From IMG/VR virus record IMGVR_UViG_2925891887_000002: a DNA stretch of 58,711 bases, one strand, 5' to 3'. This document shows positions 1 through 58,711 of this stretch, one piece after another (within the stretch, counting starts at the first letter, position 1; every line of letters begins with the position of its first letter). The translations under genes were made by a program, and so were the position numbers. Source of the stretch: a virus. Its lineage: Duplodnaviria > Heunggongvirae > Uroviricota > Caudoviricetes. The notes below the pieces were generated by a model. The model was not told where the DNA came from, ran no database searches, and saw only the letters and a list, made by a program, of their open reading frames with translations.

Positions 1-585
1 CTATTCGATAATGGGTCCTGTTGGCCATTCAATATCCGGTGCAGTTGATGTATCAACACGGTTCAGCAATACCCGATACTTTTTCCATGCTTCCAGCAAC
101 GAGATTTCTTCCTCCGTTGCAATTTCCAGATCTGCAGCATCCTGAAGCGGCGCAATATGCTCACTGGCTACCTGCATCAGGTTGTTTTTTGTTTCTTCCG
201 CCTCCCGGATCCGGAACAGTTTTTCTGCTTCCGTATCCTTCACCCAGGCTGTGCCGTTCCACTTCTGAAACTCCCCTTCCGGCGATAACCAGGTAACATT
301 TTCCGGTAACGGACCGAGTTCAGAAATAAATAACGCGTCGCCGGAAGCCACGTCATAAACCGTTTTACCCCGATGATCTTCAACGAGATGCCACGATGAC
401 TCATCACTGTTGAAAACAGCCACGAAGCCAGCCGGAATATCTGGCGGTGCAATATCGGTACTGTTTGCTGGCAGACCTGTATGAGGCGGAATATATGCAT
501 CACCTTCACCAATAAATTCATTAGTTCCGGCCAGCAGATTATAAATTTTTATGGTCCGTGGTTGTTCACTCATTCTGAATGCCAT
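1..585 (-). CDS. tfa: Tail fiber assembly protein Tfa
   Basis: 194 aa, matches lambda Tfa as recalled; stop codon at 1..3. Confidence 0.9.
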
Positions 586-3500
586 TATGCAAGCCTCACA
601 ATATAGTTAAATGCGATGTTTTTGACGGTGTTTTCCGCGTTACCAGCAGCGTTAACGGTGATGGTGTGTCCATGTGAACCAATCGCAACGGAGTGCGTAT
701 GAGCACCAATACCGACAGTATGCGCGTGTGCACCTGCAGATGCTGCTGTGCCGGACAGTGAGTGGCTATGATTACCATCTGTACTGGTATTAGCTAACCA
801 CCCCGTAGACATACCTACTGAGCCTTGTACACCCCAGGTATTTTGACCTGAGCTTGTATAACCATATTGATAAGTATCTTTAAAAACACTGGGGTTAAAT
901 CGACGGCCATCTCTATGGCTGTGATTACCAGCTGCATTCGTGCTGCCACTTAAACTATGGGTATGCGCACCAGTGTTATTCGTGGATTTAGTGCCGTAAT
1001 CAAACGACGATGTGGTTTTCGTCCCCAAATCCGTACTGGATGCGCTGGCGCTGTGGGTATGCGATTTAATGCCGTCCTGTTCCTGAGACAATACGGCCCG
1101 ACCACTGGTAGGTTTGCCCTTAATCGTCCAGCCACGCATATCAGGGATCACGCCTGACGGATAAGCCGCTGCAAGTTTCGGGTATGCAGATTTGTCAAAA
1201 GTCTGCCCCTGCATCAGGGCATAGCCAGACGGAACGGTATCTGATGGCCACGGGATTGGTGCACCGACTGGATAAAACTCTGCAGGAGGATGAGCCGAGG
1301 TGTAAAGCTGCGCCCACGGCGACCAGTTTGCGTCGGTCGTATCCCGTCGTGAACGAATAAATGCCGGAGCATGAGCACCGCTTGTACCACTCCAGCCGAT
1401 GAGTAACTCACCTTCGCCAACGGCTGTCATCCCTTTCAGGTGAATGATATTTCCATACGCTGTTGGATATCCGTTGTTATACACCTCGTATAACTCAAGA
1501 CCTGTTGCCCCCTGCGTATTGTCTGTCAGCGCGGTTACCCGACCTTTTGAAGACAGATTAACTGATGATACTGCTGTTCCACCTGACGGTAACGCCCCGA
1601 TCTCTGATGCCGTTGGCTTATTTCTGGAGTTATAGTCCCTTCGCCAGCCAGGTGAATAATCTGTTCCGTGATTAATATAGGTAAACTGGGCGTTAGTTGT
1701 TCCACCACCAGTGGAGGTGGTCGGTGTGGTAATGCGGATCGTCATCGCTGACTTTATCCCCATTACTTCAATGACAGCTCCGGCGAGATGAATATTACCG
1801 CAGTCAGTATCAGTAATGATTTTATTATTGCCATAAGACCAGGAACCCTTGCACATCCAGTAGGGATGGTTAAATGCTCCCTGAGAATCCAGCCACTCGA
1901 TAAACTGTGCAGTCGTCCAGTTTCCTGTTATTGTGCTTACTGACCCACCAAAGGCACGGCAGGCACCAATATTTTTCGTAAAGGTGTCTTTGCCAGGGAT
2001 ATCCGCACCGTTCTGATCTTTCTGCAGACGTTTCTCAGCATTGTCATAGGCTGTTTTTACTGCCTTTGGTGTCGCGGCAAGCGTTTCAGACGTGCTGTTG
2101 GTCGCGCTGCTTAGCTGGATTATCCCTTTCTGTGCTGTCGTTGCATCCTGTGCGGTGTATTTCCCGTTAGCCAGGTCATACGCGGCCTTAACGGCTTTTG
2201 GTGTTGCCGCCAGTGACTCGGAAGTGCTGTTAGTCGCACTACTGAGCTGTACTATCCCCTTTTTCGTCGTGCTCGCATCCTCAAGCGCCACAGCGGATGC
2301 AATATCCTCTGCCCGTTTTGCCGCTGTCTCGGCGCGCGTTGCCGCGGTTTCTGCCGTACTTTTGCTCTGTGCTGCCGCTGTCGCACTGCCAGCAGCCTCT
2401 GTCGCCTTCGTGGATGCTGTCGTGGCGCTGCCCTTCGCTGCTGACGCCTGTCTGGTCGCCTCATCTTTTGAAGCTGACGCCGATGATGCCGATGAAGCCG
2501 CCGAACTGGCGGACGATGCGGCAGCCGTTTTTGAGGATTCTGCGCTGGTTTCCGACGCTTTCGCGTTCGTCTCGGATGTCTTCGCTGCGGAAGCAGACCT
2601 CGCTGCTGCACTGGCCTGTTCAGTGGCTTCGCCAGCCTTCGTTGTGGCTGTTGAAGCAGACGAGGCGGCACTTTCTGCCGACTTTCCGGCAGCGGTGGCA
2701 CTGGCTGAGGCCTGCCCGGCACTTGTTGAGGCGGCACTGGCAGATGATGCAGCCGCTGTTTTTGAGCCTGCCGCAGCTGAGGCACTCTGTCCCGCTGCCG
2801 TTTCAGAAGACCTGGCGTTCGTCTCAGACGTCTTTGCCGCCTTCGCGGAATTTCCTGCCGCCGTTGCCGAGGAAGCGGCACTACTGGCGCTTGATGATGC
2901 GTTCGTTTCTGATGATTTCGCTGCCTCTTTTGAGGCCGCCGCATCCCGGGCTGAGGTGGCAGCTTCTGACGCCTTTGTGGTCGCTGCGGATGCAGAAGTG
3001 GCTGCAGATTTTTGTGACGCTGCCGCATTCGTTTCTGACGTTTTCGCCGCACCGGCACTGGTAGCTGCCGCGCTTTTTGAGGACTCTGCAGCGGCAGCAC
3101 TTTTTGATGCTTCAGTAGCCTTTGTTGATGCCGTTCCTGCGCTGGAAGACGCTGACTGAGCCGACGTCGCGGCCTGCCCGGCTGATGTGCTGGCTGCGCG
3201 TGCTGAGCCTGCAGCATCAGTCGCATGGGTTGCCGCCTCACGTGCTGATGTGCCGGCATCGCTGGCTGACTTCTTCGCGGCTGCCGTGTTCTGTGCCACC
3301 GCGGACGCGTTACGCGCCACCTCTTCCACCATCAGTTCAAAACGGCGCAGTGCCTCCGGACGGGCATCATCCTCCGTCATGGCACCGAGAAAATCATTCA
3401 GCGTACCGGGTCGGGAATCTTCATACACGGTGATGGTCCCGGCATGTGACGGCGGGAATCCTTCCACCAACAGAATAACGCTGTACTGACCGTACTCAAC

Positions 3501-3656
3501 GTCCATACTGTAACGCCCGGCTTCATCCGGATTTTCAGATGCCAGCGTGTTCACCACCACCGTGGTACTGTTACGTTTTGCTTTCAGCTGGATTGTGCAG
3601 TTCTGTACCGGTTTTCCTGTGCCGTCTTTCAGTACACCTGAAATTTTTACTGCCAT
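585..3656 (-). CDS. stf: Side tail fiber protein Stf
   Basis: Lambda Stf N-terminus ([12 protein letters not shown]) from ATG at 3654..3656 (upstream GTG in track), long Ala/Ser/Thr-rich repeat shaft, His-rich GAHxH repeats at C-terminus. Confidence 0.9.
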
Positions 3657-3664
3657 ATTCACCC

Positions 3665-3697
3665 CACAAAAAAGCCCGCCTGAACCGGCGGGCTGTC
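3665..3697 (-). terminator. Rho-independent terminator between lom and stf
   Basis: Minus-strand hairpin AGCCCGCC..GGCGGGCT followed by a T-run. Confidence 0.6.
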
Positions 3698-3720
3698 ATA
3701 ACACTGTGTTACCTGGCTAA

Positions 3721-4320
3721 TCAGAATTTATAACCAACACCCACGATGAACCCGTCAGTGCGCCAGTCACCACTGCCGGAGCCTTCATAAGCGACATCAA
3801 TGGCCACGGATTCGGTCGGGTTAAACTGCACGCCAGCTCCCCACGCCAGAGACGTGTTGTTGTGGCGACCGTCATCACTTCCGGTCAGCACATCGTGCTT
3901 TTTCCCCTTGTTGTCAGTTACGCGGAGATAATCCCCGGAGAAAGTCGACACACGGCTGTAAGCCATACCCGCCATCGCATACGCGCTGAACCATTCATTC
4001 ACGCGCACAGACGGCCCCGCCATCACGCTGAACCAGCGATTACGCACGGAATCTTCATGCCAGCGGGTATCGCTGTAACGGGTCAGCTGGCGATTCTTGT
4101 CTCCTGCATAGCTGAACGACGTCTCCAGCCCCAGTGTGTCCGTAAACTCATAACGGTATTTCACGTTAATCCCGTTCAGATCATCACTGCCGGGAACGTT
4201 CGTCGAGGCATGAAGATAGCCCGCGCTCAGCGTGGACTGATGTTCAGACGCCCATGCAGGCGCACCGGATACGGCCAGACAGATGGCTGCGGACAAAATG
4301 GCGGCATAAAGTTTACGCAT
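3721..4320 (-). CDS. lom: Outer membrane protein Lom (Ail/Lom family)
   Basis: 199 aa with signal peptide, lambda Lom-like. Confidence 0.9.
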   Translation of the reverse strand: MRKLYAAILSAAICLAVSGAPAWASEHQSTLSAGYLHASTNVPGSDDLNGINVKYRYEFTDTLGLETSFSYAGDKNRQLTRYSDTRWHEDSVRNRWFSVMAGPSVRVNEWFSAYAMAGMAYSRVSTFSGDYLRVTDNKGKKHDVLTGSDDGRHNNTSLAWGAGVQFNPTESVAIDVAYEGSGSGDWRTDGFIVGVGYKF

Positions 4321-4344
4321 AATTACCTCTCGCTTTTCTGCAAT

Positions 4345-4368
4345 AAAAAAGGCGTCATTCCTGACGCC
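4345..4368 (-). terminator. Putative rho-independent terminator downstream of J
   Basis: GGCGTCA..TGACGCC hairpin followed by a T-run on the minus strand. Confidence 0.45.
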
Positions 4369-4390
4369 CTTTATTGGGGTTATAAATATT

Positions 4391-7300
4391 TCAACGAATA
4401 CTGATGCCGGAAGCGGCTTTTTTGGTCACAATCACCGTACAGTCGGTGATATTGCCTGCCCCCTGATTGCCTTTCTGGAAAATCTTAAACTCCAGAGTGA
4501 CGCTTCCCCTGCCACTCGGCATATCAATAACTGCACTGTAACTACCGGGAATGGCCCCTTTAGTTTCTCTGGATGCGATTAATACGCCGTTTTTGCGAAC
4601 TTCAAAACCATAACCCGTGTATCGCGTGCCTCCTGGGTTATTTCCGCTCCCCGGATCGTCATACGCTATACCGTTAAAAATAATGGGCGGAATAATAATC
4701 TGGCGGTCAAAGTTATGATCATCGCTGATGGTGACTGTAACCGTACCGTTTGGTGTTTCCGTGTTACCCCACGTACCGACTTTTTTCGGGAAGGCTTTTG
4801 ATACAGCTTTAACGAAATCTCCTCTGACCTGGGTCGCCTCCAGCATGCCCTTAATCGTACAGTTCTGGTTAATCGTGACATTGTTGAGCGTTCCTGAGTT
4901 CGCATTCACACTGCCACTGATATCCACATTTTTCGCCGTCAGTCTCCCGTCTGATGTCAGGGAAAATGCCGGAGGATTACCGCCGCTGGTAATGGTGGGG
5001 GCCGTCAGGCGTTTCAGGAACACTTCATTCATGAATATCTGATCGCCCTGACCAACAAACATCGGCTTTGTGTTGCCATTCGCAGGATTAATCATCGCAA
5101 TCCTGTCTGCTGCCAGCAGCACCTGACTCTGCATGCCGTCAGGGGTGTTCTCAATACCGGCACCGATACCCGCAATATAAAGGCGTCCGTCCTGCATCTG
5201 CTGCAGCTTCACTGCCCACATGCTGTTCAGGTTATTATTTGTATCAACCTGAACCTTCTGTATCTGCTGGATCGCTGCACTCTGGTCTTCCAGTTTCTTA
5301 TTGACGGTCTGTGTTATTTCATTGCTGACATCCGTTATGGACGTCCTGATTTCAGTCAGGTCAGGCGCAAGCTGACCGTTATCAATCTGCGTCCACAGCT
5401 CCTGAGCCAGATGGGTTTTCCCTATCTCGCCTTTGAAAAAATCCAGATAGCCTGATGCATCATCACTCGGCTGACCGACAGCCTCCACGAATGCCGATTT
5501 GCCAACGGTGTTCACACTGCGAACGTAAAAATAATAATCATGGCCCGGTTTGATATTGATACTGGCGGCTATCCAGTACAGTGCCGTACCAAGATAACGC
5601 GCGCTGGTTTCAACCTGCCTGATATCCGCAATCCGTTTTTCCGAGAACCAGAACTCAAACTGTACCGTCGGGTCATAAACCGCAAGATGCGGCGTGGCGG
5701 TTATCTGAAAATAGCCCGGCGTCAGCTCAATCCGCGACGGCGCTGCCGGTGCGGCAATCCGGAACGATACCGACGCCGGATCGCCCTGCTGCCCCCACGC
5801 ATTTACTGCCCGGACTGTCAGCCTGTAGTTCCCCAGAGCCAGTTGTGTGAAGCGGTAAGTGGTTTCCGTCGTCCGGGCCGTGCTGACCAGCCGCTCACGG
5901 CCGTCATCCGCTGCCACGGTCAGGCGAAGCATAAAGCTCACGCCCTTCACCACCTTCGGCGTGTCCCAGCGGGCCAGTATCTGATACTCCCCGCTGTCTG
6001 CGGTGACTTCGGCAGTCAGGTGCTGCACCGCTGGCGGCGTGACACCATTCACCGTGCCGCTCTGGTCGCCGTCAAAGTGCGCCCCGTTATCCACGATGGC
6101 TTCTTTTTCCGGTACATGCTGCACGGCAGTGATGGCATACGTGCCGTCATCGTTCTCACGGATACTCACACAGCGGAACAGGCGCTGGCGCAACGTCGGC
6201 AACTTCAGCCCCCATACGCTGTATCCGGCAACGCCGTCAGGAACACGGCTCACTTTTACCTTCACGCCGTCGGTGACGGACTGGACCTCCACGCTGACCG
6301 GATTGCCACTTCCGTCAACCAGGCTTATCAGCGTGGTACCGGAGGATGGCAGCGTGATTTCACGGTCGAGCGTCAGCGTCCGGCTCTGGCTGTTCACCGC
6401 CAGCACGCGCCCGCCGGTGCTGATACCGGCATAGTCATCATCGCAGATTTCAATGACATCGCCCGGTACATGGCGAAGCCCTTCAGCCCCCACGCTGAAG
6501 TCCACGGTCTGCGTTTCCAGCAGCTCCGTTTTAATCAGCCACAGCCCGGCGCGATGTGCCTGCCCCCGGCTGGTACAGCCAAAGGCATCCATCTTCGTGA
6601 CGTTACGACCGTAACGGGCAATGGCCTGCGTGTCCTCCACAAGCTCTGTCGCCGTCTCCCAGCCGTTATTCGGGTCAATCCAGTTCACCTCAACGGCATT
6701 ATGGCGGTCCTTCAGGGCGCTGAAGCTGTAGCGGAACGGCGCGCCATCATCCGGCATCACCACATTACTGCGGTTATAGGTCCACACCTTATCTGATGGT
6801 CGGTCCTGCACGAACGTCAGCGTCTGCCCGTTCCATACCGGCATACAGCGCATCGCCGAGCAGAAATCACTGAGCACATCCCACGCCTTGCGCTGTGTGG
6901 TCAGGTACGCATTACAGGTGATGCGCGGCTCCGTGCCGCCAAAGCCGTCCGGCACTGACTGGTCGCAGTACTGGCCGATGACATACAGCGCCCATTTATC
7001 CACGTCCGCCGCACCAAGACGTTTTCCCATGCCGTAGCGCGGATGGGTCAGCATATCCCACAGACACCAGGCCATGTTGTTGCTGTATGCTGGCTTAAAC
7101 GTTCCGTCCCAGATACCGCTGTATTGCCGCGTCTGCGGGTTATAGTTCGACGGCACCTGCAGAATGCGCCCGCGCAGATGATAATTACGGCTCACCTGCT
7201 GGCTGCCGAACTGCTCCGAATCCACCTGCACGCCGACCAGTGCCGTGTTCGGGTAGCACTGTTTCACATCGATGATTTCGGTGTATGACGACCAGAGTGT

Positions 7301-7888
7301 TTTGTTCTGCAGCTGGTCTGTGGTGCTGTCCGGCGTCATCCTGCGCATCCGTATATTGAACGGGCGCGGCGGCAGGTTACCCACCACCACCGAGGCCAGA
7401 TACTGCGAGGTGGTTTTGCCCTTAATGGTGATGTCTTTTTCCGTCACCCAGCCACCATTACGCTGGATCTGAACCAGCAGGCGGACTTCCGACGGATTCC
7501 GGTCCCCCTTTGAGGTGGTTTCCACCAGTGCCTGCACGCCGAAGGTAAAGCGCAGACGGTCGATGTTTGCAGACGTAATGGTGCGGGTGATCGGCGTGTC
7601 ATATTTCACTTCCGTACCCAGCACCGTCTCGGAGCCGGAGGATTCAAACCCCTCCGGCGGTGTCTGCTCCTGCTCACCGGCACGGAACACCACCGTGACA
7701 CCGGAGATGTTGGTATTCCCCTCAGTGTCCAGCACCGGCGTACTGTTCAGCAGCACGCTTTTTAATCCATCCACCGGACCTTCAACCGGCCCTTCGCTGA
7801 TGGCATCGATCACACTCAGCAGCTGCGTGGACTTCAGGTTGTCCTTCGCTTCGCGCGGGGTATGCCCCTTACTGCTGCCTTTACCCAT
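4391..7888 (-). CDS. J: Central tail fiber / host specificity protein J
   Basis: 1165 aa; lambda J-like over most of its length, C-terminal part differs from my recollection of lambda J. Confidence 0.95.
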
Positions 7889-7948
7889 TCCTCACGCTCC
7901 ATAAATGACAAAACCGCCCGCAGGCGGTTTCACATAAAACATTTTGCA

Positions 7949-8620
7949 TCAGCGACCAATCACCACAACCTGACCACCGTCCCCTTCGTCTGCCGTGCTG
8001 ATCTCCTGAGAAACCACGCGAGACCCCACGCGCATTTCCCCGTACAGAACAGGCAGAACATTGCCCTGGGCAACCATGTTATCCAGTGAGGAGAAATAGG
8101 TGTTCTGCTTACCGTTATCCGTTGTCTGTGTACGGGGAGTTCTGGCTTTCGGTGCCAGCATCTGCGCCACACCACCGAGCACCATACTGGCACCGAGAGA
8201 AAACAGGATGCCGGTCATACCACCGGTCCCAATGGCTGCCCCCCATGCTGCAAGGGTGGCTCCGGCGGTAAAGAATGATCCGGCAATGGCGGCAGCCCCC
8301 AGGACAATCTGGAATACGCCACCTGACTTGGCCCCGGCGACTCTGGGAACAATATGAATCACAGCGCCATCAGGCAGAGTCTCATGTAACTGCGCCGTTA
8401 ACCCGGACGTGCTGACGTCCCGCCCGGCAATCCGTACCTGATACCAGCCGTCGCTTAGTTTCTGACGAAACGCCGGGAGCTGTGTGGCCAGTGCCCGGAT
8501 GGCTTCAGCCCCCGTTTTCACACGAAGGTCGATGCGGCGACCAAATCGTTGTAAATCCCCGTAAAGGCAGATGCGCGCCATGCCCGGTGACGCCAGAGGG
8601 AGTGTGTGCGTCGCTGCCAT
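7949..8620 (-). CDS. I: Tail assembly protein I
   Basis: 223 aa, lambda I match. Confidence 0.9.
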   Translation of the reverse strand: MAATHTLPLASPGMARICLYGDLQRFGRRIDLRVKTGAEAIRALATQLPAFRQKLSDGWYQVRIAGRDVSTSGLTAQLHETLPDGAVIHIVPRVAGAKSGGVFQIVLGAAAIAGSFFTAGATLAAWGAAIGTGGMTGILFSLGASMVLGGVAQMLAPKARTPRTQTTDNGKQNTYFSSLDNMVAQGNVLPVLYGEMRVGSRVVSQEISTADEGDGGQVVVIGR

Positions 8621-9261
8621 TTGTCGGTGTACCTCTCTCGTTTGCTCAGTTGTTCAGGAATATGGTGCAGCAGCTCGCCGTCGCCGCAGTAAATTGCGGC
8701 GTGATTCGGCACTGATGAACCAAAACAGCACAGCAGCACATCGCCCGGCTGTGCCGCTGACAACGGCACCTGATACAGCCCCGTCGCCTCCAGATTATCC
8801 AGATAGAGATTCTGGCCGTTACGCCACCAGTCATCCTCACGATAAAAGTCCGGCATCTCAATCCCCGCCAGATGATAAGCATCCCGGAACAGTGTGTAAC
8901 AGTCCGTCACACCGTGCTCAAAGCGCCGCCCGGTGAGATGCGGCACACAGCGGAACTTATGAATCGTCCCCCGGCAGACCAGCCACCACGGCAAATCACT
9001 CTGCACCTGCAGCCGCCGGTCGGCCTCACTCAGCCAGGGCAGACCACCGGGGTGACTGTGGACCAGCGCCACAATCTCACCCTGCATTTTGGCCTGCAGC
9101 CAGTCCTCCGGCGACATCCGGAAATAATCCTCCGGCTCACCGGAGATATTCACGCAGGGAAAATATCTTTCCCCCTCCGGCGTGCTTACCACGAAGCCGC
9201 ACGACTCCGCTGGCGCACATCGCCGGGCGTGCGCCAGAATCGCTGATTCTGTCTGTGTCAT
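8518..9261 (-). CDS. K: Tail assembly protein K (JAB/MPN plus NlpC/P60)
   Basis: 247-aa ORF; HSHP motif; lambda annotation uses the internal Met (199 aa, start 9117) but tight packing with L favours 9261. Confidence 0.85.
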   Translation of the reverse strand: MTQTESAILAHARRCAPAESCGFVVSTPEGERYFPCVNISGEPEDYFRMSPEDWLQAKMQGEIVALVHSHPGGLPWLSEADRRLQVQSDLPWWLVCRGTIHKFRCVPHLTGRRFEHGVTDCYTLFRDAYHLAGIEMPDFYREDDWWRNGQNLYLDNLEATGLYQVPLSAAQPGDVLLCCFGSSVPNHAAIYCGDGELLHHIPEQLSKRERYTDKWQRRTHSLWRHRAWRASAFTGIYNDLVAASTFV

Positions 9262-9266
9262 GGGAT

Positions 9267-9965
9267 TTACTGCGAAAGTTTGTTAATGGAAAGGAAGCCG
9301 CCAAAGTTGCCGACGTTATTGCGGAACTTACAACCGCTCAGGCATTTGCTGCATTTATCCTTCGTGATATCGGACGTTGGCTGGTCATATTCATCCGCGA
9401 CAGCCGGACCGCTATAACCGCACTCGTCACCGCGATAGGTCCAGGTGCAGGTGTTGGCCAGCATGATACGTCCCGGAAAAACAGCGCCATCCGTTTCCGT
9501 CGGCGTGGACAGTACAAAGGAGGCACTCACCGCGCTCAGTTCGCTGCACTGCTCAATGCGCCAGCGGCTGATCACCTCCTGCTCCGGATCGGCGTAACTG
9601 TTTCCGTTGACGAAGTTCACCGCATCCAGAAAACGGGCGTAAACCTTACGCCGGACCACCGTTCCGCCGACCAGACTCTGCATATCTTCCGCCATCCCGG
9701 TGACCATACCGTACAGGTTAGAAACCGTCAGCGTGGGGCGCGTACTGGTGCCTTTGCCATTCAGTTCAAAACCGCTCCCCTGAATGGGATACGGCTGATA
9801 CTGTCGCCCCTGCCAGGTGACCGGCTCACCTTTTTCGTTCTGCTCATTACAGAAAAAATAACGTTCTCCACCGACCTCTGTCAGGTCGATTTCCCAGAGC
9901 ACCACGCTGGCCGACTGCTCCGCACGGGTGCATTCATTCAGTGTTTCCTGCCGGATATCCTGCAT
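9267..9965 (-). CDS. L: Tail tip protein L
   Basis: 232 aa, lambda L match. Confidence 0.9.
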   Translation of the reverse strand: MQDIRQETLNECTRAEQSASVVLWEIDLTEVGGERYFFCNEQNEKGEPVTWQGRQYQPYPIQGSGFELNGKGTSTRPTLTVSNLYGMVTGMAEDMQSLVGGTVVRRKVYARFLDAVNFVNGNSYADPEQEVISRWRIEQCSELSAVSASFVLSTPTETDGAVFPGRIMLANTCTWTYRGDECGYSGPAVADEYDQPTSDITKDKCSKCLSGCKFRNNVGNFGGFLSINKLSQ

Positions 9966-10294
9966 CAGTTCACCACCTGTTCAAACTCTGCGCTGAACTC
10001 AACACGCAACATACTGACCCGCGACGACCATTTTGCGCAGGTCACCTTTATCTGCCGCCACTCATAAGGCGGCGTCCACAGAAAGGATTTCCAGCCCCCG
10101 TGCTCTTCCAGAAACGACTCCAGTACCGTGGCCTCCTCACGGGGGACAGAAAGCGTCACGCTGTACGTTTTCAGGTTGGCATTCAGCCCGGCAGGCGCTC
10201 GCTGAGAATAGCCATCACCAAAGCGCACCTTTCTTACAGAAGGGACCGAAGCCACATCCATACCGGGTTTCACTTTCCAGCGGAAGGTCTTCAT
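9965..10294 (-). CDS. M: Tail tip protein M
   Basis: 109 aa, position and size as lambda M. Confidence 0.9.
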   Translation of the reverse strand: MKTFRWKVKPGMDVASVPSVRKVRFGDGYSQRAPAGLNANLKTYSVTLSVPREEATVLESFLEEHGGWKSFLWTPPYEWRQIKVTCAKWSSRVSMLRVEFSAEFEQVVN

Positions 10295-12852
10295 CGTCCA
10301 CCTCCGGAGAACAGGCCACCATCACGCATCTGTGTCTGAATTTCATCACGGGCACCCTTGCGGGCCATGTCATACACCGCCTTCAGAGCAGCCGGACCTA
10401 TCTGCCCGTTCGTGCCGTCGTTGTTAATCACCACATGGTTATTCTGCTCAAACGTCCCGGACGCCTGCGACCGGCTGTCTGCCATGCTGCCCGGTGTACC
10501 GACATAACCGCCGGTGGCATAGCCGCGCATCAGCCGGTAAAGATTCCCCACGCCAATCCGGCTGGTTGCCTCCTTCGTGAAGACAAATTCACCACGGTGA
10601 ACAATCCCCGCTGGCTCATATTTGCCGCCGGTTCCCGTAAATCCTCCGGTTGCAAAATGGAATTTCGCCGCAGCGGCCTGAATGGCTGTACCGCCTGACG
10701 CGGATGCGCCGCCACCAACAGCCCCGCCAATGGCGCTGCCGATACTCCCGACAATCCCCACCATTGCCTGCTTAAGCAGAATTTCTGTCATCATGGACAG
10801 CACGGAACGGGTGAAGCTGCGCCAGTTCTGCTCACTGCCGGTCAGCATCGCCGCCATATTCTGTGCAATACCATCAAAGGTCTGCGTGGCTGCACTTTTT
10901 ACCTGCGACATACTGTCCGTGGCGCTCTCTTCCCACTCACTCCAGCCGGACTTCAGGCCTGCCATCCAGCTCCCGCGAAGCTGGTCTTCAGCCGCCCAGG
11001 TCTTTTTCTGCTCTGACATGACGTTATTCAGCGCCAGCGGATTATCGCCATACTGTTCCTTCAGGCGCTGTTCCGTGGCTTCCCGTTCTGCCTGCCGGTC
11101 AGTCAGCCCCCGGCTTTTCGCATCAATGGCGGCCCGTTTTGCCCGTTGCTGCTGTGCGAATTTATCCGCCTGCTGCGCCAGCGCGTTCAGGCGCTCCTGA
11201 TACGTAACCTTGTCGCCAAGTGCAGCCAGCTGGCGTTTGTACTCCAGCGTCTCATCTTTATGCGCCAGCAGGGATTTCTCCTGTGCAGACAGCTGGCGAC
11301 GTTGCGCCGCCTCCTCCAGTACCGCGAACTGACTCTCCGCCTTCCACAAATCCCGGCGCTGCTGGCTGATTTTCTCATTTGCTCCGGCATGCTTCTCCAG
11401 CGTCCGGAGTTCTGCCTGAAGCGTCAGCAGGGCAGCATGAGCACTGTCTTCCTGACGATCGCCCGCAGACACCTTCACGCCGGACTGTTTCGGCTTTTTC
11501 AGCGTCGCTTCATAATCCTTTTTCGCCGCCGCCATCAGCGTGTTGTAATCCGCCTGCAGGATTTTCCCGTCTTTCAGTGCCTTGTTCAGTTCTTCCTGAC
11601 GGGCGGTATATTTCTCCAGCGGCGTCTGCAGCCGTTCGTAAGCCTTCTGCGCCTCTTCGGTATATTTCAGCCGTGACGCTTCGGTATCGCTCTGCTGCTG
11701 CGCATTTTTGTCCTGTTGACTCTGCTGCTCAGCCTTCTTTCGGGCGACTTCAAGCGCAAGACGGGCCTTTTCACGATCATCCCAGTAACGCGCCCGCGCT
11801 TCATCGTTAACAAAATAATCATCCTTGCGCAGATTCCAGATATCGTCCGCTTTCTTAAACGCGGCCTCTGCCTTAATCAGCATCTCCTGCGCGGTATCAG
11901 GACGACCAATATCCAGCACCGCATCCCACATGGATTTGAATGCCCGTGCTGTCCTGTCTGCCCAGGTTTCCAGCGTGCCCATGTTCTCTTTCAAGCGTCG
12001 GGTCTGGTCATCAAACCCTTTCGTTGCGGCCTCGTTCGCCGCCTGCAATGCCCCGGCTTCATCGCCGGAACGCTGCAACTGAGCAACATACGCAATCTGC
12101 TCCGCCGTCACGTTATGGAACTGGCGTGCCATCGCCGTCAGCCCCGACGTCGGGTCTGTGGTCAGCTTCCCGAAGGCTTCAGCGACCTTGTCCACCTCCA
12201 CGCCGGATGCAGAGGAGAAACGCGCCACACTCTGGCTGATGGACGCAATCTGAGCCTCACCGCTTACCCCCGCCTTAACCAGTGCGCTGAGTGACTCGCT
12301 GGTCTGGTTAAACGTCAGCCCTGCCGCCTGCCCGGCTCTGGACAGGACCAGCATACGATCTGCCGTCAGTCCCGCCTGATTGCCGGAAAGGACCAGCGTT
12401 TTGTTGAAATCGGACAGGGTTGAGTTGCCCTGATACCAGGCATACGCCAGCGCTCCGGTCGCCACCGCCAGCGAGGTAGCCCCCACCATCGGCAGGGTGA
12501 TCGCACCGGCAAGCCCCCGGAACATGGGGATCATCCCGCCGAAGGAGTCCTTCACCTGACCCCCCTGTTGCAGCAGGATCAGCCACGGACTTTGCCCGCC
12601 TGCAAGCTGCGTGGCCACGTCAGTGAACTGCGCAGGCAGCATACGCATGGCGGCTTTATACTGCCCGACGGAAATTCCCGCTTTCTGTGCAGCCAGCGCC
12701 TGCCGGTTCATCGACTGTTCAACGACTGCCGCTGTTTTTTTCGCATCACTTTCCGTACCGGAAAAATGACGCCTGACTCTGGCCATCTGCTCGTCAAATC
12801 TGGCCGCATCCAGACTCAAATCAACGACCAGATCGCCTACCGGTTCAGCCAT
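10291..12852 (-). CDS. H: Tail tape measure protein H
   Basis: 853 aa, same length as lambda H. Confidence 0.95.
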   Translation of the reverse strand: MAEPVGDLVVDLSLDAARFDEQMARVRRHFSGTESDAKKTAAVVEQSMNRQALAAQKAGISVGQYKAAMRMLPAQFTDVATQLAGGQSPWLILLQQGGQVKDSFGGMIPMFRGLAGAITLPMVGATSLAVATGALAYAWYQGNSTLSDFNKTLVLSGNQAGLTADRMLVLSRAGQAAGLTFNQTSESLSALVKAGVSGEAQIASISQSVARFSSASGVEVDKVAEAFGKLTTDPTSGLTAMARQFHNVTAEQIAYVAQLQRSGDEAGALQAANEAATKGFDDQTRRLKENMGTLETWADRTARAFKSMWDAVLDIGRPDTAQEMLIKAEAAFKKADDIWNLRKDDYFVNDEARARYWDDREKARLALEVARKKAEQQSQQDKNAQQQSDTEASRLKYTEEAQKAYERLQTPLEKYTARQEELNKALKDGKILQADYNTLMAAAKKDYEATLKKPKQSGVKVSAGDRQEDSAHAALLTLQAELRTLEKHAGANEKISQQRRDLWKAESQFAVLEEAAQRRQLSAQEKSLLAHKDETLEYKRQLAALGDKVTYQERLNALAQQADKFAQQQRAKRAAIDAKSRGLTDRQAEREATEQRLKEQYGDNPLALNNVMSEQKKTWAAEDQLRGSWMAGLKSGWSEWEESATDSMSQVKSAATQTFDGIAQNMAAMLTGSEQNWRSFTRSVLSMMTEILLKQAMVGIVGSIGSAIGGAVGGGASASGGTAIQAAAAKFHFATGGFTGTGGKYEPAGIVHRGEFVFTKEATSRIGVGNLYRLMRGYATGGYVGTPGSMADSRSQASGTFEQNNHVVINNDGTNGQIGPAALKAVYDMARKGARDEIQTQMRDGGLFSGGGR

Positions 12853-13683
12853 ACCGGACTCCTCCTGCGATCCCTTCTGATACTGTCATCAGCATTACGT
12901 CATCCTCCGTCATGTCCGCCACATCCGGGGAAGCGGGGATAACTTCATTCCCGTCCGGGCCAAAGCGGACGCCTCCGGCAAGCCCTGCCGCTTTCTGCAT
13001 CAGCACATCATCTTCAGGCTCTTCGTCAGCCTCGCGCCGGTTCAGCAGACTGAAATCCAGCGGATGCATATCCGGATCGCTGAAAAACAGGCTGAGTACG
13101 GTGTACGTCAGCCCGGAAAAGTGCATATCCAGCAGAACATCATGAAAATAATGGGTACTGTAAAAGCGGTGCCAGTCGGCATACTCCGTGGATGACATCC
13201 CGGCAAGCATGGCGCGCCAGTCGGGTCGCCCCATCTCACGCGCCAGTTTCAGGGCAAAACTCAGCTCACCGTCGAACACTTTCCCGCAGAAACAGGCTCT
13301 GCTGGCCCGGCGTCATCTGCCTGTTCAGGTGCATCATTCACAACAAACTCAGACATACCGGACAGACGCATTACCACATTTTCAGCCTGAGCAATTGCCT
13401 CTGTGGGCCAGGTGGTAAGCACTTCCTGCTCAATTTGTTTAACGGCTTCATTCATGGACGGCATCTTTGTCTTCTGCGGATGGCTATGCCACAGGGACAT
13501 CGCCACCAGAAAAGCACCGGTTCTGACGAGATCTTCCACGCTCACCTGTCGATTGAGACTGGATCCCGCCTGTTCTGCCTGTCGTTTCAGCAGGGCGAGA
13601 TGCTCAATTCGCTGCAGGGCTGACAGTTCAGAAAGCGTGACGCTCACACCGTTATATTCAAATGATTCGGTTTTCAGGAACAT
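12845..13683 (-). CDS. T: G-T fusion chaperone made by programmed -1 frameshift
   Basis: T-frame ORF 12845..13279 overlaps the G 3' end; slippery heptamer GGGAAAG present. Confidence 0.85.
13261..13683 (-). CDS. G: Tail assembly chaperone G
   Basis: 140 aa, lambda G match. Confidence 0.9.
   Translation of the reverse strand: MFLKTESFEYNGVSVTLSELSALQRIEHLALLKRQAEQAGSSLNRQVSVEDLVRTGAFLVAMSLWHSHPQKTKMPSMNEAVKQIEQEVLTTWPTEAIAQAENVVMRLSGMSEFVVNDAPEQADDAGPAEPVSAGKCSTVS
13281..13287 (-). other. Slippery sequence GGGAAAG for the G-T -1 frameshift
   Basis: CTTTCCC on the plus strand at 13281..13287, inside the G 3' end. Confidence 0.85.
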
Positions 13684-13698
13684 CGCTGACTCTCCGGA

Positions 13699-14439
13699 TT
13701 AACTGTCGGTGACGGTGATTTCTGCAACCTCAGCAAGTTCACCATTACCGGATACAACCGGAATGTTGACCTTGCCTGCAGCAACACCTTTCACGGTGAT
13801 GGTCATACCACTGACCGACACGGTGGCTTTTGTTTTATCCGCAGACACCGCACGGAAGCTCTTGTCGGTTGCGCCTTCCGGCTGGAATGCCACGGTCAGC
13901 GTGGTGCTCTGCCCTTTCACCACCGAAGTGCTGGCAGGCGTCACGGTCATGCCGGTTGCCGCTGTTACCGTGCTGCGATCTTCTGCCATCGACGGACGTC
14001 TCACGTTGGTGACTTTCACCGTGCGGGTGATCACTTCCTTCGCCGTCACCGCCTTACCGATACTGCTGACCCAGCCGCGGAACACATCGACCGTGCCGTT
14101 CGGGAAGCGGATTTTATAGGCACGGGTATCCCCTTCATTAAACCACGCCAGCAGCGCCTGCTGCCCCTGCTCTCCGGGCATCCACGCCAGCGTGAAGCTG
14201 GTATCTCCGGCAGATTTCTGCCCCTGCCCGGTCGCAGTCCAGTCCGCATCTTCATCATCGAGATAGCTGTCGTCATAGGACTCAGCGGTCAGTTCGCCGG
14301 GCGTCAGGTCTTTAACTTTAGCCAGACGCGACCAGTCAACGTCTGAAAGCGGGTTCGCATAAGGGTCACCGTTCCCCTTATAAACCCACAGTGTGGTCCC
14401 GGCCCCTTTCACCGGCATTACTGGATTTGGTACAGGCAT
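13699..14439 (-). CDS. V: Major tail protein V with C-terminal Ig-like domain
   Basis: 246 aa from MPVPNP, lambda V match. Confidence 0.95.
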
Positions 14440-14446
14440 ATCGTCC

Positions 14447-14842
14447 TCACATTTCATAGGTAATGACATAAGTCAGATCGGCTGAACTCCACAGGCCCGC
14501 ATCATCGTCGCGCCGGTAGTCATAGCCACTGGCCACCATACTGGTGATCAAATCTGACAGTGCCGGGACATCGCTCATCACCGGATAAATCCGGGACTCC
14601 ATCCACGAATCCAGCTCTGAATCCGGCACCTGAGCAGGCAGGAAAACTTCAATATGCAGCTCCGCCTGCCAGGTATCACTGTCCAGCTCTTCGCCCGTGT
14701 ATTCAGCGCCGGTGAGATAAACGGCAATTGCCGGAAAATCCGCCTCATCAAAAACAGCGGGGCGACCATCAAAAAGCGTCGCCCCGGTGTCATGCTTCTC
14801 CAGTGCATCCAGTACGGCTGCACGGAGTTCAGTATGTTTCAT
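14447..14842 (-). CDS. U: Tail terminator protein U
   Basis: 131 aa, lambda U match. Confidence 0.9.
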
Positions 14843-15417
14843 CGCTTTATTACCATTCTCAGTTGATGCTGCAGCGCATAGCCCAGCTCTTTCGGAAGAC
14901 GTTCACGCCGTATCCGTTCAATATTCTGTTTAAACGCCGTGGTAAGCGGCACCGCCATCGGGATTTTCACCACATCAATGGGGTAACGGTTTTTCCCGGC
15001 CACACGCTGCATGACATGCCACCGGCCATTTTTCAGTTGCTGAATAAACGCGCCGGGAATACGACGGTTTCCCACCACAAGCACGCTGCCGCCACCTTTC
15101 AGGGATGAACGCTGCCCCTTTTTACGACGTCTGCGGCGGGAAAGGACAACCCGCGCGTTACCCAGCTTGATTACGGGCAAATCCCCCCGGTTAACCCTGA
15201 TTCTGGCCTGCGGATTTTTGACCGTGGCCCTTTTCAGCCTGGCCCTTTCCTTTACCAGTTTCCGGCGTACCTTTGTCTCACGGGCAACCTGTGACGCAGA
15301 CTGCGATATCGCGGATGACGCAACGCGGTTAATGGCCATTGCGGCGGCACCAGGCACCGCCGTTTTGCTGATACGGCTGAGGTTTTCAACGGCCTGCTCA
15401 AGGCCTTTTATGGCCAT
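14839..15417 (-). CDS. Z: Tail completion protein Z
   Basis: 192 aa, lambda Z match. Confidence 0.9.
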   Translation of the reverse strand: MAIKGLEQAVENLSRISKTAVPGAAAMAINRVASSAISQSASQVARETKVRRKLVKERARLKRATVKNPQARIRVNRGDLPVIKLGNARVVLSRRRRRKKGQRSSLKGGGSVLVVGNRRIPGAFIQQLKNGRWHVMQRVAGKNRYPIDVVKIPMAVPLTTAFKQNIERIRRERLPKELGYALQHQLRMVIKR

Positions 15418-15428
15418 ACATCCCCCTT

Positions 15429-15782
15429 TCAGCGGCGACGGTTAACGGCAGGCGGCACGCCACGCCCAAGCCAGAGATGACAGCTTCCGCCATCATCCGG
15501 CGAAATCCGGTCCACCCAGAAGTTTTCCTCGCCGATGGTCAGTGTGTCTCCACGCCGCAGCTGCCGCACATCATCAGTCCGGACAAACAGGGACGGGCTG
15601 GAGCCTTCAACGCGCACCCCCTGTCCGGCATAGCTGATATTTTCAGGGTCATCAAAAACACCACGTATCACAGCACCGGACAGCTCACCGGATGTCATGG
15701 TGGCTGACGTTCCCATGTACCCGCGTATCGTTTCATCGGCGCGGGCAATGGCAGCATCGAACAGGTTATCGGAATCAGCCAC
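15429..15782 (-). CDS. FII: Head-tail joining protein FII
   Basis: 117 aa, lambda FII match. Confidence 0.9.
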   Translation of the reverse strand: MADSDNLFDAAIARADETIRGYMGTSATMTSGELSGAVIRGVFDDPENISYAGQGVRVEGSSPSLFVRTDDVRQLRRGDTLTIGEENFWVDRISPDDGGSCHLWLGRGVPPAVNRRR

Positions 15783-15793
15783 AGCGCCTCCCG

Positions 15794-16192
15794 TTATTGC
15801 ATTCTGGCCAGGCCATGTTCTGTCATTTCGGCTGCCACACCGGCAGAGACACGAAACGCCGTTCCCGGCAGCACAAATGCCACAGGCTCATCCCGCGTGG
15901 CGTGAAGTGCATCAGTATGCAGCGTCACCAGTGCCACGACCGTGACCAGAGCAGCCGTATCAATCACGGTATCCGGCTGCGCTGATACCACCTCATTTTC
16001 ATGTCCGGTCAGCGCATTTTCCGGGCTGACAGATGTGTCCTGACCGGCAGCGTCATCCGTGTCATCAAGCTCCTCTTCCAGCTCTGCCACACGGAGCACC
16101 AGTTCTTCTTTCGTCCCCGTCAGGCTGACATCACGGTTCAGTTGCTCACCCAGCACCTGAAGACGGGCAATCAGTTCATCTTTCGTCATGGA
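15794..16192 (-). CDS. FI: DNA packaging protein FI
   Basis: 132 aa from MTKDELIARL, lambda FI match. Confidence 0.9.
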   Translation of the reverse strand, partial: SMTKDELIARLQVLGEQLNRDVSLTGTKEELVLRVAELEEELDDTDDAAGQDTSVSPENALTGHENEVVSAQPDTVIDTAALVTVVALVTLHTDALHATRDEPVAFVLPGTAFRVSAGVAAEMTEHGLARMQ

Positions 16193-16230
16193 CTCCTCCA
16201 CAGAGAGAAAATGGCCCCGAAGGGCCATGA

Positions 16231-16754
<524 letters not shown>

Positions 16755-16755
16755 G

Positions 16756-18535
<1,780 letters not shown>

Positions 18536-18590
18536 AAAAAAATCCCGTAAAAAAAGCCGCACAGGCGGCCTTTAGTGATGAAGGGTCAGG

Positions 18591-18923
18591 TTAAACGATG
18601 CTGATTGCCGTTCCGGCAAACGCGGTCCGTTTTTTCGTCTCGTCGCTGGCAGCCTCCGGCCAGAGCACATCCTCATAACGGAACGTGCCGGACTTGTAGA
18701 ACGTCAGTGTGGTGCTGGTCTGGTCAGCAGCAACTGCAAGAATGCCAACGGCAGCACCGTCGGTGGTGCCATCCCACGCAACCAGCTTACGGGTGGAGGT
18801 GTCCAGCATCAGCGGGGTCATTGCAGGCGCTTTCGCACTCAACCCGCCGGGCGCGGTTGCGGTATGAGCCGGGTCACTGTTGCCCAGCGGCTGGTAATGG
18901 GTAAAGGTTTCTTTGCTCGTCAT
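18591..18923 (-). CDS. D: Head decoration protein D
   Basis: 110 aa from [12 protein letters not shown], lambda D match. Confidence 0.9.
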
Positions 18924-18932
18924 AAACATCCC

Positions 18933-19328
18933 TTACACTGGTGTGTTCAGCAAATCGTTAACGGCATCAGATGCCGGGTTACCTGCAGCCAGCGGTGCCG
19001 GTGCCCCCTGCATCAGACGATCCAGCGCAGTGTCACTGCGCGCCTGTGCACTCTGTGGTGCTGCGGCCAGAATACGGCGGGCCGTTTCCACGGTCATACC
19101 GGGGGTTTCGGCCAGCACGCATGCCTGTTCTTCGCGTCCGTGAGCCTCCTCACAGTTGAGGATCCCCATAATGCGACTGTTTTCTGCCGCAACCGCTGCG
19201 GTGATCTGCGCGTTCACGTCCGGCTGCGCAGCGCTGGCGTTCTCGCCCTCCGTCGCTTGCACCACGCCAGTAACGTCAGCCTGCGAAGCAGTGGCTGAAA
19301 CAGTTGTTGATTGAGTCTCTTTGGTCAT
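18933..19328 (-). CDS. Nu3: Scaffolding protein Nu3, nested in frame in the C 3' end
   Basis: 131-aa in-frame product from internal Met (MTKETQSTTV). Confidence 0.7.
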   Translation of the reverse strand: MTKETQSTTVSATASQADVTGVVQATEGENASAAQPDVNAQITAAVAAENSRIMGILNCEEAHGREEQACVLAETPGMTVETARRILAAAPQSAQARSDTALDRLMQGAPAPLAAGNPASDAVNDLLNTPV

Positions 19329-20252
19329 TCGCCCTCCTGAGAGACGGGATTTACGTGCATCCAGTGCATCACGCATGACGGTGATCGCATCGGTACTGTT
19401 CACAAGTTCATCAGCCAGTCCGGCATCAATGGCCTCCTGACCGCTGTACACTGCAGCCTCGGTATCCAGCACAGCCTGCACGGACAGGCCGGTATATGCC
19501 GACACCTTCTGTGCAAACATCCGGCGGGTTGCATCCATCCGGGACTGCAGTGTTTCCCGGACATCATCCGGTAGATGGCTGTAGGGGTTGCCATCCACCT
19601 TATGGCTGCCGCTGTAAATCAGCGTGATTTCCACGCCCTGTTTCTCCAGCGCAGCACCGTAATTACTGTGAGCCATCATGACGCCGATGGAGCCTGTCCG
19701 GGCGGTCTGCGTGACCAGACGCCGGGAGGCGGCGCTGGCAAGCAGCTGACCTGCACTGCAGTTCATGTCGTTGGCCAGCGCCCATACCGGTTTTATGTCT
19801 CGCACACGGGCGATGATGTCAGCACAGTCAAATGCTCCCGCCACCATCCCGCCCGGTGTGTCCATATCCAGCAGAATGCCGTCCACAATCGGATCGCTGG
19901 CAGCCTGTTGCAGACGGGCGATAATGCCGTTGTAACCGGTCATCCCCGAATACGGCTGCAGCGCCCGCGTCCGGCTGACCAGCGTGCCGGACACCGGCAG
20001 CACGGCGATGCCGTTCATGACCTGATAACTGCGGGCCTGTCGTGGTCCGTCATCATCAACGGATAACGCCAGCGCCGCGGGTGCCTCTCCGGCAGTCAGG
20101 CTGTCGCCGGACACCGCATCCGCCAGGCGGCTGATCCCAAGCTGGCCTGCAAGCGCACAAAAGAAAACCCGCGCATAGGCGGGTTCAAGCATCAGCGGCT
20201 CATTAAAGGCCATACTGGCAATATGCGGGAGATTACGCAGCTCTGCTGTCAC
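18933..20252 (-). CDS. C: Capsid assembly protease C
   Basis: 439 aa from GTG (VTAELRNLPHIASMAF), lambda C match. Confidence 0.9.
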   Translation of the reverse strand: MTAELRNLPHIASMAFNEPLMLEPAYARVFFCALAGQLGISRLADAVSGDSLTAGEAPAALALSVDDDGPRQARSYQVMNGIAVLPVSGTLVSRTRALQPYSGMTGYNGIIARLQQAASDPIVDGILLDMDTPGGMVAGAFDCADIIARVRDIKPVWALANDMNCSAGQLLASAASRRLVTQTARTGSIGVMMAHSNYGAALEKQGVEITLIYSGSHKVDGNPYSHLPDDVRETLQSRMDATRRMFAQKVSAYTGLSVQAVLDTEAAVYSGQEAIDAGLADELVNSTDAITVMRDALDARKSRLSGGRMTKETQSTTVSATASQADVTGVVQATEGENASAAQPDVNAQITAAVAAENSRIMGILNCEEAHGREEQACVLAETPGMTVETARRILAAAPQSAQARSDTALDRLMQGAPAPLAAGNPASDAVNDLLNTPV

Positions 20253-21012
20253 TCTTCTCCTCCTCTGTTGATTGTCGCAGCCCGGATTCAAATGCTGCAG
20301 CCGCCCAGGCGGGCGGTTTAAGACCGGCTGCACGGCGCTCCATCGTTTCACGGACCTGCTGGGCAAAAATTTCCTGATAGTCGTCACCGCGTTTTGCGCA
20401 CTCTTTCTCGTAGGTACTCAGTCCGGCTTCTATCAGCATCACCGCTTCCTGAACTTCTTTCAGACCATCGATGGCCATACGACCGGAGCCTATCCAGTCG
20501 CAGTTCCCCCAGGCACTGCGGGCTTCCTGAAAACTGAAGCGCGCTTTTGAAGGTAACGTCACCACGCGGCGAACGATGGCCTCTTCCAGCCAGCACAGAA
20601 ACATCTGGCTCGCCTGACGGGATGCGACGAATTTTCGCCGCCCCATAAAGTACGCCCACGACTCGTTCGCACTGGCCCGTGCCGTGGAGTAGCTCATCTG
20701 GGCGTAATTCCGGGAAAGCTGCTCATACGAGACACCCAGCCCGGCAGCAATATACCGCAACAGTGACTGCTCAAACACGGAGTAGCCGTTATCCGTGTCC
20801 TGAGCCGTCTGCAGGTTCAGTGAGTCCCCCGGCATCAGGTGCGGCACTTTTGCGCCTCCCAGCCGGACCGGTGCTGCGGCGTAATACGCGGCAATTTCAC
20901 CAATCCAGCCAGTCAGCCTTTCCCGCTGCTCCTGACTGTTCGCGCCCAGAATAAAATCCATCGCTGACTGCGTATCCAGCTCACTCTCAATGGTGGCGGC
21001 ATACATCGCCTT
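20233..21012 (-). pseudogene. B: Portal protein B, C-terminal fragment
   Basis: MYAATIESELDTQSAMDF...EEEKSDSRAA matches the lambda B C-terminal half; homology stops at the satellite junction. Confidence 0.9.
21001..21012. other. Satellite att core copy, left junction (ATACATCGCCTT)
   Basis: Direct repeat of 31400..31411 with one mismatch. Confidence 0.65.
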
Positions 21013-21086
21013 TATGAAAAGACAGGAAAAAATAAAATTTAAAAACAGTACATTACGAATGCTCAGACCTATCGTTTAAAGGAGTC

Positions 21087-21107
21087 GCAATACACACTGC
21101 AATACAC
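21087..21107 (+). repeat. Two GCAATACAC direct repeats, putative integrase arm-type sites (left end)
   Basis: Same 9-mer occurs three times at the int-proximal end. Confidence 0.5.
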
Positions 21108-21194
21108 GATTATTTATAAGATGAGCGGCATCCGTCATAAAGCTGGTGGATGCTTTTTCTATGCATATATGCACAGTTTTAGTGGGCGTTAATG

Positions 21195-21218
21195 TCGATA
21201 TAGGGATCCCCATATCGA
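21195..21218. repeat. Nested palindrome TCGATATAGGGATCCCCATATCGA
   Basis: 7-bp inverted arms flanking a GGATCC core. Confidence 0.4.
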
Positions 21219-21450
21219 GATTGGATACCTGGCTTTTTTCCGGTTAACCTTTAATCAGGCTGGTGGGCTTTACCTGTTTTGTATGAGTGGTCATCATGAC
21301 CATGTCATAACAAAAACCCCATATTCGTGGTTTTTCTGTGTCGGGCTATTCTGTCGTTGCTGTGCTGATTTGGCTGGTGGGCTGAATCATCATTACGGCG
21401 ATGCAGCTATGTAGACGTTCCGGCCTCCTCAAATTGAGGATTGTGGAAGA

Positions 21451-21810
21451 ATCAATGGGTTAGTCTTACTTTCCCGACATCCCCCAATGGGGGTTTTCGA
21501 AACAATCAATAGCTTAGGCTTACTTCCCCGATTTCCTGCATTGCAGGTTTTCGAAATAATCAATGGGTTAGGCCATCGTGCAATTTTGCACTTTGCCAGC
21601 CAGCGCAATGTCGCGTTATCAGTCCTCAGATGTGAGGGATGTAGCCAGCTTTTCCCCCAGTGGGGGATATCCAGCACCGACGGCTTAACTGTGCGTGCCA
21701 GCACAAGGTAGCCTTGAACTACTTACTGCATCCCATCTTACAGGCCGTGCCTTCCTGCTTAACTTTTTGCAATGCAACAAGTCAGCCAGCGCAATTTTGC
21801 GTTATCGGGA
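21451..21810. repeat. Array of 54-bp tandem repeat units and 12 to 14-bp GC-rich palindromes, several followed by T-runs
   Basis: Units at 21451, 21505, 21559; palindromes at 21481, 21535, 21578, 21654, 21790. Confidence 0.7.
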
Positions 21811-21821
21811 ATATCAGCAAG

Positions 21822-22103
21822 TTACCGCCGCAATCGTTCCGGCTTCTTCCACTGGTAAGTATTTTTCGCGCTCTCCCTCCGTTGTTGAGAACGGCGACGA
21901 TATGCCAGCAACTCAAGGACTCTTGTTCGTATGTTGCGCATATCCACGCCGTTAAGCTCAATACCGTCACGGCGCATCACCTCAGCCACTACACGCACAT
22001 AATTATCTGCGGTCACGCTGTCCGGCTGCGTGGCCTGTTCGTCATGCTGCTTGCTGATTCCACAAGCACGGCGGATTAATCGCAGTATTTCGGATTCAGT
22101 CAT
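21822..22103 (-). CDS. Hypothetical protein (satellite)
   Basis: 93-aa ORF just downstream of the terS-like gene, same strand. Confidence 0.4.
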   Translation of the reverse strand: MTESEILRLIRRACGISKQHDEQATQPDSVTADNYVRVVAEVMRRDGIELNGVDMRNIRTRVLELLAYRRRSQQRRESAKNTYQWKKPERLRR

Positions 22104-22114
22104 AGCGTACTACG

Positions 22115-22642
22115 TTACTTATCTTTATTCGGCTGCAACTTATCCGGTACGTTTCCGGCAGTTTCCATCAGATAATCGGACAGCATCAGCGGTATGTTTT
22201 CGTCAAGTTTTGCGCATGCGTTACGGGCTCTGATAACTTCTTTTTTCAGTCCATCCAGCATAGACGGCTTCATGTCGGGAAACTTCCTTGTCATGGCAAG
22301 CGGCAGGCTGTCCATGATTGAAGAAATCTGACTCGCTAGTTTTGAAATCGCGTAGATGCAAAACTTTGTATCAATCACCTCGCCGCGTTCGCGCTCGTTT
22401 TTAAGTTCCTGCGCTTCCGCCTGGGCCGTCATTAATCTGATTCTTACGCGTAAAAGTTCATCATCATCAATCTCGCCTTTGTCGTCTGTAATCTGGTTAA
22501 TTGCATTGCTAACCCGATTGTCTATTACGCTGGCAACATCATAAAACGCCTCGCGGCCTTTACGTTCAACGGGAGTCACTCCCCACTTGTCGAACGCTGT
22601 CGCACTTACACGGCAGCTTTGCGCCATGTTTTTTTTGTTCAT
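22115..22642 (-). CDS. Small terminase (Nu1)-like protein, candidate packaging-redirection factor
   Basis: C-terminal two thirds align with Nu1 at 34333..34878 (RLxxAQAxAQELKN..); N-terminus divergent; start chosen at MNKKNMAQ. Confidence 0.7.
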   Translation of the reverse strand: MNKKNMAQSCRVSATAFDKWGVTPVERKGREAFYDVASVIDNRVSNAINQITDDKGEIDDDELLRVRIRLMTAQAEAQELKNERERGEVIDTKFCIYAISKLASQISSIMDSLPLAMTRKFPDMKPSMLDGLKKEVIRARNACAKLDENIPLMLSDYLMETAGNVPDKLQPNKDK

Positions 22643-22790
22643 CAGGTGCGATTTCATCAATATCCCCACTTAAGTAATGTTTCAGGTTGGTGTATTGGCT
22701 TTATCTTTTCCTTTTTATTCATAGAGATAGAGCGAACAACAAAACCACCACCAGCACCCGAAAAAGGCTCATAAATAGCGAAAACCCGCG

Positions 22791-22802
22791 AGGTCGCCGC
22801 CC
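22791..22802. other. Satellite cosN (12-nt cohesive-end sequence)
   Basis: AGGTCGCCGCCC with lambda-like flanks on the cosQ side, divergent on the cosB side. Confidence 0.8.
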
Positions 22803-22858
22803 CGTAGCCTACCGGATCGCCGGAAAGGACCCGCCAGCCAGAACGGGCCCTAATTTCA

Positions 22859-23263
22859 TCAACCAATCAACTTATAGCGACCATCCCGTGCATTGCGACG
22901 TACACGCTCAATCTTGAGGCATAGCGCCGCATCTGGCTTTTTTGGGACAGGTACGCGGCAATATTCAGAAGATCGAGGAATATTGTTTATCCAGTCGATC
23001 ACTTCACTTAAATACCAGGCCTTACGCCCTTCCGTAACCTGTACGCGTTCGGGGAACTCTCCGCGAGCCTCAAGGTTTAGCAATGTGCGACGGCTAAGGG
23101 TAGTAAGTTCCATCACCTGATTCATATCAACAAGGCGTTCACTTAAACGCATTTTGTCAGCAATAGCCTTTAATTCCTCTACTGCTGGATCCGGATACAT
23201 CATTTCGGCAATTGGCTTAAGGTCATTGTAATGATTCTGCATTGTATCCCCCTTTACACACAA
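22859..23263 (-). CDS. AlpA-like HTH protein with N-terminal extension
   Basis: 134-aa ORF; C-terminal half has an AlpA/excisionase-like motif. Confidence 0.5.
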   Translation of the reverse strand: MCVKGDTMQNHYNDLKPIAEMMYPDPAVEELKAIADKMRLSERLVDMNQVMELTTLSRRTLLNLEARGEFPERVQVTEGRKAWYLSEVIDWINNIPRSSEYCRVPVPKKPDAALCLKIERVRRNARDGRYKLIG

Positions 23264-23595
23264 GCCAGCGGCTGAACAGAAATACCTGAGCCAACAAACG
23301 CGGCAACCTTTGCCGACAGTTCTTTTACAGACTCAGGCCAGTTCAGAGCATCAACATTTAAAACACCTGTCTTATAAACCTGTGCCTGTGTTTTTTTCGC
23401 TGTGTCGATTTGTACAGCGGAAACATAAACCGCTTTACCTACGCTCGAACCATCCCATACCACCAGTGCACCTGTTGCATCTTCCTGCATCAGTGGCGTA
23501 AATGCAGGAATTACCCCTTTATTAGCTGAAAATATCCCCAGCGTAGTCACCAGTGCTTCAGTGCCAGCCATGAGTTCAGTGTAATGAGTAGCCAT
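23254..23595 (-). CDS. Head decoration protein D homologue (satellite)
   Basis: 113 aa; conserved blocks shared with D at 18591..18923 (TPLM..WDG, K(S/T)G..WPE). Confidence 0.7.
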   Translation of the reverse strand: MATHYTELMAGTEALVTTLGIFSANKGVIPAFTPLMQEDATGALVVWDGSSVGKAVYVSAVQIDTAKKTQAQVYKTGVLNVDALNWPESVKELSAKVAAFVGSGISVQPLACV

Positions 23596-23604
23596 TGCTC
23601 CCCC

Positions 23605-24651
23605 TTAGCCAATGCGAACGGTAACAAAACGATTGATGCGGGCCGGTATTGGCTGTGGTGCTGAATGTGTCTGCACATATTCAATAGCCGGATCACCAGG
23701 CACAATATAGTTTTTCGGTGCAAGTTCGGCTTTAGTCAGCCCCATTCGGATTAGCTCCGGATCCTGAATACCGCCATAGGCGACAATCCCCTGAAGAGCC
23801 GTATTGCCAAGCACCATCAAATCAGGATCAAGGAAATGTTTTTCTGTTCCGTCCTCGTCGGTATAACGCCCGCTGTAAACAACAATCGCAACATCGCCCA
23901 TATACCCTTTAAAACTCACCGAATCACCAAGGTCTTTAAGGGCCGTTTCCAGTTCGGAATTAGAACCACGACGGGTATCCAAAGCCTCTTTTATCGCTCT
24001 GAATGAACGGTATTTCTTCCATACATTACCACCCATAATGATGATATTAGTGACGCCCTCACTAAATTCTGCGTAGCTCTCAATATCATCATTTGGATCA
24101 AAAGTTTCTTTATCCTTACCTGACCACTCAGTACCGCCAGACTGAGTGATGATATTTTGTGGTTTTATATTCCAGTCCAGCTCATAACGTTCAATACCAT
24201 CGCCCTCAATGATATTTTTCCCCGTTGTGATTGCCTGAACAGCAAGCCATTCAATACGTGCACGAATAGCTTTAGCCTGATTTACAATCGCCTGTTTAAC
24301 TTTAATATTACGCGCCCCAAAAGCATTGTATTGCTCAGGTGACACACCAGCAGGGCGCACAGCTAACTTATTTGGATCAATGCTGCTTTTCGGCTTCATA
24401 TAACCTGGACGAATTGTTTTTGATTCGTATCCCTCATCTCGTGAAACTTTACTGCCCACCATAGGAGAGCAAAACGCCGCGATCGGGATATTTGGATCGT
24501 CGATCGTATCAAGAATAATGTCTCTCGATTCAAACATTACCGAGCGAGTGAAAAACAAACTGGTAAACAACGCATTTAATTTTTTTTGCACATCTTCAGC
24601 ATTAGCCACCTGCACAAGCTGTGTAGGCGAATATAAATCAACCATACGCAT
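23605..24651 (-). CDS. Major capsid protein E homologue (satellite)
   Basis: Aligns with E along its length (ITQSGGTEWS, DPxDDIE, LDTRRGSNSELETA, AIVVYSG); start chosen at MRMVDLY; ORF extends upstream to 24819. Confidence 0.75.
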   Translation of the reverse strand: MRMVDLYSPTQLVQVANAEDVQKKLNALFTSLFFTRSVMFESRDIILDTIDDPNIPIAAFCSPMVGSKVSRDEGYESKTIRPGYMKPKSSIDPNKLAVRPAGVSPEQYNAFGARNIKVKQAIVNQAKAIRARIEWLAVQAITTGKNIIEGDGIERYELDWNIKPQNIITQSGGTEWSGKDKETFDPNDDIESYAEFSEGVTNIIIMGGNVWKKYRSFRAIKEALDTRRGSNSELETALKDLGDSVSFKGYMGDVAIVVYSGRYTDEDGTEKHFLDPDLMVLGNTALQGIVAYGGIQDPELIRMGLTKAELAPKNYIVPGDPAIEYVQTHSAPQPIPARINRFVTVRIG

Positions 24652-24862
24652 CCTCTTTGCATTCATTAAAAATAATTGTGGATATATGCTATCACCGATA
24701 TTTGTCATGCGAATACATGCAACCGAGTGCAATGTTGTATAAAGTTTTGGGATAACAACTTCAGCGCGGATAATTAGTGTTAATATCTTCACTCCCTTTG
24801 GTCGGGATTTATGTAGCATGCCGGAAAATTTATTTTTTTCCGGCCTTTTTTATTGGCAATAT

Positions 24863-25312
24863 TTAAAACGGAATATCATCTCCCCATTGCTCATTTTCTC
24901 CCACTGGTGGATGGCTTCCTTGCTGATCTGCCTGTTGTTTTGCTCTGTTCAGTGCGTCAGTAGCCTGACCCTGTTGACCTTTTTTGCCGCCCGGTCGCAC
25001 CGTTCGCGCACTGATTACGCTGTCTGCGATAACCTGCCAGCCCTGCCGCGTTTCACCGTTCTGGCCTGTCCACTGTCTTACCTGCATGTTACCCGCCACG
25101 CTCACCAGTTCGCCTTTGTGGTGTTTTGCCAGTGCGTCGGCCTGTCTGCCAAACGCCAGGACGGATAACCACATCGTCGCCGTTCCGTCATCTGCCTGGC
25201 TGCACGGAAGGGGGACCGCCATACTAGCCATCGTCATTTGTGTACCCTTGCTGGTGGTCTTTAACTGCGGGTCAGCCACCAGCCGCCCGTAAGCCGCTAT
25301 CTGTGCTGTCAT
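24863..25312 (-). CDS. ssb: Single-stranded DNA-binding protein
   Basis: 149 aa, OB-fold-like, ends with the SSB acidic tip DDIPF. Confidence 0.7.
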   Translation of the reverse strand: MTAQIAAYGRLVADPQLKTTSKGTQMTMASMAVPLPCSQADDGTATMWLSVLAFGRQADALAKHHKGELVSVAGNMQVRQWTGQNGETRQGWQVIADSVISARTVRPGGKKGQQGQATDALNRAKQQADQQGSHPPVGENEQWGDDIPF

Positions 25313-25560
25313 GCTGTCTGCTCTCCAGTTTTAACGTTGATGGTTGTCACCTGTTCCGCTTCGGCAATCTCCCGTTCTGTCAGCGTGGCAAAGTTTGCCG
25401 CCGTCGTGGTCATGAATGCGCTTATCAGTTCGGGGTGTGCTTTCGCGTATCCTTCCCCAGCGTGGCGGTCTATCGTTCTGATTGCCACCTTTAAGGCGTG
25501 CTCTGTCATGTCTAACGCTTTATATTTTGGCGCTGTCTTATCTCTGGTTTTTCTGGTCAT
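25309..25560 (-). CDS. Hypothetical protein (satellite)
   Basis: 83-aa ORF between ori and ssb. Confidence 0.4.
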   Translation of the reverse strand: MTRKTRDKTAPKYKALDMTEHALKVAIRTIDRHAGEGYAKAHPELISAFMTTTAANFATLTEREIAEAEQVTTINVKTGEQTA

Positions 25561-25765
25561 TCCTCACTGCTCCCCACTTTTACTACCCACTTTTTGAAAT
25601 TACCCAACGTCTCCCCACTTCTTTTTTTTGTGATTCTAACGTGATGTTTTTCAATGTGTTTTTTATTCCCCACTTTTTGGGGTATATACAGGTGGGAAAG
25701 TGGGGAATCACGTTTCAATTTTGTTAAATTCCCCACACTCCCCACTTTTACTACCCACTTTTTAC
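25561..25765. repeat. Putative satellite replication origin with CCCCACT iterons
   Basis: At least eight CCCCACT(T) motifs in both orientations plus AT-rich stretches, directly 3' of the rep gene. Confidence 0.6.
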
Positions 25766-27177
25766 AGTGGGCGCACGTCATCACCGTCAATAGCAATAAC
25801 GCCATCACCTTCCAGCTTGTACAGCCAGCGCCGGAAGTGTTTCATCTCATACCCCAGCTTTTTCATATCATCGCGCAACAACGGAATAGTGCATTTATCT
25901 CCGCGCTGTGTGCGTGAACGGATACAGCCCCATAGCGCGGCATGATTCTCCGTCTTGTTCCCGGCTTCCTCGATGCGCTCCAGTTCAACGGGTGGGCGCG
26001 GCTTATCCACAACAACCAGCGACGTGATTAACTCCCCGTCAGTGTCGGTAAAAAGCTCCACCACACGTAAATCGTATGCGGCCTCTTTCAGTTCCTCCGC
26101 GTCCTTCATTTTTGTGCAGGAGATAACCAGGGCTTCACTGTCTGCACCTTCACGGCGAATACGGTATTCAGCGTCCAGAGATGCACGAAATGCACTGGAA
26201 CCACGCGCCCCCTTTGTTTCATCCTTGCCGGAATGGTGAACCACCAGCACCGTGGCCCCTGTGCGGCGTTTCAGTTCGTCACATCCACGGATAAACGCCC
26301 CCATATCCCGCGCGTCATTTTCATCATTACCGCCAAAGCAACGCGCCAGCGTATCAAGAATAATCATGCGTACCGGTTTACCCGTTTCCCGTTCAACCTG
26401 GCGGGAAGCGATGACCATTTCATCAACATCAAGCGGGACTGCCGGAAAAATCGGGCGGTTTACCAGGTACAGATTTTCCACCCGTTCATCATTAACGATT
26501 TCCCATGCCTTGATACGGCGGGGGACACCAATGCCACCTTCACCGACAACATACATCACCGAACCATGCGCCACCCTGCGGCCTCCCCAGTGACGGCCAG
26601 TGGCAACATGACACGCCCAGGAACACGCGAGGAACGATTTATAGGAACCGCTCGCGCCGTATGTGCTGCACAATGAATTAGCCGGAATCACGCCCTTAAC
26701 GACATAATCAAGCTGTGTGTCGTACCCTGCAGATCCAATGCTCATTGGTAGCGTGGTTTTTCGCTGGCTGTATTGCTCGTCAGTAAGTATTTCCCCGCGC
26801 TCTGCCTGTTCGCGGATCCGTTGCAGGTAGTCGTGCCAGTTCTCCAGCTTCTGGCTGTGCATTCCATCAGGGTAATAATTCGCATCCCGTACACCTGCCG
26901 CCGCCAGCTTTTGCCCGATAGCATTAATATTTGACGGCTTGATGTGGCCTGCCTTGTACAGCCGGACACAATAGCGACCATCGTCGATAATTTTCAGGTC
27001 TGCCAGTTCGTCAAGCTGGCTGTCTCCCAGCCATACAGGCGGGACGTTATCACCAGCAAGTCGCCCGTCCTGTTCCTGCCACTGTTTCGCGTGCGCCCAG
27101 GCATCACTACCCGCAAAAATAATGACTTCGGTCATTTTGTCGTGTGGCTGTTTTTTTAAGTTCGGTGCCAGTTTCAT
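25762..27177 (-). CDS. Replication initiator ATPase (RepA/AAA_25-like helicase with primase-like N-terminus)
   Basis: 471 aa; Walker A GASGSYKS; ILDTLARCF and LVVHHSGK motifs. Confidence 0.7.
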   Translation of the reverse strand: MKLAPNLKKQPHDKMTEVIIFAGSDAWAHAKQWQEQDGRLAGDNVPPVWLGDSQLDELADLKIIDDGRYCVRLYKAGHIKPSNINAIGQKLAAAGVRDANYYPDGMHSQKLENWHDYLQRIREQAERGEILTDEQYSQRKTTLPMSIGSAGYDTQLDYVVKGVIPANSLCSTYGASGSYKSFLACSWACHVATGRHWGGRRVAHGSVMYVVGEGGIGVPRRIKAWEIVNDERVENLYLVNRPIFPAVPLDVDEMVIASRQVERETGKPVRMIILDTLARCFGGNDENDARDMGAFIRGCDELKRRTGATVLVVHHSGKDETKGARGSSAFRASLDAEYRIRREGADSEALVISCTKMKDAEELKEAAYDLRVVELFTDTDGELITSLVVVDKPRPPVELERIEEAGNKTENHAALWGCIRSRTQRGDKCTIPLLRDDMKKLGYEMKHFRRWLYKLEGDGVIAIDGDDVRPL

Positions 27178-27473
27178 TTTTTGCCCCTGAATGCGTTAAT
27201 CATGTTTTTCATTTTCTGAATATTTGCCCGTGCCTTTGCGTTGCTGGTGGGCTGTTTGCGTGGTGTGGCCTGTATCAGTGAAAAATCACGCCGGAACTGA
27301 TAAGCAGGCATCACGCAGTCATAGCCGTACCCATCACGGCGGTAAGTAACGCACCGCCCCGCCACGCTTTTAATCGTTACCGTGCCACCGTAGTTATCCC
27401 GGAAAATATCGCCGGGGCGGATTTCAGGCCGAGGGAGACCACTGGCAGTAAAGCCAGAATTTTTCTGTTTCAT
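27174..27473 (-). CDS. Hypothetical protein
   Basis: 99-aa ORF. Confidence 0.4.
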   Translation of the reverse strand: MKQKNSGFTASGLPRPEIRPGDIFRDNYGGTVTIKSVAGRCVTYRRDGYGYDCVMPAYQFRRDFSLIQATPRKQPTSNAKARANIQKMKNMINAFRGKK

Positions 27474-27479
27474 GTTTTT

Positions 27480-27698
27480 TTACTCCAGAGGCAGATTTTT
27501 AGCGGCGAGTTCAATATCAGATGTCAGAGAAACCTGTGTATTTGCCAGGTCTAACAACAAAGAAATAAGAATTTCCTCTCTGCTATCGGATTCATCGGTG
27601 CTAAGGCTGTTCATCCACATATTGACGACTTCCCTGATTTTTTTCGCAGAGTGCAGGGCTTCAAATGCCAGGTCTTCAATATCATGTTTATTTCGCAT
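27480..27698 (-). CDS. Hypothetical small protein
   Basis: ORF from internal Met MRNKHDIEDL. Confidence 0.3.
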   Translation of the reverse strand: MRNKHDIEDLAFEALHSAKKIREVVNMWMNSLSTDESDSREEILISLLLDLANTQVSLTSDIELAAKNLPLE

Positions 27699-27900
27699 AA
27701 TCGCCCCCGCGTAACTGGTCTGCACTAACACCCGATTTAGTGAGCATTTCAGAAAATCCCGCAAGAGTGCTGATAAATTCGTTTTCCATTAAACGGCACT
27801 GGCATTTAACCCGGCCTTTTTCCAGATACACCAGTACGCGCCACGTATAATCTGACGGCACATTCAGCACTACAGATAAGTGCGCTTCATTATTATTCAT
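27688..27900 (-). CDS. Hypothetical small protein
   Basis: 70-aa ORF. Confidence 0.35.
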   Translation of the reverse strand: MNNNEAHLSVVLNVPSDYTWRVLVYLEKGRVKCQCRLMENEFISTLAGFSEMLTKSGVSADQLRGGDYAK

Positions 27901-28129
27901 GGCTCACCACCTCCATATCAGCCATGATAATTTTGCTGGCCTCATTCAGTGCCATATCAGCACTAAGTTGCATTACAGCCAGTGAATGAGGAACGAAAGC
28001 CCCGGCATATTCTGTTTCACTGGTAGCGTGCTTATGCGCCCTGTCCGCGATAACAGAAATATCAATCAGCGCATCAATCAGTGTTTTGATTGCTTCGGCG
28101 GCTGCGTCCGGACGGGTGTTATTGCACAT
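27893..28129 (-). CDS. Hypothetical small protein
   Basis: 78-aa ORF. Confidence 0.35.
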   Translation of the reverse strand: MCNNTRPDAAAEAIKTLIDALIDISVIADRAHKHATSETEYAGAFVPHSLAVMQLSADMALNEASKIIMADMEVVSHE

Positions 28130-28325
28130 GGTGCACCCCCTGACGAATACGGGCGGCGAATACCATCACGCAGCCAGCCGGTGATTGCTGACGGGCTTCC
28201 TGTTCGCTGGTGGCCTCAATGGTAATCACGCGCGGTTGTGCCGTACTCAGGGCGATAAAACGCCAGATGTATTTATTCAGGTTGTGCGAGCCCCGCCCTT
28301 GCGGGTGTGTGGTATGATTTCTCAT
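28119..28325 (-). CDS. Hypothetical small protein, first gene of the leftward satellite operon
   Basis: 68-aa tail of a longer spurious ORF, starting at ATG 28323..28325 next to the operator region. Confidence 0.35.
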   Translation of the reverse strand: MRNHTTHPQGRGSHNLNKYIWRFIALSTAQPRVITIEATSEQEARQQSPAGCVMVFAARIRQGVHHVQ

Positions 28326-28422
28326 AGCTACCTCGATACTGTTGCTATCGTTGGTGGTTAGAAGCCCGGTTAGTGTTAGCGCACTGCCGGGTTTCGTCGT
28401 TTCTGCACCTTGCACCAACAAG

Positions 28423-28474
28423 GTGTTGAACACCAATTTAAACCCAGGTGTTGAACACGTCAAGTGTTGAACAC
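28423..28474. promoter_or_regulatory. Three direct repeats of GTGTTGAACAC in a divergent promoter region (putative operators)
   Basis: Repeats at 28423, 28448 and 28464 between divergent small genes. Confidence 0.55.
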
Positions 28475-28524
28475 TTGTTTTTTTTCCTGCATACTGCATT
28501 TGTTTTTTGTGAGGGGTACACAAC

Positions 28525-28704
28525 ATGGCGACAAAAGCAGTAAACGCAAAATCACAAACAGTTGCGGCAAGGGTTCCGCATGAAGTTATGAACAATGTTG
28601 AGGCGGTAAAAATGCCTGGTGAAAGTACAGGGCAGTTTGTAACAGCAGCATTAAAGCGAGAAGTTGAATACCGCCAGCGACGCAAGGCTAAAGAGCAAGA
28701 ATAA
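28525..28704 (+). CDS. Small putative DNA-binding regulator
   Basis: 59-aa ORF (not in the track) with GAGGGG Shine-Dalgarno 8 nt upstream. Confidence 0.45.
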   Translation: MATKAVNAKSQTVAARVPHEVMNNVEAVKMPGESTGQFVTAALKREVEYRQRRKAKEQE

Positions 28705-28761
28705 TCACTATCAGCGCTGTGGTGTGAGGTACTCCGGCGCATTGCTTTACAGGTCGGCACT

Positions 28762-28971
28762 ATGAGCAAAAAATACCTATCCACTGAAGAGATTTTCGCA
28801 GAACAACGAAGATTGCTTTTACAGAGCATTGTTGCACGCCAGAAAGAAAAGGCACACGCTAAACAAATGCCACCAAATACAGAACCAGCGCCTACAAAAT
28901 TTGCGCTTGATGAGTTTCTCAATAAACAGCCCCGGGTAATGAAAGCTAACAGGAACCGCCCACCAGGCTGA
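28762..28971 (+). CDS. Hypothetical small protein
   Basis: 69-aa ORF downstream of the regulator. Confidence 0.4.
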   Translation: MSKKYLSTEEIFAEQRRLLLQSIVARQKEKAHAKQMPPNTEPAPTKFALDEFLNKQPRVMKANRNRPPG

Positions 28972-29067
28972 TCACATTGCCCACCAGCCGCAAATGTGGC
29001 ATTGTTGGTGATGCTTTTGTTTTCCCTTGTTCCCACTGGCGACCCTTTTGCGGTCGCCTTTGTTTTG

Positions 29068-29646
29068 TCACTGAATGCGGTTACCAAAGTAAAACTCAGG
29101 CTGATATTCACGTATCAGCGTTTTTTCTTCTTCCTCCAGCTCACGCTTTTTGCGCTTACATGCCTGTAGCTCCCTCCCCTTCTCGCTGGCACTTATTTGA
29201 TATTGCTCTTTACGGCGGGAAAAATCCTGTAATGCACCCCACGGGATACCATAAGCCCCCGTTTTTCTGATACCCGGTATCACATTTCTGAATACCCAGT
29301 TACTGAAACGATGAGCAAATGTGCCAGGCGTCGTTGCTTTGCGGCTGCGGGCTATTAGTTTGTAGAAACCTGACTCAGAGATAATTCTCATATTCTGATT
29401 TCCTCCTGGGGTGTAAGTTAAATTTACTCCCTTTTCATCATCATCAAGCATCTGCAACGCCGTACGCGAATTGGTTAGTTCCAGCACAGCACAAACATCT
29501 TTTGCAACAAACCACGGATCGCCGTTCAGATACACCACACGAACGTTCACACTATCAAAGCGCAGAACGACGAGATCACGAATATCGCAGAATTTTTTCA
29601 CTGGACGAGCGTACCCCTTGCCCGTCACGGCAATATTTTTATTCAT
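29068..29646 (-). CDS. Bro-N domain protein (antirepressor-like)
   Basis: 192 aa; N-terminal motif VRVVYLNGDPWFVAKDV typical of Bro-N. Confidence 0.65.
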   Translation of the reverse strand: MNKNIAVTGKGYARPVKKFCDIRDLVVLRFDSVNVRVVYLNGDPWFVAKDVCAVLELTNSRTALQMLDDDEKGVNLTYTPGGNQNMRIISESGFYKLIARSRKATTPGTFAHRFSNWVFRNVIPGIRKTGAYGIPWGALQDFSRRKEQYQISASEKGRELQACKRKKRELEEEEKTLIREYQPEFYFGNRIQ

Positions 29647-29663
29647 CGCGTTTTTACCTTATA

Positions 29664-29690
29664 GACAAAAAACCCCTCGTGATGAGGGGC
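29664..29690 (-). terminator. Rho-independent terminator downstream of alpA
   Basis: CCCCTC..GAGGGG hairpin followed by a T-run on the minus strand. Confidence 0.55.
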
Positions 29691-29702
29691 ATTATTTACT
29701 GG

Positions 29703-29960
29703 TTATTGCTGTTTTGTTTTTCCAGGTTTCCATCCAGGATGCCACTCACCACGGATCCATGCCTGAACCTCTGAAAGTCGATACCCTGCAGCACGTTCAC
29801 CGATCTTGATACGTCGCGGGAATTTACCTGCCTGCTCCATTTTCCAGCGTGTTGAGTTTGCCAGCGTGGTAAGTGCTATGCACTCTTTTTCACGAATGAA
29901 CCGATCAATGTCCTTCATTGTGCGCAAATCGTTTTCATCAACAAGAGAATAAATTGCCAT
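29703..29960 (-). CDS. alpA: AlpA-family regulator / excisionase
   Basis: 85 aa, AlpA motif, directly downstream of int. Confidence 0.75.
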   Translation of the reverse strand: MAIYSLVDENDLRTMKDIDRFIREKECIALTTLANSTRWKMEQAGKFPRRIKIGERAAGYRLSEVQAWIRGEWHPGWKPGKTKQQ

Positions 29961-29961
29961 A

Positions 29962-31203
29962 TCACACCACCTCTTTATTAAGCTCGATAACGTTGTTGTT
30001 AAATCCTGCTATCGTATTAAGGTAATTAACCCATATATTAAGCACCTCAAGTTTTTTCTTTATATGCCTGCTTTTATTGTAAACACCAGCAACCCCTTTC
30101 ACTTTATGACCTAAAAGAAGTTCGACAATATAAGGATCCGCCCCCATATCATTAAGCGTAGTGGAAAATGTGCGCCTGAAATCATGTATGCACCACAAGC
30201 CATTAGTATCATGACCAAGACGCCTGCATATTCTGTTTGCAGCCCCTGTTATTGTCGCCCTTTGCAAAGCACAACCGACAACATAACCGCGATTTTTTGT
30301 TTCTGCGTAAAGATTAACGATCCATTGTTTTATTCCGTCAGGAACAGGCCTTACTATAGCCTCCTTGTTTTTGCTGTGCTCTTTTGGGACTGTCCATACC
30401 CAGTTTTTTAAATCCCATTCGTCCCAGGTGGATAGCCTCGCCTCCTGCTGTCGGCAACCAAACACCAGGCAGATAACCATTATTCTTCGGTTATATATTG
30501 ATGACAGAGTTAGCAAATTATTACCGTAAGCATAAGACCATACATCAGCGGTTTCATTGATATTAAGAACGCGATCCCTTATACCGGATGAGCGCCCGAC
30601 ATAACTTACGTTAATATCTCCAAAGGGATCGCACGCGATGTATTGCCTGACGCGACAAAAACGCAACGCCTGTTTGATATCAAGAAAAATTGCACCAGAC
30701 ATAACAGGCGCATTTTTTTTGATCCTGTCAAAGACGGTAAGCCATGTGTGTAATTTGCACTGTTCTATAGCCATATCACCGATATAGGGGAAGATATGCT
30801 TTTCAAATCGTTTTATTAAATATTCATGCTCTTTTCTGGCTGTTGTGGCGTGATTGTCGTACCAGTAAAACAGCGCATCCCTTACGGTCACTGGTTGCAT
30901 AGTTTTTTCGGCAGCAAGTTTTATTTGCCTGCGGGGGTCCAGATTTTCAGCCAGCCATTCACGGCACTGATCACGCATGCGCCTGGCCGTTGCAAGAGAC
31001 ATGTCAGGATAGCGACCAAGTGTAAGCCATACCGGAGGGGATTCCCTGCCACCAAGACGATAGTAAAAAACAAAGCTGATCCCCCCAACCATGCTTACAC
31101 GCACAGACAACCCGCGCCCATCCGCTATTGTTTTTTGTTTGTCCTGCCGTTTTCCGACAAGACTCTTTAACAGTTTGTCACTGAGTTTGTTTTCAATAGC
31201 CAT
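29962..31203 (-). CDS. int: Tyrosine integrase (P4/PICI-type)
   Basis: 413 aa; C-terminal HDFRRTF and LLGH..Y catalytic motifs. Confidence 0.85.
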   Translation of the reverse strand: MAIENKLSDKLLKSLVGKRQDKQKTIADGRGLSVRVSMVGGISFVFYYRLGGRESPPVWLTLGRYPDMSLATARRMRDQCREWLAENLDPRRQIKLAAEKTMQPVTVRDALFYWYDNHATTARKEHEYLIKRFEKHIFPYIGDMAIEQCKLHTWLTVFDRIKKNAPVMSGAIFLDIKQALRFCRVRQYIACDPFGDINVSYVGRSSGIRDRVLNINETADVWSYAYGNNLLTLSSIYNRRIMVICLVFGCRQQEARLSTWDEWDLKNWVWTVPKEHSKNKEAIVRPVPDGIKQWIVNLYAETKNRGYVVGCALQRATITGAANRICRRLGHDTNGLWCIHDFRRTFSTTLNDMGADPYIVELLLGHKVKGVAGVYNKSRHIKKKLEVLNIWVNYLNTIAGFNNNVIELNKEVV

Positions 31204-31223
31204 TAAAAGCCCTCAAGAGATTT

Positions 31224-31274
31224 GCAATACACACCCATCCCGATCGCCAATTTGCAATACACATTGCAATACAC
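31224..31274 (+). repeat. Three GCAATACAC direct repeats, putative integrase arm-type sites (int-proximal)
   Basis: Copies at 31224, 31254 and 31266. Confidence 0.5.
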
Positions 31275-31399
31275 AAAACCGCGAAAAACTGGAAGGGTGA
31301 TGAACGGTCATCAAAAGCATGGAAAACGACATTCCAGACGCAGCAAGGGTTTCAGTGGAGTTGGCGAACGATGCGGGCAACTACGGTGAGATGATAGAC

Positions 31400-34332
<2,933 letters not shown>

Positions 34333-34358
<26 letters not shown>

Positions 34359-34878
34359 TCAGCAACCCCGGTATCAGTTCATCCAGCGCGGCTGCTTTGT
34401 TCATGGCTTTGATGATATCCCGTTTCAGGAAATCAACATGTCGGTTTTCCAGTTCCGGAAAACGCCGCTGCACCGACAGGGGGATCCCGTCGAGAATACT
34501 GGCAATTTCACCTGCGATCCGCGACAACACGAAAGTACAGAATGCGGTTTCCACCACTTCAGCGGAGTCTCTGGCATTCTTCAGTTCCTGTGCGTCGGCC
34601 TGCGCACGCGTAAGTCGATGGCGTTCGTACTCAATAGTCCCTGGCTGGAGATCTGCCTCGCTGGCCTGCCGCAGTTCTTCAACCTCCCGGCGCAGCTTTT
34701 CGTTCTCAATTTCAGCATCCCTTTCGGCATACCATTTTATGACGGCGGCAGAGTCATAAAGCGCCTCATTACCCTTGCCACCGCCTCGCAGAACGGGCAT
34801 TCCCTGTTCCTGCCAGTTCTGAATGGTACGGATACTCGCACCGAAAATGTCAGCCAGCTGCTTTTTGTTGACTTCCAT
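34333..34878 (-). CDS. Nu1: Terminase small subunit Nu1
   Basis: 181 aa, lambda Nu1 match. Confidence 0.95.
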
Positions 34879-35055
34879 TGTTCATTCCACGGACAAAAAC
34901 AGAGAAAGGAAACGACAGAGGCCAAAAAGCTCGCTTTCAGCACCTGTCGCTTCCTTTCTTTTCAGAGGGTATTTTAAATAAAAACATTAAGTTATGACGA
35001 AGAAGAACGGAAACGCCTTAAACCGGAAAATTTTCATAAATAGCGAAAACCCGCG

Positions 35056-35067
35056 AGGTCGCCGCCC
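35056..35067. other. Prophage cosN (12-nt cohesive end)
   Basis: AGGTCGCCGCCC with flanks matching both lambda ends as recalled. Confidence 0.9.
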
Positions 35068-35266
35068 CGTAACCTGTCGGATCGCCGGAAAGGACCCGCA
35101 AAATGATAATAATTATCATCTGCATGTCACAACGTGCATCTACGCCATCAAACCACGTCAAATAATCAATTATGACGCAGGTATCATATTAATTGATCTG
35201 CATCAACTTAACGTAAAAACAACTTCAGACAATACAAATCAGCGACACTGAATACGGGACAACCTC

Positions 35267-35500
35267 ATGTCAACGAAGAACAGAACCCGCAGAACAACAA
35301 CCCGCAACATCCGCTTTCCTAACCAAATGATTGAACAAATTAACATCGCTCTTGATCAAAAAGGGTCCGGGAATTTCTCAGCCTGGGTCATTGAAGCCTG
35401 CCGCCGGAGACTGTGCTCAGAAAAAAGAGTTTCTCCTGAAGCAAACAAAGAAAAGAGTGACATTACTGAATTGCTCAGAAAACAGATCAGACCAGATTGA
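35267..35500 (+). CDS. Ribbon-helix-helix-like small protein
   Basis: 77 aa; RNIRFPNQMIEQINIALDQKGSGNFSAWVIEACRRRL resembles an RHH fold. Confidence 0.5.
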   Translation: MSTKNRTRRTTTRNIRFPNQMIEQINIALDQKGSGNFSAWVIEACRRRLCSEKRVSPEANKEKSDITELLRKQIRPD

Positions 35501-35541
35501 AGCAATTTAGATAATCGTGCAGACTACGCCCCTCATATCAC

Positions 35542-35967
35542 ATGGAAGGTACTACAATGGCTCAGGTTGCCATTTTTAAACAAATATTCGATAAAGTGAG
35601 AAATAATTTAAACTATCACTGGTTTTATTCTGAACTAAAACGTCACAATGTCTCACATTACATTTACTATTTAGCCACAGAGAATATTCATCTTGTTCTT
35701 GAAAACGATAATACGGTTTTAATAAAAGGACAGGGTAAGGTTGTAAATGTAAGATTTTCAAAAAATAAATGCCTTATAGAAGCCACCTTAAAAGGATTCA
35801 AATCAGGAGAGTTATCATTTTACGAATACAGGAAAAATCTTGCTACAGCAGGGGTTTTCAGATGGATTACAAATATCCACGAAAACAAAAGGTATTACTA
35901 TACCTTTGATAATTCATTACTCTTTACTGAGAACATTCAGAACACTACACAAATATTTCCGCACTAA
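35542..35967 (+). CDS. Hypothetical protein in AT-rich cos-proximal region
   Basis: 141-aa ORF; no family recognised. Confidence 0.5.
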
Positions 35968-36253
35968 ATCATAACGTCCGGTTTCTTCCGTGCCAGAACC
36001 GGACTCGCTGGCATGATGAAATATGTGTACCCGGTAACCCCGGTGTGCATCGTTTTTGATTATTCCCACACACTCGCGCAGAAGGAGTTCCCCGTCGGGC
36101 TACGGTCTCTGTTAATACGGGAATACGGCGACGATACAGCGCATGATGTGTCAGGCTTGAATACCTTTATCCTTTAAAAGGGATATCAGTTAAGTTATCC
36201 CGTGTAGGGTATAAGCCATTATCAAGCCCACCCGTAGATAGGCTTTGTAATGG

Positions 36254-36511
36254 CTACTTCGCTTTTGCTTCCGCTCGCTTACGCCGGCGCTCTTCTTTCC
36301 TCTCGGCTTTTGCCATGTCCATGAATGCCTGCATGATCGAGTTCCGCATCATGTAGCTAACAAAGTGATGATTGACACAGCCGTTGAGGCGCAGCTGCTC
36401 GCCAAACTCATCCACCGAGGCCAATGCTTCCATCATGCCCTTCTCGCCTTTCATGAACTCTGAGAAGTCGCGCCCCGCTCTGGAGGCGCATTCAATAACA
36501 CGATCACTCAT
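36254..36511 (-). CDS. Hypothetical protein
   Basis: 85-aa ORF with basic C-terminus. Confidence 0.45.
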   Translation of the reverse strand: MSDRVIECASRAGRDFSEFMKGEKGMMEALASVDEFGEQLRLNGCVNHHFVSYMMRNSIMQAFMDMAKAERKEERRRKRAEAKAK

Positions 36512-37005
36512 CCCGGAAGCCCGGGGATCGTAATCTGCAGCTGGTTAGCCAGGGAGTTAATCTCAGCGACCAACACTGGCTTCGTATAGCGCCATGCTGC
36601 CAGCCCTTGTCCGCAGAAGCTCGCCATGTCTTTCTTCTGGTCAAACTCATGACATTTCATGTTGAGCTGCGCACTTAAGCTGTTGCGATGCTGAAGTTCT
36701 CCGGTGAAGTAGTCATCGAGGACTTTATAGGCCGCGTACTTGAACCCGGGGTTTAACCAAGCCGCATAATCGTAAGCAACAAACTTCCCGCCATATGTTC
36801 CACCGTGTACACCGCGCTCAGTAAAAACCACAGATTCGTGGTTTTTCTCCAGCTCGGCTAAGAACTCTTTGGTCTGCTTGTTTCGCAGGTAGTGGTAAGG
36901 TGATTCAGATTCACTTTTACCACTGGCTTTCCACATATCAGTGAGGCAGATCATGCCATCTTCACCGATACGAATTGGTTGATTGAAGAGGGTTAATGAT
37001 TTCAT
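36508..37005 (-). CDS. KilA-N domain protein
   Basis: 165 aa; N-terminal pattern typical of KilA-N. Confidence 0.6.
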   Translation of the reverse strand: MKSLTLFNQPIRIGEDGMICLTDMWKASGKSESESPYHYLRNKQTKEFLAELEKNHESVVFTERGVHGGTYGGKFVAYDYAAWLNPGFKYAAYKVLDDYFTGELQHRNSLSAQLNMKCHEFDQKKDMASFCGQGLAAWRYTKPVLVAEINSLANQLQITIPGLPG

Positions 37006-37206
37006 AGCGTGTACCTACTCTTTGAAATGAACCTTTGCCGCACAGGAAACCAGCCCACCGAGGCTCGCCAGCACTAACTGGTATCCTCAAAGGCCCATTC
37101 CAAAGGGGCAGGTTCGGTGTAAAAAACATGCGTTGCGGTACGCATTTATTGCAAAAAGCCCCGCATCGCGAGGCTCATTAAATGGACTTTGTGATTTGCA
37201 AAAAAA

Positions 37207-37665
37207 TTATTTCAGGCATTGCGTCCTGATGTATTCCTGCAGGTAGTTAACCTGCGCGGTTATCTTGTCGATTCCACTTCGGAGACGGTAATAATTGAGT
37301 TCAGCATCTGCTGTAAGTCCTGGGCTTTCTCCATCGCCCATGCCGCTGGCTCCGGTCGTAGACTTTGCACAGGTGGCGGCGACTTGCAGGCGCTTACGCC
37401 CAGCAGAAACATCAGCACGGAGACTTTCGATAGTCGCGTTAGCATCAGCAAGCTCCTTTGTGTATCTTGCGTCGAGTTCTGCTACATCACGTTGACGCTT
37501 CCGCATGTCAGCGATGGTAGCGTTCGCCTTCTCCAGTTCACTGGCCTTGTTATCGCGCTGCTCTTTGTAGGCGATTGCGTTATCACGGTAATGATTAACA
37601 GCCCATGACAGGCAGACGATGATGCAGATAACCAGAGCGGAGATAATCGCGGTTACCCTGCTCAT
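37207..37665 (-). CDS. Rz: Spanin inner-membrane subunit Rz
   Basis: Start at [14 protein letters not shown]; lambda Rz-like. Confidence 0.9.
37260..37451 (-). CDS. Rz1: Spanin outer-membrane lipoprotein Rz1, nested in Rz
   Basis: 63-aa nested ORF with lipobox (VSAC) and Pro-rich region. Confidence 0.75.
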
Positions 37666-38159
37666 TGTTGCCCCCACAAACAGACCTCACGCTCAATCTC
37701 ACGACGAGTCATCAGGCCTTTCCATTGCTTACCGCCAGCGTATGCCCAGCGACGTAGCTGGTCACATGCGCCCTTGATATCGCCCTGGTTTATTTTGCGA
37801 AGAAGAGTAGATGTTCTGAAATTGCCTGCGCCCACGTTATAGACGAACGAGTAAAGAGCGCCGCGCGTTGTTTCCGGTATATCGACTTTGATGTACGGGT
37901 TAATTTGTCTGGCGACCGTGGCAAGGTCTTTATTCAAGAGTGTTTTGCATTCTGCTTTGGTATACGTTTTACCGAGTATGATGTCTTTTCCTGTATGCCC
38001 GTGACATACAGTCCATACACCAACAATATCTTTGTATGGTATGTAGCTGACACCTTCCAGACCATCGTTACCACTTGGGCCAGTAATTAACACTGATGCT
38101 ATAGCAATTGCTCCGCCACCAATAGCAGCAGCAACGGCTTTTCGTAATGATGGAGGCAT
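37662..38159 (-). CDS. R: SAR endolysin (phage 21 R-type lysozyme)
   Basis: 165 aa with Gly/Ala-rich N-terminal signal-anchor-release segment. Confidence 0.85.
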
Positions 38160-38374
38160 TATTCACCTCTCGCAGCCTTGCGCTTATCTTCTTTAATCTT
38201 GAAATAAAGGTTTGTCAGGTACGTCAGCAGGCCAAATACCAAGCTACCCAGCACACCTATTGCTGCCCACTGTGAGGGCGTGACTTTATCGAGCAGCTGT
38301 AAAAACCAGTAGCCAGCACTGCCTGCGGAGGTGCCGTAGGCAATGCCCGTTGTTAACTTATCCATGGATTTCAT
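38159..38374 (-). CDS. S: Pinholin (phage 21 S-type)
   Basis: 71 aa with dual-start MKSMDK, two TM segments. Confidence 0.85.
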
Positions 38375-38561
38375 AGCCTCACCTCCGCAAATAACGGATG
38401 GTGTACACGGTTCGGAACGAAGAGGAAAGGTATAGAAGTTACATTAGCGTAAGGCTTGAACATCTATTCAAAAAGAAAAACGCCGCGATTATTCTGGCGT
38501 AGCTGAAAGCATCATACAATTATCAAATACGAAAATTACAAAATCATTAAAACGCATCACG

Positions 38562-39149
38562 TTACATCATGTCTTTTTCTAAAAAAAATCTTGATGAATA
38601 TTGATGGGGAGGAACACCAAAATACCTTCTGAAAACACTTACAAAATATGACGTGTTTTCATAACCGCATATCTCAGCAACTTTTCCAACAGAATATAAA
38701 TTGTAGCTTAATAATCTTTCCGCCATCACCATTCGCTCTTCAAGAATTAACTTACTAAATGATAAGCCTTCGTGCTTTAATTTTCTTTTTAACAGACTTT
38801 CACTCAGATACAGTCTTGAAGATATATCACAAAGTCTCCATGCTGCAGATATATCCGTGTGAATAATAGCCTTAACTTTACTTCCTAAACTATTAAGACA
38901 TCCAAATAAAAAACTTTGCACTATTTTCTCTGAAGATAAGATAGCAAGACATGCAAGTGATATTTGATTTCTAACAAAATCCACAGTTCTGCCATCACAA
39001 TTCAAGCATGCAATCAAGTTCTTTAACAATGAAAAATCTTCACATTCCACCATCAAGTATGCCGGATAAAACCTTCTTACAGAAAAAGGTGAGAGTGTGT
39101 TGCTTTTAAAGAAATCATTAACTGTTTTTTCTTCAACATCTACGATCAT
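38562..39149 (-). CDS. AraC-family transcriptional regulator
   Basis: 195 aa; C-terminal AraC-type HTH; AT-rich context. Confidence 0.7.
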   Translation of the reverse strand: MIVDVEEKTVNDFFKSNTLSPFSVRRFYPAYLMVECEDFSLLKNLIACLNCDGRTVDFVRNQISLACLAILSSEKIVQSFLFGCLNSLGSKVKAIIHTDISAAWRLCDISSRLYLSESLLKRKLKHEGLSFSKLILEERMVMAERLLSYNLYSVGKVAEICGYENTSYFVSVFRRYFGVPPHQYSSRFFLEKDMM

Positions 39150-39643
39150 TACATGATCTATATTTGATGAAAAAAATCTTTTAAATTGTAATCAATGAGA
39201 ACAGCATTTCCTTTTTTAAACAAAATATCTTCTTTACCAATTCGGACATCAAACGAATTCAACACCAAAATGATAGAACATATGTATGGCATATTATCCA
39301 CCTGATATCATTGGGGTTACACCAGGTAAGTATAGGTGGAAAATCAATATTCGCCAGTTCAACAATAAGGAAAATTTCATTACATCACAAGTATAAAATT
39401 ATGTATTTAACTCACAAAGACAAATTATTAAACCAATCTGTTATATTATATATAGCTGCGTGGAATCATAATATTATATATTTTGACTGGCATGTTTACC
39501 AACTTTAAGTTGCATCTCAATTGTTTCTTCAGCGTAAACAGAGTTTTTATACAAACTGACACTCTGGGTATCATAGTGTAGTTTTTACGATTGTAAATAT
39601 CCTGCATGCAGGAACTCATCCTTTTGGATGATATCGCATACAA

Positions 39644-40603
39644 TTAATTTACCATCAGTCTTAGAGCCAGTTCGTCCGGATAGGGATCGAAGTAATTCTG
39701 TGTAAGCAAGTAATCATTAGGATACTCACCCAGATAATGCTTCAGCAGAGTCAACGGCGCAAGAAGAGGTAATGTGCCAGAACGATAGTTAAGTATAACC
39801 TCGCTCAACTCTTTACGCTGGCGTGTACTTAAGTAGTTACTAAAATACCCCTGTATATGCATCAGCACATTCGTGTGATTTTTACGTGATGCAGGTTTTC
39901 TGAGAATCGCCATCAGCTTATCACGATACACCTCAAAGTATGATTCAAGGTCCGCCCACTCGTGTATTGCAGCCACAAATGGTCCCATATCTTTATAGCC
40001 TGCCTGACTATGCGCCAACAACTGAAGCTTATAACGACTATGAAAAGCTAATAACTCTCTTCTTGATAATTTCTCCTTGTAAAGGTGATTGAGCTCATGC
40101 AAAGCAAAAACTCTTTCAACAAAATTCTCACGAAGCACTGGATCATGTAATCGCCCATCCTCTTCAACCGGTAGCCAGGAAAACTTTTCCATCAAAGTGC
40201 TCGTAAATAGTCCCACTCCATCTTTACGACCTCGATTACCATTTTCATCATAGACACGCACGCGCTCCATGCCACAGCTGGGAGATTTAGCACAAACCAC
40301 AAACCCCGATACATCCTTTAATTTGTCCATATAAGAACGACTAAACTCTGTCATTCTCTCTGTCACATCCTCATTCTGGTCGTGGCTGAAACACATCCGT
40401 ATATTTCCTTGCATCGAGCGCACAAGACGTAGAGCAGGACGCGGAACTGGCAGCCCTATAGCCATTTCCGGACATACTGGTCTGAATGTTACCCATTCCA
40501 CTAATTTGTCCATTAAAAAGTCAGCTCTTTTGTGACCACCATCAAAACGAACAGCAGAACCGGCCAAACAACCGCTGATTCCAATCACAGGTTTTTTTAT
40601 CAT
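39644..40603 (-). CDS. DUF523/DUF1722 fusion protein (YbgA/TudS-like)
   Basis: 319 aa; Cys-containing N-terminal domain. Confidence 0.6.
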   Translation of the reverse strand: MIKKPVIGISGCLAGSAVRFDGGHKRADFLMDKLVEWVTFRPVCPEMAIGLPVPRPALRLVRSMQGNIRMCFSHDQNEDVTERMTEFSRSYMDKLKDVSGFVVCAKSPSCGMERVRVYDENGNRGRKDGVGLFTSTLMEKFSWLPVEEDGRLHDPVLRENFVERVFALHELNHLYKEKLSRRELLAFHSRYKLQLLAHSQAGYKDMGPFVAAIHEWADLESYFEVYRDKLMAILRKPASRKNHTNVLMHIQGYFSNYLSTRQRKELSEVILNYRSGTLPLLAPLTLLKHYLGEYPNDYLLTQNYFDPYPDELALRLMVN

Positions 40604-40795
40604 ATTCTCCCCCTTGACTAATTCATTAACACATAAACTGTGTAGTGCACGGAATAAATTGCCTTTCTGGCGTCATCACTGACAATTTTTCTGTTATGGA
40701 CTATTCCTAATATAGTATGAAAGTTCTTTAAGTGATCGGTCGTAATCATCTATCTTTCATACTTACTCTCAACTATCAAAAGTACAGGATTTATT

Positions 40796-41320
40796 ATGAA
40801 GTTATGGCCTGTGTTGACTGGCATTGCACTCTCTTTCACTCTTATAGCATGTAAGGCCCCGACACCACCTAAAGGTGTGCAGCCGATTACAAATTTTGAC
40901 GCCAACCGCTACCTCGGAAAATGGTATGAAATAGCTCGCCTCGAGAACCGGTTCGAACGTGGTCTGGAACAGGTCAGCGCTACTTATGGAAAACGGAACG
41001 ACGGAGGGATTCGTGTACTTAACCGTGGATACGATCCAACGAAAAATAAATGGAGCGAGAGCGAAGGTAAAGCATACTTTACTGGAGATACTAAAACTGC
41101 AGCATTGAAGGTTTCGTTTTTTGGCCCCTTCTATGGTGGCTATAATGTAATCAAACTGGATGATGAGTATAAGTATGCTCTTGTCAGTGGTCCGAACAGA
41201 GAATACCTATGGATTCTGGCAAGGACCCCAACTATTCCAGATAAAGTAAAAGCAGACTATGTGCGAACCGCTCAAAAGTTGGGATTCAATGTCAATGAAT
41301 TATTATGGGTTAAACAATAA
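40796..41320 (+). CDS. blc: Bacterial lipocalin (Blc-like outer-membrane lipoprotein)
   Basis: 174 aa; lipobox; NFDANRYLGKWYEIAR and YFGPFYGGYNVI motifs. Confidence 0.8.
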   Translation: MKLWPVLTGIALSFTLIACKAPTPPKGVQPITNFDANRYLGKWYEIARLENRFERGLEQVSATYGKRNDGGIRVLNRGYDPTKNKWSESEGKAYFTGDTKTAALKVSFFGPFYGGYNVIKLDDEYKYALVSGPNREYLWILARTPTIPDKVKADYVRTAQKLGFNVNELLWVKQ

Positions 41321-41346
41321 AATCCCTACCCGAAATAATACTTATT

Positions 41347-41376
41347 AGAAAAAAACCAGCCTTTGGGGAGGCTGGC
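41347..41376 (-). terminator. Rho-independent terminator downstream of Q (tR'-like)
   Basis: CCAGCCT..AGGCTGG hairpin followed by an 8-nt T-run on the minus strand. Confidence 0.6.
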
Positions 41377-41475
41377 TAAATCAGGAAACAAGCTGTTATA
41401 TGATAATAACTACGTTGTGATTCCAACATTTAAAATGTTAGACTAATGACAATCAGACAGCAACTTTTCCTTTAA

Positions 41476-41868
41476 TTATTTCGAACAATCAGCATCCATC
41501 TCCAATCGGAGATCCAACACCATCAGCATACCCTCCACTACGCCCTCAGCTTTCTGAAGCATCCTGCCAACCCAACAATCAGATCGCCCATGCTTACGTG
41601 CAAGCGCCATAAAAGTCATGCCGCCGACATAATAGTCCACCAATAAATCATGCAAATCGCTGTTGTTCTTTTTCAGACGGGCCATGCACCCGCAAATGAT
41701 CATCGCGTCATCGTCACAACATTGTGGGCGAGATTTTACTTTTGAAGGAATTAATCCCTTAAAACCGGCGGCAATGGACGACCAGGTCACATCTTCATGA
41801 TTATTAGCCGCCCACGCTCCCCAACGCTCAAGAACCATCTGAATATCACGCATCAACTTACTCCACAA
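41476..41868 (-). CDS. Q: Late antiterminator Q (DLP12 QuuD-type)
   Basis: 130-aa ORF, close match to QuuD as recalled. Confidence 0.8.
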
Positions 41869-41937
41869 AACTCAGACCAGAACGCCAATTACAAGCAAAA
41901 ATCAACAAAACAGTATTAGTTGATTGTTATCTCTGAC

Positions 41938-42078
41938 TTCATACTCCTGCTCCTGTCAGTGTTTTGGCGTAATTCTTCAGTATTCGGTAATCGGTCAAAA
42001 CAGAACCGGGGAAACGATATAAGCGCAGACGCCCCCAGCGGTGGCGAAGAAGTTCTGCCATATTAAACTCAAACATCA
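41938..42078 (-). CDS. ylcG: YlcG-like small protein
   Basis: 46-aa ORF (below track threshold) between rusA and Q. Confidence 0.6.
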
Positions 42079-42438
42079 TTCATTCCCCATTTCGGTGATG
42101 GTCAGTTCCAGCCTCCCACCTTTGGTAACAGGCATCTTCACAACGCGGTAATCAACGACCTGAGCATCATCCAGCCAGAAACCTGCTTTAGTGAGTGCGT
42201 CAAAAGCGGCTTTTTGCAGATTATCCAGGTCACGGCGACGGCGATCCGGCATGTGGCACTCAATACGGATTTTCACTGGCATAGCCAGGCCGATATCCAG
42301 CATTGCGTTTTTAATGATTCGGGTGACGTTATCGCGGTATGCCTGCCCTTCTGCGCTGATGTGCGTGCGCCCGCGATTATGCCGGTAGTAGCGGTTATTG
42401 CTCGGAGGCCAGGGTAATGTGATGCTGTAGGTATTCAC
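42076..42438 (-). CDS. rusA: Holliday junction resolvase RusA
   Basis: 120 aa, RusA match. Confidence 0.9.
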
Positions 42439-42457
42439 GCCTTAATAACCCCCTCTT

Positions 42458-42652
42458 TCAGCCAGATAACCTGTGTTCTCGCCATACCTTCCAGCGCGCA
42501 TTCTTTTGCATATGCAGCATCGACTTGCTTGGCATGCCCTTTACCGGCAATCTTCTGTATGCGCTAAACCTAGATAGAATCCACTCTGTGCACATTGAAG
42601 CCCGCTCTATGCTTCCTTTCAGGTATTGAAGGGATTGAGATGGGCTAAGCAT
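42458..42652 (-). CDS. Hypothetical small ORF
   Basis: 64-aa ORF only; weak. Confidence 0.25.
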
Positions 42653-43028
42653 TATTGGCCTCCTGCATCAGGAGAAAGACAATCATGGCGGCGCGGAGAG
42701 GTCTGGTATCAAATATTGGGCTTACGCCTTTTGCATCCACACACCATTCAGTTAACTGGTCTAAGATAGAAATCCTGTATTTCTCAATAATCGGCCATGA
42801 AGCGCTCGGATCATTGCAGTAGTCAGGCAAATGATTTAATGGCTCAAAAGTTGTATCAGCATTTCCGTAATACCATTTGTTGGTGTTATTCCCTGATGTT
42901 TCCGGTTTACTTGCCCAAAGGCCTTTAAAAATTATGTCTCCTACCATTCTGTTAATTTCAAAATCACTTAACTGTGAATAATCCATTGTCATTTCCTCGC
43001 ACGATATCTTAGCCACCGGATATCCCAC
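42645..43028 (-). CDS. Hypothetical nin-region protein
   Basis: 127-aa ORF in the nin region. Confidence 0.5.
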
Positions 43029-43165
43029 AGGTGAGCTGTGTAATTGAAGGTTTTTACGTCAGATTCTTTTGGGATTGGCTTGCGTTTATTTCTGGAGCGT
43101 TTCGTTGGAAGGTATTTGCAGTTTTCGCAGATGATGTCGGTGAAACTTCGTCGCTGTCGCCTCAT
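42989..43165 (-). CDS. ninE: NinE
   Basis: 58 aa from [20 protein letters not shown], lambda NinE match. Confidence 0.8.
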
Positions 43166-43689
43166 GCCGCCCTCCTGACGCCCTGCCCGATCGCCATCAA
43201 TGCCGCTTTGGATACGGTAGTAAACATCCGTCGAGGACTGATGAACGGTCGCCAAATCAGCAGCATGGAGCCTTTGCTGTTTCCCTTCTTCTCCAGCCCT
43301 GTCGATGGTTCGATAAAATTAATCCGTCCATCAGTGATAATGCGAACTTCGTCGACACTCTCCAGAGCCTTGCTGAACCATCCGACTGACATATCCTCTG
43401 GCACAAGCATAACTACCGTCTGTCGCTGTTGTATGCACTGCTCAGCGGCTTTTTCCACCCACGGCCTGATATTGCTGTACGGTGGGTTATTCCAGATTGC
43501 ACCGTGGCTTACCCACTCAGAATTGAGCGCGTCGTCGGCCTCAGTTAGCCAGTGAGCACACAGAGCATTTTTGTCGCTCGCTGCCGAATCCAGCCAGAAT
43601 CCAAACTCAATATCCAGTGCATCAAAAAGCCAAAGCGGCGTTTGCCAGCAGTCCTTGTCGTGTGCTGGCGTATTTGATTTGATAGTCAT
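43162..43689 (-). CDS. Phage DNA N6-adenine methyltransferase
   Basis: NPPYS motif; start chosen at [18 protein letters not shown]; ORF extends to 43749. Confidence 0.75.
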
Positions 43690-44126
43690 GCAGCCCGATC
43701 TCCCCATCTCGCTTTCCACTCCAGAGCCAGTCTCGCTTCGTCTGACCACTTAACGCCACGCTCTGTACCGAATGCCTGTATAAGCTCTAATAGCTCCGCA
43801 AATTCGCCTACACGCATCCTGCTAGTTGACTGGCCTATTACCACAAAGCCATTCCCGGCAAGGTTAGGAACAACATCCTGCTGCTTTAATGCTGCGGTAA
43901 ACACACACTTCCAGCTTTCTGCATCCAGCCAGCGACCATGCCATTCAACCTGACGAGAGACGTCACCTAAGCAGGCCCATAGCTTCCTGTTTTGGTCTAA
44001 GCTGCGGTTGCGTTCCTGAATGGTTACTACGATTGGTTTGGTTGGGTCTGGAAGGATTTGCTGTACTGCGTGAATAGCGTTTTGCTGATGTGCTGGAGAT
44101 CGAATTTCAAAGGTTAGTTTTTTCAT
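43686..44126 (-). CDS. ninB: Recombination protein NinB
   Basis: 146 aa from MKKLTFEIRSPAHQQ, lambda NinB match. Confidence 0.9.
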   Translation of the reverse strand: MKKLTFEIRSPAHQQNAIHAVQQILPDPTKPIVVTIQERNRSLDQNRKLWACLGDVSRQVEWHGRWLDAESWKCVFTAALKQQDVVPNLAGNGFVVIGQSTSRMRVGEFAELLELIQAFGTERGVKWSDEARLALEWKARWGDRAA

Positions 44127-44199
44127 GACTTCCCTCTCCCCCAAATAAAAAGGCCTGCGATTACCAGCAGGCCTGTTATTAGCTCAGTAATGTAGATGG

Positions 44200-44490
44200 T
44201 CATCTTTTAACTCCATATACCGCCAATACCCGTTTCATCGCGGCACTCTGGCGACACTCCTTAAAAATCAGGTTCGTGCTCATCTTTCCTTCCCGTTCTT
44301 CCCTGGTAGCAAACCGGTAATACACCGTTCGCCAGACCTTACCTTCGATAACCAGAAGACCTGCCCGTGCCATTTTAGCCGCGGCCTGATTTATGCTGGT
44401 TACTGTTGCGCCTGTTAGCGCGGCAACGTCCGGCGCACAGAAGCTATTATGCGTCCTCAGGTAATGAATAATTGCCTCTTTGCCCGTCAT
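44200..44490 (-). CDS. ren: Ren
   Basis: 96 aa, lambda Ren match. Confidence 0.9.
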   Translation of the reverse strand: MTGKEAIIHYLRTHNSFCAPDVAALTGATVTSINQAAAKMARAGLLVIEGKVWRTVYYRFATREEREGKMSTNLIFKECRQSAAMKRVLAVYGVKR

Positions 44491-45188
44491 ACACTTGCTC
44501 CTTTCAGTCCGAACTTAGCTTTGATTTCTGCGATCTTCGCCAGAGCCTGTGCACGATTTAGAGGTCTACCGCCCATGACAGGAAGTTGTTTTACTGGTTC
44601 AGGGATCGCCTCACCACGGTTAATTCTCGCAGTCATATGGACAAGCTCATCTGCGGCCTTACGGCGTAATTCCGCATCAGTAAGCGCATTGGCCCGCATG
44701 TTCTGATACAGGTTGGTAACCAGCCAGTAGTGCGCGTTTGATTTCCACGGATAAGACTCCGCATCCGGATACAGGCCTCGCTTCCGGCAATACTCGTAAA
44801 CCATATCAACCAGCTCGCTGACGTTTGGCAGTCCGGCGATAACGGATGCTTCTTCCCGGCACCATGCAACAAACTGCCCGGGTGATGGCAGAAATGGTCG
44901 ATTCTGCCGACGGGCTACGCGCATTCCTGCGTTAACCTGTTCCATTGTGGTGATCCCGTTTTCCCGGAAAGCCAGAACCCACTGGCGGCGGATTTCGTTC
45001 AGTTCGTTCTGGTCACGGTTAGCCAGACTCGCCGGGAAAGTTGCCAGTAACTGGCTGAACACACCGTTGATGATCTGCGCTACCTGCTGTACCTGCGGCT
45101 TTTCGTCGTACTGTTCCGGCATGTTGTTGGCGATCCTACGCATCTGCTCACGGTCAAAGTTAACCATCTGTGCGGCGATGTTTTTCAT
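44487..45188 (-). CDS. P: Replication protein P
   Basis: 233 aa, lambda P match. Confidence 0.95.
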   Translation of the reverse strand: MKNIAAQMVNFDREQMRRIANNMPEQYDEKPQVQQVAQIINGVFSQLLATFPASLANRDQNELNEIRRQWVLAFRENGITTMEQVNAGMRVARRQNRPFLPSPGQFVAWCREEASVIAGLPNVSELVDMVYEYCRKRGLYPDAESYPWKSNAHYWLVTNLYQNMRANALTDAELRRKAADELVHMTARINRGEAIPEPVKQLPVMGGRPLNRAQALAKIAEIKAKFGLKGASV

Positions 45189-46084
45189 AGATCCACCCCG
45201 TAAATCCAGTCTGTGTTTGTCAGGTCGAGTTTTGGTTTGCTGGCTGTCACGACTGCCTGTTGCTTGTTACGGTTGATTTCGAGCTGGGTCCACTTGTCGC
45301 GGAGTTTGGCCGGGCTCAGCACGTTACCGGACCAGAAGTTGTCCTGGCATGCCCAGCGGAACAGCACGCACATGTCGCGGTGGTTACGTCCGTCACGTTC
45401 ACGCATCAGGCGGATATCGTTAGCCCACCCAGCAAAATTCGGTTTTCTGGCTGATGGTGCGATAGTCTTCACCATGTCAAACATCCACTCTGCGGCGGTC
45501 AGGTCTTCTGCTGTCCCCCACTTGCTGCCGCTCTGAATTGCAGCATCCGGTTTCACCACAGAAAGGTCGTTTTCTGGCTGGTCAGAGGATTCGCCAGAAT
45601 TCTCTGACGAATAATCTTTTCTTTTTTCTTTTGTAATAGTGTCTTTTGTGTCCCCCTGTTTTGAGGGATAGCAATCCCCCAATTTGAGGGATGTTTTATC
45701 CCTCGTTTTAGGGGATTTTCCCTCGTTTTGAGGGATGCACCATTCTGAGATGTTTTTATTTGGTCCAAACATGCCGCCTTGCTGCTTGATAATATTCATT
45801 CTGACGAGTTCTAACTTGGCTTCATTGCACCGTTTGACGGGTAACTTTGTAATCTCGCTAAGTTGAGAATCGGTGATTCTGTCCATTGGTTTATTCCACC
45901 CATAGGTTTTACGCAGAATGGCAAGCAGCACTTTAAACTGTCGCTTGGTCAGATCTGCGCCCGAATAAGCCTCAAGCAGCATATTTGATAGTCTGGCGTA
46001 ACCATCATCGAGATCTGCCACATTACGCTCCTGTCCGGCAAAGTTACCTCTGCCGAAGTTGAGTATTTTTGCTGTATTTGTCAT
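45185..46084 (-). CDS. O: Replication initiator O
   Basis: 299 aa, lambda O match. Confidence 0.95.
   Translation of the reverse strand: MTNTAKILNFGRGNFAGQERNVADLDDGYARLSNMLLEAYSGADLTKRQFKVLLAILRKTYGWNKPMDRITDSQLSEITKLPVKRCNEAKLELVRMNIIKQQGGMFGPNKNISEWCIPQNEGKSPKTRDKTSLKLGDCYPSKQGDTKDTITKEKRKDYSSENSGESSDQPENDLSVVKPDAAIQSGSKWGTAEDLTAAEWMFDMVKTIAPSARKPNFAGWANDIRLMRERDGRNHRDMCVLFRWACQDNFWSGNVLSPAKLRDKWTQLEINRNKQQAVVTASKPKLDLTNTDWIYGVDL
45611..45737. repeat. ori-lambda: four iterons plus AT-rich region, inside O
   Basis: Repeated TCCCTCAAA-type iterons at 45650..45737 with an adjacent T-rich tract. Confidence 0.85.
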
Positions 46085-46116
46085 AATGACTCCTGTTGAT
46101 AGATCCAGTAATGACC

Positions 46117-46410
46117 TCAGAACTCCATCTGGATTTGTTCAGAACGCTCGGTTGCCGCCGGGCGTTTTTTATTGGTGAGAATCGCAGCAACTTGTCGCGC
46201 CAATCGAGCCATGTCGTCGTCAACGATCCCCCATTCAAGAACAGCAAGCAGCATTGAGAACTTGGGAATCCAGTCTCTCTTCCACCTGCTGATCTGCGAC
46301 TTATCAACTCCCACAGCTTCCGCTGTCTTCTCAGTTCCAAGCATTGCGATTTTGTTAAGCAACGCACTCTCGATTCGTAGTGCCTCGTTGCGTTTGTTTG
46401 CACGAACCAT
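46117..46410 (-). CDS. cII: Transcriptional activator cII
   Basis: 97 aa from MVRANKRNEALRIES, lambda cII match. Confidence 0.9.
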   Translation of the reverse strand: MVRANKRNEALRIESALLNKIAMLGTEKTAEAVGVDKSQISRWKRDWIPKFSMLLAVLEWGIVDDDMARLARQVAAILTNKKRPAATERSEQIQMEF

Positions 46411-46489
46411 ATGTAAGTATTTCCTTAGATAACAATTGATTGAATGTATGCAAATAAATGCATACACCATAGGTGTGGTTTAATTGGAT

Positions 46490-46521
46490 GCCCTTTTTCA
46501 GGGCTGTGATGTGTAAGAGCG
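46490..46521 (-). promoter_or_regulatory. nutR (boxA and boxB)
   Basis: boxB hairpin GCCCTGAAAAAGGGC and boxA-like CGCTCTTACAC on the minus strand. Confidence 0.75.
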
Positions 46522-46528
46522 GTGTTAT

Positions 46529-46738
<210 letters not shown>

Positions 46739-46755
46739 TTAGTACATGCAATTAT

Positions 46756-46819
46756 TATCACCGCTAGAGGTAAAACAGTCAACACGCACGGTGTTAGATA
46801 TTTATCCCTTGCGGTGATA
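46756..46819. promoter_or_regulatory. Right operator OR1-OR2-OR3 with PR and PRM
   Basis: 17-bp sites at 46756, 46780 and 46803; OR1 differs from my recollection of lambda by one base. Confidence 0.85.
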
Positions 46820-46826
46820 GATTTAA

Positions 46827-47543
<717 letters not shown>

Positions 47544-47593
47544 TGATAAGTCGCCGAGATGCTCGTAGAGCATACAGCGATGCAGGAGAATTT

Positions 47594-48028
47594 ATGGCAC
47601 TTAATTTAGAAAGAATATCTTTTATAACCCCATTTGATAGCAGCGAAGAACCCAACCAACCGACGCTTAATTTTACATGCAATGAATTTCCTGCGCGGCT
47701 ATCAATTGATTTCAGGGTTGGTATGATCGGGTTGAAACCAAATTCAAGATATAATTTGGGTATTATGGTAATCCCCGCGCACCTAATTATAAAAAAAGGT
47801 GAGGAAATTCAATTCCCTGACGGCTCTTCGGAATCAGTTTCACTTTTCATCGATACGAAAGATAGCCATTTTGAAACAGGGGTTGGCGGACAGGTAATAG
47901 TAACATTGAAAGAAATTAGGGTCCCAGCTAAAGGGCTGTATAGTGTTATAGGGAGATTGCAAGATAATGAAGACCCTAAAAATGAACTTCATAAAAATGA
48001 ATCATTTTTCACCGTAGAGCTATTATGA
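47594..48028 (+). CDS. Hypothetical protein, first gene of the cassette in the rexA position
   Basis: 144 aa from ATG 47594 with AGGAGA Shine-Dalgarno (track ORF starts at 47540); no resemblance to RexA. Confidence 0.6.
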   Translation: MALNLERISFITPFDSSEEPNQPTLNFTCNEFPARLSIDFRVGMIGLKPNSRYNLGIMVIPAHLIIKKGEEIQFPDGSSESVSLFIDTKDSHFETGVGGQVIVTLKEIRVPAKGLYSVIGRLQDNEDPKNELHKNESFFTVELL

Positions 48029-48466
48029 GTGACGACAGCAATTTAAATAATCATGGAAAGCAAGACACCAACATATCTGAAAGCCGGAGGTTGAAGGTTG
48101 TTGGCGGTTCCGATTTTGAGGCTGAATTTGATAATTCTCCCACCAAGGTGCAAAATAATTACATAAAACCGCCACAAACGGAGGAAGAAGTGGGAACGAT
48201 CAGCAGAGAGGAACTTGATGCTCGCTTAGCTGCTAATAAAGCAGAGATGGAGTCTATTGCTTCTTCCATTAGGGCTGACATGGCTCTATCTCGTGAAAGC
48301 GTTAATGTCCAATTTGCATCACTTAATGCGGCCATAAGCTCTCTATCGTCCAAGATCGATGGAAAAATGGATAGCGCTGCTGGCGATTTAAAAGCAATTA
48401 ATGGGAGATTCGGTGATGCTGCCAACTTACTGATTTAGTGTATGATGGTGTTTTTGAGGTGCTCCA

Positions 48467-48742
48467 GTGGCTTCTGTTTCTATCAGCTGTCCCTCCTGTT
48501 CAGCTACTGACGGGGTGGTGCGTAACGGCAAAAGCACCGCCGGACATCAGCGCTATCTCTGCTCTCACTGCCGTAAAACATGGCAACTGCAGTTCACTTA
48601 CACCGCTTCTCAACCCGGTACGCACCAGAAAATCATTGATATGGCCATGAATGGCGTTGGATGCCGGGCAACTGCCCGCATTATGGGCGTTGGCCTCAAC
48701 ACGATTTTACGTCACTTAAAAAACTCAGGCCGCAGTCGGTAA
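48467..48742 (+). CDS. insA: IS1 InsA
   Basis: 91 aa, InsA match. Confidence 0.9.
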
Positions 48743-49164
48743 CCTCGCGCATACAGCCGGGCAGTGACGTCATCGTCTGCGCGGAAATGGACGAACAGTG
48801 GGGCTATGTCGGGGCTAAATCGCGCCAGCGCTGGCTGTTTTACGCGTATGACAGGCTCCGGAAGACGGTTGTTGCGCACGTATTCGGTGAACGCACTATG
48901 GCGACGCTGGGGCGTCTTATGAGCCTGCTGTCACCCTTTGACGTGGTGATATGGATGACGGATGGCTGGCCGCTGTATGAATCCCGCCTGAAGGGAAAGC
49001 TGCACGTAATCAGCAAGCGATATACGCAGCGAATTGAGCGGCATAACCTGAATCTGAGGCAGCACCTGGCACGGCTGGGACGGAAGTCGCTGTCGTTCTC
49101 AAAATCGGTGGAGCTGCATGACAAAGTCATCGGGCATTATCTGAACATAAAACACTATCAATAA
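48661..49164 (+). CDS. insB: IS1 InsB frame (expressed as InsAB' by -1 frameshift)
   Basis: InsB match; A6C slippery motif TTAAAAAACTC at about 48716. Confidence 0.85.
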
Positions 49165-49422
49165 GTTGGAGTCATTACCGGGAGATTCGAAGGAATTCAA
49201 GGACAAATAACAGGGGTTAATACCGCAATTAGTGGTGTTCAGTCGGGTATTTCTATACGATTAGCCATTTTTAGTGTCATTATCGCTGTAATAGTTGCGA
49301 TTCCCGGGCTGGTATCAGCTTTAAAGTCAGACCACGCACCTTTGCAACAGCCTTCCACTTTGCAAGCGCCGCCACAAAATACCCAGCCAACAGACAACAA
49401 AAAAATCACTCCCCAGCATTAA

Positions 49423-49448
49423 CCCGGCCTCAGCGCCGGTTTTTCTTT
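49423..49448 (+). terminator. Putative terminator after the immunity-region cassette
   Basis: CCGGC..GCCGG hairpin followed by TTTTT. Confidence 0.45.
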
Positions 49449-49605
49449 GCCTCACGATCGCCCCACCTAAAAACACATAACCAATTGTATTTATTGGAAA
49501 ATAAATAGATACAACTCACTAAACAACGCAATTCTGATCTCTCCTTACATCGCCGAGGCAATACACTCACTCGAAAAAATAAATCCATATAAAAAACATA
49601 CAGAT

Positions 49606-49666
49606 AACCATTTGCGGTGATAAAATATCTCTAGCGGTGTTGACACAAATACCACTAGCGGTGATA
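49606..49666. promoter_or_regulatory. Left operator OL3-OL2-OL1 with PL
   Basis: 17-bp sites at 49606, 49626 and 49650 resembling lambda OL. Confidence 0.8.
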
Positions 49667-49708
49667 CTTAGCCCGTCAGCAGGACGCACTAACCACCATT
49701 GAAGGTGA

Positions 49709-49739
49709 GGCTCTTAAAAATTTAGCCCTGAAGAAGGGC
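49709..49739 (+). promoter_or_regulatory. nutL (boxA and boxB)
   Basis: GCTCTTAAA then GCCCTGAAGAAGGGC. Confidence 0.8.
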
Positions 49740-49849
49740 AGCATTCAAAGCAGAAAGCTTTGAGTAGCGCGAAATGCAGCTGCAAGACAGCAACCGTGGG
49801 GATAAGCATCACGGCGCGTTACTCAAAGCTAACTGACAGGAGAATCCAG

Positions 49850-50747
<898 letters not shown>

Positions 50748-50869
50748 TTAAAAGACAGGCACAATCTTTACTACCGCAATCCACTATTTAAGGTGATATA
50801 TGGAAGAAGAATTTGAAGAGTTCGAAGAGCATCCTCAGGATGTGATGGAACAATACCAGGACTATCCGT

Positions 50870-51070
50870 ATGACTACGACTATTGATAAAAATCAATGGT
50901 GTGGACAATTCAAGCGATGCAATGGATGCAAGCTGCAATCGAAATGCATGGTTAAGCCTGAAGAAATGTTTCCTGTAATGGAAGATGGGAAATATGTCGA
51001 TAAATGGGCAATACGAACGACGGCAATGATTGCCAGAGAACTTGGTAAACAGAACAACAAAGCTGCCTGA
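50870..51070 (+). CDS. ral: Restriction alleviation protein Ral
   Basis: 66 aa, lambda Ral match. Confidence 0.85.
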   Translation: MTTTIDKNQWCGQFKRCNGCKLQSKCMVKPEEMFPVMEDGKYVDKWAIRTTAMIARELGKQNNKAA

Positions 51071-51252
51071 TAGTGGCCTTTATTTTTGGCATAAATAACA
51101 GAATAAACACTGCACTGTGTATTCATTCCAACGAGTGAATACACGGAGCAATGTCGCTCGTAACTAAACAGGAGCCGACTTGTTCTGATTATTGGAAATC
51201 TTCTTTGCCCTCCAATGTGAGGGCGATTTTTTATCTGTGAGGATATGAACAG

Positions 51253-51621
51253 ATGTCAAACATCAAAAAATACATCATTGATTACGACTGGAAAGCATCA
51301 ATAGAAATTGAAATCGACCATGACGTAATGACAGAGGAAAAACTTCACCAGATTAATAATTTCTGGTCAGACTCTGAATACCGACTCAATAAACACGGCT
51401 CTTTATTAAATGCTGTATTAATCATGCTGGCGCAACATGCTCTGCTTATAGCAATTTCGAAAGACTTAAATGCATATGGTGTTGTTTGTGAGTTCGACTG
51501 GGATGATGGAAATGGTCAGGAAGGATGGCCTCCAATGGATGGAGGTGAAGGAATAAGAATTACCGATATCGATACATCAGGAATATTTGATTCAGATGAT
51601 ATGACTATCAAGGCCGTCTGA
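51253..51621 (+). CDS. Ea10-like early protein
   Basis: 122 aa, resembles lambda Ea10 as recalled. Confidence 0.65.
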   Translation: MSNIKKYIIDYDWKASIEIEIDHDVMTEEKLHQINNFWSDSEYRLNKHGSLLNAVLIMLAQHALLIAISKDLNAYGVVCEFDWDDGNGQEGWPPMDGGEGIRITDIDTSGIFDSDDMTIKAV

Positions 51622-51693
51622 GTGCGGTTTTACCGCATACCAATAACGCTTCACTCGAGGCGTTTTTCGTTATGTATAAATAAGGAGCACACC

Positions 51694-51858
51694 ATGCAAT
51701 ATGCCATTGCAGGGTGGCCTGTTGCTGGCTGCCCTTCCGAATCTTTACTTGAACGAATCACCCGTAAATTACGTGACGGATGGAAACGCCTTATCGACAT
51801 ACTTAATCAGCCAGGAGTCCCAAAGAATGGATCAAACACTTATGGCTATCCAGACTAA
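51694..51858 (+). CDS. cIII: cIII
   Basis: 54 aa from MQYAIAGWPVAGCPSES, lambda cIII match. Confidence 0.9.
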   Translation: MQYAIAGWPVAGCPSESLLERITRKLRDGWKRLIDILNQPGVPKNGSNTYGYPD

Positions 51859-51970
51859 ATTCACTATCGCCACTTTTATTGGCGATGAAAAGATGTTTCG
51901 TGAAGCCGTCGACGCTTATAAAAAATGGATATTAATGCTGAAACTGAGATCAAGCAAAAGCATTCACTAA
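51827..51970 (+). CDS. kil: Kil
   Basis: 47 aa from [12 protein letters not shown], lambda Kil match. Confidence 0.8.
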
Positions 51971-52341
51971 CCCCCTTTCCTGTTTTCCTAATCAGCTTGG
52001 CATTTCGCGGGCGATATTTTCACAGCTATTTCAGGAGTTCAGCCATGAACGCTTATTACATTCAGGATCGTCTTGAGGCTCAGAGCTGGGCGCGTCACTA
52101 CCAGCAGATCGCCCGTGAAGAGAAAGAGGCAGAACTGGCAGACGACATGGAAAAAGGCCTGCCCCAGCACCTGTTTGAATCGCTATGCATCGATCATTTG
52201 CAACGCCACGGGGCCAGCAAAAAAGCCATTACCCGTGCGTTTGATGACGATGTTGAGTTTCAGGAGCGCATGGCAGAACACATCCGGTACATGGTTGAAA
52301 CCATTGCTCACCACCAGGTTGATATTGATTCAGAGGTATAA
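51925..52341 (+). CDS. gam: Gam (RecBCD inhibitor)
   Basis: 138 aa, lambda Gam match. Confidence 0.95.
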
Positions 52342-52346
52342 AACGG

Positions 52347-53132
52347 ATGAGTACAGCACTCGCAACGCTGGCAGGGAAGCTGGCTGAACGTGTCGGCATG
52401 GATTCTGTCGACCCACAGGAACTGATCACCACTCTTCGCCAGACGGCATTTAAAGGCGATGCCAGCGATGCGCAGTTCATCGCATTGCTGATCGTCGCCA
52501 ACCAGTACGGCCTTAATCCGTGGACGAAAGAAATTTACGCCTTTCCTGACAAGCAGAACGGCATCGTTCCGGTGGTGGGCGTTGATGGCTGGTCCCGCAT
52601 CATCAATGAAAACCAGCAGTTTGATGGCATGGACTTTGAGCAGGACAATGAATCCTGTACATGCCGGATTTACCGCAAGGACCGCAATCATCCGATCTGC
52701 GTTACCGAATGGATGGATGAATGCCGCCGCGAACCATTCAAAACCCGCGAAGGCAGAGAAATCACGGGGCCGTGGCAGTCGCATCCCAAACGGATGTTAC
52801 GGCATAAAGCCATGATTCAGTGTGCCCGTCTCGCCTTCGGATTTGCTGGTATCTATGACAAGGATGAAGCCGAGCGCATTGTCGAAAATACCGCATACAC
52901 TGCAGAACGTCAGCCGGAACGCGACATCACTCCGGTTAACGATGAAACCATGCAGGAGATTAACACTCTGCTGATCGCCCTGGATAAAACATGGGATGAC
53001 GACTTATTGCCGCTCTGTTCCCAGATATTTCGCCGCGACATTCGTGCATCGTCAGAACTGACACAGGCCGAAGCAGTGAAAGCTCTTGGATTCCTGAAAC
53101 AAAAAGCCACTGAGCAGAAGGTGGCAGCATGA
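52347..53132 (+). CDS. bet: Recombinase Bet
   Basis: 261 aa, lambda Bet match. Confidence 0.95.
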
Positions 53133-53809
53133 CACCGGACATTATCCTGCAGCGTACCGGGATCGACGTGAGAGCTGTCGAACAGGGGGATGATGCATGG
53201 CACAAATTACGGCTCGGCGTCATCACCGCTTCAGAAGTTCACAACGTGATAGCAAAGCCCCGCTCAGGAAAGAAGTGGCCTGACATGAAAATGTCCTACT
53301 TCCACACCCTGCTTGCCGAGGTTTGCACCGGTGTGGCTCCGGAAGTTAACGCTAAAGCACTGGCCTGGGGAAAACAGTACGAGAACGACGCCAGAACCCT
53401 GTTTGAGTTCACTTCCGGCGTGAATGTTATTGAATCCCCGATCATCTATCGCGACGAAAGTATGCGTACCGCCTGCTCTCCCGATGGTTTATGCAGTGAC
53501 GGCAATGGCCTTGAGCTGAAATGCCCGTTTACCTCCCGGGATTTCATGAAGTTCCGGCTCGGTGGTTTCGAGGCCATAAAGTCGGCTTACATGGCCCAGG
53601 TGCAGTACAGCATGTGGGTGACACGAAAAGATGCCTGGTACTTTGCCAACTATGACCCACGTATGAAGCGTGAAGGACTGCATTATGTCGTGGTTGAGCG
53701 GGATGAAAAGTACATGGCGAGTTTTGACGAGATGGTGCCGGAGTTCATCGAAAAAATGGACGAGGCACTGGCTGAAATTGGTTTTGTATTTGGGGAGCAA
53801 TGGCGATGA
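53129..53809 (+). CDS. exo: Lambda exonuclease Exo
   Basis: 226 aa, lambda Exo match. Confidence 0.95.
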
Positions 53810-53988
53810 AGCATCCTCACGATAATATCCGGGTAGGTGCGATCACTTTCGTCTACTCCGTTACAAAGCGAGGCTGGGTATTTCCCGGCCTTTCTGTTAT
53901 CAGAAATCCCCTGAAAGCACAGCGGCTGGCTGAGGAGATAAATAATAAACGGGGAGCTGTATGCACAAAGCATCTCCCGTTGAGTTAA
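53800..53988 (+). CDS. Lambda orf60a-like protein
   Basis: 62-aa ORF in lambda position. Confidence 0.6.
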
Positions 53989-54152
53989 GAACGAGTATCG
54001 AGATGGCACATAGCCTCGCTCAAATTGGAGTCAGGTTTGTGCCAATACCAGTAGAAACAGACGAAGAATTTCATACGTTAGCCGCATCCCTTTCACAAAA
54101 GCTGGAAATGATGGTGGCGAAAGCAGAAGCAGATGAGAGAGACCAGGTATGA
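53961..54152 (+). CDS. Lambda orf63-like protein
   Basis: 63-aa ORF. Confidence 0.65.
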   Translation: MHKASPVELRTSIEMAHSLAQIGVRFVPIPVETDEEFHTLAASLSQKLEMMVAKAEADERDQV

Positions 54153-54228
54153 CAACCACTGAATGCATTTTTCTGGCAGCGGGCTTCATATTCTGTGTGC
54201 TTATGCTTGCCGACATGGGGCTTGTTCA

Positions 54229-54444
54229 ATGACACCTCAGCAAGAAAACGCCCTTCGCAGCATTGCCCGTCAGGCTAATTCTGAAATCAAAAAAGCCAGA
54301 CAGCAGTTTCCGGATAAAAACGTCGATGACATTTGCCGTAGCGTACTAAAGAAGCACCGCGAAACGGTAACGCTGATGGGATTCACACCGACTCATTTAA
54401 GCCTGGCGATCGGCATGTTGAACGGCGTCTTTAAGGAACGGTGA
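54229..54444 (+). CDS. Lambda orf61-like protein
   Basis: Start chosen at MTPQQENALRS inside the track ORF 54163..54444. Confidence 0.55.
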   Translation: MTPQQENALRSIARQANSEIKKARQQFPDKNVDDICRSVLKKHRETVTLMGFTPTHLSLAIGMLNGVFKER

Positions 54445-54542
54445 ACATGAAAAGCAAAATCATCAGGGAGCTACAGGCTCCTTTTTTATTATTCGCATTC
54501 ACCCTCAAGCGTATTAACCAACAATTCAGGGATTAATGAAAG

Positions 54543-54764
54543 ATGGCAGACATAATTGATTCAACATCAGAAATTGAAGAATTACAGCGCAACACAGCAA
54601 TAAAAATGCGCCGCCTGAACCACCAGGCTATATCTGCCACTCATTGTTGTGAGTGTGGCGATCCGATAGATGAACGAAGACGCCTGGTCGTTCAGGGTTG
54701 TCGGACTTGTGCAAGTTGCCAGGAGGATCTGGAGCTTATCAGTAAACAGAGAGGTTCGAAGTGA
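54543..54764 (+). CDS. TraR/DksA-type C4 zinc-finger protein (lambda orf73-like)
   Basis: 73 aa with CxxC..CxxC. Confidence 0.7.
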   Translation: MADIIDSTSEIEELQRNTAIKMRRLNHQAISATHCCECGDPIDERRRLVVQGCRTCASCQEDLELISKQRGSK

Positions 54765-54974
54765 GCGAAATTAACTAGAAGCCAAAGATAAAATCATCGC
54801 TGAGCAGGAGAAAATCGCTAACGGAGAAAAGACAGTAAGTCAGTATATGAAAACCGCATGATATCATCAGATAAAAATCGGTCGTAAAGCGAAATATTAA
54901 TACCAGAACAAACGAGTCGAGGTAAATTATATTACCTCGATAAATTAACTAAAACTTGCCCGCTATATACTATA

Positions 54975-55577
54975 TCATTCAGTATCATCACGCGCGGTCT
55001 GTGCATATGTCACTACCGCACCTAATATATTAATTTTCTTTTCAACATAGATAATATTATCGTACTCATAATTGCCATACGGATAGCAAATGCGAATATT
55101 CTCATGTAGTTCGGGGTCATCCACCTCAGCTCCAGAACAACTTTTTGAACTACCGGAAGTATACCGATACGGTGCAACATAAGACGATGTCTCTCCAGGC
55201 AAAAAATAAGTTAGTGTCGTAAGGGGTATAATCAGAAAAAATCCAGCAAATATGCACATCCCTGCATAAACCTTAAGGTATGCTGACAGACTCTTCCAGC
55301 CTCTTTGTTTTACTATCCCCTTCTTAACCCAAAACAGAGATAACAGAAAAGCTATTCCCATGCTAAACAGAATGTAATAGTGGGATATACTCTGATTAAG
55401 AAACGTGACCCTGTAGATATCTGCCCGCCACCAGAAGAAAAGGAAAATAAAGATTAGCCCTGAAACTGTCATGCAAATCAAATAAGGATACGAATCTTTT
55501 TTCATGTTTAGCGCCCATAAAATTTTTCCTGACCCGGACAAATTTACCATCCATTTTTTGCGCAGAAAATAGCTCAT
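54975..55577 (-). CDS. Hypothetical polytopic membrane protein (AT-rich accessory gene)
   Basis: 200-aa ORF, several hydrophobic segments, opposite strand to the early operon. Confidence 0.55.
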   Translation of the reverse strand: MSYFLRKKWMVNLSGSGKILWALNMKKDSYPYLICMTVSGLIFIFLFFWWRADIYRVTFLNQSISHYYILFSMGIAFLLSLFWVKKGIVKQRGWKSLSAYLKVYAGMCIFAGFFLIIPLTTLTYFLPGETSSYVAPYRYTSGSSKSCSGAEVDDPELHENIRICYPYGNYEYDNIIYVEKKINILGAVVTYAQTARDDTE

Positions 55578-55819
55578 TACTTACTGCACAATAATACACA
55601 AAATTGCGTAAATTTTTTGCATGGATTTTAGCTCTTTCAGCCGAAATTTAAGGGGTAAATAGCATTTCCTAAAAGCAACTGCACCAACCCAACAGAATGG
55701 GCTACCGCTTACGTTGAGAGCAAAAAAGTGTATAGCAGCAATGAACAGCATCCTCGCACTGACGAGGATTTCTTTTATCTGAACTCGCTACGGCGGGTTT
55801 TGTTTTATGGAGATGATAA

Positions 55820-55987
55820 ATGCACTTCCGAGTCACAGGTGAATGGAATGGAGAACCATTCAACAGAGTTATCGAAGCCGAGAACATCAGCGACTGCTAT
55901 GACCACTGGATGCTGTGGGCGCAGATAGCACATGCAGACGTAACCAATATTCGAATTGAAGAACTGAAAGAACACCAAGCCGCCTGA
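55820..55987 (+). CDS. Lambda orf55-like small protein
   Basis: 55-aa ORF upstream of xis (below track threshold). Confidence 0.5.
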   Translation: MHFRVTGEWNGEPFNRVIEAENISDCYDHWMLWAQIAHADVTNIRIEELKEHQAA

Positions 55988-56000
55988 TGGCGGTTTTTTC
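55979..56000 (+). terminator. Putative rho-independent terminator
   Basis: CCGCC..GGCGG hairpin followed by TTTTTT. Confidence 0.45.
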
Positions 56001-56026
56001 TTGCGTGTAATTGCGGAGACTTTGCG

Positions 56027-56245
56027 ATGTACTTGACACTTCAGGAGTGGAACGCACGCCAGCGACGCCCAAGAAGCCTTGAAACAGTTCGTCGATGGGT
56101 ACGCGAGTGCAGGATATTCCCTCCTCCGGTTAAGGATGGAAGAGAGTATCTGTTCCACGAATCAGCGGTAAAGGTTGACTTAAATCGACCAGTAACAGGT
56201 AGCCTTTTGAAGAGGATCAGAAATGGGAAGAAGGCGAAGTCATGA
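56027..56245 (+). CDS. xis: Excisionase Xis
   Basis: 72 aa, lambda Xis match. Confidence 0.95.
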   Translation: MYLTLQEWNARQRRPRSLETVRRWVRECRIFPPPVKDGREYLFHESAVKVDLNRPVTGSLLKRIRNGKKAKS

Positions 56246-57293
56246 GCGCCGGGATTTACCCCCTAACCTTTATATAAGAAACAATGGATATTACTGCTAC
56301 AGGGACCCAAGGACGGGTAAAGAGTTTGGATTAGGCAGAGACAGGCGAATCGCAATCACTGAAGCCATACAGGCCAACATTGAGTTATTTTCAGGACACA
56401 AACACAAGCCTCTGACAGCGAGAATCAACAGTGATAATTCCGTTACGTTACATTCATGGCTTGATCGCTACGAAAAAATCCTGGCCAGCAGAGGAATCAA
56501 GCAGAAGACACTCATAAATTACATGAGCAAAATTAAAGCAATAAGGAGGGGTCTGCCTGATGCTCCACTTGAAGACATCACCACAAAAGAAATTGCGGCA
56601 ATGCTCAATGGATACATAGACGAGGGCAAGGCGGCGTCAGCCAAGTTAATCAGATCAACACTGAGCGATGCATTCCGAGAGGCAATAGCTGAAGGCCATA
56701 TAACAACAAACCCTGTCGCTGCCACTCGCGCAGCAAAATCAGAGGTAAGGAGATCAAGACTTACGGCTGACGAATACCTGAAAATTTATCAAGCAGCAGA
56801 ATCATCACCATGTTGGCTCAGACTTGCAATGGAACTGGCTGTTGTTACCGGGCAACGAGTTGGTGATTTATGCGAAATGAAGTGGTCTGATATCGTAGAT
56901 GGATATCTTTATGTCGAGCAAAGCAAAACAGGCGTAAAAATTGCCATCCCAACAGCATTGCATGTTGATGCTCTCGGAATATCAATGAAGGAAACACTTG
57001 ATAAATGCAAAGAGATTCTTGGCGGAGAAACCATAATTGCATCTACTCGTCGTGAACCGCTTTCATCCGGCACAGTATCAAGGTATTTTATGCGCGCACG
57101 AAAAGCATCAGGTCTTTCCTTCGAAGGGGATCCGCCTACCTTTCACGAGTTGCGCAGTTTGTCTGCAAGACTCTATGAGAAGCAGATAAGCGATAAGTTT
57201 GCTCAACATCTTCTCGGGCATAAGTCGGACACCATGGCATCACAGTATCGTGATGACAGAGGCAGGGAGTGGGACAAAATTGAAATCAAATAA
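56223..57293 (+). CDS. int: Lambda integrase Int
   Basis: 356 aa, lambda Int match. Confidence 0.95.
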   Translation: MGRRRSHERRDLPPNLYIRNNGYYCYRDPRTGKEFGLGRDRRIAITEAIQANIELFSGHKHKPLTARINSDNSVTLHSWLDRYEKILASRGIKQKTLINYMSKIKAIRRGLPDAPLEDITTKEIAAMLNGYIDEGKAASAKLIRSTLSDAFREAIAEGHITTNPVAATRAAKSEVRRSRLTADEYLKIYQAAESSPCWLRLAMELAVVTGQRVGDLCEMKWSDIVDGYLYVEQSKTGVKIAIPTALHVDALGISMKETLDKCKEILGGETIIASTRREPLSSGTVSRYFMRARKASGLSFEGDPPTFHELRSLSARLYEKQISDKFAQHLLGHKSDTMASQYRDDRGREWDKIEIK

Positions 57294-57381
57294 TGATTTT
57301 ATTTTGACTGATAGTGACCTGTTCGTTGCAACAAATTGATAAGCAATGCTTTTTTATAATGCCAACTTAGTATAAAAAAGC
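57294..57381. other. attL: lambda P' arm plus 15-bp core (TTAGTATAAAAAAGC at 57367..57381)
   Basis: Reverse complement of the lambda core GCTTTTTTATACTAA; P' arm sequence as recalled; junction to host DNA. Confidence 0.85.
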
Positions 57382-57427
57382 AGGCTTCAACGGATTCATT
57401 TTTCTATTTCATAGCCCGGAGCAACCT

Positions 57428-58711
57428 GTGAACACATTTTCAGTTTCCCGTCTGGCGCTGGCATTGGCTTTTGGCGTGACGCTGACCGCCTGTAGCTCAA
57501 CCCCGCCCGATCAACGTCCTTCTGATCAAACCGCGCCTGGTACCTCTTCTCGCCCGATTCTGTCGGCAAAAGAAGCGCAGAATTTCGATGCTCAACACTA
57601 TTTTGCATCCCTGACACCAGGTGCAGCAGCGTGGAATCCTTCCCCGATTACCCTGCCTGCGCAACCTGACTTTGTTGTCGGCCCGGCGGGCACTCAAGGT
57701 GTAACGCATACCACGATTCAGGCGGCGGTAGATGCGGCAATTATCAAGCGTACCAACAAGCGCCAGTATATTGCCGTGATGCCTGGTGAGTATCAGGGAA
57801 CGGTATATGTCCCTGCCGCTCCGGGTGGAATTACTCTGTACGGTACAGGTGAAAAACCGATTGATGTGAAGATTGGGCTTTCCCTTGATGGTGGCATGAG
57901 CCCTGCCGACTGGCGTCACGACGTCAACCCGCGCGGCAAATATATGCCAGGTAAACCAGCGTGGTATATGTACGATAGCTGCCAGAGCAAACGCAGCGAC
58001 AGTATCGGTGTTCTCTGCTCTGCGGTCTTCTGGTCACAAAACAATGGCCTGCAACTGCAAAATCTGACCATCGAAAACACGCTGGGCGATAGCGTAGATG
58101 CAGGTAACCATCCGGCGGTGGCACTGCGTACTGATGGTGACCAGGTACAGATTAACAACGTTAACATTCTCGGTCGTCAGAACACCTTCTTTGTCACCAA
58201 CAGCGGTGTGCAGAACCGTCTGGAAACGAATCGTCAGCCGCGTACGCTGGTGACCAACAGCTACATTGAAGGGGATGTGGATATCGTTTCTGGTCGCGGC
58301 GCAGTGGTGTTCGATAACACCGAATTCCGCGTGGTGAACTCACGTACTCAGCAAGAAGCGTATGTGTTTGCACCGGCTACGCTGTCCAACATTTACTACG
58401 GTTTCCTCGCCGTAAACAGCCGTTTCAATGCTTTCGGTGATGGTGTGGCGCAACTGGGCCGCTCGCTGGATGTTGATGCCAATACCAACGGTCAGGTGGT
58501 GATCCGTGATAGCGCCATCAACGAAGGTTTTAACACGGCTAAACCGTGGGCCGATGCGGTGATCTCTAATCGTCCGTTTGCGGGTAATACCGGCAGCGTA
58601 GATGATAACGACGAAATACAGCGCAATCTGAATGACACTAACTACAACCGCATGTGGGAATACAATAACCGCGGCGTGGGTAGTAAAGTGGTTGCAGAGG
58701 CGAAGAAGTAA
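57428..58711 (+). CDS. ybhC: Host outer-membrane lipoprotein YbhC (pectinesterase-like)
   Basis: 427 aa with lipoprotein signal peptide; this gene flanks att-lambda in E. coli. Confidence 0.9.
   Translation: MNTFSVSRLALALAFGVTLTACSSTPPDQRPSDQTAPGTSSRPILSAKEAQNFDAQHYFASLTPGAAAWNPSPITLPAQPDFVVGPAGTQGVTHTTIQAAVDAAIIKRTNKRQYIAVMPGEYQGTVYVPAAPGGITLYGTGEKPIDVKIGLSLDGGMSPADWRHDVNPRGKYMPGKPAWYMYDSCQSKRSDSIGVLCSAVFWSQNNGLQLQNLTIENTLGDSVDAGNHPAVALRTDGDQVQINNVNILGRQNTFFVTNSGVQNRLETNRQPRTLVTNSYIEGDVDIVSGRGAVVFDNTEFRVVNSRTQQEAYVFAPATLSNIYYGFLAVNSRFNAFGDGVAQLGRSLDVDANTNGQVVIRDSAINEGFNTAKPWADAVISNRPFAGNTGSVDDNDEIQRNLNDTNYNRMWEYNNRGVGSKVVAEAKK

Follow-up and report, generated by a model that had tools for sequence, protein, structure and literature searches.

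HE-PICIs (helper-embedded phage-inducible chromosomal islands) are satellites found in the late genes of lambdoid helper prophages, and 14 of their sites, in 9 genes, were described by Tommasini, Mageeney & Williams (2023, NAR Genomics and Bioinformatics, PMC10111431). The E. coli elements of the site group B:Phage_portal_2:241 are about 11 kb long and have the identity block 'aaggcgat' (PMC10111431, supplementary tables). The motif tgTGTATTGCantgTGTATTGCa (tgTGTATTGCa) was found doubled, twice per HE-PICI attP, at 81 ± 2 bp upstream and 132 ± 2 bp downstream of the centre (PMC10111431). It was stated to be absent from other PICIs and unique to HE-PICIs; the repeats of P4 were unmentioned (PMC10111431). 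The binder of the motif was left open with AlpA named as the alternative, and the capsid-gene element 11capE is the only one for which experiments demonstrated precise excision (PMC10111431). In the later literature we found no report naming the protein that binds the motif.

Related attachment sites are known from other integrative elements. In the P4 record (NC_001609), an 'attP arm sequence repeat' TTGGGGGCATAA is annotated as tandem doublets with a period of 12 bp, located at -86/-74 and +122/+134 from the core centre. The integrase of KplE1 (CPS-53) represses its own gene from upstream sites (Panis et al. 2010, PMC2951348), and for P4 Int the same paper, citing Piazzolla 2006, reports autoregulation through direct binding to DNA close to the promoter.

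The stretch of DNA analysed here (the window, 58,711 nucleotides of IMG/VR record IMGVR_UViG_2925891887_000002) holds an island of 10,399 bp (10.4 kb, counted between equivalent overlap positions) that splits the portal gene of a lambda-like prophage. Gene calls were taken from the RefSeq annotation of NZ_CP195467 (E. coli 22AR0322), whose sequence is identical to the window. The helper is a complete lambda-like prophage adjoining ybhC, at lambda attB, and its split portal gene is placed between gpW/terminase and the S49 protease. The main features are as follows.

21012..31410, minus strand, HE-PICI satellite island (RefSeq annotation, Pfam matches and a rebuilt empty site matching intact portal genes)
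20233..21006, minus strand, C-terminal portal fragment (Phage_portal_2 profile positions 238-354), whose ORF start happens to be the Met277 codon
31352..32233, minus strand, N-terminal portal fragment (Phage_portal_2 profile positions 2-242), continuing into the island to a stop after ...KAIYVYHLTVVARIVRQLH
21000..21012, unstranded, left core copy CATACATCGCCTT, the int-distal junction and attR in int orientation (matches the published B_Phage_portal_2_241 attR strings)
31399..31411, unstranded, right core copy CATAAATCGCCTT, the int-proximal junction and attL in int orientation (identical to the attL of Eco10269.11.B_Phage_portal_2_241)
29962..31203, minus strand, tyrosine integrase of 413 aa with an N-terminal arm-type DNA-binding domain (Pfam PF13356, E = 3e-17; PF22022; PF00589)
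29703..29960, minus strand, AlpA-family helix-turn-helix protein of 85 aa, directly downstream of int (Pfam PF05930, E = 5e-14)

The portal gene is split at Pfam profile positions 238-242. Fusing the flanks in silico gave a portal ORF of 533 aa, and the rebuilt empty site (251 bp) was 100% identical to intact portal genes of many E. coli genomes. The portal site is the true insertion point. The junction strings of the window are the published attL and attR of Eco10269.11.B_Phage_portal_2_241, and the assignment of the element to its group rests on these strings together with the position of the split. The island further shows the features of an HE-PICI, namely a late-gene location in a lambda-like prophage, a catalogued site, the doubled motif, the PICI zone order and co-orientation, the island and its key genes being on the same minus strand as the helper late genes. 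With the published B:Phage_portal_2:241 elements it has in common the target codon, the identity block, the junction strings and the motif distances, as well as the order of int, AlpA, Bro-N, replication zone and late zone and the late-operon orientation. It differs from them in carrying a RepA-family helicase module, where the others usually have a primase.

The full gene order of the island is int, AlpA, Bro-N, Icd-like, DUF4222, RepA helicase, SSB, capsid E, decoration D, HTH and Nu1-like TerS, with Pfam matches for int, AlpA, Bro-N, the AAA_25 RepA helicase, SSB, Phage_cap_E, HDPD and the Nu1-like TerS. The capsid E and decoration D homologues are of the lambda type, and the HTH protein before TerS is a second AlpA-like protein. 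The RepA-family helicase (AAA_25) module occupies 25762-27177, where nearly all relatives have a P4-type primase. Coverage of at least 80% of the island was found in only 1 of 5,426 complete E. coli genomes, which points to a swap of the replication module. No known RNA was detected by an Rfam search of the island.

Finding the attachment sites and the motif from raw sequence amounts to a rediscovery of published features, real but ordinary, as the element family, the portal site, the crossover block and the repeat motif were already published in 2023. Modest additions to that paper are a fifth repeat restricted to one subclade, an integrase whose arm domain is its best conserved part, and a doublet layout common to P4 and the hpt cf-PICI. 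The value of the locus is that of a clean worked example, in which the portal gene of the helper is not expressible until the satellite excises.

The nine-base word GCAATACAC begins at positions 21087, 21099, 31224, 31254 and 31266, always on the plus strand, and forms three groups.

21087..21107, plus strand, P-arm doublet of GCAATACAC (21087-21095 and 21099-21107, period 12 bp), 79-99 bp from the overlap centre
31254..31274, plus strand, P'-arm doublet of GCAATACAC (31254-31262 and 31266-31274, period 12 bp), 133-153 bp from the overlap centre
31224..31232, plus strand, fifth, single copy of GCAATACAC, beginning 28 nt upstream of the int ATG and about 176-183 bp from the overlap centre

The counts given in the preliminary description, two copies near the left end and three from int to the right core, were confirmed. 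The window as a whole contains 7 matches to the word against 0.57 expected, and 0 of 100 dinucleotide shuffles reached 7. The two other matches are isolated copies in the helper, one at 39962-39970 (minus strand) inside a YbgA-family gene and one at 49558-49566 (plus strand) between IS1 and N. They were rejected as parts of the system and attributed to chance, being single, in unrelated helper regions and set against an expectation of 0.57. Including its flanks, the repeat unit reads T(T)GCAATACACA. A literature text search for GCAATACAC gave unrelated primer matches only. Measured on the doubled TGTATTGC motif, the near edge of the distal doublet is 79 bp from the overlap centre and that of the proximal doublet 133.5 bp. 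The HE-PICI paper describes four half-sites, whereas the subclade of the window has the fifth single copy beside int.

The repeats are the conserved part of the arms. The P-arm doublet was kept in every relative whose distal end was covered, and the P'-arm doublet was invariant in six aligned relatives. When the six int-proximal arms were aligned, 26-27 of the 27 columns of the three repeats were conserved, against an identity outside the repeats of 53% at 76% integrase identity and of 43% in Erwinia at 70% integrase identity. An integrase search of genome contigs returned a single locus, from Erwinia endophytica, which is too thin for statistics. The fifth copy was present in all B:241 relatives examined, with one mismatch in Erwinia (integrase 70% identical). 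It was missing in capE:80, in B:227, at the ClpP-protease site and in the Arsenophonus element, and the doublet there is 23-35 nt from the ATG. The distance from the overlap centre to the proximal doublet is 133.5 across the B:241 clade and 133-135 in capE:80 and B:227, whereas the proximal doublet and the int ATG are 23 to 85 nt apart, depending on the site group. The position of the repeats is therefore tied to the crossover and not to the gene start.

Most likely, the two junctions are the attL/attR pair of a B:Phage_portal_2:241 HE-PICI, with a P4-family integrase that would cross over in a 7-bp overlap and with the TGTATTGC repeats as its putative arm-type sites. The attachment-site part of this reading was also made in the preliminary description and is borne out by the junction strings and the empty site; its further claim that the repeats are integrase arm sites is plausible, and the support for it is comparative. 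Two features of a heterobivalent site of the lambda/P4 type are present, namely a separate arm-binding domain and repeats on both arms that are distinct from the core. The Arm-DNA-bind_3 match (PF13356) covers integrase residues 7-94 as a separate N-terminal domain, with the central and catalytic domains behind it. In comparisons with four other site groups, the identity is 64-70% for residues 1-95 and 41-53% for the core-binding and catalytic parts. Such conservation of the arm domain above the rest is expected if this domain recognises a motif common to the groups and the other parts adapt to new targets. The integrase N-terminal domain as the binder of the putative arm sites is the leading published hypothesis, and from these comparisons we infer that it is plausible.

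The other candidate binder is the AlpA-family protein, itself a candidate excisionase. On this account an excisionase or transcription factor of that family, rather than the integrase arm domain, would bind the TGTATTGC repeats. AlpA was named as the alternative in PMC10111431, its gene adjoins int downstream, and tandem direct repeats spaced by about a helical turn are common binding sites of excisionases, according to a statement in PMC7498355. Between site groups, AlpA has 57-65% identity, with hardly any change in its helix-turn-helix core among the groups that share the motif. Since integrase and AlpA are both conserved across site groups, conservation cannot separate them as binder. The layout speaks against AlpA, as co-oriented doublets on both arms are what is annotated as attP arm repeats in P4. 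Excisionase sites are usually confined to one arm, as in lambda and KplE1, which also counts against AlpA as the binder. In the Arsenophonus element the motif is unchanged, yet the AlpA-like protein is only 43% identical as compared with 68% for the integrase N-terminal domain. The presence of doublets on both arms and the Arsenophonus element weakly favour the integrase, and binding by AlpA appears unlikely.

Between the proximal doublet and the core, the palindrome TGATGAACGGTCATCA was observed at 31298-31313, and it is partly conserved in an alignment of B:241 arms. An accessory protein, for instance AlpA or a host factor that bends DNA, may bind there.

The repeats could also be taken as transcriptional operators of the int promoter only, having no architectural role in recombination. 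The int-proximal GCAATACAC copies do lie ahead of int, 28-70 nt from its ATG, and integrase is regulated from such positions in KplE1 and P4. However, the two copies of the distal doublet are at the opposite end of the island from int, and no gene follows them; the spacing from the crossover is constant, whereas that from the int ATG ranges over 23 to 85 nt across groups; and no consensus promoter was detected in the region. An operator role alone is thus very improbable. A regulatory role in addition to the architectural one is a different matter, and by analogy with IntS of KplE1 and Int of P4 the fifth copy may serve int autoregulation. Autoregulation through the repeats is a conjecture, because a promoter scan from the core to int revealed no consensus sigma-70 site. 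It was suggested in PMC10111431 that int is perhaps transcribed by read-through from the helper late operon.

The two core copies follow the pattern CATA[C/A]ATCGCCTT. They are identical at 12 of 13 positions and differ only at 21004 (C) versus 31403 (A). Read in int orientation, the core is A1 A2 G3 G4 C5 G6 A7 T8 [T/G]9 T10 A11 T12 G13. Exact identity is confined to a block of 8 bp, ATCGCCTT, or AAGGCGAT on the int strand. The 13-bp core was rejected as the functional unit, and an 8-bp identity block with a 7-bp overlap was preferred, located as follows.

21004..21004, unstranded, mismatch base C of Met277 (ATG) of the portal, attB-derived and the first base past the predicted overlap (116/116 uninterrupted sites and E. 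coli empty sites)
21005..21011, unstranded, predicted 7-bp overlap ATCGCCT (int strand AGGCGAT), left copy (identity blocks of diverged lineages)
31404-31410, unstranded, predicted 7-bp overlap, right copy (identity blocks of diverged lineages)

The left core is translated as K-A-M-Y-A in the C-terminal portal fragment and the right core as K-A-I-Y-V in the read-through of the N-terminal fragment, followed by a stop inside the island. The single difference (C on the left, A on the right) and its effect on the portal codon, from Met to Ile, are both as given in the preliminary description, which had also proposed a comparison with empty B sites in related prophages. The junction comparison covered the window and about 28 other loci, with at least five portal alleles and integrases 70 to 100% identical. 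The int-proximal junction was invariably T9 in the window, L002, L003, 24 IMG/VR loci and three further E. coli genomes, and the int-distal junction in the same set was invariably G9 wherever it was covered by the DNA compared. An IMG/VR scan of the portal site gave 120 matches; 116 of these were uninterrupted genes, all with G9 (116/116, the Met codon), and the remaining 4 were distal junctions, likewise G9. The E. coli empty sites agree. From the junction pattern and the uninterrupted sites, G9 is the attB base and T9 the attP base, so that the A at 31403 is attP-derived. The base at position 9 invariably goes with the arm C-terminal to the crossover. Rather than a polymorphism, the C/A mismatch represents a fixed difference between attB and attP.

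The extent of the overlap was predicted from elements in other portal alleles. Only GCGCCAT is common to both junctions of the elements in CGC-GCC-ATG alleles, and only GGGCGAT to those of the Serratia element, in which the identity stops earlier on the mismatch side. In AAA-GCC-ATG alleles the common block is AAAGCCAT, with AAGCCAT as its overlap part. The variant identity blocks coincide exactly with core positions 2-8 (7 bp), and the differences are on either side. The rebuilt attP, CATAA-AGGCGAT-TTATG, has a perfect 5-bp inverted repeat around the predicted 7-bp overlap, and the portal side reads TGTGA-AGGCGAT-GTATG. With the overlap at positions 2-8, the mismatch is the innermost base of the right-hand core-type half-site. 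The 4 bp past the mismatch (TATG) match because the half-site is TTATG in the element and GTATG in the portal; by sequence this is a similarity of putative core-type half-sites, and not an identity of the crossover. The exact boundaries of the overlap and the core half-sites are those we infer from these comparisons.

Some occupied sites deviate from this pattern. In L117/L020 (IMGVR_UViG_2617271340_000010), the int-proximal core is AAGGCGAT-T and the int-distal core is AAAGCCAT-G, and the uninterrupted form of this portal allele is invariably AAGGCGAT. Eco10735 and Eco1978 likewise have AAGGCGAT versus AAAGCCAT, with two differences inside the proposed overlap (PMC10111431). The differences between AAGGCGAT and AAAGCCAT are at synonymous third-codon positions. 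Sites of the L117/L020 type arose either by insertion with two heterologies in the overlap or by a later exchange of the flank through homologous recombination. Together with Eco10735 and Eco1978 they indicate that strict identity of the overlap is not always met, or that flanks were exchanged later.

Since the mismatch lies outside the predicted overlap, all uninterrupted sites have Met and the junction bases are fixed, excision is predicted to restore Met277 every time. The preliminary description had expected the restored B sequence to depend on the crossover point, and this expectation is not supported. The opposite arrangement, with the C/A mismatch inside the strand-exchange region and excision giving mixed Met/Ile portal alleles, could draw on the 4 bp of identity (TATG) past the mismatch and on the existence of insertions with heterologous overlaps, but it is scarcely credible, as a heteroduplex in the overlap would segregate both ways and yet all occupied sites are arranged alike, over at least five portal alleles and integrases 70 to 100% identical, with the Ile base in 0 of the 116 uninterrupted sites and the identity of the Serratia-type element ending earlier on the mismatch side.

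An excised attP junction was sought in IMG/VR, JGI metagenomes and complete E. coli genomes, and none was found. The rebuilt attP (299 bp) had no match of at least 80% in the 5,426 complete E. coli genomes, and the arms were present in 67 of them. Up to four arm matches were found per genome, which suggests two satellite copies in some strains.

In the preferred reading, the P4-family tyrosine integrase of the satellite would exchange strands within AGGCGAT (int strand), flanked in attP by the half-sites CATAA and TTATG. The five co-oriented TGTATTGC repeats (about -98 and -86; about +134, +146 and +176) would be bound by the integrase N-terminal domain and would link the arms with the core in an intasome of the same architecture as in phage P4. 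A second role of the int-proximal copies is probably the repression of int. Each junction would keep the base of its own arm, and excision would yield an intact 533-aa portal with Met277 and an attP with the other base. The predicted products are an attB of ...ATTGTGAAGGCGATGTATGCCGCC (Met) and an attP of ...CTTTTCATAAAGGCGATTTATGTCTATC. The sequence evidence thus predicts an exact restoration of the wild-type Met codon.

This layout was compared with those of P4, the hpt cf-PICI and KplE1. P4 shares with the island an integrase family with Arm-DNA-bind_3, doublets on two arms co-oriented with int, and a fifth copy near the int start. In P4 (L166, 3915-4174) the fifth repeat copy is inverted and lies on the int start codon. 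The P4 repeat is TTGGGGGCATAA as compared with TGTGTATTGCAA in the island, its doublets are about 22 bp closer together, and its fifth copy differs in being inverted. The target of P4 is a tRNA-Leu gene and not a phage gene. None of the P4 hallmarks (sid, psu, delta, epsilon, alpha primase) was among the annotated products of the island, and the likeness to P4 is limited to the integrase type and the attP layout.

The hpt cf-PICI, a capsid-forming PICI of E. coli GDSC2239PM (NZ_CP136018, L165), has GGTGTATCACTC doublets on both arms, also with a period of 12 bp. Its inter-doublet spacing is 233 bp versus 232 bp in the island of the window, its integrase is 46% identical to that of the island, and it has a single mismatch inside its core block as well. 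Its DUF4222-primase-SSB module is that of most relatives of the island, for example L002 (WP_000161636.1 is identical). It differs in its repeat GGTGTATCACTC, in its site at the start of the chromosomal hpt gene instead of a helper gene, and in its full HK97-type head and terminase module. In KplE1 (CPS-53; IntS/TorI), int likewise abuts the attachment site and arm-type and core-type sites lie upstream of int, but this element is a prophage at the argW tRNA gene.

The doublets of P4 and the hpt cf-PICI indicate that the layout is common across the integrase family and that only the repeat sequence changes. We tentatively suggest, with the balance leaning somewhat against it, that the doublet-plus-single layout could be an ancestral scaffold of P4-type intasomes in P4, hpt cf-PICIs and HE-PICIs, whose repeats (GGGGGCA, TGTATCAC and TGTATTGC, respectively) would have diversified with the integrase N-terminal domain. 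If so, each lineage would have a private arm code that keeps co-resident satellites from cross-reacting, and the core-binding part would be free to evolve towards new late-gene targets. The fifth copy of the portal-241 elements would then be the functional counterpart of the fifth repeat of P4, controlling int expression. The fifth half-site, the conservation of the arm domain and the layout of P4 and the hpt cf-PICI sharpen the question of which protein reads TGTATTGC.

Several further observations were made on the island and its helper. At the int-distal end of the island, about 800 bp (21013-21822) are unannotated. Past the arm doublet, this end contains a hairpin at 21127-21154 and a palindrome at 21191-21222. 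Three tandem copies of a 54-nt unit are located at 21420-21581, and a short G+C hairpin is present in each. Similar hairpins of the CCTCAAAATTGAGG type occur at the distal end of the hpt cf-PICI (L165). The unannotated stretch 21013-21822 may be a packaging (cos) or replication site.

The helper prophage carries an IS1A copy at 48467-49164, between the immunity-region genes and gene N, and a frameshifted HTH gene near 38562-39292. With these two lesions it may be defective beyond its split portal gene. HE-PICIs of the B:241 group were observed in at least three different lambdoid prophage backgrounds (L029, which is E. coli strain 48, L030 and L031), and the L031 background carries IS600 in its large terminase gene.

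Follow-up and report, generated by a model that had tools for sequence, protein, structure and literature searches.

We examined the region between the antiterminator gene Q and the lysis genes of a lambdoid prophage contained in a 58,711-nucleotide stretch of viral DNA (IMG/VR record IMGVR_UViG_2925891887_000002), hereafter the window. Q (41476–41868, minus strand) is of the QuuD/DLP12 type (PF06530, E = 2.5e-51) and has a distant match to the Q21 structures 6P18/6JNX; the start annotated by PGAP lies at 41853 and gives a shorter protein of 125 amino acids. The lysis cassette (37207–38374, minus strand) comprises genes for a P21-type holin (38159–38374), lysozyme (37662–38159) and Rz (37207–37677). 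Between Q and the holin gene, 3.1 kb of DNA carry a lipocalin gene on the plus strand and, on the minus strand, a gene for a protein with DUF523 and DUF1722 domains and an AraC-family gene. An earlier note, made from the sequence of the window alone, had described this as about 3 kb of AT-rich DNA with three host-like genes. On re-reading, all three open reading frames lie where it had placed them, and the cargo module has a GC content of 37.9%, against 50.4% for the window (blc 43.8%, rudS 43.3%, araC 31.3%). The note was also right to call the genes host-like.

Alignment with the prophage DLP12 delimited the cargo. The rusA–quuD region of DLP12 is 94% identical in nucleotide sequence up to window position 41494, where homology stops, to restart only at 38385. 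The note's reading of the Q–S slot as a site of accessory cargo thus agrees with both the break in DLP12 homology and the deviating GC content, and we assign 38386–41493, from its sequence, as a mosaic cargo ('moron') cassette of a lambdoid prophage whose late region is of the DLP12 type. A comparison with other lambdoid Q–S regions, which the note had proposed, finds nmpC at this place in DLP12 and the same cassette in other prophages. An Rfam scan of the whole window returned no match inside the cassette; elsewhere it matched IS009 (44–242) and the lambda cIII thermoregulator (51681–51739). The prophage is defective for morphogenesis, with a satellite-like island splitting the portal gene and an insertion sequence (IS) splitting the capsid gene, so that any late-phase role of the cargo is moot for virion production in the window strain.

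The lipocalin gene (40796–41320, plus strand) encodes a Blc-like outer-membrane lipoprotein of 174 amino acids (Pfam Lipocalin_2, E = 7.2e-44) and scores 316 bits against a cutoff of 267 for the NCBIfam model 'outer membrane lipoprotein Blc' (NF007786). As the note had said, it lies on the opposite strand to late transcription, to which it is antisense. The translation reads as a signal peptide, MKLWPVLTGIALSFTLIAC|K, with the lipobox L16-I17-A18-C19; the +2 residue after Cys19, which bears on outer-membrane sorting, is Lys, not Asp. E. coli Blc (PDB 1QWD, 2ACO, 3MBT) shares the Lipocalin_2 domain, the lipobox signal and the length, but the chromosomal protein is just 64% identical (3MBT, E = 3.5e-69). 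The prophage lipocalin belongs instead to a paralogue group linked to rudS, with 77–82% identity to the rudS-linked lipocalins of Enterobacter, Leclercia and Citrobacter sedlakii. Its dN/dS is 0.06–0.20. The most likely role of Blc is that of a lipoprotein that maintains the envelope of the lysogen.

Divergent from blc lies rudS (39644–40603, minus strand), encoding 319 amino acids. Here the note had stopped at a DUF523/DUF1722 fusion. Both domains are confirmed by Pfam over the full length of the profiles: PF04463 (DUF523, now '2-thiour_desulf') covers residues 7–149 (E = 4.5e-40) and PF08349 (DUF1722) residues 192–309 (E = 5.8e-41). What the note had missed is that this protein has a tested function, that of RudS, which combines a TudS/DUF523 [4Fe-4S] domain with a DUF1722 tRNA-binding domain. 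The window protein is identical at 298 of 319 positions (93%) to gp66 of phage 1H12 (H3V29_gp66, RudS_vir), with which it shares the two-domain architecture, the length, the catalytic residues, the cassette and the Q–S position; it differs by 21 substitutions and by lying in a defective prophage. The [4Fe-4S]-binding cysteines of RudS_vir are Cys12, Cys44 and Cys110 (PMC11417400, Table 1), and C12, C44 and C110 are present at the aligned positions of the window protein. Mapped by the cysteine register, its residues E46, R55, S107 and S109 correspond to the catalytic E51, R60, S111 and S113 of RudS_KT. By homology, then, we identify the product of this gene as RudS, a [4Fe-4S] tRNA 4-thiouridine desulfidase. 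The dN/dS of rudS is 0.11–0.24.

Overexpression of RudS_vir in E. coli lowered the 4-thiouridine (s4U) content of tRNA (Jamontas et al., NAR 2024; PMC11417400), although its tRNA desulfidation was below that of other RudS enzymes despite good protein levels (PMC11417400). In a uracil auxotroph growing on 4-thiouracil, RudS_vir gave the shortest lag among the RudS variants (PMC11417400). Since weak desulfidation and the shortest lag occur together, tRNA is perhaps not the only or main substrate of RudS_vir, and the phage enzyme might act mainly on free thiolated bases or nucleotides, salvaging or detoxifying 4-thiouracil and 4-thio-UMP in the manner of TudS. That its catalytic domain is a TudS domain fits such a role. 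However, no RudS variant gave TudS-like growth on thiouracils, while all of them cut tRNA s4U (PMC11417400), and the phage protein still has a complete DUF1722 tRNA-binding domain, which is under purifying selection. We therefore consider a role mainly outside tRNA to be quite unlikely. Immediately 3′ of the rudS stop codon, a stem-loop (39602–39643, minus strand; −20.5 kcal/mol, z = −4.4) is followed by a poor U tract (UAUUUAC) and was not called by the terminator scan; judging by its fold, it might end transcription weakly or stabilise the RNA.

The third gene (38562–39292, minus strand) is an AraC-family regulator pseudogene of the GadW/AppY/YdeO/GadX clade. The 195-amino-acid open reading frame at 38562–39149 represents the 3′ portion of a gene of 243 codons that is frameshifted: where intact alleles have T8, a T7 tract at 39170–39176 shifts the frame by −1 and brings in a TAG codon at 39158–39160. 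PGAP flags the gene as 'frameshifted' in a genome that is 100% identical. The remaining frame retains the double helix-turn-helix (HTH_18, E = 6.5e-15; HTH_AraC, 1e-11), and its best PDB match is the GadX DNA-binding domain. Thus, the family named in the note stands, but in the window the regulator is not a working gene. Related loci carry an intact form in 61 of 80 cases and a split or partial one in 15, and phages 1H12 and IdasGreatGrand also have it intact. Along its full length, the intact 243-amino-acid protein shares 32–35% identity with GadW, AppY and YdeO. Orthology with YdeO or GadX was ruled out, the NCBIfam scores being 112.7 bits against a cutoff of 348 for YdeO and 98.7 against 500 for GadX; from these comparisons we regard the protein as a relative, not an orthologue, of the named regulators.

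We then considered the signals that could govern transcription of these genes. The note had pointed to a strong, bidirectional-looking hairpin after the lipocalin gene. A hairpin exists there (41354–41377), starting 33 nucleotides past the blc stop codon. On the minus strand it forms, within 41347–41377, a tR′-like intrinsic terminator with a 9-bp stem (AGCCAGCCU/AGGCUGGUU), a 6-nucleotide loop and U7 (−14.9 kcal/mol, z = −3.35), and it was the sole call of the terminator scan over 38100–42000. The plus-strand fold (−13.3 kcal/mol) is followed by AAAUCAGG and lacks a U tract; the element is therefore a canonical terminator in the Q-strand direction only, and the bidirectional reading is ruled out. 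A match occurs in 78 of 80 IMG/VR loci, with variation in the length of the T run and, in three loci, in one loop base. The hairpin most likely serves the late promoter as its tR′-type terminator, and from the opposite side it may also act as a weak stop for blc transcription.

Between this hairpin and Q, 41378–41475 (minus strand) would hold the late promoter pR′ and the Q-utilisation region, a placement that rests on position, after Q and before the terminator, as in lambda and Stx phages. The candidate pR′ consists of TTGCTG (41463–41458), a 17-nucleotide spacer and TAACAT (41440–41435); it is weak (8/12 consensus positions), and its −10 element is not conserved in the 1H12 allele. A 10-bp inverted repeat occupies 41422–41442. 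Alignment of this segment to the region downstream of DLP12 quuD yielded just the short motifs TAATTAA, TTGNT and ATATAACAG, and a distant search of phage records for it returned only phages with the same cassette.

Candidate promoters for the cargo genes themselves lie in two spacers. The divergent region between blc and rudS (40604–40795, 192 bp) presumably supplies both genes with promoters of their own; it is about 90% conserved across cassette alleles and contains a promoter-like match aimed at rudS (40772 to 40745). The corresponding spacers of Citrobacter chromosomes could not be aligned to it and revealed no conserved regulatory motif. A 43-codon open reading frame upstream of rudS (40618–40749) stops sooner in other alleles. 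The spacer 5′ of the AraC gene (39293–39601, minus strand) is AT-rich (~32% GC) and poorly conserved, at 65–68% identity with indels between alleles; it contains the region's two top sigma-70-like matches, each 10/12, which both aim at araC (39597 to 39570 and 39502 to 39473). The promoter scan as a whole gave 13 matches against 11.7 expected from shuffled sequence and is therefore unusable as evidence. No LexA box (CTGT-N8-ACAG, at most one mismatch) was found in the intergenic regions of the cassette, which thus give no sign of SOS control; the sole LexA-like site, with one mismatch, lies inside the rudS coding sequence (40575–40590).

At the boundary between cargo and holin gene, inspection by eye found a weaker terminator-like element (38470–38500, minus strand), whose common allele forms a stem of 7 bp (ACGCCAG/CUGGCGU) ahead of U5CU5. 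A 1-nucleotide deletion reduces the stem to 5 bp in the window (−8.1 versus −12.1 kcal/mol for the common allele), and the z-scores are modest. The element is matched in 73 of 80 loci, with the full stem in 57 and the deleted form in 16, and DLP12 has an analogous hairpin and T run upstream of essD. The consensus scan called no late-strand terminator between the tR′-like hairpin and S. The note was correct that rudS and the AraC gene run in the direction of late transcription; given this orientation and the lack of a scan-called terminator, Q-dependent read-through into rudS, which the note had assumed, is a reasonable inference and, by analogy with stx genes (PMC6266700, PMC7547250), plausible.

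The cassette is widespread. We found rudS in 1135 of 5426 complete E. coli genomes, where it is always prophage-borne, as well as in 12 phage records and 127 IMG/VR stretches; the cassette itself is present in about 1000 of the 5426 genomes, in at least two prophage backgrounds (lambda/DLP12-like and Qin-like), and at 99% identity in the plaque-forming isolate IdasGreatGrand. The order Q–blc–rudS–araC–S–R is complete in 73 of 80 IMG/VR loci, and in every background examined rudS and araC keep their late-strand orientation. Some genomes have IS insertions within the cassette. Across alleles separated by a dS of 0.2–0.4, the three genes have dN/dS values of 0.06–0.34, and all three are under purifying selection. 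It is very unlikely, in our estimate, that the cluster is a neutral, decaying hitch-hiker between two essential phage modules. The frameshift of the AraC gene in the window and its split or partial state in 15 of 80 loci, the IS insertions, and the 1-nucleotide deletion in the pre-holin hairpin would all be expected of such decay. Set against them are the dN/dS values, well below one for every gene, the intact state of rudS and blc in essentially all loci examined, and the persistence of the same cassette in prophages of different backgrounds as well as in a phage that forms plaques.

The blc–rudS pair also occurs outside phages. Of 64 enterobacterial chromosomes, 42 have a Blc-like gene of 77–82% identity in divergent orientation to rudS, and in Citrobacter sedlakii the two genes adjoin directly; as judged from gene order and similarity, the prophage pair mirrors the chromosomal arrangement of Citrobacter and Enterobacter. 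A search for a donor closer than 76% (RudS) or 82% (Blc) found none. The AraC gene was ruled out as part of a captured chromosomal module: it accompanies rudS in E. coli prophages only, and its GC content stands well apart.

Our preferred reading, which we hold to be probable, is that the region is a mosaic Q–S cargo cassette whose RudS erases s4U, expressed from promoters of its own in the lysogen and by Q read-through after induction. Like its 93%-identical orthologue, RudS would use its [4Fe-4S] cluster to turn the 4-thiouridine at tRNA position 8 back into uridine. Because E. coli makes s4U8 via ThiI and has no chromosomal rudS, the lysogen would gain an s4U eraser, with less near-UV cross-linking of tRNA and less growth delay as the expected outcome. 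In the lysogen, rudS and blc would probably be transcribed from their divergent promoters, with transcription stopping before the lysis genes. After induction, RNA polymerase modified by Q would run past both terminators and through blc in the antisense direction, and rudS, with araC where that gene is intact, would be co-transcribed with the lysis genes in the manner of stx.

It is also possible, though we find it the less probable account, that the cassette is purely a lysogenic-conversion module served by its own promoters only, with late read-through incidental or harmful. The antisense position of blc, like that of nmpC in DLP12, and the fact that many defective prophages, that of the window among them, keep the cassette under purifying selection are what such a module would predict. 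So is the conserved element that separates the cargo from the holin gene, since a terminator there makes sense only if cargo promoters fire in lysogens. However, rudS and araC are always oriented with the late strand in the backgrounds examined, Q-modified polymerase is expected to pass both terminators whatever the purpose of the cargo, and the promoters on which this account depends are candidates from a scan whose match count does not exceed that of shuffled sequence. A more far-reaching version of the preferred reading goes beyond it in several respects: lambdoid phages would have taken blc–rudS from enterobacterial chromosomes as a portable module for near-UV/photo-oxidative protection and subjected it to dual control, with RudS acting as an s4U eraser in the lysogen, Q-driven RudS stripping the photosensitive s4U8 from the tRNA pool after UV induction, and the araC T8 tract serving as a slippage on/off switch. 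We judge this combination to be unlikely.

The note had stated that it would be refuted if these genes proved to be a common, characterised part of the phage lineage, and this is largely what we find: isolated phages carry the cassette, as do about 1000 of the 5426 E. coli genomes, and the central gene is characterised. The gene families are known, hundreds of genomes and several phage records already have the cassette annotated, and a test of its key enzyme is published; a literature search for the cassette as a unit returned nothing relevant. The observation is real but largely ordinary and matters little as a discovery. Recent literature, including reviews, states that E. coli lacks RudS (PMC11417400, PMC13602947). 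Contrary to this, about one fifth of sequenced E. coli strains have a prophage rudS, and studies of s4U and near-UV responses in natural isolates should allow for such a copy. The presence of a tRNA-modification eraser in a Q-controlled slot makes phage remodelling of host tRNA during UV-triggered induction a directly testable hypothesis.

Among known systems, the nearest to the window enzyme is RudS_vir, whose description (PMC11417400) concerns the protein, its genomic context and its role in phage biology lying outside that account. Chromosomal RudS proteins of Enterobacteriaceae, including Salmonella SPI-2 ORF319 (RudS_ST, under a MerR-family regulator), are 66–76% identical. Their genes are linked to clusters of a stress or light type, with MerR/MlrA-type regulators as neighbours, or an amine-oxidase/DUF1365/CFA-synthase cluster that resembles light-responsive operons (PMC11417400). 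Enterobacter has a MerR/MlrA-type regulator and a transthyretin-like gene between blc and rudS, whereas the phage cassette lacks both and has an unrelated, low-GC AraC-type regulator downstream instead. The relatives GadW, AppY and YdeO share full-length homology and low GC content with the intact form of that regulator, and AppY is prophage-borne too; a 52%-identical relative sits at the tail-fibre end, whereas the cassette copy occupies the Q–S slot. By description, PatE, PsrA and PsrB are comparable in being prophage-borne and AraC-like; these regulators of EHEC prophages rewire host acid-resistance regulons (PMC10877973). By analogy, cross-talk with host stress regulons is the most likely role of the intact cassette regulator.

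The slot itself is familiar. DLP12 carries nmpC there instead, antisense to late transcription like blc, and lc of phage PA-2 is a further cargo of the Q–S slot. Like the cassette, the stx genes of Stx phages come after Q, pR′ and tR′ and before the holin gene, and in these phages pR′ is constitutive and terminated just downstream in lysogens (PMC7547250). The stx genes are co-oriented with late transcription and Q-dependent (PMC6266700, PMC7547250), whereas for the rudS cassette we infer Q-dependence. Thus, the rudS cassette, the Stx phages and DLP12 use the same slot for cargo that differs in content.

The lambda-like prophage in the window lies beside ybhC and has the majority of its genes on the minus strand. 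Between its Q antiterminator gene (41868-41476, minus strand, PF06530) and the genes for a P21-type holin, lysozyme and Rz (38374-37207, minus strand), ORF, Pfam and GC analyses located the three AT-rich accessory genes that the earlier note had placed there. A 155-bp spacer separates Q from a lipocalin gene on the plus strand, opposite to late transcription (40796-41320). A gene encoding DUF523 and DUF1722 domains (40603-39644, minus strand) follows after 192 bp and, beyond an AT-rich 351-bp spacer, an AraC-family gene (39292-38562, minus strand), itself 187 bp from the holin gene. GC content is 43.8% in the lipocalin gene, 43.3% in the DUF gene, 31.3% in the AraC gene and 32-34% in the internal spacers; the whole window has 50.4%. 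The late region of DLP12, the cryptic prophage of E. coli K-12 (rusA-ylcG-quuD ... essD-rrrD-rzpD, with quuD as Q gene and essD as holin gene), is a close relative of that in the window. Homology between the two ends at 41494, within the final codons of Q, and restarts at 38385, 11 nt ahead of the holin start; between the same breakpoints DLP12 carries instead the porin pseudogene nmpC, likewise antisense to late transcription. Thus, the 3.1 kb represents exchangeable cargo in the well-known variable slot that separates Q from the lysis genes. Lambda/DLP12-like and Qin-like prophages both carry the cassette, and in each it travels along with Q and the holin gene.

PF04463 (DUF523) currently bears the Pfam name "2-thiouracil desulfurase", and a 2024 paper described the DUF523-DUF1722 fusion under the name RudS, as a [4Fe-4S] enzyme by which 4-thiouridine (s4U) in tRNA is turned back into uridine (PMC11417400). 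The six RudS genes assayed there included gp66 of Escherichia phage 1H12, named RudS_vir (PMC11417400); in this phage we found the same cassette at ~89% nucleotide identity to the window. The window protein shares 298 of 319 residues with gp66, contains the cluster cysteines C12, C44 and C110, and has Glu46, Arg55, Ser107 and Ser109 in register with the catalytic E51, R60, S111 and S113 of RudS_KT, another RudS from the same paper. By sequence, then, this protein is RudS. When overexpressed in E. coli, RudS_vir lowered tRNA s4U, but less than other RudS enzymes did, and it gave the shortest lag on 4-thiouracil (PMC11417400). Between cassette alleles, dN/dS of rudS is 0.11-0.24. The spacer between the lipocalin gene and rudS contains a 43-codon ORF (40618-40749, minus strand), whose stop lies 13 nt ahead of the rudS start. 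The annotation of phage IdasGreatGrand lists it as a CDS, and in the 1H12 and Qin-type alleles it is only 31 codons long. This ORF is probably spurious, but could encode a leader peptide.

The lipocalin scores 316 bits against the NCBI model of the Blc subfamily, above its cutoff of 267, and possesses a lipobox, LIAC, with Cys19. Its identity is only 64% to chromosomal E. coli Blc (PDB 3MBT) and 77-82% to the rudS-adjacent lipocalin of other Enterobacteriaceae; dN/dS of this blc-like gene is 0.06-0.20 between alleles.

The 195-aa AraC ORF is the 3′ remnant of a gene of 243 codons. The T8 tract of intact alleles is here T7 (39170-39176), which shifts the frame to a TAG at 39158-39160, and PGAP flags the gene as "frameshifted" in a 100% identical genome. 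The AraC regulator is thus predicted from its reading frame to be dead in this strain. The truncated allele is real and widespread, as the 195-aa protein cluster has 623 member sequences. Of the 80 related IMG/VR loci retained, 61 have an intact gene, 15 a split or partial one and 4 none; the tract is T8 in 43, T7 in 7, T6 in 2 and T9 in 1. Since slipped forms occur on two separate backgrounds of a neighbouring indel, slippage in the tract is recurrent. The T6/T7/T8/T9 variation (loci L076-L155) is seen on differing linked backgrounds and may reflect either simple decay or a contingency switch. The intact protein shows full-length homology to GadW (34%), AppY (32%) and YdeO (32%), as well as to the GadX DNA-binding domain, and scores far below equivalog cutoffs; other prophages carry a 52% identical relative at their tail-fibre end. 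dN/dS of the gene is 0.21-0.34 between cassette alleles. Prophage AraC-like regulators that rewire host acid-resistance genes include PatE, PsrA and PsrB (PMC10877973).

Of 5426 complete E. coli genomes, 987 contain the entire 3.2 kb at ≥80% coverage, and rudS alone has matches in 1135, nearly full length in 1063 and almost always chromosomal. The cassette is also found in twelve phage records, among them that of the isolated phage IdasGreatGrand (99% identity, AraC gene intact), and a relative is encoded in 127 IMG/VR stretches. Both blc and rudS occur in all 80 retained loci, 73 of which have the complete Q-blc-rudS-araC-holin-lysozyme order. The cassette, with Q, blc, rudS, araC, holin and lysozyme genes, also appears on two short contigs (L055, JARKOR010000151.1; L060, JARKOR010000135.1) of a "Candidatus Nanosynbacter" MAG, most of these genes having 94-100% protein identity (araC, 82.5% to the 1H12 allele), almost certainly through bin contamination. 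The nearest RudS proteins outside E. coli (66-76% identical) are chromosomal, in Citrobacter, Enterobacter, Leclercia, Kluyvera, Klebsiella and Pectobacterium, and a Blc-like gene lies upstream of and divergent from rudS in 42 of 64 chromosomal loci outside E. coli. The two are directly adjacent in Citrobacter sedlakii, as in the phage cassette; Enterobacter has two genes in between, one for a MerR/MlrA-type regulator and one transthyretin-like. Among the chromosomal rudS loci compared, we found no linkage of the AraC gene to rudS outside E. coli prophages. By this and by the differing GC content of the AraC gene, the cassette is itself mosaic, joining a regulator of other origin to a captured blc-rudS pair.

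Elsewhere in the window, the lambda-type portal gene is in two fragments (20233-21015 and 31400-32233), separated by a ~10.4-kb island (21016-31399) that encodes an integrase (29962-31203), a RepA-like helicase (25762-27177), Icd-like, BRO-N and SSB proteins, a major capsid E-like protein (23605-24819), a head-decoration protein and a Nu1-like small terminase (22115-22669). The island looks like a capsid-forming phage satellite (PICI-like) inside the prophage. A 1277-bp insertion (16700-17976) within the lambda-E-like major capsid gene contains an IS110-family transposase ORF (16805-17785, minus strand; PF01548 and PF02371) and is the sole large difference from E. coli 22AR0322 (NZ_CP195467.1), otherwise 99.99-100% identical. 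An IS1 copy (48467-49164) lies between N, ~650 bp beyond it, and the pair of rex-like genes located downstream of the cI-like repressor gene. Rfam matched the lambda cIII thermoregulator element (51681-51739, plus strand, 88.5 bits) and IS009 (44-242, minus strand, 223.6 bits); the latter falls within an ORF (1-585) that corresponds to the tail-fibre assembly gene of the record. The prophage in this strain is, judging from its genes, unable to make virions.

The hairpin following the lipocalin gene, which the earlier note had described as bidirectional-looking, is a canonical terminator for transcription from the Q side only. On the minus strand (41354-41377), seven U come after a 9-bp stem (-14.9 kcal/mol); the plus-strand 3′ flank is AAAUCAGG. 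The hairpin lies ~100 nt past Q and is matched in 78 of the 80 related loci; the T run varies in length among them and one loop base is changed in 3 loci, with no other differences. It is most simply read as a tR′-type terminator that serves a constitutive late promoter, in the manner of lambda and Stx phages (PMC7547250). The best promoter candidate (TTGCTG, 17 nt, TAACAT; 41463-41435) is weak, fitting 8 of 12 positions, and its -10 is not the same in the 1H12 allele. If constitutive as in Stx phages, the late promoter would yield a ~80-nt lysogen RNA (41349-41428) ending at this terminator; the equivalent RNA of Stx phages is a regulatory sRNA (PMC7547250). A 10-bp inverted repeat is present at 41422-41442. 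A terminator scan of the late strand within 38100-42000 returned none besides 41354-41377. A second, weaker hairpin and T-run lie between the AraC and holin genes (38470-38500), where the 7-bp stem of the common allele is shortened in the window by a 1-nt deletion; DLP12 has a counterpart ahead of essD. A stable stem-loop (39602-39643) directly follows the rudS stop codon.

In a lysogen, we propose, putative promoters of the cargo itself would drive its expression, with the weak pre-holin terminator shielding the lysis genes. Host tRNA would lose s4U8 through RudS. As E. coli has no chromosomal rudS, lysogens would gain an s4U eraser, which should lessen near-UV tRNA cross-linking and the resulting growth delay; overexpressed RudS_KT lessens both (PMC11417400). 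Upon induction, Q-modified polymerase would read through both terminators, antisense across blc, co-transcribing rudS with the lysis genes. Reviews describe E. coli as lacking RudS (PMC13602947; PMC11417400), which is true of K-12 but not of about one-fifth of sequenced strains.

The earlier note had raised the possibility that these genes are a common, characterised part of this phage lineage. They are indeed common and already annotated in public phage genomes, and the rudS orthologue is characterised; our literature search found no paper on the cassette as a unit or on a role of RudS in phage biology. Each component comes from a known family, and the cassette has PHROG families 1450, 3275 and 2809. 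In Citrobacter braakii, rudS is preceded by an amine-oxidase/DUF1365/CFA-synthase/DUF2878/DUF3833 cluster akin to the light-responsive operons reported for RudS (PMC11417400). Strain ATCC 51113 has two rudS copies (loci L003 and L004), each 76% identical to the window protein; that of L003 follows the amine-oxidase-type cluster and adjoins a SRAP (SOS-response-associated peptidase) gene. In Stx phages, the slot that the cassette occupies here holds stx (PMC6266700, PMC7547250).

What the first reader, a model, noticed from the sequence alone, without database searches (positions are those of the whole stretch)
47594..49422. Two-gene cassette in the rexAB position of the immunity region, inactivated by IS1: candidate lysogen-expressed defence module
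Directly downstream of cI, where lambda carries rexA and rexB, there are two translationally coupled genes unrelated to Rex as far as I can tell. The first is a 144-aa soluble protein with a strong Shine-Dalgarno. The second is a 206-aa protein with a coiled-coil-like region and a single C-terminal transmembrane anchor; IS1 truncates it at codon 129, with a clean 9-bp target duplication. Position, co-transcription with cI and membrane anchoring suggest an exclusion or abortive-infection system, and the IS1 hit may mark counter-selection.
Basis: partly seen in the sequence, partly recalled or inferred. Interest (0 to 1): 0.75.

Follow-up and report, generated by a model that had tools for sequence, protein, structure and literature searches.

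The report
IS1-broken two-gene cassette replacing rexAB
A lambda-type prophage carries, exactly where lambda has its rexAB exclusion genes, an uncharacterised gene pair (small soluble protein plus membrane-anchored coiled-coil protein) that recurs behind prophage repressors across enteric bacteria and is a plausible but untested anti-phage module; this copy is knocked out by IS1.

Summary
cI (46830-47543) is followed by a 144-aa gene (47594-48028) and, overlapping it by ATGA, a 206-aa gene. IS1 (768 bp, 48412-49179, 9-bp duplication GGGAGATTC) splits the second gene after codon 129. Homology to lambda stops at the cI stop codon and resumes at the Timm terminator, so this is a clean replacement of rexA-rexB.

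The pair is not new as sequence. It is intact in phages HK244 and HK542 and in about 50 of 5426 complete E. coli genomes, always annotated hypothetical (PHROG 5893 and 5820, unknown function). It matches no Pfam, NCBIfam or PADLOC family and is unrelated to RexA/RexB.

New here:
- Gene 2 belongs to an Enterobacterales-wide family: variable N-terminus, conserved heptad coiled coil, strongly conserved C-terminal transmembrane helix, Pro/Gln tail.
- In 14 of 15 distinct arrangements it follows a prophage repressor and a small partner gene.
- The partner comes in at least four unrelated classes that track the N-terminal type of gene 2.
- Gene 1 is a confident Ig-like beta-sandwich.

The best reading is a sensor/regulator plus membrane effector, working like RexAB. 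This is inferred, not shown. The counter-selection idea is unproven, because the prophage is already defective and IS1 may simply have a hotspot here.

The parts
46830..47543 (+). cI repressor, 237 aa, 97% identical to lambda CI; first gene of the presumed PRM operon
   Evidence: annotated LexA family protein WP_001274762
47585..47588 (+). Shine-Dalgarno GGAG for gene 1
   Evidence: read directly from the sequence
47594..48028 (+). gene 1: 144-aa soluble protein with an Ig-like/E-set beta-sandwich fold (PHROG 5893; WP_001207141)
48025..48411 (+). gene 2, 5' part (codons 1-129): variable N-terminal region with the LKVVGG motif, and most of the coiled coil
48403..48411 (.). left copy of the 9-bp target-site duplication GGGAGATTC
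48412..49179 (+). IS1 (IS1A type), 768 bp, with terminal inverted repeats, insA (48467-48742) and insB' (48661-49164)
49180..49188 (.). right copy of the 9-bp target-site duplication GGGAGATTC
49189..49422 (+). gene 2, 3' part (codons 130-206 plus stop): last heptads, conserved TM helix (about residues 150-174), Pro/Gln-rich periplasmic tail
49424..49449 (+). Timm-like intrinsic terminator (CCGGCCTCAGCGCCGG followed by a T-run); lambda homology resumes at 49420
   Evidence: annotated as Timm in the HK542 record
49626..49670 (+). OL operators and the PL promoter (TTGACA-17-GATACT at 49640-49668), marking the far boundary of the cI-N interval
49850..50173 (+). antiterminator N gene

Best explanation
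This is a lysogen-expressed accessory cassette that has replaced rexA-rexB in the cI operon of a lambda-immunity prophage.

Gene 2 encodes a tail-anchored inner-membrane protein. Its N-terminal roughly 150 residues lie in the cytoplasm: a variable, disordered 40-105-residue head followed by a roughly 85-residue parallel heptad coiled coil. The coiled coil runs into one strongly conserved TM helix. A short Pro/Gln tail with a conserved 'QPIIIQVP' motif lies in the periplasm.

Gene 1 encodes a small cytoplasmic Ig-like beta-sandwich protein.

I propose that the small protein binds the variable N-terminal head of the membrane protein and acts as its specificity or regulatory subunit (sensor or inhibitor). 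The conserved coiled coil plus TM core would be the effector. On a phage-derived trigger it would oligomerise and compromise the inner membrane, aborting the infection. That is RexA/RexB logic built from unrelated parts.

In this window the system is dead. IS1 removes the last heptads, the TM helix and the tail.

Shown: the anatomy, the exact slot, conservation of the pair and of its position behind repressors, partner swapping that tracks the N-terminus, and the fold of gene 1.

Inferred: co-transcription with cI, the physical interaction, the membrane-damaging activity, and any anti-phage role.
For: - Exact replacement of rexAB between the cI stop and Timm. No terminator-like site lies between cI and gene 1.
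- The same slot in other lambdoid prophages holds proven defence systems: RexAB, BstA and HigBAC (literature).
- Fourteen of 15 distinct arrangements, among about 20 loci fetched, show repressor, small partner, gene-2 homologue on one strand. The repressors are unrelated (S24-type of 231-253 aa; short HTH of 129-157 aa). The hosts are E. coli, Cedecea, Klebsiella, Enterobacter, Salmonella, Yersinia and Pectobacterium.
- In Rac-like prophages the pair lies between the repressor and kilR.
- Partners fall into at least four unrelated classes: beta-sandwich; CxxC...CxxC zinc-ribbon-like; a 98-99-aa class; a 97-aa Yersinia class. Each class goes with its own type of gene-2 N-terminus, while the coiled coil and TM core stay 45-70% identical.
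- The most conserved stretch of gene 2 is the pre-TM and TM segment (G145, Q147, S148, G149, S151, L154, I161 invariant). This argues that the TM helix does more than anchor.
- A 21%-identical gene-1 homologue sits in a quite different context, as a moron in a myophage baseplate cluster. It is again overlapped by a gene for a protein with a disordered head, a coiled coil and a C-terminal TM helix.
- Low GC (38-44% against 50% for the window) is typical of a moron.
- Gene 2 carries four independent lesions in complete E. coli genomes while gene 1 stays identical. This fits gene 2 being the costly effector.
Against: - No sequence or structural similarity to any characterised defence, toxin, holin or exclusion protein. 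PADLOC gives no hit at E <= 1 for these two proteins. For homologues it gives only sub-threshold coiled-coil hits (LeoC 1.3e-3, LmuB 1e-4). PDB and NCBIfam give only weak coiled-coil matches (SmhB 0.02, MakE 0.035).
- The gene-1 fold is a generic binding module (TM-score about 0.5 to RhoGDI and the Wzt carbohydrate-binding domain), so it says nothing specific.
- The gene-2 monomer model is low-confidence (pLDDT 58). No oligomer or complex model could be run.
- A single TM helix per chain is unlike RexB, which is reported to have four TM helices (my own knowledge).
- One homologue, from Xenorhabdus, lacks both the N-terminal head and a partner.
- There is no experimental phenotype. No paper mentions these proteins.
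Confidence: 0.45

Rival explanations
1. Superinfection exclusion at the envelope rather than abortive infection. The membrane protein, through its conserved TM helix and periplasmic 'QPIIIQVP' tail, blocks genome entry of incoming phages by interfering with an inner-membrane entry factor or with the tape-measure/ejection proteins. The cytoplasmic partner only stabilises or regulates it.
For: Gene 2 has a single-pass inner-membrane topology with a conserved periplasmic motif and a conserved TM helix. It is presumably expressed in lysogens from the repressor operon. It occupies the place where Rac-like prophages carry sieB (the Rac gene order is from my own knowledge).
Against: About 150 of its 206 residues are cytoplasmic. 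The part that diversifies, the N-terminal head and the partner, is cytoplasmic, whereas an entry blocker should diversify on the periplasmic side. Known entry blockers do not need a soluble cytoplasmic partner (my own knowledge).
Confidence: 0.15
2. A toxin-antitoxin-like or prophage-selfish module without a primary anti-phage role. Gene 2 is a holin-like or viroporin-like membrane toxin and gene 1 is its upstream, translationally coupled neutraliser. The module stabilises the prophage, or tunes induction and lysis timing, as has been proposed for RexA/RexB in the lysogeny-to-lysis transition.
For: The gene order is antitoxin-like, with an ATGA overlap. Partners are exchangeable as in mix-and-match toxin-antitoxin systems. 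All four lesions in complete genomes hit gene 2 and spare gene 1. The architecture resembles XhlA-type tail-anchored coiled-coil lysis proteins, by analogy only. Non-exclusion roles for Rex are documented (bioRxiv 2021.04.19.439022, listed).
Against: Neither protein matches a known toxin, antitoxin or holin family (XhlA E = 0.63 even for the short analogue). Gene-1 frameshift alleles exist with gene 2 apparently intact in draft data (P0038), which a strict antitoxin would not tolerate. Many toxin-antitoxin systems are themselves defence systems, so this rival overlaps the main explanation.
Confidence: 0.15
3. A lysogenic-conversion or otherwise host-directed accessory function unrelated to phages (for example envelope stress, colonisation or virulence), or a function not yet imaginable from sequence. 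The position behind cI merely provides lysogen-level expression.
For: Morons expressed in lysogens include non-defence genes such as lom and bor. There is no homology to any defence protein. The Ig-like fold and coiled coil are generic.
Against: Every characterised cargo of this precise slot that I found in the literature is an exclusion or defence system. Rapid partner swapping with a conserved core is the pattern expected under an arms race.
Confidence: 0.2

Closest known systems
Lambda RexA/RexB exclusion system
   Same: Identical genomic slot: between the cI stop and Timm, upstream of OL/PL. Two genes on the cI strand, one soluble protein and one inner-membrane protein. Presumably expressed in lysogens.
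   Different: No sequence similarity. RexA is 279 aa against a 144-aa Ig-like beta-sandwich. RexB is 144 aa and reported to have four TM helices (my own knowledge), against a 206-aa tail-anchored coiled coil with one TM helix. The pair is not a member of the Rex family.
Hypothetical genes c105/c104 of phages HK542 and HK244 (GenBank EF120458, EF120457, JQ086373)
   Same: The same two genes at 98.5% DNA identity, intact, in the same slot of wild lambda-immunity phages, with Timm annotated.
   Different: Those copies are uninterrupted and are annotated only as hypothetical proteins. I found no functional study.
BstA (prophage BTP1) and HigBAC (lambdoid prophage of E. coli NT1F31), defence cargo downstream of the repressor
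   Same: The same 'downstream of the repressor, sharing its promoter' locus logic. This locus is described as a variable defence hotspot.
   Different: BstA is a single protein that localises to sites of phage DNA replication. HigBAC is a toxin-antitoxin-chaperone system. Neither is homologous to this pair, and neither has a membrane component of this kind.
XhlA-type tail-anchored coiled-coil phage membrane proteins (Pfam PF10779), with ElaB/YqjD-type tail-anchored proteins as a further analogy
   Same: The architecture: cytoplasmic N-terminal coiled coil followed by a single C-terminal TM helix. The 108-aa protein paired with a distant gene-1 homologue looks like this class.
   Different: Gene 2 gives no XhlA hit at E <= 1, and the 108-aa analogue reaches only E = 0.63. 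Gene 2 is longer, has a periplasmic tail and a variable head, and sits in immunity regions rather than lysis cassettes. This is resemblance only. The ElaB/YqjD comparison is from my own knowledge and was not tested.
Two-component prophage defences of mycobacteriophages Sbash (gp30/31) and Butters (gp30/31)
   Same: Soluble plus membrane protein pairs encoded near the immunity region and expressed in lysogens. Recalled from my own knowledge, not tested here.
   Different: Different host phylum. The membrane partners there are multi-pass. No sequences were compared here.

Membership tests
RexAB (lambda exclusion system) | RexA-homologous soluble protein | tested here: not met
   BLASTP of gene 1 against lambda RexA gives only chance hits (E >= 17). 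PADLOC has no hit at E <= 1.
RexAB (lambda exclusion system) | RexB-homologous polytopic membrane protein | tested here: not met
   Gene 2 gives no BLASTP hit to RexB. It has one TM segment only.
RexAB (lambda exclusion system) | Location between cI and Timm, on the cI strand, in the PRM/PRE transcription unit | tested here: met
   Lambda homology breaks at 47544 and resumes at 49420. No terminator-like site lies between cI and gene 1, and a Timm-like hairpin follows gene 2. Transcription itself was not measured.
RexAB (lambda exclusion system) | Exclusion of T4 rII and other phages with membrane depolarisation | not testable with these tools
   Needs plaque and membrane-potential assays with the intact cassette.
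IS1 insertion sequence | 768-bp element with terminal inverted repeats, insA/insB' reading frames and a 9-bp target duplication | tested here: met
   48412-49179 is 768 bp. The ends GGTGATGCTGCCAACTTACTGAT and GGTAATGACTCCAACTTATTGAT are inverted. InsA is 91 aa and InsB' 167 aa. GGGAGATTC is duplicated. RefSeq annotates it as IS1A.
PHROG 5893 / PHROG 5820 (phage protein families of unknown function) | Full-length profile match | tested here: met
   Gene 1: 3.6e-50 over 3-143 of 144. Gene 2: 2.7e-76 over 1-201 of 206.
Any catalogued anti-phage system (PADLOC-DB v2.0.0) | Significant match of either protein, or of homologues and partner classes, to a defence-system model | tested here: not met
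   No hits at E <= 1 for the two proteins. Homologues give only weak coiled-coil matches (LeoC 1.3e-3, LmuB 1.1e-4, PDC-S06 7e-3). Newer DefenseFinder models could not be run.
Pfam Baculo_PEP_C (PF04513) | Score above the gathering threshold (38 bits) | tested here: not met
   20.8 bits, E = 4.2e-4, over residues 78-163. The best score among three homologues scanned was 26.3 bits. This is a compositional, heptad-like resemblance.
XhlA / holin-like tail-anchored lysis proteins | Pfam XhlA match; lysis-cassette context | tested here: not met
   Gene 2 gives no XhlA hit at E <= 1. The 108-aa analogue reaches E = 0.63. The context is an immunity region, not a lysis cassette.
Type II toxin-antitoxin pair | Upstream antitoxin that neutralises a toxic downstream product; toxicity of the toxin alone | not testable with these tools
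   The gene order and ATGA overlap are compatible. No toxin or antitoxin family match was found. Expression assays are needed.

The most novel reading that the evidence does not exclude
The gene-2 family is the conserved effector of a previously unrecognised, modular class of prophage defence systems in Enterobacterales. It would be a tail-anchored coiled-coil 'viroporin-like' protein whose TM bundle is unleashed by exchangeable small cytoplasmic sensors (Ig-like, zinc-ribbon-like and other classes) docking on its variable N-terminal head. The system would be carried as standard cargo of repressor operons, in the rexAB or sieB slot, of many unrelated immunity types.
Probability: 0.35. Interest if true: 0.7.

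Novelty: new variant of a known kind. Interest (0 to 1): 0.5.

Why it matters
If the intact cassette is an exclusion system, it would add a defence family built from parts with no known relatives to the repressor-linked cargo of lambdoid prophages. Its design would also be testable: a constant membrane effector with swappable small sensors.

It is about half as common as rexAB in complete E. coli genomes (about 50 against 99 of 5426), and many rexAB carriers are laboratory lambda lysogens. The wider family extends to Klebsiella, Enterobacter, Salmonella, Yersinia, Pectobacterium, Pantoea, Xenorhabdus and Morganella. It could therefore influence phage susceptibility of clinical and veterinary isolates, which is relevant to phage therapy.

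Intact natural templates (phage HK542, strain MDR_56) and natural knock-outs (two IS1 alleles, a deletion, a frameshift) exist side by side, so the genetics is easy. For this particular window the practical message is modest: the copy is a pseudogene in an already defective prophage.

Tried and rejected
- Homology to known families. Pfam, NCBIfam and PADLOC scans of both proteins, of four alternative partner proteins and of diverse gene-2 homologues gave nothing above threshold.
- Weak hits to alpha-pore-forming toxins (MakE 0.035; SmhB 0.02), to LeoC (1.3e-3) and to haemagglutinin or sigma-1 coiled coils. I treat these as coiled-coil composition, not homology.
- Relation to RexA/RexB: rejected by BLASTP.
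- Fold search of gene 1. Only generic E-set/Ig-like neighbours came up: RhoGDI, Wzt carbohydrate-binding domain, CBM and adhesin repeats at TM-score about 0.5, plus uncharacterised phage proteins at 0.67-0.71. No functional inference is possible.
- The gene-1 profile also collects cumulative weak matches in giant He_PIG/PKD Ig-repeat proteins. This supports the fold only.
- The gene-2 monomer model was too poor (pLDDT 58) to be worth a fold search.
- Literature. No paper mentions the protein accessions, locus tags or PHROG numbers. Degnan et al. 2007, the source of the HK244 and HK542 records, is not held. The HepS paper is unrelated.
- Counter-selection.
- I looked for a direct repeat of at least 12 bp flanking the satellite-like insert in the portal gene and found none. 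The two portal fragments only share a short imperfect overlap at the protein level.
Full report
**1. Observation**

- cI is 46830-47543. It is 97% identical to lambda CI.
- A 50-nt spacer follows, with GGAG at 47585-47588.
- Gene 1 is 47594-48028 (144 aa). It has no hydrophobic segment.
- Gene 2 begins at 48025 in an ATGA overlap with the gene 1 stop.
- Gene 2 is interrupted after codon 129 by a complete 768-bp IS1 (48412-49179). The element has canonical inverted ends and insA/insB'.
- IS1 is flanked by a perfect 9-bp duplication, GGGAGATTC.
- Deleting IS1 and one duplication copy restores a 206-aa ORF ending at 49422.
- A terminator-like hairpin and T-run at 49424-49449 follow immediately. 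The OL/PL region is at about 49626-49670 and N at 49850-50173.
- No terminator-like site lies between cI and gene 1.

BLASTN against lambda shows homology stopping at window 47544, the base after the cI stop. It resumes at 49420, the gene 2 stop and Timm. The 1398 bp of lambda that carry rexA-rexB are therefore replaced cleanly by this 1107-bp cassette, not counting IS1.

**2. Identity of the window and of the cassette**

The window is E. coli 22AR0322 (NZ_CP195467.1) 3260907-3319617, and the annotated coordinates coincide.

The cassette is not new as sequence.
- It is intact, at 98.5% identity, in the wild lambda-immunity phages HK244 and HK542. Those records annotate the genes as hypothetical (c105/c104) and annotate Timm after them.
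- These are the only hits among 50,697 phage records, both by DNA and by tblastn.
- Among 5426 complete E. coli genomes, 51 carry it at 98% DNA identity or better. A further 14 carry only a diverged gene-2 core (about 74% DNA identity) with a different partner.
- For scale, rexAB is in 99 genomes, many of them laboratory lambda lysogens.
- In E. coli the cassette sits behind at least three different LexA-family/S24-type repressors. In one case a DUF3024 gene lies between the repressor and gene 1.

**3. The proteins**

Neither protein matches Pfam above threshold, nor NCBIfam or PADLOC. Both match PHROG families of unknown function: 5893 at 3.6e-50 and 5820 at 2.7e-76. Neither resembles RexA or RexB.

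*Gene 1.*
- It has about a dozen close relatives in the 90%-clustered database. About 15 further proteins of 137-153 aa turn up in an exhaustive profile search of 1.84 billion representatives.
- With that alignment AF2 gives a confident all-beta model (pLDDT 86.7, pTM 0.80, eight strands).
- Foldseek places the model among Ig-like/E-set sandwiches: RhoGDI, the Wzt carbohydrate-binding domain, a CBM and adhesin repeats, at TM-score about 0.5. Uncharacterised phage proteins reach 0.67-0.71.
- The profile also picks up weak cumulative matches in giant Ig-repeat proteins.
- Gene 1 is therefore a small cytoplasmic binding module, not an enzyme.

*Gene 2.*
- It belongs to a family of about 60 clusters at 90% identity. 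Every source that names an organism gives an Enterobacterales genus: Escherichia, Klebsiella, Enterobacter, Leclercia, Cedecea, Salmonella, Yersinia, Pectobacterium, Pantoea, Xenorhabdus or Morganella.
- The N-terminal 40-105 residues vary, apart from a short 'L-K/R/Q-V/A-V' motif.
- A conserved region begins at 'SREEL'. From about residue 100 its heptad periodicity is clean (IDGKMDS, VDGDIKA, INGKFEG, IQGQITG, INTAISG, IQSGIST) and runs into the TM helix.
- The pre-TM and TM stretch is the most conserved part of the protein (G145, Q147, S148, G149, S151, L154 and I161 are invariant).
- The tail is Pro/Gln-rich with a conserved 'QPIIIQVP' motif.
- The AF2 monomer shows one long helix (61-140) and the TM helix (150-174). 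Confidence is low, as expected for an obligate oligomer.
- Without a signal peptide, the likely topology is N-terminus inside and tail in the periplasm. This is an inference.

**4. Context in other genomes**

I inspected about 20 loci, which reduce to 15 distinct arrangements. Fourteen show the order repressor, small partner, gene-2 homologue on one strand, followed by early-left genes. The repressors are unrelated: S24-type proteins of 231-253 aa, and short HTH or CI-like proteins of 129-157 aa with YdaS/YdaT-type neighbours.

The most abundant member is P0081, indexed in 187 blocks of the assembly collection. It lies in Rac-like prophages between the repressor and kilR. From my own knowledge of the Rac gene order, that is where sieB sits.

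The one exception is a short Xenorhabdus homologue of 146 aa with no variable head. It has no partner and follows an Arc/antirepressor pair, next to a RelB/YafQ toxin-antitoxin pair.

**5. The partner is exchangeable, and it co-varies with the head of gene 2**

| Partner class | Size | Found in | Gene-2 N-terminal head |
|---|---|---|---|
| A: gene-1 beta-sandwich family | 141-150 aa | E. coli, Cedecea, K. oxytoca; distantly Salmonella | 'LKVVGGSDF'-type in E. coli, Klebsiella and Cedecea; diverged in K. oxytoca and Salmonella |
| B: CxxC...CxxC, zinc-ribbon-like | 100-120 aa | Enterobacter, E. coli strain 181.1, two metagenome-derived loci | 'LKAVPNCGSG...'-type in Enterobacter and E. coli; different in the two other loci |
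| C | 98-99 aa | Pectobacterium, Rac-like Enterobacteriaceae prophages, one metagenome-derived locus | long heads of 95-105 residues, not alignable to one another |
| D | 97 aa | Yersinia | its own type |

These classes show no significant similarity to one another. Each class has its own kind of gene-2 head: closely related pairs share a head type, and no alignable head type crosses classes. The simplest reading is that the partner binds that head.

There is an independent hint that the pairing is ancient. A 21%-identical gene-1 homologue lies as a moron inside a myophage baseplate cluster. It is overlapped by 8 nt by a 108-aa protein with the same plan as gene 2: a disordered head, a coiled coil, and a C-terminal TM helix 'LFGAIIAVALGLAGLMA' (compare 'IFGVIIAVVVALPGLIS'). 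Sequence similarity is not significant, and the Pfam XhlA match is only E = 0.63.

**6. Mechanism**

*Shown:* an accessory pair fixed behind prophage repressors; a constant membrane-anchored coiled-coil core; a swappable cytoplasmic partner; low GC typical of a moron (38-44% against 50%).

*Inferred:* co-transcription with the repressor; partner-to-head binding; and a membrane-directed effector activity gated by the partner. That is RexAB logic built from unrelated parts.

The literature describes this very slot as a mosaic accessory and defence hotspot that holds RexAB, BstA and HigBAC. This raises the prior for defence.

Three rival readings remain open:
- an entry-blocking exclusion protein;
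- a toxin-antitoxin-like or induction and lysis-timing module;
- a host-directed lysogenic-conversion function.

Nothing computed here links the proteins to a characterised defence family. The only matches are weak, coiled-coil-type hits.

**7. The IS1 insertion and 'counter-selection'**

The window's allele is IS1A with the duplication GGGAGATTC. It is also seen as about 128-aa contig-end fragments in 53 draft contigs (P0002). This fits one lineage in which assemblies break at IS1.

A second, independent IS1 insertion lies 30 bp upstream in strain EM18-18-42. It is IS1B, has the duplication AGCGCTGCT, and is in the same orientation.

Two further independent lesions hit gene 2:
- a 306-bp in-frame deletion with 8-bp microhomology, in strains 90-3040 and 2013C-3492;

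Gene 1 is identical (WP_001207141) in all of these genomes. That pattern is suggestive of a costly gene 2, but it is not significant: (621/1056)^4 is about 0.12.

Several other points weaken it.
- Gene-1 frameshift alleles exist elsewhere (P0038).
- Several of the affected prophages are visibly decayed.
- The cassette is AT-rich, and IS1 is reported to prefer AT-rich targets (my own knowledge).
- This window's prophage is already defective, because its portal gene is split by a satellite-like insert of about 10.4 kb.
- Two same-orientation insertions 30 bp apart fit a local hotspot as well as they fit selection.

I therefore cannot tell whether the insertion reflects counter-selection.

**8. 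Verdict**

The genes have been known since 2007 as unnamed ORFs replacing rexAB. Their function remains unknown, and this copy is a pseudogene.

The comparative picture assembled here is new as far as I could find: a conserved tail-anchored coiled-coil effector, interchangeable partners that co-vary with its head, and near-invariant linkage to repressors across Enterobacterales. It makes the intact cassette a good, cheap experimental target.

- Interest: 0.5.
- Novelty: a new variant of a known kind, namely repressor-linked two-component exclusion modules. This is conditional on a phenotype being found.

Noticed in passing
window ~20233-32233 (insert ~21016-31399), '-' strand: The prophage's portal gene is split into two annotated fragments (20233-21015 and 31400-32233) by an insert of about 10.4 kb. 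The insert encodes a tyrosine integrase, HTH regulators, a BRO-N protein, an Icd-like protein, a RepA-family helicase and SSB. It also has its own major capsid protein, head-decoration protein and small terminase. It looks like a capsid-forming phage satellite (PICI-like) integrated into the portal gene of a potential helper, which leaves the prophage defective. No direct repeat of 12 bp or more was found at the junctions; there is only a short imperfect overlap at the protein level (…AIVKAIY / IKAMYAAT…).
   Followed up: partly
L002 (NZ_CP063473.1, E. coli EM18-18-42) 6857-7633, compared with window 48412-49179: A second, independent IS1 insertion (IS1B, duplication AGCGCTGCT) lies 30 bp upstream of the window's site, in the same gene and the same orientation. 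This could be an IS1 hotspot, or repeated selection against gene 2.
   Followed up: partly
L012 (NZ_CP027459.1, E. coli 90-3040) 3482-3796; the same allele in strain 2013C-3492: A 306-bp in-frame deletion, bounded by 8-bp microhomology, removes residues about 10-111 of gene 2. A 104-aa product remains that keeps the last heptads, the TM helix and the tail. It might be an inactive remnant or a short functional form. Compare the naturally headless 146-aa Xenorhabdus homologue.
   Followed up: no
L011 (NZ_CP027766.1, E. coli 2013C-3342) 2632-2973: In a heteroimmune prophage a DUF3024 gene is inserted between the repressor and gene 1. The repressor-proximal slot can therefore stack several accessory genes.
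   Followed up: no
L029/L030 3001-3751: A distant gene-1 homologue (21% identity) and an overlapping 108-aa tail-anchored coiled-coil protein form a moron inside a myophage baseplate gene cluster, between the E217_GP41-like and Apex/sheath-initiator genes. The headless Xenorhabdus gene-2 homologue (L027) lies just upstream of the same type of tail cluster.
   Followed up: partly
L024-L026 3320-3475: In Rac-like prophages a 51-aa, very hydrophobic ORF (probably two TM segments) lies between the repressor and the partner/gene-2 pair. Its relation to the module is unknown.
   Followed up: no
window 50166-50669, '-' strand: A 167-aa ORF (WP_001278766, hypothetical) lies antisense and immediately downstream of N. 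It has a coiled-coil-like N-terminal half and a C-terminal Cys-rich, zinc-ribbon-like motif (CAQC...CHRC). It is another uncharacterised accessory gene in the early-left region.
   Followed up: no

Follow-up and report, generated by a model that had tools for sequence, protein, structure and literature searches.

Few superinfection-exclusion proteins of Gram-negative phages are understood, and SieA, gp15, Imm and Cor each form a family of their own. The SieA protein of P22, an inner-membrane protein of 162/164 amino acids with three predicted transmembrane (TM) segments, blocks DNA injection (PMC10883804). The gpA-gpQ interval of P2-like phages, which in P2 holds the genes old and tin, is an experimentally validated anti-phage hotspot (PMC9122126). 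The P2 hotspot is most often occupied by StbA/StbB plasmid stability (4592 occurrences), and Table S5B of the same study (Rousset et al. 2022) catalogues as system #4 a single protein that has no Pfam domain, is described as '3 TM' and occurs 470 times (PMC9122126). A 2026 follow-up drew eight unknown loci at random from the analogous P4 hotspot and found six of them protective; among unknown P2 proteins, the share predicted as defensive was just 15-32% (PMC13586616).

The gene described here lies in a window of 58,711 nucleotides, by which we mean the whole stretch of DNA that was analysed. At its right, the window ends with the int-proximal part of a lambda-type prophage, in which int is followed by the host gene ybhC. 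The features that surround the gene are the following.

51681-51739, plus strand: lambda cIII thermoregulator, an Rfam match in the pL operon
51925-52341, plus strand: gam, a gene of the pL operon
Between gam and exo, plus strand: bet
53129-53809, plus strand: exo
Within the pL operon, plus strand: small orf60a/orf63-like genes
54543-54764, plus strand: gene for a TraR/DksA-type zinc-finger protein
54777-55749, strand not applicable: 973-bp segment without homology to lambda that replaces ea22-ea8.5, from the lambda alignment
54975-55577, minus strand: maximal open reading frame of 200 codons with an ATG start
55750-55769, plus strand: terminator hairpin of tL4 type that belongs to the pL operon and lies at the right-hand border of the swap; context, outside the cassette defined below
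55820-55987, plus strand: ORF55
56027-56245, plus strand: xis
56223-57293, plus strand: int

The match to the cIII thermoregulator confirms the direction of the pL operon, and the membrane-protein gene is antisense to gam, bet, exo, xis and int, all of which are on the plus strand. In the alignment with lambda, homology of 97-98% extends up to 54776 and is found again from 55750, and the segment between these points stands in place of ea22-ea8.5. The GC content of the gene is 0.388, versus 0.504 for the whole window, and only 4% of the 531-bp windows in the stretch are as AT-rich; for comparison, GC is 0.382 in the gap at 54765-55819, 0.50 in gam-exo, 0.46 in xis-int and 0.53 in ybhC. The initial annotation had described an AT-rich gene on the strand opposite the early operon, in the region where lambda carries its ea genes, and these observations agree with it on each point. 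In M60848, a record of phage 434, the tL4 hairpin appears under the name t-L4. A 56-aa open reading frame at 55581-55751 (minus strand), which the annotations of 434 and mEp332 list as another 'putative membrane protein', was rejected: it would start within the tL4 hairpin, the SD-like bases are followed by no spacing, and P2-type cassettes do not conserve it. It is probably not a gene. Phage 434 has an additional 345-nt ORF114 between ORF55 and xis (2817-3161 of the 434 record; about 55996 in the window), which is missing from this prophage and from mEp332 and marks a second small indel hotspot beside the cassette.

Elsewhere in the window, a second AT-rich cargo block at 38562-41320, between Q (41476-41868, minus strand) and the lysis genes, has the look of a further moron cluster and occupies the site at which toxin genes are found in Stx phages.

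38562-39149, minus strand: AraC-family regulator, local GC about 0.30
39644-40603, minus strand: 2-thiouracil-desulfurase/DUF1722 protein
40796-41320, plus strand: Blc-like lipocalin

AT-rich genes also lie at 35542-37005, between Rz (37207-37677) and the small terminase gene nu1 (34333-34878).

35542-35967, plus strand: DUF1398 gene, AT-rich
36508-37005, minus strand: KilA-N/ORF11CD3 gene

Far to the left, Rfam matched the IS009 sRNA at 44-242 on the minus strand (223.6 bits); no Rfam RNA family matched in the cassette region.

Gene callers disagree on where the protein starts, giving products of 81, 112, 176, 188, 191 or 200 amino acids (PGAP and the mEp332 record annotate 200, the phage 434 record 188), and the ribosome-binding site ahead of M25 is weak in the window. 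Both observations would fit a chance open reading frame or a decaying remnant in AT-rich filler that holds no functional gene. The probability of that explanation is vanishingly small in our judgement, and conservation already effectively refutes it. Comparison with a Salmonella allele of 70% identity gives a dN of 0.20 and a dS of about 1.8-2.0, and the resulting ratio of about 0.1 indicates purifying selection and thus a genuine protein-coding gene. Full-length homologues occur in at least five genera, 30 columns are invariant across 21 sequences, and the structure model described below is confident. At this composition, the random-codon stop frequency of about 6.6% gives a probability of about 1e-6 for 200 open codons, by our own arithmetic. 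The reading frame is intact even where it is under-called: the calls of 81-112 aa and the 90-aa PHROG 1416 profile cover part of an intact frame, and we set aside the 112-aa and 90-aa versions as gene-calling artefacts.

All 20 aligned homologues begin at the residue that matches M25 (MKKxSYP). At the position of M1, the Salmonella P2-type copy reads ATG-TAG, and the E. coli P2-type copy has no ATG there and carries an in-frame stop four codons ahead of MKKDS. Because the homologues all start at M25 and the 24 upstream codons are closed by stops in these two P2-type copies, the protein is most likely 176 aa long. Judged from these alignments, the true product is most likely encoded at 55505..54975 with its start at M25, and the 24-codon extension is probably left untranslated. 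The initial annotation had proposed a 200-aa polytopic protein; the membrane protein with three TM helices is retained, and the length of 200 aa is not.

54975-55505, minus strand: coding sequence of 176 aa, most likely, stop codon included, from homologue starts, the AlphaFold model and dN/dS
55506-55577, minus strand: 24-codon 5' extension, not conserved, which holds a candidate promoter

To model the protein, we ran AlphaFold (AF2) with an 18-sequence alignment and also modelled the C-terminal 79 residues alone. The full protein reached a pLDDT of 83, and the C-domain alone reached 90. In the model of the 176-aa protein, helices at approximately residues 5-31, 38-61 and 70-101 precede five strands in residues 105-171, which form a five-strand beta-barrel, a soluble beta domain of about 75 aa. 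Hydropathy backs the three TM segments seen in the AF2 model, and the assignment of a 176-aa inner-membrane protein with three TM helices is strongly supported. Family-wide, the N-terminus and the TM2-TM3 loop together hold 6.2 Lys and Arg residues in about 22 residues, versus 1.9 in 14 for the TM1-TM2 loop, and the C-domain is net acidic across the family. The C-domain has exactly two cysteines in 18 of 18 members, Cys123 and Cys140, which flank the beta2-beta3 hairpin and probably form one disulfide. The positive-inside counts, the acidic C-domain and the two fixed cysteines point to an N-in topology; this predicted topology would put the N-terminus and the TM2-TM3 loop in the cytoplasm, with the barrel and the conserved loop 1 (WWRxxIYRVTFL) on the periplasmic side. 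Conservation is 0.71 in the C-domain and 0.65 in loop 1, versus 0.42-0.43 in TM2 and TM3, so that by the predicted topology conservation is greatest on the periplasmic side and smallest in TM2 and TM3. A lipoprotein or signal peptide was rejected (no lipobox is present and Cys11 is not conserved), as was a holin, for which the location is wrong and the extra domain is out of place.

A small protein with three hydrophobic helices could also be a stand-alone abortive-infection effector that, upon infection, permeabilises or depolarises the inner membrane and kills the cell ahead of phage completion in the manner of RexB or other TM effectors, and TM proteins in hotspot systems are usually read as suicide effectors (PMC9122126). 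We consider such an effector quite improbable. The gene stands singly, with no partner sensor in lambdoid, P2 or chromosomal settings, its product has no cytoplasmic domain with which to sense infection, and conservation is concentrated in parts with a predicted periplasmic location and is lowest in TM2 and TM3. Lacking a cytoplasmic domain, the protein could sense or block only events at the envelope.

Searches of Pfam, NCBIfam, PADLOC and PDB sequences gave no match above noise, and no family among the PADLOC-DB v2.0.0 defence models matched at E<=1. With Foldseek, the best hit of the full model in PDB had an E value of 0.14 and was NTF2/cystatin-like noise, and the best in BFVD had an E value of 0.018, all of the BFVD hits being uncharacterised. 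The fold searches returned weak OB-like matches only, and small membrane-tethered OB-like barrels, namely DUF1093/YxeA (3npp), BcR97A (2k5q) and YhhM/DUF2500 (3q6c), are among the closest known structures. PHROG 1416, whose function is not annotated, matched residues 113-200 of the 200-aa reading frame with an E value of 1.2e-50. An exhaustive HMMER profile search of 1.84 billion representatives yielded 61 clusters with no annotated relatives; a 3074-aa match, P0122, was dismissed as a low-complexity repeat protein. A word-indexed search found 74 proteins, with Escherichia, Shigella, Salmonella, Enterobacter, Klebsiella and Cedecea as the named sources. From these searches the family is tiny and restricted to enterobacteria, and its relatives are uncharacterised. 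No functional study of the protein was found in the literature by accession or keyword, and a paper on the svsR sRNA (PMC12803456) showed no connection to the locus.

The initial annotation had also raised host-surface modification. P22-like phages carry gtrABC beside int and xis, and this shared position is the one point in favour of a surface-modifying enzyme or flippase that acts on O-antigen or LPS. The searches, however, returned no GtrA, glycosyltransferase or acyltransferase match, the soluble part is an OB-like barrel of about 70 aa with no catalytic-looking or enzyme-like domain, and the gene is single. We therefore dropped surface modification as very improbable.

Comparison with P2-like prophages of E. 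coli defined a unit larger than the gene, the core mobile cassette, which spans 137 bp upstream, the gene, and 90 bp downstream that include a hairpin.

54885-55642, minus strand: core mobile cassette of 758 bp (upstream region, gene and 3' hairpin), common with E. coli P2-like prophages
55585-55611, minus strand: three direct repeats, TTACGCA, TTGTGTA and TTGTGCA, with a 10-bp period, upstream of the candidate promoter
55541-55549, minus strand: candidate extended -10 element TGGTAAATT, at consensus level only
54917-54940, minus strand: terminator-like hairpin with a 9-bp stem, -12.3 kcal/mol and a weak T tract, 35 nt past the stop codon

The cassette is 76.7% identical in DNA to the E. coli P2-type copy over 761 columns (locus L028, 6672-7427). 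The predicted transcription start lies near 55534, 29 nt ahead of the ATG and within the spurious 5' extension. A TGnTAnnnT element is found at -44 to -48 from the ATG in five independent contexts (lambdoid, E. coli P2, two Salmonella P2 and Cedecea); a generic promoter scan did not call the candidate extended -10. The repeats are kept as three copies of TTGTGCA in the E. coli and Salmonella P2-type copies (L028, about 6700-6735, and a Salmonella locus, L005, about 5865-5900). The record of phage 434 assigns two of the three repeats to a CII site. CII-activated promoters of the pRE, pI and paQ type carry TTGC-N6-TTGC around the -35 position. Positions 55601-55588 contain TTGT-N6-TTGT, and the sequence 12-13 nt further on, where a -10 should lie, is a poor one (GAGCTA/AGCTAT); to our knowledge, P2-like phages encode no CII homologue. 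The stem of the 3' hairpin is kept in the E. coli P2-type copy with one compensatory change from A-T to G-C.

The 434 genome paper reported that morons are where these phages differ (PMC9119081). At the present locus, the extended -10-like element and the hairpin with its weak T tract travel together with the gene, the homology boundaries are sharp, presence is patchy, and GC is 0.38 versus 0.50. The cassette is present in 434, mEp332 and 2B8, and ea22/ea8.5 occupy the equivalent site of lambda. The best explanation of these sequence features is that the locus is a moron, a self-contained unit antisense to pL between the TraR-like gene and ORF55/xis.

Near-identical copies (97.5-99%) occupy the same site in phages 434, mEp332 and 2B8. 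The same allele is found in 915 of 5426 complete E. coli genomes (about 17%), including O157:H7 EC4115 and EDL933, and any allele in 980 of the 5426 (about 18%); the E. coli copies adjoin ybhC where checked. In four genera, P2-like prophages carry diverged alleles in the interval from the portal gene gpQ to the replication gene gpA, with identities of 70% and 58% in Salmonella, 55% in Klebsiella michiganensis, 78% in E. coli and 58% in Enterobacter hormaechei. The E. coli P2-type allele (78%) is very widespread, and the homologue is often nearly the sole cargo of the gpA-gpQ interval. The present copy lies between the TraR-like gene and xis and not in gpA-gpQ; location is not a property of the protein family. 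Some metagenomic contigs also carry the gene, in contexts that are uninformative. Overall, comparison of these contexts strongly supports movement of the cassette among lambdoid phages, the P2-like gpA-gpQ hotspot and chromosomes. The proposal in the initial annotation that this is a horizontally acquired accessory gene is borne out by the cassette itself, which is 77% DNA-identical in E. coli P2-like prophages, by the diverged copies in Salmonella, Klebsiella and Enterobacter, and by the unrelated genes that lambda has at the site.

The P2 contexts held further cargo, and none of the neighbours in them matched PADLOC. In a common E. coli P2-like prophage, the convergent neighbour of the homologue is an Ead/Ea22-domain gene (L028, 7477-7812), a member of the family that the cassette displaces in lambda, and StbA/StbB plasmid-stability genes adjoin; this arrangement hints that a larger block may be swapped between lambdoid and P2-like phages. 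In a Klebsiella michiganensis P2-like prophage, the homologue shares the gpA-gpQ interval with an adjoining two-gene unit (L017, 2281-5623). One of its products has 790 aa and matches AAA_16 weakly, the other has 279 aa; PADLOC matched neither, and the unit may be an uncatalogued defence system. Genes of 81 and 119 aa upstream in some Salmonella P2 loci were judged not to be part of the unit, being GC-rich and missing elsewhere.

Orthologues were also found on chromosomes, with host-like GC of 0.52-0.55, in fixed non-prophage neighbourhoods of Enterobacter, Klebsiella and Cedecea; the one in Enterobacter lies 17 bp past a LysR gene. Their ameliorated GC and fixed settings suggest a cellular role. 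The product could accordingly be a lysogenic-conversion or host-physiology factor unrelated to phages, whose periplasmic barrel would modulate a host envelope component such as a transporter, serve as an envelope-stress sensor, or act as orphan immunity against a contact-dependent toxin or a bacteriocin that acts on the membrane or in the periplasm, and which would be carried for the benefit of the lysogen. The strong purifying selection, the conservation of the periplasmic domain across genera and the abundance of non-defence cargo in the P2 hotspot are in line with such a role, as is the architecture of pore-forming colicin immunity proteins, which are likewise small, have three or four TM segments and lie antisense to their neighbours. 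However, neither a colicin-immunity match nor any other Pfam or NCBIfam match was obtained, no toxin gene adjoins the gene in any context examined, and the phage-borne copies recur at known exclusion-gene sites. We regard a host factor of this kind as the main rival to exclusion of phages, and as rather unlikely.

The proposal that we prefer is exclusion of other phages at the envelope. With pL silent in the lysogen, the gene would be transcribed from its own candidate promoter. The periplasmic face of the protein would then block an envelope step in infection by other phages, the likeliest being the transit of the incoming genome through the periplasm and inner membrane, the step at which SieA of P22 works, and it might do so by binding the incoming DNA-delivery apparatus or the host inner-membrane component on which that apparatus relies. 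The outcome would be superinfection exclusion without cell death. Superinfection exclusion was a suggestion of the initial annotation as well; it is plausible, and the evidence for it is circumstantial, consisting of the gpA-gpQ position, the predicted periplasmic domain and the antisense placement typical of lysogen-expressed genes. This proposal is the best supported because the protein has no cytoplasmic domain, presents its conserved surface to the periplasm by the predicted topology, has no partner gene, could be expressed with pL off, and recurs at exclusion-gene sites.

Several observations speak against exclusion, among them the chromosomal orthologues with ameliorated GC. The protein matches neither the PADLOC v2 models nor SieA. 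The case is also weakened because hotspot position is not proof: StbA/StbB is the commonest occupant, and 15-32% is the predicted defensive share among the P2 unknowns. Moreover, the periplasmic domain is strongly conserved, with dN/dS of about 0.1, and is in this respect unlike fast-diversifying binders of phage parts. Proteins that bind phage parts often diversify fast, and SieA types are less than 30% identical. Weighing both sides, we place the probability that the gene is a moron which the lysogen expresses and which counters superinfecting phages at the envelope somewhat below an even chance. A bolder version is tentative and, to us, doubtful: that the gene represents a new single-protein family of envelope anti-phage barriers, common to lambdoid and P2-like prophages and found in phage 434, in O157:H7 and in about 18% of the complete E. 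coli genomes. In this family a disulfide-bonded periplasmic OB-like barrel would jam genome delivery by unrelated phages, with expression perhaps controlled through the TTGTGCA repeats.

The gene is common (915-980 of 5426 complete E. coli genomes), it is carried by O157:H7 and by phage 434, one of the founding models of molecular biology, and its relatives are among the most frequent occupants of the P2 defence hotspot outside the tested systems. The 758-bp cassette is definable for direct cloning. If the protein is protective, it bears on phage-therapy predictions of host range for E. coli, Salmonella and Klebsiella; if it is not, the chromosomal orthologues indicate another envelope function. 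The gene had been annotated before as hypothetical, and its P2-borne relatives had been catalogued. The present analysis adds a corrected start, a model of topology and fold, the limits of the cassette, and the connection of the 434 gene to the family in the P2 hotspot.

Comparison with the described systems places the protein near several of them in kind. The genes ea22 and ea8.5 of lambda occupy lambda's equivalent of the swap site, but they encode unrelated soluble proteins and lie on the pL strand. The old and tin genes of P2 are exclusion genes expressed in the lysogen at the P2 site where the homologues sit; their products are likewise unrelated and soluble. HK97 gp15 and other injection-blocking morons (Cumby et al.; PMC3594210) share the moron architecture, the inner-membrane location and expression from the prophage. 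The gp15 gene, however, lies in the tail-gene region, and the PHROG search with the window protein matched only phrog_1416. SieA resembles the present protein in its three TM segments, its similar size and its antisense orientation to the flanking genes, and it has its own promoter, is expressed by the prophage and suffices alone. In an hhalign comparison, by contrast, the probability of a relationship with SieA was 0.2%, and the SieA motif FxRYPxEAxxFNK was absent. That conserved motif is predicted to be cytoplasmic, whereas the conserved soluble domain of the window protein is a predicted periplasmic beta-barrel. Given the absence of homology and the cytoplasmic placement of the SieA motif, the likeness to SieA is one of kind and not of family.

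The closest relationship is with system #4, a homologue with 51% identity to the window protein over 168 aa (BLASTP E 7e-56); PHROG 1416 represents the same family. The family motifs are absent from the tested-system tables S2A and S2B of Rousset et al., in which study the family is catalogued only. System #4 differs in its site, the gpA-gpQ interval of P2-like myoviruses versus the lambdoid ea region, and is a different allele. It has in common with the window protein the three TM helices, the CSGA...ICYP barrel, the single-gene organisation and the lack of a Pfam domain. Finally, gp36 of phage 434 (CPT_434_36, 'putative membrane protein') and the genes of mEp332, 2B8 and the ybhC site of O157:H7 are the same gene at the same site.
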